Shown: piece after piece, positions 1 to 39,928 of the stretch
Position numbering within the stretch: position 1 is the first letter of the stretch
How the letters are laid out: each line of letters begins with the position of its first letter
Assembly (NCBI GenBank): GCA_004431415.1
Contig: QPMI01000369.1
Coordinates: 1-39,928, forward strand
Length of the DNA: 39,928 nt
Origin: Cyanophora paradoxa CCMP329
Taxonomy: Eukaryota; Plantae; Glaucophyta
Direction: 5' to 3'
Program-made: the position numbers and the translations under genes
The notes under the pieces: generated by a model
The model's database searches: none
Told to the model about the DNA's origin: nothing
The model's input: only the letters and a program-made list of their open reading frames with translations

Positions 1-1
1 G

Positions 2-169
2 CGGCCGCTCGCGGTGGCGGCCTCGCCTGGGGGCGCCGGGGGCGAGCAGTCGCCGCGGACGCCGCGGGGCCGCTCGGCGCCCCCCGTGGCGCTGCCCGTG
101 GCGGGGCGGGGCGGGGCGGAGCAGGAGGCCACCCTCCAGCGCCTCCTCGCCAAGTACGGCCGCCCCTGA
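2..169 (+). CDS. 3' end of an unidentified protein-coding gene (partial)
   Basis: Open frame ...GAEQEATLQRLLAKYGRP ends in TGA at 167-169. It is followed by the CCCCG-rich post-stop tract seen after other genes here, then an AT-rich convergent 3' region (~240-360). Confidence 0.55.
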   Translation, partial: RPLAVAASPGGAGGEQSPRTPRGRSAPPVALPVAGRGGAEQEATLQRLLAKYGRP

Positions 170-551
170 CCCCGCCCCGGCCCTCGTCGCGTGTATGGGG
201 CGGGCCCCCTCCCTGGGGCTCCCCTCCGTCCTCTCGGAGGCGCGATTCTCATCGCTCCCTCTGTGATTGAATGAATGAAGTGAATCCGTAAACAGGAGCC
301 GACATAAAAGTTCTTGAAAGCAAGGAGCGGGGCAGCAGCAAAATACATAAACTAGTAAGCCGGGGGCGGCGAAACGAGTGAAGCGGTGGCCGCGTCGGGC
401 CGGGGGAGGACGCTCGAGGCAGGCAGAGGGGCGGAGGGGCGGCGGGGAAGGGCGCGCTACAGTACAGGGCCCGGGGCGGGACGGGGCCCGGGCGGGGGAA
501 GGGAGGTGGGAAGAAGGGCCCGGAAAGGCGGAGGGGCGGGGCGGGCGGGGC

Positions 552-2620
552 CTACTTGTCCTCGTCGCCGGCGGCGTCCTCGTCGGCGACGAGGTCGACC
601 ATCTGGTCGATCAGGTTCTGCTGGCTCTGGTACACGTGCGAGTTGTTCTCCAGCGCCGCCACCAGCTGGAAGTAGTACCCGTACAGCTGCTTCTGCCGCA
701 CCGTCAGCCCCGCCTCCGGGTAGTAGTCCTCGACGCCCCGCGACGCCTCCTTGCCCTTGGCGCGGCGCCCGGCGCCCTCGCCGCCGTCCGTGGCGTCGTC
801 GTCCTCCTCCTCCTCGGGCTCGGGCTCCTGGTGGCGGTTGCGCCGCGCCATCTTCGCCTGCAGCCGCCGCTTCGCGTTCTGCTGCTGCGTCTCCTCGAGG
901 TTGTTCAGCAGCACCGCGATGAAGAGGTTGATGAACACGAAGCTGCCCGGGGCCGAGGCGAGGGCGTCAGGGGCGCGCGCGGGGCGCGGGCCGGGCGCGG
1001 GGCGGACGTCTCGATGACGATGTAGGCGATGAAGAAGAAGATGATGGTCTGGTCCCTCTCGCGGACCTCCTCGTAGTAGAGCGACCAGTCGTCCAGCGTG
1101 ATCAGCTGGAACAGCGTCATCATCGCCAGCGGCAGGCTCCCGAACCTGCCGCCCCCGTCGGCCCCCCGCGCCCCGGAGGCGAGGCGGGGCGGGGCGGGGC
1201 GGGGGGGCCGACGCACCGCGAGGGGAGGAGTTCGCCGTAGGTGGTGCGCCCGATGACCGCGAAGACGTCTGCGGGGGCGTCAGCAGGCGCGGCAGGTGCG
1301 CCAGAGGCGAGATTGCAGAAGGTGCGGACAGAGGATGAGGAAAAGGAGCATGGAGACGGAGCCCATGGCGGGGATCGAGTTCAGCACCGTCGCCACGATC
1401 ACCTGCCCGGGGCTCAGCCGGCGGCGGCGGGGGGCGGGGGGCGGGGCGGCGCGTGCGCGCCTGGAGCTTCTTGAGGAAAGAGATGGCGCGGAGGGCGCGG
1501 AGGGCGCGCAGGGCCCGCAGCGCGCGGAGCACGCGCAGCAGCCGGAAGATCTTCGGGTTGAACGACGTCGACATCCCCATGATGAAGAAGCGGATCCAGT
1601 CCGCGAACGACGAGATCACGATCAGCAGGTCTGCGCGCGCGTGCGCGGGGCGAGCTCAGGCGCGGCGCGCGGCCCGGGCGCCCGCCGGCCTCGGAGCCGC
1701 CGCACCAAAGACGTTCCAGCCGACCTGCGGGCGGGGCCGGCGTGAGGCGCCGCAGCGGCCGGGGCGCGGCCGGGGCGCGCTGCGTGCGCGGCACCTTCCA
1801 GAAGTGCGAGCGCCACACGAAGAGCTTCGCGCAAGACTCTGCTCGCCGTCAGGCGGGCACGGGGCGCGCAGCGGGCCGCGGGGCGCGGGCCGCCGGGCCG
1901 CACCGAAGACGTAGATGCCGAGGAAGCTGCGCGGCGGCGTCACGGGGGCAGAGGGGCGGGCGGGGAGGCGGCGCTCACATGTTATCTATCAGTTGGATCT
2001 GCCAGCCTGCGCCCCCGCTGTGAGCGATCTGCAGGCGCGGAGGCGGGGGCCGCGGACCGGCAGAGAGGGTGATGGACTTGTTCGTTTGCAGGGCGATGAG
2101 GATCGTGTTCATGAGGATGACGGACAGGATCGCGTTGTTGAACCACTTCTGCTTGAGGATCTGCCGGCGGGGCTTAGCCACCCGTGCGGCGGTGGCCGTC
2201 CGGCGGCGCTTGCCTCGTGAACCCATTTCCTCATGCCGCCCCACTGCAGCATCTGTAGCTTTAAGGCGCGTTCCCTGCACATCGAGCAGCGCGGTGAGGC
2301 TAAACCGCGCGGGGCGGGTTAGATTGGATCGCCCGGCGCACATCTGTTCGGTCGCCGAGGCGGCCGAGCCGGTTGAGACCTGGGATTCAGAGCCGGCGCC
2401 GGTCTGGGACTCGCTGCCCCGCGCAGAGCCGCCATCTCGCTGGGATCCGCCATCCCCGCTGTGCGCGGAGCCCGCGAAGGAGCTGGCCGCATCGTCGTTC
2501 TCTGCGAGTCACCGGCGTCAGACCCGCCGCATGTGCGGGCGTGTGGGGCTTGCCTGTATTGAAGGATTCGCTCCGCTTCAGGCCACCCCGCTTGGGCCGG
2601 CCCTCCGCTGCCGGTGGCAT
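552..2620 (-). CDS. CATSPER1: CatSper alpha-subunit-like (CatSper1-type) single-domain voltage-gated Ca2+ channel, multi-exon
   Basis: Spliced 6-TM channel: S1 WFNNAILSVILMNTILIALQT; S4 IFRLLRVLRALRALRALRAISFL; pore MTLFQLITLDDWSLYY; S6 FVFINLFIAVLLNNL. The C-terminal QKQLYGYYFQLVAALENNSHVYQSQQNLIDQMVD resembles the CatSper1 C-terminal helix as I recall it. Start MPPAAEG at 2620 is joined via GC-AG intron 2553-2502; stop TAG 552-554. Confidence 0.85.
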
Positions 2621-2817
2621 CTATGATTCGTGAGGTGCTTTGATGGCTGGCGGCGCAGGGACTCCCGGGAGAGAGGCTGGTCAAGTGTGCGGATTAAGCA
2701 GGTGCCTTGGCCAGCAGTGCCTCCAGCCGGTCTGCCGAGAGCCCAAAGCGCTGCTCTTTTTTTGCACCCGGGTAGGCTCGCTTCGCCGCAGATCGAAGTC
2801 AGCGAGCTCCAGCGGCG

Positions 2818-5215
2818 ATGCAGCGGGCAGCGTTCAGCGCGGCGGTGCCGGGCCTTCGTTTGCGGTCATCGTGGCCGCTTCGCTGCTCGTGCACGTCGAC
2901 GAGCGCCGGGGCGGCGTGTCGGACGCGCAGCGAGCTGGCGCGTGCGAGCGCGTCGCGCGGAGGCGTATCGTTGGCGTCCAAGTGGGTCGGCACGCTTCCC
3001 CAGCCGCTCCGGAGGCCCTGGTTCGGGCACAGCGAAGCCCGCCTGAGCTCGCTGCGGTGCGGGGTCACGATCCGCCCCGCCCGCGTGCCTCGCCCGACGC
3101 TCGCCTCGTGCGCGTCAGGTACGCGGTGCCGGGGATCATGGCGTGCGCGCGGCGGTCGAGCAGTGACCGGGCGCGAGCGAGGGCGGACGAGCCGATTGAC
3201 GCGGCGTACGGGGAGCCGGATCTGGAGGCGCTGGACGACGAGATGGAGAGCCCGAAGGCGGCGCAGGGGGCGGGCCCGGGGGACGTGCAGGCGCTGGCCT
3301 TCGCGAGCGCCTTCCACGCGCCGGTGATGTGGCGGGAGTGCGTGGAGAGCCTGGTGACGGAGGAGGTGCTGGAGGAGGGCGGCGTGCTCGTGGACTGCAC
3401 GCTCGGCGGGGGCGGGCACACGAGCGCCCTCCTCGCCGCCCTCTTCGAGGCGCGGCGGCCCACCCTCCTCGTCTCCATCGACCAGGACTTCCGCGTCCGC
3501 CCCCCACCGCCGCCCCGCCCGCCACACCGCGCCGCGCCGCCCCGCGCCCCGCCGAGCGAGCGGCGGGGGCGCAGGCGCTCGGGGTGTCGAACCGGCGGGT
3601 GGAGGCGCTGGCGCGGCGGCTCGAGGCGGGGGCCCGGCGGTGGAGCCCCCGGCGCCGGCGGAGGAGGCGGACCCCGAGAGCGAGGAGGCGAACGAGGAGG
3701 AGGGCGAGGGGGATGACTGGGGCGAGCTCGACGAGGAAGGGCGCCCGGCGGGGGCGCGGGGCGGGCCGATCGAGCACGTGCCCGTGCGGCACCGAGTCGA
3801 GCTGCGGGGCCGGCACGCGCTGCACGCCTGGCAGTCCGTCCACGCCAACTTCCGCGACCTCCACGCCGTCGTCCGGGTCCGCCCGCCCTCCCCGCGGCCC
3901 CCCTGCTCGCCGGCGGCGAGGCCGGCGCAGGCGGCGTGGGAGGCCGAGGCGGAGGCGCGCGGGGGCGAGGCCCTCCCGCCGGCGGGCCCGCGGGTGCGCC
4001 CGCCCGCCCCGCCCCGCGCGGCGCCGGGGCGGGACACGGGTCACGTGCGGGGCAGTGCGGGGGGTGCTGATGGACCTGGGGATGTCGAGCCACCACATCA
4101 ACGACCGCCGCCGCGGCTTCTCCTACGCCCGCCCGGGGCCCCTCGACATGCGCATGGACCCCACTAGCACCGAGCTCACCGCCTCGTCCGCCCCGCCCCG
4201 CCCCGCTTCGCCGGCCGCGCCCCGCCGAGGCGAGGCGGCGCCGGGCAGGTACATCGTGAACCGGTGGCCGGTAGACGACATCAAGCAGCTCCTCTACCGC
4301 CTCGGGGAGGAGCCCCGCGCCGGTGCCGCCCCGCCCCGCCCCGCGCCGCCGCCGCGCCGCCGGGGCGGGGTGCGAGGGGGCGGGCAGGGCCGATCGCGCG
4401 GGAGATGTCGCGGCGGCGGCCGCTGCGGAGCACCGTCGCCCTCGCCGAGGCCGTCAAGGCCGTCGTCCCCTGTTCGCCGTCCCCGCCCGCCCCGCCCGCC
4501 CCGCCCCGCCCCGCCCCGCCCCACGAGTGCCGAGCCGCGAGCGGGGGGCAGACAAGGAGCAGAACAAGTCCCTCGCCCGCGTCTTCCAGGTGCCCCCGCC
4601 GGCCCGCTTGCCCGCCCGGCCGGGGCGAGCGGGCGGCAGGCGCTGCGGATCCACGTGAACGACGAGCTGGCGGTGCTGGAGCGGGCGCTGGGGCAGGCGC
4701 ACGCCGTGCTCGCCCCGGCCGGCCGCCTCTCCGTCATCTCCTACCACTCCCTCGAGGACCGGCGGGTCAAGCACGTGCTCAAGACGGGGAACCTCGAGGG
4801 CCGCCCCGTGCACGACATGTACGGCAACCTCCTCTGCCCCTGGCGCCTCGTCTCCCGCAAGCCCCTCGCCCCCTCCGACGCCGAGATCTTCGTCCGCCCG
4901 CCCCGCCCCGCGCCCCCCCGACCCCGCGCCCCGCGCGCCGGCCTAAGGGGGCGGGGGGCAGCACAACTCGCGGGCGCGGAGCGCGCGGCTGCGGGTGGCG
5001 GAGCGCTCCGACCTCGACCTCGCCGCCTACGAGCAGCAGTACGGCCTCGGTAGGCCCCCCGCCCCGCACCGCCCCGATGGCCGTCCCGGGGTCCGCCTCA
5101 CGGGGCCGCAGTGGCGCTGGACGAGCCCAAGGTGCCCCGCATGGCCTCCGTCCGCCGCGCCCTCGACCGCCGCGGCTCCTCCGACTCCTCCGGCGGCCGC
5201 CGCGGGCGCCGGTAG
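2818..5215 (+). CDS. rsmH: 16S rRNA m4C1402 methyltransferase RsmH/MraW, probably plastid-targeted, multi-exon
   Basis: Motifs [93 protein letters not shown]-terminal extension MQRAAF. Needs a 1-nt correction near 3630. Stop TAG 5213-5215. Confidence 0.93.
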
Positions 5216-5536
5216 CGCCCCGCGCCGCCCCACCCCGGAAGCGCCTGCGCTTCGCGCGAGTTCGAATTCCGGGTTCCGACGGCATTGAAAGGATGTACAA
5301 CTACGGAGAGCAACTACGAAGAGCTCTAATGCCTGCGCTCCTACCCTTTACATAGACGAAACTAGTCCTAACGTCGCTGGGTGAAAAAGAGCCGCGCCGG
5401 CACTGCAGAGCAGGACGGCAGGCGACTGCTCTGCTGGAACGCCGACAGGGAGCCGCCGCATGCAGGCCACGCAGCAGTTTCTGTCGTGCTCCAGAAGAGG
5501 CAAAGAAAAAGCGGTAGGCGGTCCACGCCTGGTCCA

Positions 5537-6159
5537 TCAAAACTCAGAACAATGCACCCGTTCCCTGTCCCTGTCGTGTCCGCGGTGAGCGCGCGCAGCC
5601 GTGCGGTCGCACGAAGCGCGTCGCGTGAGACGCACTGGATAGTGCCCTTGACTAGACGGGGGCGTCGGGTATTGCTTTCCAAACGGCGGATCTAGGTTGC
5701 CTGGTGGCGCTGATGCGATGGATCTGTTGCTGGGCTGTGCAAATTGCTGGTGATGCGGCAAAGGCGGCCCGACGCCGAACCGCTCGCCTTCCAGGCCGGA
5801 TGTCCGCTTCGTCCATGCCTCTTCTACATTCCCTTTGGTGTGGGCGCTCCGCGGCCTCCTTCCGCCCTGGACGTGTGAACTGTCAGCAACTTCCTCCGAT
5901 TCGGGGAGGGCGGGTTTTCGCACGGCGGCAGTCTCTGGCCTCCCACCCGAGTTCTGTATAAACTGCTGCACTGCCTTGCTCATCGCGCGAGGGTCCGGCA
6001 GTGGGGGTACGTATGCGTTGAGGTGAGGGGGGTACCCACGAATCGAACGGCAGCCCCTGGTCCCGCAGTGGCGTGTTCTTTCAACGCAGCAAAAGTAGAA
6101 GTCGACGTTAGCGTACTAGCTCATTCTCGTAAAGCCGACTTGGCCGCATACGATGGCAT
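5537..6159 (-). CDS. possible small hypothetical protein (lower GC, spliced)
   Basis: ATG at 6159 can be joined in frame to the 5537-5983 ORF (..PPHLNAYVPPLPDPRAMSKAVQQFIQ..) through an intron with a CTAAC branch. A further GTGCGT..CTCAC..CAG intron-like segment lies near 5572-5635. No recognisable domain. Confidence 0.3.
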
Positions 6160-6593
6160 CGGAGTCGCTCGTGCTAAAGCCCAGCTTCGCGCCCCCTGCT
6201 CCTCCTTTCGGTGCGTTCTTTTGTACTCCGCGGGGCTCTGCGCCTTCTCCGCTCGTGTTTTCCGACCAGCCGCCTCGCAGCACGAAAGCCTGCAGCCCCG
6301 CCTGCCGAGCCAGCCCCGACCCCTGCTCCTGAATCCGTCAGTAATCCGGCAAATGTGATTGCAGGTCCGCCGCGTCCTTGCGTTAGCTAGGCACTAGCTA
6401 GCCCCGACGCCCGACGCCCTTGCCCAGGACGCCAGACGAGTACGCCGGCGAATCCCAAACGCAGTGACTCCGCTCCCCGGGCACGGATCGGTGAGCGAAG
6501 CCGCCGACCTAACGATCGGCGAGCCTGGCAGAGCTAGCTAATTGCCCTGACCGCCTCGCCCGTCCAGGCTCGATCATACACGACGGCGCTGAG

Positions 6594-8355
6594 ATGGCGC
6601 GCAACAGCTGGATTTCGTCGTCGCAAATGTCCCTGCGCTCCGGCCTGCAGGAGAAGCCGGCCGCAAGGCCGAAGACGCCGAGGGGGGAGGCGGCGACGTC
6701 CGCGACGCCGCACACGGAGCGCTGGGCGCACCTGAAGCGGGACGTGGAGGCGAAGGTGACGGAGCAGACGCCGCAGCGCCTGCGGTTCGACGAGCCGCAG
6801 TCGAAGCGGACGCCCGGCGGGGCCGTCCAGCGGGGCCGCCACCCCCGAGTGGACCCCTTCAGCAGCTCCCTCGCCGGGAGCGCCCTGCTGCCCAAGGGCG
6901 CCGAGGCGCGCCGCTCTTCCTTTTCGCTTCCTTTTGGACGTGACGCGGGTTGGGCAGGCGGTGCCGACAGAGATGTGGACGCCGGCGTCGACGTGCCCGC
7001 GGCCGCTCCCGGGCGACCTCGCCGCCTACCGCCTCGAGCAGATGGGCAGCGCCTCCCGCCGCGGCTTCGAGCGCGACCGTGCGGCCCTACCCCGCCCCGC
7101 GCCCCCGGCCCGCTCCGGCCCGCCCCGGCCCGACGCCTCCCCGCAGCGATCCTGGACGGGGAGGAGCACACGGCGCGCCCCGCCTCACGCCGCCCTCCCG
7201 CCGCGTGCGAGGCGCCCGGCTGACGGCGGCGGCAGGAGCGGCCGCAGCGGAAGCGGTCGACGGGAACGCCGATCCTGACGCTGGCGATCCACGAGGGGGA
7301 GGACGACCTCACGCTCGCCCAGAAGCGCATGCTCCGCGCCAAGCCCGAGTACAAGGACGACTGCGCCGGCGTCCGCACCGACAAGGCCCGCCCCGCCGCC
7401 CCGCGCCCGCCGCCCCGCGCCGAGCGGCGCGCCGCGCAGGTGCGCGACGACCGGCGGATAAAGCGGTCGGCGGCGCCGCCGGTGACGCACGAGGATACGC
7501 GCTTGTACAACCGCAAGGTGGCGCGGGGCGCGCGGGGGGCGCCCGGCTGGGCGGGGGCCGACGGGGGGGCGCAGTTCACGCCGCTGAGCCACCTGACGAA
7601 CCCGCGGGACCCGATCCTGCAGGAGGCGCCCGAGTTCGACGCGAGCCTTGCGCGCGCCGAGTCGCTCCGCGTCTTTCGCGAGAAGCTCCACGACCGCTAC
7701 GACGACCAGCGGAACGAGGCCCGCCGCGCCCCGCCGCCCCGCGCGCCGGGGCCTGAGGGCGGGGGCAGGAGCGGGACCTCTTCCGGCTCTCGCCGGAGAA
7801 GCGGCCGCGGACGCCGTCGGAGCTGTACACGCAGCGCACGGGGGAGCGGCTCTTCGGCGAGGCCGCCATCGACGAGGCCGCCGTCGCGCACGGCCTCCGC
7901 ACCGCCGTCCCCCGGCCCCCGGGCCACGACGACGGTCCCCGCCCCGCCCCGCCCCGCCGCGCCCCGCCCCCCGCCGGCCCCGCTCACCCCGCCGCCAGTC
8001 CTCAAGTACCGCCACTCGGGCGGCATCTGCCCCGACGACTACGCCGTGCGCCCCGCGCACCCCCGCGCGGCCGCCAGCGCCGGCGGTCGCCGACTCGGGA
8101 ACAGATCGCGGACCGGCGGGGGGAGCGGGGCGAGTACGAGGAGCGGCTGCAGGACCTGGCGCGCATCAAGCTCGAGGTCGACCACGTCTACAACGGTGCC
8201 CCGCCCCGCCCCGCCCCGCCGCCGCGCGGGGGCCGAGGCGGGGCGCAGTGATCCGGGCGCGGGCGGAGAAGACGAGCAAGGCGCTGCGCGAGTTCCTCTA
8301 CGACAAGGCCAGCGCCGCCCGCGCCAACGCCGCCCTCCGCTCCATCTCCCCGTGA
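6594..8355 (+). CDS. hypothetical protein, multi-exon
   Basis: MARNSWISSSQMSLRSG... stays open across ~9 short GT/GC-AG introns to ...KALREFLYDKASAARANAALRSISP*, TGA 8353-8355. Codon bias matches the neighbouring genes. Confidence 0.7.
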
Positions 8356-8636
8356 CCCCGCCCCCGCCCCGCGTGCTGTGCAACTCGAGCAGCCGTCATT
8401 CCGATGCAGTCGCCATGGACCGCTGCTTTTCGAACTCGCGGGTCGCGACCAGAACGTTTCAAATAGGAGATGAACTGTACATACATAAATGCGGCGGCTG
8501 AAAAAGTCCAGTCAGGGGTCTACTACGAGACTCTAGATCTATTCACTATAGCACTGGGCGCTGCCTGCTAAGCATGCTGCGCACACGAGCGGGAGATTCG
8601 AAGGAGATGCGGGGCGTGGGGGCGGGGCGGGGCCCC

Positions 8637-11600
8637 TCAGAAGACCTTCTCCTGGATGAAGGAGCGCACGCTCTCGATGGCGCCCTGCGCAACGGAGGCG
8701 AGCAGGCCGCCCTCCCCGCCCGCCCCGCTGCCCCGCTCCGAGAAGCTCATCGAGCGCCGCAGCGTCTTCCCGCCGACGTCGCGCGCCGGCGTCGAGGGGA
8801 GGCTGCCCGTGCCCTCCGCGAGGCCGGGGGCGCGCTGGCGGAGGGCGCGGGAGGAGCTCGGGGCGGCCGGCGTCGCCGGGCCCGCCTCCAGGTCCTTCTC
8901 CAGCTGCTCGATCTGCCCCCGCGGTGAGGCAGCTGGCACCGGCGGCGGTCCGGGGCGGCCGGTGCGCACGAGGCCGTTCTTCACGACCGAGTTGGACTCG
9001 AGGAGCTCCTGGTACGTCTTCACGCTCTGCCGCAGCTGCGGGGGAATCGGCCGGGAAGCGGGAGCGGGGGCGGGGCCGGGTGCGGGGGTGGGCGGACGAG
9101 GGCGAGGGTCTCGCGGTCCTTGGCGGAGACGTCGCGCCTGCGGCCGGAGAGGAAGCTCGCCCCGTAGTCCTCGTCGAACAGCGTCTCCAGCCGCATGAAC
9201 CTGCCCCGCCCCGCCCCGCCCCGCTCGCCCCCGGCCCGGCCCGGCGCGGCCCGGCGCGGCGGGGAGCGGGGGCGGACGTCTTGCGGAGCTCTGTGATGCG
9301 GCGCTCGTAGATGTCGAGCTCGCGGCGCAGGCGGGCGCGCTCCTCGGCGAGGCGCCCGTCGGCGAGGCGCGCCTCCGACTCGACCTGCGCCCGCCGCGCC
9401 TCTGCCTGCTGCAGCGCCGCCGTCATGCTCCGCAGCTCCCCCTCCACCGCCGCCTTCGACTCCTCCAGCCGCGCCCGCTGGCCCTCGGCCTGCTCCCGCG
9501 CCGCCCGCTCCCCCTTCACGGCCGCCTGGAGCCGCGTGACGAGCGCCCGCAGCCGCTCGGGGTCGGCCTCGGCGCCCGAGGGGTCGAGGGGCACGCCCCC
9601 GGGGCGGCGGCGGCGAGGCGGTCGAGCTCGAGGCGCAGGCGGGCGGCGGCGGCGCGCTGGAGGTCGAGCTCGCGGGCGAGGTCGGCGTTGGCGCGGAGGA
9701 GGTGCTTGTAGTCGAGCAGGAGGCGCGTCTTGTCGATGCGCGCCAGCGTCGCCTGGAAGAGCTCCGCCTCCTCCGCCGACATCTCCTTCCGCCGCGCCGC
9801 CGCCGCCGCCGCCCCCGCGGGGCTCCCCGGCGAGGCGGCGGCGGCGGCGGCGGCGGCGGAGGCCGTGCGGGGTGCGACGGGGTGGAGAGGGGCGTGATGG
9901 CGCCGTCCCGCCGCAGGCTCTCCAGCAGCTCCTCCGCCGCCCTGCGACGCCCTCAGCCCCGGCGCCCGGCGCGGGCTGCGAGGCGCGGGACGGGGCGGAC
10001 CGGTCGTGGGGCCCGGGCCCGGCGTGGCCGCCGACGGAGCGGACGCCGGCGGCGGCGGCGGTGGCGCGGGTGCGGGGCGAGGCGGCCTCGGCGGGGAGGG
10101 GCCCGTAGGCGGCCCGGTAGCCCTGCACCTCGCCCCGCAGGTTCTCGATCGCCGCCTCCGCCTGTAGCAGCCGCGACGCCAGGTCCTCGTGCTTTGCCAC
10201 CCCCGCGCTCGTCCGCAGCTCGCCCAGGCCGGCCTGCAGCGCCCGCCGCTCCGCCTCCCACCCCGCCTTCTCCTGCGCCAGCGCCCGCGCCGCCTGCTCC
10301 AGCCGCCCACGCTCCTGCTCCGCCGCCTGCAGCGCCTCCCGCGCGCCCCGCAGCTCCCCCGCCGCCGCCTCGCTCTCCCGCCGCTTCGCCTGCCGCCGCC
10401 TCAGCGCGGGCACGGCGGGGCGGGGGTGGCGGGGGCGCGGGGCGGGCGGGCCTCGGAGGCGTCGAGGCGGGCGCGGAGGTCGCGGGCGTCGGCGGCGGCG
10501 TGGGCGAGGGCCGCCTCGGCCGCGGAGCGGCGGGCGGCCTCCTCCTGGGCGCGGGTGGCGAGGGCGATGCGGTCCGCCTCGAGGATCGCCGCCTGGTGCC
10601 GCTCCAGCTCCAGCGCCTCCCCCGCCCGCACCAGCTCCGTCCGCAGCGCCTCCGCCCCGTCCTGCGCCCCTGCGCCCCTCGCGCCCCGCCCCGCGCCCCC
10701 GCACGCCGCCCCGCCCGCCCCGCACCTTGAGCTCCTCCCGCAGCTCGGCCGGCCGCATCGCGGCGAGCTCCTGCGCGCGCTGCTGCGCCGCCTGCGGGAC
10801 CGTCGGCGGCGGGGAGGGCGGGGGACGGGGCCGGGCGGGCCTCGAGGTCGGCATGGATGCGGGCGGCGTCGGCGCGGGCGGCGGCGAGCTCGCCGCGCAG
10901 CCGCTCCGCCTCCACCTTCTCCGCCTTCGCCTCCGCCCGCATCCGCTCGCCCTCCTGCGCCAGCACCCGCTCCACCTGCCGCCCGCCCTCGGCCCCGCCC
11001 CGCAGGCCCGGCGCCGGCGCCGCGCACCATGCACTGCTTCTCCGCCTTCTCCCGCTTCTTCTGCTCCTCATTCAGGCGGGCCTGCAGCTCCTCGCACTCT
11101 GCGGGGCGCGCGTTCGGGGCGGGAGGAAAGGCGGGGAAGAGGAAGCGGGGCCGGGGCGCACCGCGGCGGAGGCGGGCGACGTCCTCGTGGTCGTCCTTGC
11201 GCACGATGGCCCGGATCGAGTCCAGCAGCGCCCGGTACCGCGCCTCCTCCTTCCTCTCCTTCCGCTTCGCCTTCCCCGCCCCCGACTCCTCCCCGCTCGA
11301 GCTGCTGCTGCTGCTGCTTGCGCTGCTGCTGCTGCTGCTCGGATCCGCGCGGCGCCTCCTGGCTTCCGCCGGCCGCGCGCCCCCGTTCTCGAGAAGCTCT
11401 CCGGACGAGCAACCATCAGAGGCTATGGAAGAGGAGGAGCTTGGAAGCGGGGCTGGCGCTGGCGCATGTGCTCGTCGCGGTTCGGGCGGCGAGTCTGTCC
11501 CGGCGCGGCTGCGAGCGGGGAGCCGGGGCTCGCTCGTTCCCGCCGCTTCAGCACTCCCGCTCTCCAGGAGCCGTTCGAGCTGGTCCGCCCCTATCGACCT

Positions 11601-11914
11601 GCAGGCGGCCGAGGGCAGCGCAACGGTCAGCTTGCTTCCGATCGCGGTTCGCGGGGCGAATCGCATCCGCTCTGAAGAATACATCTCTATTCAGACTCGG
11701 CGCGGGCGGCTCACCGCATCGAGGATGCCTGGGAGCCGGCTCCTGCCAAGCTCCGGTTGCTGTCCGCTGTTCCGAGCAGGCCGCTCAGCGCAGCGTCGCC
11801 GCTGGGCGTCGTGTTGCGATTGGCCGCGCTTGCTCCGGCCGAGCTGGCGCGCGGCGGAGACGCCACTGCAGGCGGCACGGGCGGCAGCTCAATCGGCTCC
11901 GAGGGTCCAGCCAT
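8637..11914 (-). CDS. long coiled-coil protein of unknown function, multi-exon
   Basis: Start MAGPSEPIELPP (11914), a Ser-rich segment, then E/A/R/L heptad-rich exons (ECEELQARLNEEQKKREKAEK, LRRELDIYERRITELRK), ending IESVRSFIQEKVF*, stop 8637-8639. Confidence 0.75.
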
Positions 11915-12126
11915 CCGCGCCGACAGCGCTTGAAGCAGCGCTGGATCTCCAAGTCTTCCGCAGCCGAGCCCAGCGTGCAGGGACCCGAAACGTCCGGAGA
12001 CTTGCGACACTTCGGTATCCCCCCTTGCTCCTTCAACCTCGTTTCCAGCGCGCCGAGCGCCACCGCACACGGTATAGCTGCCCAAGGAAGACGAGCCGAC
12101 GCGATCCGCGCGCACGCTCCAGGCCT

Positions 12127-13063
12127 ATGCCGCCGGAGCAGGAGGAGCCGGACGATGAGGACCCGGACAACTACGGGGACGAGGACGATGAGAACGAGCG
12201 GCCTGCGAACTCGACGCAGGCGATCTTCTCCTCGCAACTCCTTTATCTTTTGAGTATCCAAGTCGTCTACAGCTATTGTGCGTGAGCCGCCGCGCCCCCG
12301 TTCCTTCAGGCGTGCTCAGGCGTGTTAACCGCGTATCAGACCTCGATAGGAACGTGTGGCTCTTCCTCGTACGCGTGATGCAACTGGTGCGACGACTTCC
12401 GGCACTTCAACTTGCCCCTCTCCCCCTGCCCCGCTCGCTGGCTATCACCGCGCCGCCCTGCAAGTCGCGAACTGCCGTGTCCCCGCGCGCTACCCCGCAG
12501 CCCCCCGAGCCAGCACTCCCTCCTATGCTCTCTCCCGCCCCCTAGCGGGAGCAGCCCCGCCGGCCTCTACAGCTGGCGGCACTCTTGCTCGGCCGCGTCC
12601 CCGCGGCTGCACGGACGGCGCTGACGGGGCGGCGGCTGGGCGCAGCTGACTGTGTACAAGGGGTCGAGCGCGATGGCGCGGCAGTTCGACGCGCGGCTGG
12701 AGAGCCGGCGGGGCATGATCGCCATCGTCTTCTTCACAACCGTGCCCGTCGTGGCGACGCACCTCACCTTCCGCGGCCGCTTCGACCTCGTCCTCGACTT
12801 CTTGAATGGTGCGCCCCGCCCGGCCCCCCGCCGCGCCCCCGCCCCGGGAGCGGGCGGCGGGGTGAACGGCGGGGGCGGGGGCAGGGGAGGTCTCGTCGAC
12901 GGGGGCGGTGCTGGCGCACGACGCGCTGGTGCTCGCCTTGCAGGTCGCCTCCATCGACTCCAAGTTCGGCGCCCTCCTCGCCGCACCCGCCACCTCCACC
13001 ACCGCCGCCCCCGCCGCCCTCTCCCTGCCCCGCAACCCCCTCGCCGGCTCCATCTTCTACTAG
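12127..13063 (+). CDS. DUF1746 / Dsc4 (Vld1/Gld1)-like small multipass membrane protein
   Basis: Spliced (introns 12278-12339, 12387-12645, ~12809-12883): acidic N-term, ..VYSYYLDRNVWLFLVRVMQLLTVYK..IAIVFFTTVPVVATHL..LVLDFLNGEVSSTGAVLAHDALVLALQVASI. This matches my recollection of the DUF1746 pattern YYxD..FLxR..Q / HL / IDFIG..LLxDLLILxLQ. Confidence 0.6.
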
Positions 13064-13197
13064 CGCCCCCGCCCCGCCCCGCCCTCCGCAGCGCAGCGCA
13101 GCCTAGAGCAGGTTACGGTATATTGCAGAGGATACTATGATATGTTAAACGTTAACCCCGATCAGGTGTACTGCCCGCTGGGGGAGCTGGGGCAGCG

Positions 13198-14601
13198 CTA
13201 CGGGAGCACGGCGGGCGGGGCGGGGAGGGCGGTGGCGCGGGTCTGGGTGAGGGAGGGGCGGAGGGCGACGACGGCGCCGATGACGGCGATGGCGGGGGCG
13301 CCGAAGCCGGCCTCCTGCACCCGCGCCACCACGCTCCCCAGGTCCGCCACCAGCTCCTCCTGGCGCGCCCACGTGCCCCACCGGATCACCGCCACCGGCG
13401 TCTCCGCCGCGAGGCCGCCGCCGCCCGCCAGCTGCGCCACGATCTCCGCTAGGTTGTGCATCCCCATGTAAATCACCTGCGGCCCCGTCGGCGAGGCCGG
13501 CGGCGGGGCGGGGCGGGGCGAGCGGGGCGGGGCGGACGATGGTCTCGGAGCCGCGGGCGATGGCGGCCCAGTCGACGGCGCGGCGCCGCTTGTCGACCAC
13601 CTCGTGCCCCGTCACGAACGTCACCGACGAGGCCGCCTGCGCCACGCCACGCCCCGTCAGCCGGGCGGGCGGGGCGGGCCGCCGGCGGGGAGGGGGGGCG
13701 GGCCTCGCGGTGGGTAACGGGGATGCCGGCGTAGGCGGGGGCGGCGATGCCGGCGGTCACCCCGGGGACGACCTCGCACGGCACGCCGGCCTCCACCAGC
13801 ACCGCCATCTCCTCCGCGCCCCGCCCGAACACGAACGGGTCGCCCCCCTTGAGCCGCACCACCCGCCGGTGCTGCCGCGCCTTCTCCACCAGCAGCCAGT
13901 TCAGGTCCTGCTGCGGCACCGTGTGGTGGTCCCGCTGCTTCCCCACGTGCACCACCTGCTTCCTCCGTGAGCGGGGCGCGCGGGGCGGCGTGCGGGGCGG
14001 GCTGCGGCGGGGGCACCTCGGCGTCGGGGTTGGCCATGGCGAGGATGTCGGGGCTCACGAGGTGGTCAGTGAGCACGCAGTCCGCCGCCTCCAGCAGCGC
14101 CTTCCCCTTCAGCGTCATCAGGCCGGCGTCCCCGGGGCCCGCCCCCACGAGGTAGACCGTCCCGAACTCCCCGCCCTCCTCACGCTCCCCCGCGGGCGGC
14201 GCCGGCGGCGCCGGCTTGCCCTCCCCCGCGCTGTGGCTGCCGACGAACGCCGCCGAGGCCGGCGACGGCAGCTCCCGCGAGCTGTGACGCGCGGACCACG
14301 ACGGCCCTTCCAAGCCGACGAACGCCCGACGCGCGCTGATGGCGCGGCCCGATCGCCAGGAGCGAGTCGCCGGGGGGAGAATGTCTGCGCGGGGCACCTC
14401 CGGCCCCGGGACGTTCGCAGCGGCGCTCTGCGTCCGCGCGTTCGGCGCTCGTGAGCGGGGATGAAAGGTCGTCGCGGGGAGGGAGCGAACCACGGGCTTG
14501 AAATGACGACAGAAGCGCTCGGAAGACGGAGACGCGAGGGCCGGGACGCCGAGGGCGGCGGACGGGCTCGCGAGGACCGCGGCCGAGAAGAGCACCGCCA
14601 T
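13198..14601 (-). CDS. UPM1: uroporphyrinogen-III C-methyltransferase (SUMT; UPM1/CobA), plastid-targeted
   Basis: Motifs [85 protein letters not shown]. Transit peptide [14 protein letters not shown]; stop 13198-13200. Confidence 0.95.
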
Positions 14602-14902
14602 TGTTTCGCGTGCTCTAGCGACCGCGCTGTTGTTGTGATGCACCCCCGATCGTGTGGAGTGCTAGCTACAGCGGCGAGTGCAAGGGACGCGACGCCCTCT
14701 GTTTCGCGAGAAGCCGACGGAAAGCAAGGAACGCTTCTCCCCCCCTCCAACCGGTGGCGGTGGTTCGAACCCTCACAGGAAGGTTTCTTCTGGGACAAGC
14801 GGATTTTCGCCTGTCGACGTCTGCGAGCGATTTCGAAGGAACAGGCGGAGGATTGCCTGTCTCTTTGATCGCAGGCGGCAAGCCCCTGTCGCTCTGGCGA
14901 GA

Positions 14903-17140
14903 ATGCTGGCCTTCCTGTGCTCCCTGCTCTGCACGCTGGTGCAGCCATTGCAACGCGGTCCTTGTGCGCCAGGAGGCGCGGCCGCGTGCCCGCAGCGCCG
15001 CGCGCACCAGGCCGCGGCGCCGGCGACCAGGTGGGCATCGCACGCGGCTCCGCGACCCACTCGCTCACACGCCGCGCAGCTTCGTGGTCAGCGGGAGCGC
15101 GAGGTTCGAGATCCAACCGGAGCGGAGGAAGCGCGGGCGCCCGAAGAGCACGCCGCCCCTTGCGGACGCGGAGGGTTCCGGCGCGCTAGCTCCGCGGGCC
15201 TCGCCGCGGCGGCGCGGAGGCCGCGAAGCGAAGGAAAGCGGTGAGCGGGCTGCGCGCTGCACGGACGGCGGGGGGGCCGACGGGGGCGCGTCAGAGGAGG
15301 AGCCGTCGCTGTGCGCGGTGCTGGAGGAGCGGCTGGGGATGGGCGTGGAGGAGCGCGGGGCGCTGCTGGAGCAGTGGCCGGACCTCGCCGCCGCCTCCGT
15401 CCCCGAGCAGATCGCCCCCGCCCTCGCCGCCCTCCTCAAGGTCCCCGCCCCGGCCCCCGCCCCCCGCCCCCCGCCGGCCGGCCGCTGACGGGGGGCGGGC
15501 GGCAGCTGTGCGGGGAGTCGAAGGAGGCGGCGCGCGCGGCAGTGGCGGCGCTCCCTCGGTTGCTGCTCCACAGCGCCCCCGACCTCCTCGCCCGCGCCGC
15601 CCTCTTCGACGCGTCCGCCCCGCCCGCCCCCCACCCCCGCCACCGCCGTTCCGCCGCCGGCGCGCCCACGAGGGCGGGGCGGCAGGCACGGGGTAGCGCC
15701 GGAAGAGTTCCTGCGGCTGGCGGCGCGGCAGCCGCGCGTGCTCAAGACCTCCCGCTCCATCCTCGCCTCGTGCCGCCCCCGCCCGCCCGCCCCGCCCGCC
15801 GCGCCGCGGGCGCCGAGGCGGGGCAGGCGGCTGCGGGTGTTCCACGAGGCGGGGTTCCGGGAGGGGAGCTGTGCGCGATCCTTGCGAGCGTGCCGGCGCG
15901 GCTGCGGTGCACGGAGGGGAGCTGCGGGGCAAGCTCGCCGCCCTCGCCGCCGCCGGGCCTTCCAGCCCCACGAGGCCCGCCCCCGCCCCGCCCGCCCCCA
16001 CCCCGGCGCCGGGGCGCTGAGGGCGGCGGCAGCTGCGGAGCCTGCTGCTGCGTGCCCGCGCGTGCTCTCCCGCAACGCCCGCCGCGACGTCGTCCGCCCC
16101 GCCCGCCCCCCGCCCCGCCCCGCCCCCGCCCGCGCCGGGCCGAGGCGGGGGCGCAGGGGCGGGCGGTGGAGGGTGTGCGGGAGGTGGTGGAGGGGGCGGG
16201 GCGGCGCGGGAGGCGGTGCTGCGGGACCCGGCGCTGCTGACGGCGCGGGGCGGGGCGGACGCCCTCCGCGCCCGCCTCGCCCTCCTCGAGGCCCAGGGCA
16301 TCGCCCCCGACGACGCCCGCACCATCCTCCGGCCCGCCCCCGCCCCGCCCCGCCCCGCTCCGCCCGGCCGGGGCGCTTACTCGCTGCGGCAGGCGGGAGC
16401 CGGCGATCCTGCGCCTCTCGAAGGAGAACCTCTCCCGCAAGATCGACTTCCTCCACGGTGCCCGCCCCCGGCCCCGCCCCCGTCCCGTCCCACCCCCTCC
16501 CGTGCCCTTAAAGTGCGCGCAGGGCTGGGGCTGGACGACGAGGGCCTCGCGCGGCTGCTGCGGGCGGCCCCCCGCGTCCTCGTCGCCTCCCTCGACGCCC
16601 TCGAGGCCCGCCGCCGCTTCCTCCGCGCCCGCGACGCCGGCGGCCTCGGCCTCTCCCGCCCCGCCCTCCTCGCCCTCCTGCGGGGCGCCCCGACGGTGCT
16701 CCTCGCCGACGTGGAGACGAACCTGCGGCCGAAGGCGGCGTTCCTGCGGGAGATGGGGGCCTCGCGGGCGGACCTCCTGCGCTTCCCCGCCTACTTCACC
16801 CGCTCCCTCCGCGCCCGCATCCTGCCCCGCGTCCTCTACCTCCGCGTCCGCCCCCCGCCCCGCCCCGCCCCGCCCCGCCCCGCCGGCTAACGAGGGGCGG
16901 GCAGCACCGGGGCCGGCGGCTGCCGGGGCTCTCGCGCCTGTTCGGCACGACGGACGCCGTCTTCGCGCGCACCGTCGCGGGGGCGAGCGAGGAGGACTTC
17001 GCCGCCTTCGCCGCCGCCCTCGCCGCCCAGCTCGCCGCGGGCGAGGCCCGCACGCCCCCGCCCGCCCCCCCGCCCCACAGCCCGCCGAGGCCGCGAAGGC
17101 CCCAGACGCCGCGGAGGCCGCGGAGGATGCAGCCCTCTGA
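14903..17140 (+). CDS. mTERF family organellar transcription-termination-factor-like protein
   Basis: Repeated P-x-[VI]-L helical units, e.g. APTVLLADVETNLRPKAAFLREMG, FPAYFTRSLRARILPRVLYL, EPAILRLSKENLSRKIDFL. N-terminus MLAF (start uncertain); stop TGA 17138-17140. Confidence 0.8.
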
Positions 17141-17943
17141 ACGCCTCCCTGGGCCTAGGCCTGCCTCTCTGCAAGATCTAGGAAGAGTGTTGTGTCTTCA
17201 GCAGAGCCCGGACGCGATTCGGTGGCCGCCCGGCGACGCCCGCGAATCGGTGCCACTGGGGCCAGGCCTAGGACGGCCCAGCCTGGCAGCCTGCCTGGCC
17301 AGTGCCACCGTCCTACCCGGGGGGCGTCCCGGGGGCTTTCCAGCAAATCCGTCAGCGTTTAATTCGAGAATCATTGCAATGGACCGTACCTCAATATTTC
17401 ATGTTGCGATCGAAGGCCCTGATCATGAGGCGCGGCTGAGACTCTCGAGTCTCAGATCCATGACTCATGATTCGATGATCAGTGACTCTGGGACATGCGC
17501 ATGCCGTGCCACGATGATGAAGCCCACACTGGCACATGCACGGTCCTGTTAACTCCGTCGCACAATCATTGAATTTGCAAGGGTACTACCGTAGTACGGT
17601 AGTGCCAATGCATCAAGGACAACGCCGTGACGGCACGCGTCACGCGTTCCGAACAGCCTGAGTTCCGAAGTTCCACAGTTGCAATTGCCTGACAGTGAAC
17701 AGCCGACAGGACAATCGGTGACTCAGAGAATCAGCTAACTTCTGAGTAGTAATTCAACCAGTGACCCTGTTGCCTGTTGCCAGGCCCAGGTACTCGACGT
17801 ACTACGGTACTACAGTCGCCAATCTATGTGTTAATGCACAATATGGATCATGCGGATGCTGCTGCTGCTGGCCATGGCCTTTTTGAAGGTACAGAATCTG
17901 GAGCAGTGTCGGGATGACCATGATTGGGGGGCTCGGCTCACGA

Positions 17944-20900
17944 TCAGTCCTCCTCGTAGAGGGCCTCGTCGATCGCTGCCCCCGCCCCCGCGCGTCACCG
18001 GCGCCGGGGGCCCCGGGGGCGGAGGGGGCCCCGGGGCGGGGCGCACGGGCGTGCTGGAGGGACCAGGCGAGGGGCCGCCCCGCGGCCCAGTCGGCGAAGT
18101 CGAGGAGGGCGGCGTCCCAGGCCGGCACCCGCACCACCGCCCCGCCCCGTCCAGCCCCGCTCCGCCTCCCACGCCCCTGCAGCGCCCCTCAGCGCCCCAC
18201 CAGAGGCCGGCGGGCCGGGCGGGGCGGGGCGGGCGGGGCGGCCGGGGCAGCGCTCGAGGCGGGAGACGGCCTCCTCCACGAGCTCCGCCCCTGCCCCGCC
18301 CCCGCCGTGAGAGGGCGCGGGGCGGGGGGGAGGGCGGGCGCACGTCGGGGGAGTCGACGGCGACGGAGACGCTGTAGCCGGCCCCGAAGCACGCCCGCAG
18401 CCCCGGGCCGTCCCCCGCCCACCTGCAGCCCGTCGCATCGGCGGGAGCGCAGGCGGGGGCGGGCGGGGCGGGGGCGGGCCGGAGGCGGCCGCGGGCGAGG
18501 AGGAGGAGGCGGTCGGCGGCGGCCTCGGCGTCGGAGAGCTCGTGGGTGGAGAAGACGAGGGCGCGGCCCGCGCGAGGCCCCGCAGCAGGCCCACCAGGCC
18601 CCGCCGCGCCACCGGGTCCAGCCCCGCCGTCGGCTGCCCCCCCGAGGCCTCACCGCCGCCAAGGCCAGAAGGGGGCGGGGCGGGGCGGGGCGGACCTCGT
18701 CGAGGAGGAGGAGGGCGGGGTCCCCCACGCAGCCGACCGCCACGCTCAGCCGCCGCCGCATGCCCCCGCTGCCCCCCGCTCAGCGCCGCCGGCGAGGACG
18801 GGGGGGCAGGGCGGGACCTGAAGGCCCCGACGGGCGTGTCGGCGGCGTAGAGCAGCCCCAGCGAGGCGAGCAGGGGCCCGACGGGGTCCTCGCGGGGGCC
18901 GAGGGGCACGCCGCGGAGCCTGCAGAAGATCGCGAGTGTCTCCGCCGCCGTCAGCTCCGGCCAGAAGACGTCGTGCTGCGCCCCGCCCCCGTCGGCGCCC
19001 GCCGCGGAGGGCGGCGCGGCGGGGGTCCCGAACCTGGGGGCAGAAGCCGACGAGGGGGCGGGCGGCGGGGGAGGCGAGGGGGAGGCGACGGCCGTCGAGG
19101 GCGAGGAAGGCCTCGCCGCCCGAGGGGCGCCGGAGGCCCGCCAGCACCCGAGCCTGCCGCGCGTGCCCGTCGCGCCCCGACCCAGCGGCCCCGCCGGCGC
19201 CGCAGAGGGCGCACAGGGTCGACTTGCCGGCGCCGTTCTGCGGCAGGCGGGGGGGCATGAGGGCAGGGCGGGGGGCCGGGGAGGGGCGGCGGGGGGGACC
19301 TGGCCGAGGAGGGCGAGGATCTCGCCCCGCGCGGCGCTCATCGAGAAGTCCCGCAGCGCCTCCACCGCCGTGTCCTGCGCGATCCCGCGGCCCCCGCGGC
19401 TCGCCTGGCAGGGGCGCGGCACGAGGGCCGCGGATGCGGAGAGGTGCTCGCCTGGGGCCGCGGCGGGCGGCGGAGCCAGCGGCGGAGGGCGGCGAGGAGG
19501 CGCGAGCGGGGCGGGAAGGTGACGCTCAGGTGCCGCGCCTGCAGCACGCCTGCATCCTGCGGCGCAAGCAATCGGCTTTGAGGAAGGACGCGTTGAAATG
19601 CAGCTCACGCTGCCGTTCTCCGTGGCGGCGGGGGTGGCGGGGAAGGGGGCGGCGGGGGCGAGCTCCCCCGCCAGCTTCGCCTCCGCGGCGCCCAGGCCCG
19701 CCGCCTGCCCCACGAGCCGAAGCAGGCCCGCCGCCCTCCTCGCCCCCTCCGCCGCAGACCGCGCCCACTCGCGCAGCGGCCACTCCCCTGCGGCCGGCGC
19801 GAGGCGAGGGCGGGCGTCGGCGGCGAGGGCACGGGTGCGAGGCTGGGAGGGTACCCACCGTCGAGGGCGAGGGCGATTAGGAGGTAGGCGGCGGCGAGGG
19901 CGGGGAGGGCGATCAGTGAGGCGGCATCGGAGGGGACGTCGTAGCTGCCGGGCTCGAGGGGCGAGAAGGGGAAGAGGTCGCCCCGCTGCCGCCACACAAG
20001 CTGCCCCCACCCGTACCCTGGCCCCGCCCCCGCGCCCCCGCCCTCAACAACCAAGGGTGCGGGGCGGGCGGGGTCGCCGGGCGGGGCGGGACCGGGGCCG
20101 GGGAGCCAGCGCCAGTCGCGGGGCTCGAAGTGGCGGCCGGCGTGGAGGGCGATGCTGCCGAGGACCTTCGCGAAGTGGAAGGGCGCGTAGAGGTAGCAGA
20201 AGCCCTGGCCCCGCCCCGCGTGAGGCCGGGCGGGTGGGGGGCGGGGCGGGGCGGGGCGGGCCCGCATGAGGGCGAAGGCGAAGGGGGCGTCCTCCAGGAA
20301 GAGAAAGCGCACCACCTGCGGGGCCCGGCGCCCCGCGCGCTCGCCCCGGGTCGAGAGGGGGGTGCGAGGGGTCCCGTGCGAGGGGGCGGCGCTCACGTCG
20401 GGGCTCGCGAAGAGCGCCTGCAGGACTAGGCCGCCGATGACGGCGGCGTACGCGGCCGACTCTGGCGCGCCCCGCGTCGGGCGCGGGGGCGGGGGGCGAG
20501 GGGCGGTGCGGGCGCGCACGGGCTTGGGAGGTGCGGGAGGCGAGGGCGGAGATGACGAGGGCGAGGGAGGTCATGGCGACGCCGAAGGCGAGGAAGAGGG
20601 CGGCGTGGAGGAGGGCGGGGGCGTTGGTGAAGAGGTCGAAGGCGAGGGCGTGCCCCGCCGCGAGGATCGCGAGCGTCGCCGCCGCCGAGTGCGCCACGCC
20701 CGTCACGAACCACGCGAGCGTGATCGCCCACGCCTGCCCGCCCCGTCACGAGCGCCCGGAGCCCAGCCTCGGGCCGGCCGCTCGCGGGGGGAGGGGCCGC
20801 ACGGGGACGCCGGCGGCGCGGATGGCGGTGCGCAGCTCGACCTCCTTCTCGTGGACGACCTCGAAGAGCACGCCGCTGATGAACACCGCGCACATCTCCC

Positions 20901-21883
20901 GAGGGCGGCCGGCGTGAGGGGAGGGCTTTGCGGCCCCGCGTCAGACCGGGCTCACCGGGAGAAAGAGCCAGAGCGGCGCCTGTGTCGAAATCACTGCAGG
21001 GGCGCGGAGTCGGAATTTACGAAGGACGGCAGAACGAGTGCACGAGACTCTGATATGTAGAGAATCAAGCGCGCAGGCACCGTCGATGTCGGCGACGTCC
21101 CTGTTGGGGACGTGGGGGAAGGGCTTCAGGTCGAAGGCGACGGAGAGGGCGGGGCGGCCCTCGTCGCGGGCCCGCTCCCGCAGGATCGCGTTGTCCAGCG
21201 CCTGCTTGAAGGCGTAGGGCGAGGGGTCCACCCTGGCGACCCCGCTGCTGTTGTAGAAGAGCGTGTACGAGACGTCCGAGGGGATCGCGGCGGTCGCCGG
21301 CGAGCGGAGGCCCTGCACGTCGAACGCCACGCCCGCGAGTATCGTCGGGCTCTCCTCCATCACGTAGTCTGCCACCGCGCGCCGCCCCGCGCGCGTGAGT
21401 TGGAGCAGGGGCGGCGGAACTTCTTCTATGGCTACTAGGCCGGATCCGCTCACCCAGCATCGTGTCGGACGACGCGAACGCGATCAAATCAGCGTCCGGA
21501 TCCAAACCGGCCTCGGCAGCGATGCTGAGCACGATCCTGCGCGCCCAGGGCACGGGCGGGGCCCACCCGAGGATTTTGCACAGCGCATCCCCGCACTGCG
21601 GCACCGACAGATCAGCAAACTTCCACCGACAAGGCCTGCGCATGGCGCCCACCTGCAGCAGGGAGCGGCCGAAGGCCGGGATCGGAATCCTTGGCGGGTG
21701 TACGTGCAGCTCGTCGTCCGCGAGCTTGATGCGGCTGTCGGCGAGCCGCTGCAGCCCGAGGAGGCCCGCGCAAACGACCAGAGCGAGGAGGGGCGGGGCG
21801 AGGGTCGAGAGGACGCGGAGGCGAGCGAGCCGAGCATTCTTCGAGAGCAGGACGAAAAGCTGGTACCAGCACCGCCCACCCAT
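17944..21883 (-). CDS. ABCA-subfamily half-size ABC transporter, multi-exon (start may lie further upstream)
   Basis: N-term QLFVLLSKNARL + TM + luminal loop, VVHEKEVELR, TM bundle, then the NBD: Walker A GQNGAGKST, GFCPQHDVFWPELT, signature SGGMRRRLSVA, Walker B LLLLDEPTAGLDP, H-loop STHE. Needs several 1-nt homopolymer corrections. Confidence 0.85.
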
Positions 21884-22336
21884 CCGCGCCGCGATCGCTC
21901 CGCCGCGGCTGAAGCGCTTTGGACCCTGCGCATGCGAGGGCGTCGACGTATGCAGGGCGCTACACGCGACGCATCGCGCACGCGCGCGCTTGGACGGGGG
22001 GTGGATGAAGCTGCGCGTCCGAGCTGCCGTGTGCGCGCTCGAGCGCTAAGAGCTGCTTCTGCGAACGAGCCCTGCAGCCAGGAGAGCAGCCAACCCCCAC
22101 GACCTCCCGCCGCGGGCGCGTACAGTCTGCAGCAGGGAGAGGCGGAAGACGTTGATCGGGCGCAAAACGACGGATTGCGCACTGTCGTCGTGCAACTGTG
22201 CGCGAGCAGATTCGCGTTGACGTTGCCGTCCCGCGTGCGGTGCGCAAGCCTGCGCGCTCTCTTCTGCTGCAGCTCAGGGGTTGCAGCTGCCGCTGACGGG
22301 CCGGTCGCGCGCGGCGGTCACGGGTGTTGATGCGCG

Positions 22337-22388
22337 GCTTGAGCTTGAGCTTGGAGCTCGAGATCGACTTGAGCTTGAGCTTGAGCTC
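22337..22388. repeat. degenerate (GCTTGA)n hexamer tandem repeat upstream of the ABCA gene
   Basis: gcttgagcttgagcttggagctcgagatcgacttgagcttgagcttgagctc. Confidence 0.7.
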
Positions 22389-22802
22389 GCGAGCACGGCC
22401 AGGTGCTTAACTCCCCTACTAGGCTAAATTAAATCACTATAGCTAATATAAGTTCACGGCCGGCGAGCGTATTCAGCAGGGTGTCTGCACAGCGTGTAAA
22501 ACGCGTGCCACGGTGTAAAACGCAGATCGATGGCATTCAGCACGGCGTTCGCACCTCGGTGAGCACCGAATTCGAAGTCCTTAAGCTTCGAATTCTGCTT
22601 GCCACCCATGCGAGCTAGATCTCGCGTACGGGCGTGCGTAAGATCGCACGTTAAAATCTGCAAGCACGATCTGGGCAACTGGGCTCTGCCTACGGCTGTC
22701 ACTGGCCGACACTGGCTCAGCGCTGGGTACGCATTAAATTTCGTTTCATCCTTGACGCGATGCAGCACCACGCCGCGCGTGCGGGCACATGTAGCTATTT
22801 AG

Positions 22803-25800
22803 CTAGCCAGAGTGTCCGCGGGGAGGCGCATTACTCTCCTTAGGGGGCCACGCAGGGCCCGGCCGGCCAGCTTGCTGGTGGGCTGGGCCCGCGGCCGCGG
22901 CGGCCGCAGTGTACATTCCCACACTTGTAGCCCGGACCTGCGTTTTGAGTACGTGTCCAAATGCGGCGAGCGTACATGTACATGAACAGCTTGAGCTTAA
23001 GATGCATATAATCTTTCCAGCCTATGTACTTTTCGCATTCACATGACAACACATCCTGCCTCGTTCTCAAGGCTAGTGTCGCTTGGCACCCCAGAACTTA
23101 CAGTTTGAGGCGGAGCAGCGGCGAGATTGCCAGGGGCCCTCCTCTGCACAAACAAGAGTAAATAAGAGTGCAGGCTGAAGTGAAACTGAAAAAAACACAC
23201 CACCACCTCGCTGATCTCGACTTCATCATCTTCATCGCTTATCTCAATGATCTCCTTGTTGGGAACCTTGGAGGAAGGCTGGCTCACTAGCTTCGAGGGC
23301 TGCTGAGGCTGCTGAGCTGATTGCTTCTGCTTTGCCTGAGGCCTATTATCCTTGCCAGGCTCATGGACTCTAGATGCTGGAGAAGGATACTTTGCCAATG
23401 CCTCATCGATTGCTTTCTGTAGTGCAGCAAGCTGAACTGGCCGGAGGTTTGCCTGCAGAATCTTCAGTGTTGCTTCTTTCCCCTGCAATAATACAGATTG
23501 CCGTTAATTGTGATAAACTGAGGCGATGAAGTAAATGCTTACGATCACAACCGCTATCTGTGCGACGAGTTCTGTTGCAGCTGTCCGTACTTGTGTTTGT
23601 GGGTGATTGAAAAGTTTCCCGCAGTACTCCAGAATGCTGAGATGAATTCCTGTACATTGAATGATGAGATGAAAGTGATTGCAAACAGCCAACCACTGCC
23701 TGGTACCTTCCTTTGGACTTTCAGAGCTGGCACCCTCCGAAACAATCTGCTTCAGTGTGTCGACCTGGAAGCACATCAGTTCAAACGGTCAGATGGGAAG
23801 GGCAAGATGGCATGACCTGTCCAATGCACATCCGACTTGACCCAGCTCCTGTTTGCCCATCCAGCATGATTTTGACCACATAATTCTGACCGACATTCTT
23901 TGCTCGACTGAGGGCCGCAAGAGCCTGCAATAAAAAGGCATGTGAGAACCATCCTGCCAATGAGAGCCCTTACTGACCCATATTGATGCTTCTCTCAGTC
24001 GAGCATTGGTATCACCAACATGGTCTGTTATGCTTGGGTTCATTTCGACAGCACCAAGCCACATGTGGAGAGCCTTGCTGTCCCAGGAAGAGAGTTGCTC
24101 TGCACTCAGTTGCAGGGCCCTCAGGGATGCAAAGTAAACCTGTGAGGAACAGTCTTTCAGACAGAATGCACAAGATGGAAAGTAACGCTAACCCTAACCC
24201 TAACCTGAGGGTTCTTGTCTGAAAGCCCAATCCTCAAAAGAGCTGCTGTAGCGACACAAGACCGCGAGAAACCTTTGGTTACGAGTTGCATGGAGGAACT
24301 TCTGTGGACATCGGAGGAGCGGTCATCATGCCCCCCTTTTCGTGCTCTTGTCCCTCCAGCTGGACTCTGAAGAGTAACACTTCCAGTGCGAAGAAGGCCC
24401 GTTGCAGTTTGAAGGGCTTTCTCTCTGGTCGCCCATGATCCTGCAGTGATGCCTTCTGCAACCTGAGGGTTGCTGTAAGAGGTTGGAGTTGCCACATCAT
24501 TGCAGACAAAATCATACCTCCACGCCGAAAACCTCGGATATGATGGATATCTCGTCTGCATGCTCACCACCTGTCTTTCGAGGAGACGAGCTGGTTTGAT
24601 TTGAAGTCTGCTCTTGAAGGCTGAGCTGCTCAAGGGCTGATGCTTGCATCGGACGAATCGGCCTGTCTTCTGGTACTGTTACAGAACTTGCTGCATGCAG
24701 GGCTGGGGCTGCTAGAGGCTCAAGAGGTGGGTCGGGTTCACGGCGCTGTCCAGCACTCATTGGTGTTGGAACATGAAGACCTACTGGGGGCTGAGCTGGT
24801 GCACGGATGGGGCTGTCAACGGGGTCAAACTCTCTGCAAAATCAATTAGGAATCATGTCCCTGCGAAACTACTCAAGAGTGGGACAATGCACTCACGCAT
24901 CACTTATGCGGTCGGCCAGATGTGCAAGCCTGTCCCCAATGAGCTTTGCTGTGTGGTAGTCCTCCACCCTGAGGGCAGCGTGAAGTTCTCTAAGCAAATG
25001 GTCGACCTCATCTTCAATGGCATGAAGCATTTCTTGCTTCCCCTTCAACTGGCTTGCAGCTCCAAAGTCTTCATTGCTTACTGCAGCAACCTTTGCACGC
25101 TCCAATGCAGTCATGCGATCGGCAATCAACACCTTGTGAAATGTGTAAGATGCCTGCAAACGTGATTGATAGCATATACAAACCTTGATCTTGTGCGAGG
25201 CAGGATTCTGCACATGGCCAGCATCGGACGTGGAACCGGGCTGACGACCATTCGAAACACCAGCCTCTCGGCTTTTCAGGAGGGCACCTTGCATGACACG
25301 ATCGACTTCTGACTTGCACTTGCTGGCTTCCTCAAAGTTCTCCTCGTTCAGCGCTGCCAGCTTGCGCTCCTCCAACGTCTGAATCATTTGGGACGTCATC
25401 GTTAGAAAGAATGAAGGCAGAAAAATTGAACACGGATGGCACCTGTACAGCTGCAAGTGCTGCTGCAAACCAGTCAACAATGATTCGAAGACGGGCTGCC
25501 TCCGTATAATCCTCTGCATCAGTAGCTGCAATCTTCAAGTCAACAACTTTGTCGCGCTGCTGCATTAACTGCATAATGCTATCTGTTGCGGCGAATTGAG
25601 GCGTCGAAAAATCTGCTCCTGCCTCCCGAGTTGAAATTACATCATGCTGCAAGCTTGCAGACAAGTTGCCCTTGCGCGCGGAGGCAAGTGCTGCATCCTG
25701 GGCCAAGACACTTTGTAGAATGCCCATTTCCGCCAACACTGCGTCGGCTTCCGATTCGAACTCTGTGTCCCTGGCCTTTGTCCTCGACTTCGAGCCGTGA

Positions 25801-26357
25801 GACATGACAGGCGAGCCAACAGCATGGAGAGATTGAAGCCCAACTGCCGAGCCGAAATATGTCAAAGATACACGAGAGTGAGAATGAAAAAGAGAATATT
25901 AGATACTTTGTTCGCAGGGATTCAAGGCATCTTGAAAAGCGCCAGCGAAGACAAATTTGATGTACGACACGTCCAGAGGAGCCGGAAGGGACAGGCGTCC
26001 AGTGTTGTTCGACGAGGCGGTGAACTGAATAGAGCCCACGAGAGCGAACGTGGCCCCCGCCCACCCCGCAACTTCGCGCTGTGCATCCCCGATGAAGATG
26101 TCTATTACTGTTGGTGCTCGATGATCGGCGGCGACAAGCTGGATCTCCCGGACATTGGCTCGTGGTCTGAGCTCAATTACAAGCTCCACAGGAAACGGAG
26201 GAAACCTGTGCATGACTCAACGCCGTGTGTCACCCAGCACCACCCATAGCGCTGACCTTTGGCTGCACCACCCAGCGCGCCCCGTAGTGAGCTGAGAGGC
26301 GGGTGCATCTCGATCCTCGCTAGAAACGTGTACGACAATGAACGGGTGAGGGGCCAT
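22803..26357 (-). CDS. CEP104: CEP104/FAP256-like centrosomal/ciliary-tip protein (jelly-roll domain + UvrB/C-like coiled-coil motifs + TOG), multi-exon
   Basis: MAPHPFIVVHVSSEDRDAPASQL..GWCSQRFPPFPVELVIEL..VREIQL..IDIFIG..YIKFVF..N..Q.VGLQSL follows the CEP104 N-terminal domain. Repeated K..A...EDY/F..A motifs; TOG-like segments (SWATREKAL, DTNARLRE, HPQTQVRTAA). Putative stop 22803-22805. Confidence 0.75.
24188..24205 (-). repeat. short telomere-like (TTAGGG) tract at an intron donor
   Basis: + strand ctaaccctaaccctaacc; the minus strand reads CAG|GTTAGGGTTAGGGTTAGCG. Confidence 0.6.
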
Positions 26358-26648
26358 AGAGCTGCGACGATGCACTTTAGCTACGCGTCGCCCTGCGAGC
26401 CGCCAACGGTAAAAAAGGGACTCACATATGATGGTTTCCTCAAAACAAGCGCCAGCCGCGCGCGCCCAAAAACTTAGCTACGCGTCCACCGAGCAGTTGC
26501 TTTCATCATGCACGCTGCTAAACGCACGCTGAAGCCTAGGCAGCTATAGATTGTATTATAAATGGCACGTACAGCGCACACTGCGAGATGGCGCCCGGCG
26601 GGGGGGGAAGAGGCCTGACCCGGGTACGCTCGGAAAGGAGAGATTTTG
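26358..26648. promoter_or_regulatory. compact bidirectional promoter region between CEP104-like and ChlD
   Basis: Divergent ATGs ~290 bp apart; direct repeat TTAGCTACGCGTC at 26377-26389 and 26474-26486; TATTATAAAT near 26555. Confidence 0.5.
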
Positions 26649-29600
26649 ATGGAGCACGCGGCCGCCTTCACGGCGGGACCCCCGCCGCAGCTCGGCGGGC
26701 AGCGTGGACAGCGTGTAGCGGCGCGCATCGCTCCGGCCCAGCCGGAGATCCGCAGCTCGGCGCCCGCCGACCCGGCCTCGCGGCAGCACGTCGGCTTCCG
26801 CCGGACGAATGCGCTCGATGCGAAGTTCCTGGCACGTAGCCAGCCGCGGCCGCTCTTCCAGGCGCACCGCGCTCAGCTCCCGAATCACAACATGGGCTTC
26901 GCCGTCGCCCAGGCTGTGAGCGCGCCGAAGGCGCCCTCTCCGCCTCCCCAGAACCCGGCATCGGACCCTCTTAGCAGCCGCAATCAGCGAAGCATCTATC
27001 CCCTGTCCGCCGTTGTCGGCCAGGATTCTATCAAGCTCGGTGCGCGCTCGCGCGCGTCCAGCTGCACGTCCTGGCTGCCGCTGCCGCTGACGTGCATCCG
27101 CTCGTTCCGTCCGCTATCGCAGCGCTCATTCTTGCGGCGATCGATCCGGCGCTGGGCGGCGTCGTTATCGCGGGCAAGCGCGGCACGGCGAAGTCGGTGA
27201 TGGCGAGGGCGATCCACTCGGTGCTGCCGCCCATCGAGGTGGTGAAGGACACCACGTGCAACTGCGACCCGCGTGCCCCGGGCGACTGGGACACCTTCAC
27301 CCTCCGCCAGTACTTCCCCGACGGCTTCCCGGACGCCCCCAAGCCCGCCGCTGCCGCCGCCGCCGCCCCCGCCACCCCGTCTGCCTCCACGAGCGCCGCG
27401 CCGGCCAAGCCGGCCGACCTCTCCGCCGACCTCCGCGAGCAGTTCATCTCCGTCTGGGTCCGCCCGCCCCGCGCCCATCGCCCCGCTCCACGCCGAGCGC
27501 TCACGCGGCGCACGCGGCGCAGAACTCGACGGAGAGCGCGCCACAGGTGGCCGCAGAGGATGCCACCGGCGCCGGCGACGCGGCGGATGCGGCCCCAGCG
27601 AGCACCCTTAGCGGCGTGGAGGTCCCGACGGCGGTCATCCCGGCGCCCTTCGCGATGGTACCGCTGGGCGTGACGGAGGACCGCCTGCTCGGCTCGGTCG
27701 ACGTCGAGCAGTCCATCCGCAAAGGTGCACCCGCCCCCTCTGCCTCCCCAGCTCCGCCAACGCCGACTCGGGCCGGCAGGCGAGACCGTCTTCCTCCCCG
27801 GCCTGCTCGCCGAGTGCAATCGGGTGCGCGAGCGGCGTTGCGCCGCGGGGCGGGGCGGGGCGGGGCGGCTGAGGGCAGGGCAGGGGGTGCTGTACGTGGA
27901 CGACATCAACCTGCTCGACGAGAGCCTCTCCAACCTCCTCCTCGCCGCCATGTCCGCCCCGCCCCGCCCCGCCCCGACCCGCCTGCGCCCCGCCCCGGCC
28001 GACGCGGGGCGGGGCAGCTCGGAGGGGCGGAACCTGGTGGAGCGCGAGGGCGTCTCGTTCCAGCACCCGTGCCGGCCGGTGCTGATCGCGACGTTCAACC
28101 CGGAGAGCGGGCCGCTGCGGCCGCACCTCATGGACCGCTTCGCCATCGCGCTCTCGGCGGACGGCCTGATGTCGATCGAGGACCGCATCGACATCGTCCA
28201 GCGCGTCACCCACTTCACCGACAATTCCGCTGGTTTCGTCGCCGAGGTGCCCCCCCTCCCCTCCCGAGGGGGCCGCGGGCGGGGCGGGGGCGGGGGCGGG
28301 GGCCGAGGTGCGGGGCGGGGCGCAGTACGAGCAGGAGGTGGAGGACCTGCGGACGACGATTGTCATCGCGCGCGAGTTCCTCAAGGAGGTCACCATCTCC
28401 AGCAAGCAGATCGAGTACCTCACCACCGAGGCGGCCCGCGCCGGCTGCGAGGGCCACCGCGGCGAGGTCCCCGCGCATCCGCCTCGCCTCCCGCCCGCGC
28501 CGCCGGGGCCCGAGCCTGGGGCGCAGATCTTTGCGGTGCGCGTGGCGAAGGCGCACGCCGCGCTCGGCGGCCGCGACCGCTGCAACGCCGACGACCTCGC
28601 CGTCCGCCCCGCCCCGCCCCGCACCGCCCCGCCCCGCCCCCTGCCGCCCACGCCGGCGCGGCGGGGCGCAGGTCGCCGTGAAGCTCGTCATCCTGCCCCG
28701 CGCCACAGTCGTGGACGCACAGCCCCCGCCGCCTCCTCCCCCTCCCCCGCCGCCGCCGCCGCCGCAGGTGCGGGGGCCCCTTCTCGCCCTCTCCCCCGCC
28801 CCCCGGGCGTGGCCGACGCGGGGCGGGGCGCCGGGCAGGCGTCGGAGCAGGCGGAGGACGAGAAGAACGAGGACGAGAACGAGCAGGAGGACGACGACAG
28901 TGCGCCGGGCCCGCTTGCCGCGCCGGCCGCGGGGCGCGCCGCCGAGGCGGGGGCGGGGGCGCAGAGGAGGAGGAGGACGAGGAGGAGCAGGAGCAGCAGG
29001 CGTCGCCGGAGGTGCCGGAGGAGTTCATCTTCGACCCGGAGGGCGTCGTGATGGACAACGAGATGCTCGCCTTCGCCCAGGCCTCCCGCGGCCGCAACTC
29101 CGCCAAGTCCGGCAAGCAGGGCATCATCTTCTCCATGGACCGCGGCCGGCCCGCCCCGCCCCGCCCCGCCCCGCCCCGCCCCGCCCTGGGCCCCGCGCGA
29201 CCCGCCCCCGCAGGTACATCAAGCCGGTGCTGCCGCGCGGCAAGTTCGGGCGCATCGCGATCGACGCGACGCTGCGGGCGGCGGCGCCGTTCCAAAAAGC
29301 GCGGCGGCTGCGGAACCCGGGGCGCAAGGTGGTGATTGACAACATCGACGTGCGGCACAAGAAGCTGGCGCGGCGGGCCGGCGCGCTGGTCATCTTCGTG
29401 GTGGACGCCTCGGGCTCGATGGCCCTCAACCGCATGCAGGCCGCCAAGGGCGCCGCCCTCCGCCTCCTCACCGACGCCTACCAGTCCCGCGACCAGGTCG
29501 CCATCGTCGTCGTCCAGAAGGCCCGCCCCCGCCCCCGCCTCCGCCCCCGCCCCGCCGCCGCCTGACGGGGGCGGGGCAGGACGCTGCGGAGCTGCTGCTG

Positions 29601-30489
29601 CCGCCCACGCGGTCGATCACCTCGGCGCGGCGCCGGCTGGAGCGCCTCCCCTGCGGCGGCGGCTCGCCCCTCGCCCACGGCCTCTCCGTCGCCGCCCGCT
29701 GCGGCATCAACGCCATGTCCACCTCCGGTCCGCCCGCCCGCCGCCCGCCCCGCGCCCCGCGCCCGCGCCGCCCGGGGCCGCCTCTGATGGCGCTGGGCGG
29801 GATCAGACGTGGGGCGGGTGGCGATCGTGTGCATCACGGACGGGCGGGCGAACGTCTCGCTGGCGACCTCCACGGGGCCCCCACCGGCGACGACCCCGAG
29901 GCGGCGGCGGCGGCGGCGGCCGAGGCGGCGGCCGCGGCGGCGGCCGGCGGCGCCAAGGGCGGGGCGGGGAAGAAGGCGAGCGCGGCGGACAAGGCGGCGC
30001 TGAAGGAGGAGGTGCTCAACATGGCGGCCAAGATCCGCGCCGCCAACATCGGCTTCCTCTGCATCGACACCGAGAACAAGGCCCGCCCCGCCCCGCCCCG
30101 CCCCCTCTGCTTTCCCCTGTTTTCTTTCTGTCTCTCCTCTCCCCCTCGCGCCTGCTCTACCCCGCGGCGAGCCCGGCCCTGAGCCTGCGGACTTACACGG
30201 GCGCGAGAGCGCACCGGGGCGACTCAAGCGGCGGGCCCTTCTCCCGTGGGCCCCCCGCGATCTCCGCTCCCACATCCCTCCCCCGCTTTCCCCGCTTCCC
30301 CGCCTCGCCCCGCCCCGTGCTCGCCTCTCTCGCCGGGGCGGCTGACGCCGGGCGCAGTGGATCTCGACGGGGCTGGCGAAGGAGATCGCGAAGAAGGCGG
30401 GGGGGCGGTACTACCAGCTGCCGAACGCGACGGACAAGGCGATCGCCGGCATCGCCTCCTCCGCCATTGCCGACATGAAGTCCCTGTGA
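26649..30489 (+). CDS. CHLD: magnesium chelatase subunit D, plastid-targeted, 14 introns
   Basis: [62 protein letters not shown], poly-Pro and acidic linker, v[44 protein letters not shown]. Transit peptide MEHAAAF; stop TGA 30487-30489. Confidence 0.97.
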
Positions 30490-30591
30490 CCGCCCCAAGC
30501 CAGCCGCCCCGCCCCGCCCTGCCTCTCCCCAGCCCCCCGAGCCCCTCCTCTAGATCTACGTCCTTCCCTCGCTAGTCGCATTGGTATTCGA

Positions 30592-30657
30592 ATTCGAATT
30601 CACGCTCTTTTCTTCTACGAGCCAAGACCGATATTCGAATTCACGCTCTTTTCTTCT
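30592..30657. repeat. 25-nt direct repeat in the ChlD 3' region
   Basis: ATTCGAATTCACGCTCTTTTCTTCT at 30592-30616 and 30633-30657. Confidence 0.8.
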
Positions 30658-30891
30658 CCCAGCAACTCCGAGGCTCGCCGCACGGGGCGTGCGGGTCGGG
30701 GCACGGGCGCCGGCGGACGTCCGACGAGGCTAGCGCACTAGCTATAGGTCACATGCATGCATGCCGCAGTGCACGTGCAGCGTGGCCGAACCTAGGCCTA
30801 GCCGGCATTCCTGGCGGCTTGGTGGCTTGATGACGAGGGGTACACCGGTACAAGTGCCAAGTCGCCGCCGACTGAGCAGCGAAGGACCGGG

Positions 30892-33800
30892 ATGTATGCC
30901 CGGTTCGATCCGTCCGGTCGGACGGAGGCGGCAACGGGCACGATGTACGGCAGCGGCCAGCAGTGGGGTCAGTTCGGCAGCGGGCAGTGGGGCTCGAACA
31001 GCAATGCCGAGCCCGTCACCACGCCGCTCTACACGGCGTCGTATTCGCAAAGCTATGTAGCGGCGGCTGGCCCGTCTACCGCGTCGCCCACTCCTGCTCG
31101 GCCGTCCGCCGCGCGCTCGCCGGAAATCTCTCGCAAGTCAGCTGGCAGCGTCGGCTTTTTCGATCTCAAGTCGCGCAGTAACGAGAACGACGGCGCTGAG
31201 GACTACAGCCGCCTGCGCAAGTGCACAGTCTGCGCTCGAACTTGCTCGGAACTTGTCTAACACTCAGCTGCACAGGTTGATCGACAAGCGGTGAGCTGCA
31301 CAGGTTGATCGACAACGCTATGTTCGATATGCATAGGCCGTGACAAGCGGCGCCGGCCGTGATGTCGTTCGCTCCATCGCAATCGCTGAGCGGCTGCCGC
31401 CTCGCTTTGCCGTCGCGCAGCTTCGCGCCATACAAGTTGAACGTGCGGCGGGCGGAAGTCTTCTTGCGGGTGTTTTTTCGCTTTTTTTGCTTTGCTGCAG
31501 AGCCCTTGGCGAAGGCTGACAGCGAGCTCAGGTCCAGAAGAAGCAGCTGCAGGCGATGCAGCTCTACCGGGAGCTCGTCATCTACGCGGCCTACATCACG
31601 CTCTTCTTCTGGCTCGCGATGACCATCCTGCCGCTTCACATCTCGAACGACCAGGACGACTCGCTCGTCGGCGCCGGCGCCTACTTCAACGTGCCCCGCA
31701 TCGGCGCGACGCCTCCGGAGGACAGCCCCTGGGACTCCGTCAACAACGCCGACGTCCGCCCCCGCCCGCCCCCCCGCCCGCCGTCCCCGCCCGCCCAACG
31801 GGGCGGCGCAGGACGTGTGGGGCTATCTGAAGAAGTTCGTGGCGGGCCCCCTGACGGGGCCCGGCGAGGGCCCCGCCCAGTTCCGCTGGTTCCGCCAGCA
31901 GATTGGCGCCCTCCGCGTCCGTCAGGTGCGCCCCGCGCCGCCCCGCGCAGGCCGGCGGGGTGGCCGGCGAGGGGGCGGGGCAGGTACGGGGCAACGGGGG
32001 CCGCTGCGAGGCGCACGGGCGGGAGTACAGCTGCTTCGGCGGCTTCACCGACGCCGGGGAGGAGCGGGCGCCCTTCGGCCCCGGCGGCCGCTTCCAGTGG
32101 CAGGGCGGCCTCACCGAGGTCCGGCCCTCCCCCAAGGTCCGTCCCCGCCCCGCCTCGCGCCCGCCCCGCCACCGCGGGCGGGGCCGACGGGGCGGGGCAG
32201 TTCATGCGGGACGACTCGTACGCCTTCAGCTACGGCACCGGGGGGTACGTCGTCGACATCAGCGCCGCCGGGGGGCCGGAGGCCGTGGTGGCGGCCCTCT
32301 CGCAGCTCCAGGCCGACAAGTTCATCGTCCGCCCGCCCCGCCCGTCCCGCCTCCGCGTGGGGCCTGAGGGCGGCGGGGCGGGCGGGGGGCAGGACGAGGC
32401 GACGCGGGTGCTGGTGGTGTCGGTGAACCTGTACAACCCGCACACCGACTCCTACATCGTCGCCGAGCTCATGGCCGAGAGTGCGCGCCGCCCAACCCCC
32501 GGCCCCCGCGAGGGCGGCCCCGCCGGCGGCCCCCGACGCCCCACCCGACGCGCCGCCGCAGTGCCGCCGACGGGGAAGCTGCTCACGAGCGTCCGCGTTG
32601 AGACCCTCAACATCCAAGCCGTGCGCCCCGCCGCGCTCTTCCCCGCCCGCCGCGCACTCCCCTCCGACGCGCGGGCGCGGGCAGTTCGACTCGGCGGTGG
32701 TGTCGGTGCTGGGGGTGGTCTTCGTGGTGTTCACGCTGGGGTACGTGCTGCACGAGTTCAAGCAGGCGCGGGACCGGGGCCTGGTGGGCTACCTCAACGA
32801 CTCGTGGAACTTCTGGGACATCACCAACCTCATCATCATCGCCTGGATGCTCGTCCCCACCCTCCGTCCGCCCCCGCCCCGCCCCGCCCCCAGGCCCCCC
32901 GCCTTAGCCGGGGCCGGCAGGCTACCGCTCCTTCTGCATGTCGATGCTGGCGGCGCTCGAGCGCCCCGGGGCCCCCTCCGTCCGCCCCGCCCCCCGCCCG
33001 CCGGCGCCGAGGCCTGCGCGGGGGCGAGCTGGGTGGGGGCAGGAGTACCTGGCGCTGGACGGGGGCACGCGGATGCTGCGGGACGTGAAGCAGCTCGCCG
33101 CCTTCGCCATCCTCCTCTGCTGCGTCCGCATCTTCAAGGCCCGTCCCCGCCCGTCGCCCCGCCCCCCGACCCCGGCGCTCACGGAGCCGGGGCGGCAGTT
33201 CTTCGAGCTGAACCCGCGGCTGTCGGTGCTGACGAACACGGTGGGGCGGGCCGTCCCCGATCTCGCCGCCTACCTCGTCATCTTCGTCATCATCTTCGCG
33301 TCCGCTCCCCGCCGCAGCCCGCCCGCACCCGGCCCCTCACGCCGCCGCCGCCGCCCGCGCGCGCAGGGGGTACGCCTTCTTCGCGTGGATCGTGTTCGGG
33401 TACCGGATCGAGGCGTTCCGCTCGTTCTACTCGTCGTTCGCGCGGCTCTTCGGGAACCTCGGGGGCGGCCTCGACATCGGCGAGCTCACGGACGCCGCGC
33501 CCCGCGCCGGCGTCTTCTTCTACTTCTCCTTCATCGTCCTCGTCTCCCTCATCCTCATCGTCCGCGCCCCCGCCCCGCGCGCCGGCGGGTGCGCGGGGCG
33601 GCTGAGCGGGGGGCGGGCAGAACATCTTCATCGCGATCGTGGGGAAGTACTACACGGAGGCGGGTGCGGAGGCGATCCGGAGCGAGGAGGAGTTCGCGAA
33701 GGAGCTGAGCGAGGAGGACCGGACGTCGCCCTACCACAAGCTGCGCCACCTCCGCGTCACCGTCCTCCTCGAGAACGAGGGCGACGAGCCCGACCGCGAC

Positions 33801-36800
33801 GCCCACGTCCGCCCCGCCCCGCCCCCGCCGCCCCCCGCGCCCCCCACGCCCCTAACCCCGGCGCCCCCGCAGGGCCGCCCCATCGGCGGCCGCCGCCTGC
33901 CGCAGGGCGCCCTCATGCGCCTCTTCATCAGCCGCCGCAAGGCGGGGCCCAGCCGCGGGCCAGGCACCCCGGGCACTGTCGACCCCGGCGTGCGCCCTGC
34001 CCCCGCGCCCCCTCGACCCCGCGCGCCCGGATCGCCGACGGCTGCCTGGCAGCTCTTCGCGTCGAATGCCGCGATGCCGGTCGTCCAGGCCTCGTCCGCC
34101 CCGCCCCGCCCCGCCCCGCCCCGCCCCGCCCCGCCCCGCCCAGCGCGGCCTCACGGGGCGGGGGGCGGGGGCAGGGCGGCGGGGCACCCGATGCACGTGC
34201 GGTTCCTGCCGGAGGTGCTGGGGATTGGGGACGAGTGCGAGCTGGCGGGGGAGGGCGGCGGGGCGGCCGAGGCGCGCCTCCGGGTGGAGCGGGTGAGCGC
34301 GGGGACGGACGGGAGCTGGTACGTGGACCTCTCGGCGGTGCGGGAGTCGGTGGTCTCGCAGGGGGCCCACGTGCGCATCCCCTGGGGCGCCACCCTCCGC
34401 GCCCTCGCCTCCTTCTACATCCAGGACCCCGAGCTCGTCATGAGGCCCGCCCCGCCCGCCCCGCCCACGCCGCCCACGCCCCCTGCCCCGCTGAGCGGTC
34501 TGCGCGCAGCCGGCGGACGAAGAAGCTCTTCGAGGAGTTCGGGGTGGAAGCGGTGGCGCCGCTGGTGCCCGACGAGGCGCTCGAGGCGCAGATCGTGGAG
34601 CTGGCGGCGCGCAACGCGCACCTCGCGCGGCAGGCGGACGAGACGCTGAAGCGCAAGTCGTTCCGCCTCGACGAGCTGCTGCGCGTCATCCGCGACCTCG
34701 ACACCCTCGCCTCCCGCCACGAGAACCGCGCCTTCGCCGAGGGCACCACCGCCCAGGCACCCGCCCCCCGCCCCCCGCCCCGCGCGGGGCGCTGAGGCGG
34801 GGGCGGGGCAGCTGGTGCGGGAGGCGGTGGAGATCGACGCGCTGTACCGGCAGGCGATGGCGCTGGGGACGGGCCAGGCCGAGCGCCTCCTCGACGACCT
34901 CCGCCGCGACGCCGAGGCCGCCGCCGCCGCCCGCCGCCCCGCCGCCCCCGGCGCCCTACTCCCCGCCGCCATCCGTCCCGCCCCGTCGGGCGCCAAGGCC
35001 CGCTCCCCCCTCCCCCTCCCCGCGGGGGCGGGGCGGGAGGCCGAGGCGGGGCGGGCGGGGCGCAGGGGGCGGAGGAGAAGCGGGAGCGGGAGGTGCAGCT
35101 GGACGTCTACCGCGCCCTCTACGCCCGCCTCGTCGCCGCCGCCTCCCAGGCCCGCCCCGCCCCGCCCCGCCCCGCCCCGGCGCGGCACGGCACGGCGCGA
35201 GAGCCGCGCGCGCAGTTCGACCGGCGGGTGCACGAGCTGTGGCTGGGGGTGAAGCACGGGTCGGGGAAGGGGGACGGGTCGGTGCTGCCGGAGACGGTGC
35301 TCGACTCGCTGCGCTTCGATGAGGTCGTCGACATCGTCCGCGCCCAGGCCCTCGTCTACGCCCCCGCCGACGACGCGCGCCCGCCCCCCGCCCCCCGCGC
35401 CTTGCGCCCCGGCCCGCCGTCGCGGGGTCTGACGCGGGGCGGGCAGTGCACGGAGGTCGACTTCAAGCGCGAGGCCGTCCGCTTCCTCGCCGGCTTCCCC
35501 CTCGCCTGCTTCGAGCCCCTCGTCCAGGCCCGCCCCCGCCCGCCTCGCCCAGCCGCTCCCCGCCCGAGGCCCCCGCAGGAGCAGGAGCGCGTGCGCCCGT
35601 ACCTGCCGCGGCCCTTCGACGTCGATCGCATCGCCGACTCCGCCAAGGACCCCGCCCGCGTCCTCGGTCCGCCCCCGGCCCCCGTCCCGCCCCGCCCCTC
35701 GGCCGGCGCTGACGGGACCTTGGTGGCGGCAGGGGGGGTGCGGCTGAGCAAGGGGGCCCCCGCGGCGAGCAGCCTCTTCCAGTCGATGCGCAGCAGCTCC
35801 GCCGCCGTCCACGCCCGCTTCTCCTCCCCGCGTCCGCCCGCCCCACCCGCCTCCCGCCGCCCCGAGCGGCGCCTCACGGGGCGGCAGAGGGCGACGTGGC
35901 GTCGCAGGCGCTGCAGAAGCTCCCCGACACGATCACGGACGCGCGCCCCGCCGCCCGCCCGCCCGCCCCGCCGCCGCCGGCCGCTGACGCGGGGGCGCAG
36001 CTGATGGCGGTGGTGATCCACGACGGCTGGGCCTTCAACAAGATCAAGGACGGCTGGCGGTCCGCAAAGCCCCCCCGTCCTGCACCGGTGCGGGCGGCTG
36101 ACGCGTACGGGGCCCCGGGCGGCGCAGGCACGGCCCCGGGCGGACGAAGCCGCACCACGAGTGCCTTGTGCCGTGGCGGGACCTGGAGCACGTGGCCGGG
36201 GGCGGCATGGACGACGACCGCAACCAGGCGCTCAACGTGCTGCGCGCCGTCGTGTGCCTGGGGTACGACTTCGTGGAGCCGGAGGAGCAGGTCACCGTGG
36301 ACGAGGTGCTCGAGATCATCCCCGGCCAGGAGGAGTTCCACCGCGACGGCCGCATCCAGCCCGTCCGCCCCGCCCCCGCCCGCCTGCGCCCTGCGGGGTC
36401 CGACGGCTGATGGCTGACGGGCAGCACTACTGGCTGATGCGGGTGCGGGAGGGGGAGGAGCTGCCGCCCGCCATGCGCGAGCTCGTCGACCTCCTCGCCA
36501 AGGCACGCCTCCCCGGCCCCGCCCCGGCCCCGCCCCCGCCTGACCGCCCCGCAGAACGCCCACGACGTCCGCCCCCGCGCCCCGCGCCCCGCTCCCCTCC
36601 CGGGGAACCCACGCGCGGGGCCGCGGTAGGTGTGGGCGAAGAAGCGGAAGGACGAGGGGTACACGTACGGGGAGGTGACGGACGCGGACCGGAAGCAGCA
36701 CTCGCAGCTCATCCCCTACGAGTGCATGTCCGACGCCGAGCGCTCCTACGACAAGGGCACCGCCGAGGGCCCGCCCCCGCCCCCGCCCCCGCCCCGCGCT

Positions 36801-36950
36801 CCACGTGCCGCCCCCGCTGAGGCGGCCCCCGCAGTGACGATCCGGATGGTGATGGCGTGCAAGTGGCGCATCGTGCCGCAGCGGCGGCAGCGCTCGTGGG
36901 CGCAGCGCGCCACCATCGCCCTCGGCATCCCCGCCTCCTGGTCCCTATGA
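30892..36950 (+). CDS. PKD2/TRPP-like cation channel with two C-terminal ryanodine-receptor (RyR) repeat domains (PKDRR-like), ~30 exons; 5' exons uncertain
   Basis: TRPP features: RELVIYAAYITLFF, IGALRVRQVR..C, YGTGGYVVD, FIDEATRVLVVSVNLYNP, YLNDSWNFWDITNL, LSVLTNTVGRAVPDL, FRSF..SF..LF, LINIFIAIVGKYY. C-term: VIHDGWAFNKIKDGWRHG...HECLVPW and LLAKNAHDVWAKKRKDEGYTYGEVTD...HSQLIPYECMSDAERSYD. Stop TGA 36948-36950. Confidence 0.88.
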
Positions 36951-37161
36951 CCACCCCGCGCCCCGCCCCCTGTGCTGCGGTTGGCAGATTTAGCTTAGTA
37001 GATGCACTAGTACCGAGCATTTTGCGCGAGCGCGACATGTACGCTCGACTCATCGTCAGATGCGGGCATGCAGCTAGCGCTAGCGCTTAAGCTTGCTCGG
37101 GACGCCGTGACGGGGGGATAGAGCTGACGGGGGCTACGCGATTAAGAGATACGACAGCGAA

Positions 37162-37971
37162 ATGGCCGCCCTTCCCCTTGCGCCGGCGATCTCGGGCCTT
37201 GTTCCTGCTGGACCAAGCGGCATCCAGATCCCAGTTCGCACGCCGGCGTGGTTCAGCCCTGAGCGCGCGGTGCGTCAAGACCCATCGGCGCCCTCGCACA
37301 TGGTGCGATCGTCCTCACGCTTTCCCGCGAGCAGGAAGAGAGCGTTGCGGAGCCTAAGCGGCCGCAGCCTGCGACCCGGCCAGCGCGGAGCTTCGTTTGC
37401 TCGGCGTGCAACTGCACGGGCCACACGCAGCGGACGTTCGTAGGACGCGCGCAGGTCTACCACATCACAGGTGTGCTGGCCGCCACAGCAAGCTCTAAAT
37501 ATGTTTCCTCATGCGGCTGCAGATGTGATCGATGCACTTGCGCAAGCGAACGTCAATACGGAGGCGGTGGCCGCTGTGGCGGGCGGCTCGGTGGGCGTGA
37601 TGGGCACTCTGGTGGCCGTCGAGAACGCCAAGAAGCGATCATTCGAGGACTCACTCTGTGCGACGCCCGCCGCCGCCGCCGCCGTCTTCGTTCGCCTCTG
37701 ACCGCCTCCCGGGCGCCCAGGCCTCTACTGCGGCGGCTTTGGCGAGGCGCGTCCGATCCCTCGCGCGCCGGCGCCCCTCCATGTGCTCGCTGACGGCTGC
37801 GCGCAGCTCGCGTGCGGGATGTGCGTGGGGGCCGGCTGCGACTCGTGCCAGAGCAACGGGCGGGTGCCCTGCTTCAACTGCCAGGGCACGGGCCACGCGT
37901 TCCTCACCGACGGGCCCTCGCCCCGCGCCGGCGGCCTCCTCGGCTCCGAGCTCGACGCTCCCTACAGCTAG
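37162..37971 (+). CDS. ORANGE-like plastid DnaJ-type (CxxCxGxG) zinc-finger protein
   Basis: Spliced: TM AVAAVAGGSVGVMGTLVAVE, then CLYCGGFGELACGMCVGAGCDSCQSNGRVPCFNCQGTG. This resembles the OR motif GGAVGVISALMVVE..CxYCxGxGYLACxxC. Stop TAG 37969-37971. Confidence 0.72.
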
Positions 37972-38108
37972 CCCGCCCCCTCTTCCCATGTCGGATCGAA
38001 ACCCCCGCCTCCCTCCTCCCCGACGACCCTTAGCGGTAGTAGGTAGACGTTAATAGGTGCACAGACTGGGGGACGGCGGCTGGGGGTGGCGGGGTGGGCG
38101 GTGGCGGG

Positions 38109-39928
38109 TCAGGGGCGGGGCCGGCCGTCCATGCGGGCCATGCGGGCGAGGGCGGCGAGGCTCTCGTCCCCACCGAGGCCGTCCTCCTGCGCCCCGCTCG
38201 AGCCCGTTCGAGGCCGGCGGGGGCGGGGCGGGGCGCACGCGGGCGGCCTGGAGCTCCTCCTCGGCCTCGCCGGCGAGGCCGTCCCGCAGGAGCCAGCTCA
38301 CCAGCGTCCGCCGCAGCTTCGCCCCCGGCGGCGCCCCCCGCTCCGCCGCCCCCGCGCGGAGGCGGGCGGCGACGGCGCGCGCCTCGGCGTGGCGCCCGCA
38401 GCGGCAGAGCGCCTCCACCAGGCTCGTGTACGCGTTCTCCTGCACCCCGGCCGCCCCCCACTGCCCCCGACCCGCCCCACCCGCCCCTCAGCGCCGGGGC
38501 AACGCGCAAGGGGTGCGGGGAGGGGGCGGGCCTGCCGGGGCGGCGGGGTCGTCGCCGGTGAGCTCGGCGAAGAGGGCGAGGGCGGCCTCGGGGCGCCCTC
38601 CGTGCCCGCACGCGTCCACCACCACGCTCGCCGTCGCCCCGTCCGCCCGCACCCCTGCCCCGCCCGCCCCTCAGCGCCACAGCAGGGCGGGGGCGGGGCT
38701 GAGGCGGGGCGGGCCGCGGCGCTGGAGGCGGCGGAGGGCGGCGAGGGCGGCGTCGAGGTCGCCGGCGCGCGAGTGCGCCTCCACGAGCCCGTTCATCGTC
38801 GCCGCGTCCGGCCGCGCCCCCGCCCGCTCCAGCAGCCCCGCCGCCCGCTCCGCCCCCGCCGCGTCCCCCGCTTCGCGTACCTGCCGCCCCCGTCGCCGTC
38901 GCCGTCGCCGTCGCGCGGGCCGCGCGGCGGGCGGCGGGGCGCACGCGTCGAGGAGGGTGTTGAAGGGGAGGGCGGGGAGGCGGGCGCCCCGGGCGGCCGC
39001 CTGCGCCAGGGCCCGCTCCGCGGCCTCGGGGTCGCCCCGGCGCGCGAGGTCGCCGGCGCGGGCGGCGGCGGTGGCGGCCTCCGCGTCCCCGAAGCCTCGC
39101 GCCGCCGCCTCCTCCTCCAGCTCGGCCGCGAGGGCGCGGGAGCCGCGGGCGAGGGCGGCGCGCAGCAGGCGCCCGTAGAGGAAGCCGTCCACCGCCGCGT
39201 CGGGGGCGCCCCGCACGAGGTTCGCCGCGGGGGCGACGCGCCCCGCCGCGAGGAGCGCCTCCACGAGGGGCGTCAGGGTGCGCGTGCTCTCGGGGACGCC
39301 CAGCGCCGTCATCTCGGCCCGCAGCGCCAGCGCCTCCTCGACGTCCCCGGCCCGCGCCGCCCCGCCGATCAGCGCCGCGAACGCCGCCCCCTCCACCTCG
39401 TGCCCTGCACCCCGCATCTCCTCCCGCACCTGCCGCCCCGCCCCCGTTGGTCGCCGTCGCCCTTGCGGGAGGCTGCGGGGGCGGGCATGGGGCGGGGCGG
39501 GCCTGCAGAGCGCGGGGCAGGCCGCCGGGGCGCGCCGCGTGGCCGGCCATGATCGCCTGCGAGGAAAGATAGAGAGGTCAGCGGGCGCGGGCTGGAGGGC
39601 GGGGAGGGGGAGCACGTGGAAGGTCTCGGGGCCCTCGGGGAGCCCCGCGGCGGCCATCTCCGCCCGCGCCGCCGCCACCGCCGCCTCGTCCCCCGCCTCC
39701 GCGTGCTGTCCCCGCGCGTCGGGCGCAGCCGCACGGGAGGGAGCGGCGGGGCGGCGGGGCGCACGCCGGCGAGGAGGAGGCGGAAGAAGCGGGCGCCCGG
39801 GCGGGCGCAGCGCTCGCGCATGCGGGCGCGGAGGGCGGCGAGTTCGGGGGCCATGCCGCGCGCCGCATAGAGGCCGGCGAGGAGGCCCCACGCCTCCTCG
39901 TTCGGGCCCTGCATCGCCCCAGCGCCTC
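38109..39928 (-). CDS. P-type pentatricopeptide repeat (PPR) protein, 5'-partial
   Basis: ~35-aa repeats: AFAALIGGAARAGDVEEALALRAEM, PFNTLLDAYAKRGD, PDAATMNGLVEAHSRAGDLDAA, NAYTSLVEALCRCGRHAEA. Stop TGA 38109-38111. Confidence 0.88.

Follow-up and report, generated by a model that had tools for sequence, protein, structure and literature searches.

Splice-site-locked polarity of G-ending and C-ending synonymous codons in exons of a GC-rich Cyanophora paradoxa contig

The window analysed is the whole of a 39,928-nucleotide stretch of DNA from Cyanophora paradoxa CCMP329 (assembly GCA_004431415.1, contig QPMI01000369.1, positions 1 to 39,928 of the forward strand). It is very GC-rich and contains genes on both strands, in which almost every exon starts with G-ending and ends with C-ending synonymous codons, with a sharp switch between them. 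The introns run the opposite way. The features of main interest are listed below.

31362-36950, forward strand: polycystin-like channel gene of 30 coding exons, almost every one of which is G-then-C
33621-33806, forward strand: RNA-confirmed exon with G-then-C polarity (AUC 0.99)
34175-34444, forward strand: exon with boundaries in agreement with spliced RNA contigs
34510-34756, forward strand: RNA-confirmed exon with G-then-C polarity (AUC 0.88)
34757-34811, forward strand: GC-AG intron upstream of the index exon, with a C-rich 5' part and a G-rich 3' part, holding the C-to-G reversal
34812-34871, forward strand: G-block of the index exon (34812-34997), 13 of 13 fourfold codons ending in G
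34872-34997, forward strand: C-block of the index exon, with 22 consecutive C-ending fourfold codons and 30 C against 2 late G overall
34998-35065, forward strand: GC-AG intron downstream of the index exon, C-rich then G-rich
16523-16845, forward strand: single mTERF exon with two full waves (G-C-G-C) and no internal splice signals
4640-4891, forward strand: RsmH (MraW methylase) exon, clearly G-then-C with a weak second G patch around 4755-4790
38947-39429, reverse strand: 483-nt PPR exon in which the wave oscillates two to three times
552-942, reverse strand: predicted last coding exon with two waves, which ends in a C-run although no donor follows, the next ~190 nt remaining C-rich

The reading frame of the index exon starts at 34812. 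Its first 13 fourfold codons all end in G, as stated in the original prediction; the first C-ending fourfold codon is at 34872, and 22 C-ending ones follow before a CTA. The probability that the first 13 are all G, given 15 G and 30 C, is 1.4e-9. The boundaries of this exon and of the exons 33621-33806, 34175-34444 and 34510-34756 agree with spliced RNA contigs from three studies, while a DNA run holds the unspliced form. The 15 joints listed from the RNA contigs can all be resolved to GT-AG or GC-AG. All of them are reproduced by the gene model, as is the length bookkeeping of the RNA contigs, and since the pattern holds in the RNA-confirmed exons an artefact of gene finding can be rejected.

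Of 76 internal exons in the window, most have an AUC of 0.85-1.0 for G sites lying 5' of C sites. The pooled statistic is 0.338 against 0.000 +/- 0.016 for within-exon shuffles of all fourfold sites (z = 21), and z = 18 is obtained against shuffles within codon families, so that chance or a codon-family artefact can be excluded. G3 is about 85% next to acceptors and 4-12% next to donors in all length classes. Donors lie in C-blocks in 58/63 cases and acceptors in G-blocks in 52/63. Blocks delimited with an HMM placed 48 of 56 C-to-G reversals in annotated sequence within introns and 79 of 80 G-to-C reversals within exons. The introns are 43-119 nt long, 38% of them are GC-AG (24 of 63 donors are GC), and they begin C-rich after a GYCCGC-type donor and mostly end G-rich before CAG, without a pyrimidine tract. 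The original prediction that a second, non-protein pattern is overlaid on the code and phase-locked to splice sites is thus supported, although its remark that the polarity is always relative to the sense strand is uninformative, because a G-then-C block reads the same on both strands.

The switch is discrete, is placed differently in each exon and scales with exon length. One-step purity is 0.88 against 0.834 for a common gradient (z = 5.7), and there are fewer runs (z = -8.7). The G-block has a median of 162 nt in exons of 230-320 nt. No motif was found at the switch, CpG and GpC density is flat along exons, and there was no Rfam hit in the window. Synonymous sites are usually taken as nearly free; here about nine in ten G/C choices at fourfold sites are predicted by position in the exon alone. 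Conservative amino acid choices bend in the same direction, with E:D ratios of 126:56 against 78:88 (p = 3e-5) and Gly:Pro ratios of 114:44 against 73:67 (p = 5e-4). The pattern warns against treating codon usage or dS in this lineage as position-independent, and the rule could sharpen gene prediction in a genome whose authors call its models hard to predict (PMC6704402).

In some long exons the wave continues without an intron. Exon 16523-16845 has switches near 16567, 16678 and 16774 and is one uninterrupted mTERF match, whereas exon 4640-4891, for which the original prediction claimed a similar repeated wave, has only a weak second one. Hidden introns in the multi-wave exons were rejected, since the Pfam matches (mTERF, MraW methylase) run unbroken through them and no acceptor-like site is present. 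Predicted last exons still end in C-runs without a donor, and first exons mostly start with G.

A fixed period was not found. The suggestion that many exon+intron units measure 140-175 bp was not confirmed; the units span 104-524 nt with a median of 201 nt (IQR 139-254), and only 17% fall in that range. The spacing of reversals ranges from 101 to 635 nt and the periodogram is broad with no peak. Eight of 9 exons of 230-320 nt carry one wave where two nucleosomes would fit, and units of 104-130 nt, shorter than a nucleosome core, carry a full wave. These observations argue against nucleosome phasing (here taken as dyads at the G-to-C switches and linkers at introns), one of the two mechanisms originally proposed. 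The mean unit of about 200 nt is close to a nucleosome repeat, and the asymmetry, G-then-C in exons and C-then-G in introns on genes of either strand, has the dyad-type symmetry of the nucleosomal signatures of fission and budding yeasts, which also overlie coding sequence and bend codon and amino acid use (Quintales et al. 2015, PMC4422121). That signature, however, has the fixed length of a nucleosome and is mainly A/T, while the present one has no fixed length and follows exon-intron borders. This explanation is considered the least likely.

The other mechanism originally proposed, a chain of pre-mRNA hairpins used for exon definition, is not supported as a stabilised structure and is also very unlikely. 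Folding showed no extra stability relative to shuffles, neither for introns alone (z = -0.12) nor for introns +/-45 nt (z = -0.06), and splice-site accessibility was unchanged with unrestricted pairing. The lengths of the supposed arms across an intron, the C-block of exon n and the G-block of exon n+1, are uncorrelated (r = 0.00), as are their skew strengths (rho = 0.03), and no single preferred partner appears in the pair-probability classes. Predicted intron structures are nevertheless end-to-end hairpins more often than shuffled ones: 83% against 61% of pairs join the two halves, and the ends pair in 81% against 53% (p = 3.5e-7). Between-block pairing rises when within-block pairing falls; pairing shifts from short range to block-to-block.

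Segregation of G from C lowers predicted short-range self-pairing. With pairing limited to 30 or 50 nt, real units fold more weakly than G3/C3-permuted ones (-87.3 against -95.4 and -104.7 against -112.1 kcal/mol, p ~1e-7) and than polarity-inverted ones (-96.7). Introns alone at span 20 give -17.5 against -24.3 (p = 4e-15), and exons alone at span 30 give -52.5 against -59.5 (p = 7e-9), near the fully sorted optimum of -49.3. The donor at -3..+8 is more open, 0.50 against 0.47 permuted and 0.43 inverted (p = 0.04 and 0.005), but accessibility of the acceptor region does not change. The effect grows with GC and is stronger in genic windows. The structural gain is modest, about 8% of the local folding energy and 2-3 points of unpaired probability, and it vanishes when long-range pairs are allowed. 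Any segregation of G from C lowers local pairing by arithmetic, so this effect may be a by-product.

The tentatively preferred explanation is that the pattern is maintained mainly by selection on the pre-mRNA, not by chromatin, with the introns setting the phase. In RNA that is 80-90% G+C, mixing G and C gives dense short hairpins; separating them removes short-range self-pairing, keeps the 5' splice site in a locally open stretch and puts the pairing-prone reversals in mid-exon and mid-intron. Given the polarity of the introns, G-then-C is the only exon polarity that adds no reversal at a splice site. Because polarity only has meaning relative to introns, the process must see pre-mRNA or DNA, not mature mRNA, and translation-level explanations such as tRNA reuse were set aside since the polarity also continues into the introns. 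That selection for this effect is the cause is inferred only, from thermodynamic models and one 40-kb window, and a diffuse benefit would have to drive single sites to 88-95% purity. The waves in terminal exons and the reversals in long exons without an intron also speak against it.

Alternatively, the blocks may be a splicing code read by proteins, G-rich RNA around acceptors and C-rich RNA around donors being binding platforms for splicing activators that would replace the missing polypyrimidine tract and support weak GC donors. Exons would then stay monotonic because an internal C-to-G step would look like an intron. The blocks run continuously across both splice sites, and skew context separates true donors from decoys (AUC 0.84, and 0.75 among PWM-passing decoys). 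For acceptors it does not: the AUC is 0.63 overall and 0.39 among decoys that pass the PWM threshold, which also counts against the preferred explanation. Pseudo-introns inside exons number 3/1/12 in real sequence, 6.2/1.7/19.5 when permuted and 13/4/30 when polarity is inverted, but this test is weak (p 0.03-0.6) and biased by the gene finder used. The shift in amino acid usage is as with exonic enhancers elsewhere (PMC3787667). However, the blocks reach 100-170 nt from the splice site, far beyond the ~70 nt range of known enhancers, there is no compensation between donor type or strength and skew, and terminal exons show the pattern too. This explanation appears doubtful.

Equally doubtful is a strand-asymmetric mutation, repair or gene-conversion process whose polarity flips at introns, for example through single-stranded DNA exposed in R-loops or heteroduplex repair spreading both ways from breaks in introns, and which protein coding resists at codon positions 1 and 2. 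The symmetry under reverse complement is expected for a two-sided DNA process. All three codon positions move the same way in order of their freedom (pos3 +0.40 to -0.61, pos2 +0.01 to -0.32, pos1 +0.25 to +0.10) and even amino acids shift, terminal exons and long exons without introns carry waves, there is no motif at the switch, and GC3 near 98% shows that a strong non-coding force already acts on this genome. On the other hand, fourfold sites next to splice sites are more skewed than the adjacent intron, the freest sequence (C 0.88 against 0.715, G 0.74 against 0.595; p = 5e-12 and 3e-7), which a uniform regional mutation bias does not predict. Unannotated DNA of equal GC shows weaker segregation, purity of 88-95% would need a tenfold G<->C rate asymmetry with sharp borders, of which no description is known to us, and no mechanism is known that would place the flip at introns.

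A more speculative and likewise doubtful reading is that strand composition in this genome behaves as a self-organising two-state system, in which introns pin a C-state on their 5' side and a G-state on their 3' side and each exon settles into one G-domain and one C-domain with a freely placed wall. The driver would be either an undescribed need to strip short-range structure from ultra-GC-rich pre-mRNA or an undescribed intron-anchored strand-asymmetric conversion process, either strong enough to rewrite Glu/Asp and Gly/Pro choices in proteins.

If splicing or RNA folding drives the pattern, the alga shows how intron recognition can work without a pyrimidine tract and with 38% GC donors; if a mutational or conversion process does, that process is a new kind of strand asymmetry tied to gene structure.

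No description of this pattern in Cyanophora was found in the literature searched, and the 2019 genome paper does not mention skew. One protein search with a ChlD exon gave no close relative usable for comparison, the best hits being at most 74% identical and of unknown origin. Short GC-rich vertebrate introns appear to use G-rich tracts as splicing signals (McCullough and Berget 1997), the G triplets probably lying inside the intron near both ends, while here the 5' intron part is C-rich and the signal extends deep into the exons. Transcription-linked GC skew and R-loop zones at gene ends (Ginno et al. 2013, PMC3787257) share a G excess on the coding strand of transcribed DNA, but such skews probably form one block per gene end, whereas here the sign alternates once per exon-intron unit. 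The same polarity is published in weak form for the brown alga Ectocarpus, where C is avoided at the 5' ends and G at the 3' ends of exons at fourfold sites, amino acid usage shifts as well, and the skew was read as splice-related (Wu et al. 2013, PMC3787667). There it is a statistical trend near exon ends seen over thousands of exons, while in the present window it is visible in single exons, is exon-wide with one sharp switch per exon, continues into the introns and sometimes repeats inside long exons.

The window is 72% G+C, and many stretches reach about 80%. The intron density, short introns and GC content fit the published genome description of Cyanophora paradoxa, with 67.6% GC, 9.2 introns per gene and a mean intron length of 86 bp (PMC6704402). 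Contigs of three RNA-like studies show 15 listed precise joints in the + strand gene at 31.4-37.0 kb, while a DNA-like run holds the unspliced form. After shifting of ambiguous cuts, all 15 are GT-AG or GC-AG introns of 51-72 nt. A small dynamic-programming gene finder trained on these joints reproduces every one of them, as well as the length bookkeeping of the RNA contigs, and gave models for eleven genes. RNA support exists for one gene only, and the exon models elsewhere are predictions of this gene finder. Searched one by one, single exons of these genes match MraW methylase (RsmH), tetrapyrrole methylase, mTERF, the VWA domain of a ChlD-like protein, a polycystin-type channel and PPR. 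Long stop-free frames occur on both strands over the same DNA, with 107 ORFs of at least 150 aa. This may bear on the bidirectional overlapping ORFs that were found puzzling in the 2019 genome paper (PMC6704402), although extreme GC would produce them without any function.

The switch from G-ending to C-ending synonymous codons in the original prediction is confirmed. In exon 34812-34997 the first 13 fourfold codons end in G, the first C-ending one is at 34872 and 22 follow in a row (P = 1.4e-9 given the composition of the exon). Of 76 internal exons of at least 45 nt, most have a run of G-ending fourfold codons followed by a run of C-ending ones. The pooled polarity statistic is 0.338 against 0.000 +/- 0.016 for within-exon shuffles (z = 21). 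G3 is about 85% beside acceptors and 4-12% beside donors in every exon length class, and the switch point moves with exon length. Each exon has its own sharp switch and does not follow a common gradient; one-step purity is 0.88 against 0.834 (z = 5.7), and runs are fewer (z = -8.7). Codon positions 1 and 2 drift the same way, and so do the amino acids. The Glu:Asp ratio is 126:56 in 5' thirds against 78:88 in 3' thirds (p = 3e-5), and Gly:Pro shifts likewise. All of these figures come from a single 40-kb window. The same polarity has been reported as a weak trend at exon ends in Ectocarpus by Wu et al. 2013 (PMC3787667), while no description was found for Cyanophora or of an exon-wide, switch-like form.

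The 63 confident introns are 43-119 nt long. Their first 30 nt or so are C-rich (C about 0.72) and their last 20 nt or so are G-rich. GC rather than GT donors are found in 24 of the 63 (38%), for example in the introns at 34445-34509, 34757-34811, 34998-35065 and 35375-35446. The donor consensus is GYCCGC, there is no pyrimidine tract, and a CTGAC-like motif sits 10-30 nt before the CAG acceptor. A two-state block model places 48 of the 56 C-to-G reversals that fall in annotated sequence inside introns, and 79 of 80 G-to-C reversals inside exons. Donors lie in C-blocks in 58 of 63 cases and acceptors in G-blocks in 52 of 63. A G-then-C block reads G-then-C on the opposite strand as well, so the point made in the original prediction, that the polarity always follows the sense strand, carries no information. 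It is the phase relative to introns that carries information.

Waves were also found in exons without an internal intron. The long exons of interest are as follows.
16523-16845, exon with the order G-C-G-C and switches near 16567, 16678 and 16774; one unbroken mTERF match with no acceptor-like site
38947-39429, PPR exon of 483 nt that oscillates
552-942, - strand, predicted last exon with two waves
4640-4891, RsmH exon with only a weak second wave
3119-3498 and 29214-29520, other long exons, each carrying a single wave
Two of the three multi-wave exons encode helical repeat proteins (mTERF, PPR), and internal duplication of a G-then-C unit or loss of an intron could explain the extra waves. 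In the predicted last exon at 552-942, GAG (Glu) runs are followed by GAC (Asp) runs. The C-rich block continues for ~190 nt past the stop codon. Either a 3' UTR feature or an unrecognised intron follows.

No fixed period was found. Exon-plus-intron units have a median of 201 nt (IQR 139-254, range 104-524), and only 17% lie in the 140-175 nt range into which the original prediction had placed many of them. The spacing of C-to-G reversals is 101-635 nt, and the skew periodogram is raised broadly from 140 to 500 nt without a peak. Eight of nine exons of 230-320 nt hold one wave, and units shorter than a nucleosome core hold a full wave. This argues against nucleosome phasing, one of the two mechanisms originally proposed, which is considered very unlikely although the symmetry resembles the nucleosomal signatures of yeasts (PMC4422121).

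The other proposed mechanism, a chain of pre-mRNA hairpins, was examined by thermodynamic prediction of RNA folding. Introns alone and introns with 45 nt of flank are no more stable than mononucleotide shuffles or shuffles that keep each half (mean z about 0). With unrestricted pairing, splice-site accessibility is the same in real and G3/C3-permuted exons. The C-block of one exon and the G-block of the next are uncorrelated in length (r = 0.00) and in strength. A stabilised hairpin chain is therefore not supported, and functional hairpins are regarded as an unlikely cause.

Short-range folding, likewise predicted, gave a different picture, and this effect appears to be new. With base pairs limited to 30 or 50 nt, real exon-intron-exon units fold more weakly than synonymously permuted ones (-87.3 against -95.4 and -104.7 against -112.1 kcal/mol, p about 1e-7), and also more weakly than units with inverted exon polarity (-96.7). 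Exon flanks are more open (0.486 against 0.461, p = 2e-5), as is the donor site (0.50 against 0.47 when permuted and 0.43 when inverted), while the acceptor region does not change. Introns alone at span 20 give -17.5 against -24.3 (p = 4e-15), and exons alone at span 30 give -52.5 against -59.5, close to the fully sorted optimum of -49.3. Real introns fold end to end more often than shuffled ones, the ends pairing in 81% against 53%. The depletion of short-range structure rises with GC and is stronger in genic windows. Segregating G from C thus trades many small hairpins for block-to-block pairing, and given C-then-G introns, G-then-C exons are the arrangement that adds no reversal at a splice site.

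Fourfold sites beside splice sites are more skewed than the adjacent intron, with C 0.88 against 0.715 and G 0.74 against 0.595, which speaks against a uniform regional mutation bias. Intron composition may, however, be set by (CCCCG)n slippage; many intron 5' parts are short (CCCCG)n or (CCGCC)n tandem arrays, among them those at 34096-34141, 4481-4522, 7937-7983, 16853-16884 and 29146-29186. A pure splice-signal reading is weakened by several results. Skew context helps to tell true donors from decoys (AUC 0.84) but not acceptors (0.63, and 0.39 among strong decoys). Real polarity roughly halves the number of pseudo-introns inside exons relative to permuted order, but this test is weak and biased by the gene finder used. 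Predicted terminal exons keep the pattern. Selection at the pre-mRNA level, anchored by introns, is therefore only tentatively preferred. A splice code read by proteins and an intron-anchored, strand-asymmetric process of mutation or conversion both remain possible, each being about half as likely as the preferred reading.

An island of ~3 kb at 22900-25900 departs from its surroundings in composition. It has about 50% GC and a CpG observed/expected ratio of 0.3-0.7, and is set among sequence of 67-80% GC with CpG o/e above 1. Minus-strand ORFs in the island lack GC3 saturation, and one of these (24893-25531) has a UvrB/UvrC motif.

Follow-up and report, generated by a model that had tools for sequence, protein, structure and literature searches.

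An intact and expressed PKDRR-family channel gene with tandem RyR repeats in the glaucophyte Cyanophora paradoxa

The PKDRR gene and its surroundings

The window analysed here is a stretch of 39,928 nucleotides from Cyanophora paradoxa CCMP329, and it holds an intact and expressed gene that is a glaucophyte member of the PKDRR family: one PKD channel and two C-terminal RyR domains are encoded in one protein. The gene begins with an ATG at 30892 and ends with a stop codon at 36950 on the forward strand; its 32 exons and 31 introns yield a coding sequence of 4035 nt and a protein of 1344 aa. A search with exon 31 matched it to the EukProt protein tig00001537_g9306.t1 of Cyanophora paradoxa (g9306 in the following). 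This public match agrees with a sequence-only reading of the same DNA, which had assumed a primary-plastid flagellate as the host. That reading had placed the channel with its repeats at 35896-36950; both quoted repeats are present in the sequence, but the gene spans 30892-36950 and repeat 1 begins near 35600. The features, all on the forward strand (+), are the following:

30892..36950 (+), whole gene tig00001537_g9306; RNA joints, contig offsets and public model
30892-31220, 31276-31290, 31421-31469 (+), exons 1-3, cytoplasmic N-terminus; RNA joint and contig offsets
31574..31630 (+), transmembrane helix S1; hydropathy
31631..32620 (+), extracellular TOP/polycystin domain, aa 165-385, spliced; PF20519 (E 4.7e-16) and PKD2 alignment
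32694..33647 (+), PKD channel domain S2-S6, spliced; PF08016 and PDB polycystin-2 (E 4e-38)
33461..33469 (+), selectivity filter Gly-Gly-Gly; alignment with human PKD2, in which residues 641-643 are Leu-Gly-Asp
33750..34385 (+), beta-barrel resembling the pyruvate kinase B domain, aa 639-780, spliced; AF2, Foldseek and VIA
34386..35308 (+), helical bundle or coiled region, longer in glaucophyte copies; AF2 secondary structure
35309..35590 (+), 'RFDE' helical block, aa 1004-1056; common to all PKDRR lineages
35600..36272 (+), RyR repeat 1, aa 1060-1200; Pfam and residue alignment
35735..35919 (+), insert of ~45 residues in repeat 1, exons 25-26; alignment, RNA joints and low pLDDT
36425..36872 (+), RyR repeat 2, aa 1231-1319, including the 12-nt exon 36555-36566; Pfam and residue alignment

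Transcript evidence was drawn from three RNA-like runs of three studies and one DNA-like run, aligned over 31010-36995; the class of each run is an assigned guess, and a short-read contig is not equivalent to a single molecule. All along the gene, RNA-like contigs skip the short introns and thereby join channel, linker and RyR exons. The spliced joints include 35831>35888, 35940>36001, 36058>36127 and 36362>36425, which are absent from the DNA-like run X13 (31010-36995). One RNA-like contig of 4133 nt (X5/11) runs from exon 1 through channel and linker into the RyR exons; its offset to the 32-exon model is constant at 14 checkpoints, and it exceeds the coding sequence by 31 nt at the 5' end and by 67 nt at the 3' end. 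For joints 3' of 36502, the length of this contig and the match to the public model form the basis. The public model g9306.t1 agrees with ours except for two introns: it predicts one (aa 72-96, window 31105-31179) that RNA contigs read through, and it keeps a 66-nt intron (35150-35215) whose removal is required by the offsets of contig X5/11. The joints and contig X5/11 bear out the earlier proposal that a TRPP channel and tandem RyR repeats share a transcript, and both quoted repeats fall into a single reading frame once the 32-exon model is spliced. A separate gene for the RyR exons is contradicted by the RNA-like contigs that join them to channel and linker.

Intron size ranges from 51 to 130 nt, with 21 GT and 10 GC donors; the 5' half of the introns is C-rich and the 3' half G-rich, and GC at third codon positions is 0.965. 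Two micro-exons of 15 nt (31276-31290) and 12 nt (36555-36566) are present. The latter encodes the conserved His of RyR repeat 2, and ~25 nt around the former are repeated at ~31297-31317.

Directly upstream (26646-30490) lies a ChlD-like Mg-chelatase subunit gene, read from open reading frames with an AAA match, whose N-terminal extension resembles a plastid transit peptide. Downstream, a small spliced gene (37160-37971) carries a DnaJ-type CxxCxGxG zinc-finger-like motif, with no Pfam match for its last exon, and a PPR protein gene occupies 38100-39900 on the minus strand. Approximately 3 kb at 22950-25900 have roughly 50% GC within a window of 70-80% GC. Since the ChlD-like and PPR neighbors share the intron style of g9306, the gene is native to Cyanophora; contamination was considered for the window and ruled out by these neighbors and by DNA contigs that run across introns.

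A polycystin-type pore with a structured tail

What was observed for g9306 is the gene with its transcript, the domains and folds of the protein, the conservation of its residues, and the distribution and tree of the family. Pfam assigned two RyR domains (3.7e-32), PKD_channel (4.8e-31) and Polycystin_dom (4.7e-16) to g9306.t1; exon by exon, PF08016 was matched by three exons, PF20519 weakly, and PF02026 by exon 31 (E 1.8e-10), so that both families sought by the sequence-only reading, PF02026 and PF08016, were found. The closest solved structures are polycystin-2 (E 4e-38), PKD2L1 and RyRs. The protein has the TRPP layout of six transmembrane helices, the first two of which flank a TOP domain, and Cys251 and Cys260 of this domain align with a Cys pair of human PKD2. 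It thus shares with animal polycystin-2 and PKD2L1 the S1-TOP-S2-S6 order and the TOP Cys pair at the E value given above, whereas it differs in lacking the filter Asp and a detectable EF-hand (Pfam and sequence inspection), and in carrying a barrel, an RFDE block and an RyR clamp as its tail instead.

The filter residues L641-G642-D643 of PKD2 are replaced by G-G-G in g9306, with an Asp retained two positions past the filter. At the position of the PKD2 filter Asp, three Cyanophora paralogs have Gly and the fourth has Leu; the filters read G-G-D/N in Gloeochaete copies, L-G-A in oomycete PKDRR A and A-G-D/E in PKDRR B. A resemblance to the filter motif of RyR/ITPR channels was judged superficial. 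MIR, RIH and SPRY domains and an ITPR-type pore gave no Pfam match in g9306.t1.

Between pore and repeats, the sequence-only reading had seen a long linker, which is present, but it had missed the structured domains within, namely the barrel and the RFDE block. Folded alone, the barrel (aa 639-780) reached an AF2 pLDDT of 83.7, and the top 50 Foldseek matches were pyruvate kinases only (best E 5.5e-6). VIA aligned it to the pyruvate kinase (PK) B domain with Z 8.7 and rmsd 3.0 over 93 residues, and with Z 10.5 in a larger model of the tail; MOSC-type proteins ranked next. In the Atlas, PK clusters were matched at TM 0.46-0.49. The barrel is recognised through its fold only; neither Pfam nor ESM features nor a sequence search of the PDB picked it up. 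A small PK-B profile scored 20, 30 and 20 against the glaucophyte, oomycete A and oomycete B barrels (shuffled maxima 12-15), with weak alignments that keep the same register in all three, and gave no signal in Diphylleia tails. Support for the barrel is therefore good in g9306, and its presence in oomycetes is likely. It shares the beta-barrel fold of the PK B (lid) domain over 93-94 of ~97 residues at an rmsd of ~3 Å, whereas identity is 8-17%, long loops are inserted and the catalytic A domain is lacking. The shared fold alone says nothing of the function of the barrel in the channel. For the helical bundle that follows, structure comparison gave generic helical matches only. The barrel, together with the RFDE block, a helical segment of ~55 residues that starts with R-F/Y-D-E and directly precedes repeat 1 in all PKDRR lineages, constitutes new anatomy for a formerly unannotated linker; within an incomplete coverage of the literature, no paper was found on the barrel or on PKDRR outside oomycetes.

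The tandem repeats themselves, with paired Trp and basic residues, match a clamp similar to RyR Repeat12. AlphaFold2 modeled the tail at pLDDT 74.9, and the repeat pair matched RyR3 Repeat12 with a Foldseek E of 2e-9 and a TM of 0.79 of the target (VIA Z 16.6). In RyR1 RY12, ADP or ATP is bound between W882 and W996, in contact with these residues and with R886, R897, H904, R1000, W1005 and R1020; the module favours two ADP over ATP and has been proposed as an ATP:ADP sensor (PMC13642953). Five of these eight residues are identical in g9306 (W1142, W1262, R1157, H1162, R1266), two are conservative (K1146, Y1271) and one is changed, with Gln at the position of R1020. The site residues are H1139, W1142, K1146, R1157, H1162 and D1182 in repeat 1, and H1259, W1262, R1266, Y1271, H1284 and D1301 in repeat 2. 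The likeness to RY12 thus extends to the clamp fold and most nucleotide-binding residues, whereas g9306 has a single repeat pair only and carries its clamp on a TRPP pore of ~1340 aa in place of a 5000-aa ER release channel.

A second parallel comes from phage RyR-domain proteins (RyDEP), which bind or cleave 2'/3'cADPR via His, Trp, His and Asp (PMC13232231). By motif position, this His/Trp/His/Asp set is present in each repeat of g9306; the likeness is by motif only, and RyDEP differs in being small, soluble and homodimeric and in acting on cADPR by binding or cleavage. Across 26 PKDRR tails with 19% mean identity, the His, Trp and Asp site columns are invariant or nearly so. The insert in repeat 1 (35735-35919) is peculiar to the g9306 paralog. 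Another Cyanophora paralog, g22334 (P0184), has degenerate RyR repeats in which the His and Arg of repeat 2 are replaced, which makes it a natural negative control for ligand binding.

Distribution and origin of the family

PKDRR proteins have been stated to occur in oomycetes only (PMC7399828, PMC4820453), and the supplements of PMC7399828 name neither a glaucophyte nor Diphylleia. In Cyanophora, three paralogs carry the repeats (g9306, g18323, g22334), while g24561 is a truncated model without them. The same architecture occurs in three proteins of Gloeochaete wittrockiana, in three of Diphylleia rotans (CRuMs), in oomycete A and B and in environmental sequences. The published oomycete-only range is thereby overturned, and the homology to oomycete PKDRR stands. 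This range is a lower bound and other lineages may hold PKDRR, because the word-index homology searches were insensitive: they returned 1, 4 and 5 matches and missed known members. A metagenome scan found 10 channel-like loci, none with RyR repeats. The three Diphylleia paralogs fall outside the glaucophyte clade, an indirect sign against prey contamination of the transcriptome.

RyR repeats also occur in other settings. Protein P0034 (L014:170-3694) is a CNG/HCN-like channel with Ion_trans, a cNMP-binding domain and two RyR repeats; these repeats fall together with those of the A type from oomycete PKDRR, which suggests that the clamp was recruited repeatedly onto channels. The environmental proteins P0002 and P0003 add other unusual architectures: four RyR repeats before Ion_trans, and GYF and RGS with four RyR repeats. 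A divergent, GC-rich, intronless PKDRR-B-like metagenome gene (P0188, L001:21-2618) may be non-oomycete. As RyR pairs are found on CNG-like and TrkA/RCK proteins too, the pair is a mobile module.

With oomycete PKDRR A and B, g9306 shares the PKD channel with two C-terminal RyR domains, a similar length (1170-1490 aa; PMC7399828, PMC4820453), the homologous RFDE block and probably the barrel, which upholds the sequence-only view of a PKDRR-type protein. It differs in its glaucophyte host, separate clade, G-G-G filter, longer helical linker, repeat 1 insert and 31 introns. HHalign gave the RFDE block 71-98% for all lineage pairs (89.5% to oomycete A, 95.9% to oomycete B), with scores of 26-65 against shuffled maxima of at most 17. 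Among 185 proteins, its HMM matched PKDRR proteins and fragments only, and no match was found in any repeat protein of the RyR, CNG-like or TrkA-linked kinds tested; 67 other repeat proteins lack even the four-letter RFDE motif, and two have it without an HMM match. A block common to the PKDRR lineages and absent from the other RyR-domain proteins tested points to one fusion.

Phylogenies were run with the oomycete proteins, as the earlier reading had suggested, and excluded fragments as well as redundant members of clusters. In the unrooted full-length tree (758 columns), glaucophytes (100/99), Diphylleia (100/100) and oomycete A+B (100/99) form separate clades, and the Cyanophora paralogs expanded inside the genus. 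AU tests reject a grouping of glaucophytes with oomycete B (p=0.0006) or A (p=0.0007). By filter and AU test, g9306 thus belongs to neither PKDRR A (L-G-A; p=0.0007) nor PKDRR B (A-G-D/E; p=0.0006), and its tail past the last repeat has ~25 residues versus <10 in PKDRR B; it belongs to a new glaucophyte subfamily of the known family. PKDRR monophyly reached only 53/82 in a channel tree with five long outgroups and was not recovered in the RyR-pair tree.

The family is probably very old, since it is found in glaucophytes and an unrelated flagellate beside oomycetes. The sequence-only reading had considered an older or more widely shared family; copies in both sampled glaucophyte genera and Diphylleia agree with it and, together with the lineage-specific clades and the AU rejections (p<0.001 against A or B), speak for old age, whereas a recent transfer out of one of the oomycete subfamilies is disfavoured. 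A serious possibility is an ancient transfer between eukaryotes, for instance among ancestors of glaucophytes, CRuMs and stramenopiles, in place of vertical inheritance reaching back almost to the last eukaryotic common ancestor. The range among named records is very patchy, Diphylleia feeds on algae, and glaucophytes group with Diphylleia against organismal expectation (81/80 in the channel tree, 92 in the RyR-pair tree); against such a transfer, each lineage forms its own clade with no nesting, the AU tests separate glaucophytes from A and B, and the viral scan found no PKDRR carrier. Independent fusions in glaucophytes and oomycetes, which mobile RyR pairs and the loosely resolved monophyly would allow, are very improbable given that two features lie between channel and repeats, the RFDE block and an in-register barrel signal, both of which are absent from the other RyR-domain proteins tested.

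A nucleotide-modulated channel as the proposed function

Conduction, ligand binding, coupling and location are what we infer for g9306. By homology to PKD2, the protein would form a tetrameric cation channel of the surface membrane with a modular cytoplasmic tail, in which S6 is followed by the PK-B-like barrel, the helical bundle, the RFDE block and the Repeat12-like clamp. Most likely, adenine nucleotides (ADP/ATP-Mg or of the ADP-ribose type) would be sandwiched by W1142 and W1262, and the clamp would close on them; RFDE block and barrel would relay this movement to S6, so that gating would track the energy state or a nucleotide signal. As the filter Asp is missing, probably mainly monovalent cations pass. 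We consider a nucleotide-modulated cation channel of this kind somewhat probable. A single fusion would predate the present copies in glaucophytes, CRuMs and oomycetes, with separate duplications in each lineage thereafter. Several points weigh against this explanation: a HEK293 assay of PKDRR B from P. infestans was negative, monophyly is weak (53/82), RyR pairs are mobile, the repeats of g22334 are degenerate, and the patchy distribution requires many losses. Only tentatively do we extend it to a PKDRR channel from near the last eukaryotic common ancestor that reads ADP/ATP or ADP-ribose-type signals, its polycystin pore being coupled via a co-opted pyruvate-kinase-lid barrel.

The repeats could instead serve as a scaffold for protein interaction or assembly, with gating by voltage, mechanics or partners. 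RyR domains do form intra- and inter-subunit contacts in RyR1 (PMC4820453), and one Cyanophora paralog has degenerate repeats; yet the near-invariance of the ligand-site His, Trp and Asp in the divergent PKDRR tails makes this reading unlikely.

Still more doubtful is the ciliary Ca2+ channel regulated through RyR repeats that the sequence-only reading had envisaged. Cyanophora and Diphylleia are flagellates, animal PKD2 is ciliary, and an Asp persists two positions beyond the filter. Nevertheless, all four Cyanophora paralogs lack the filter Asp (three have Gly, one has Leu), and no EF-hand was found in g9306. Bremia and Peronospora keep PKDRR A and B, although 55 of 78 flagellar orthogroups are gone from Bremia, as are many genes associated with calcium. 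In P. infestans, sporangia and hyphae have PKDRR B at their surface, and no zoospore structure gave a signal for it. The ciliary reading is weak because the filter Asp is lost, PKDRR A and B persist in Bremia and zoospore structures are negative.

Altogether, the family is now known from three distant eukaryotic groups, which contradicts the oomycete-only claim on which a proposal of PKDRR as a selective pesticide target rests. In combination with the 2026 reports of ADP and cADPR binding by RyR repeats, the nucleotide-modulated channel provides a direct and testable gating hypothesis, and Cyanophora is a culturable, non-pathogenic alga in which it can be tested. If it holds true, PKDRR would offer a small natural model for the role of RyR repeats and might act in protists as a receptor for signals of the cADPR kind.
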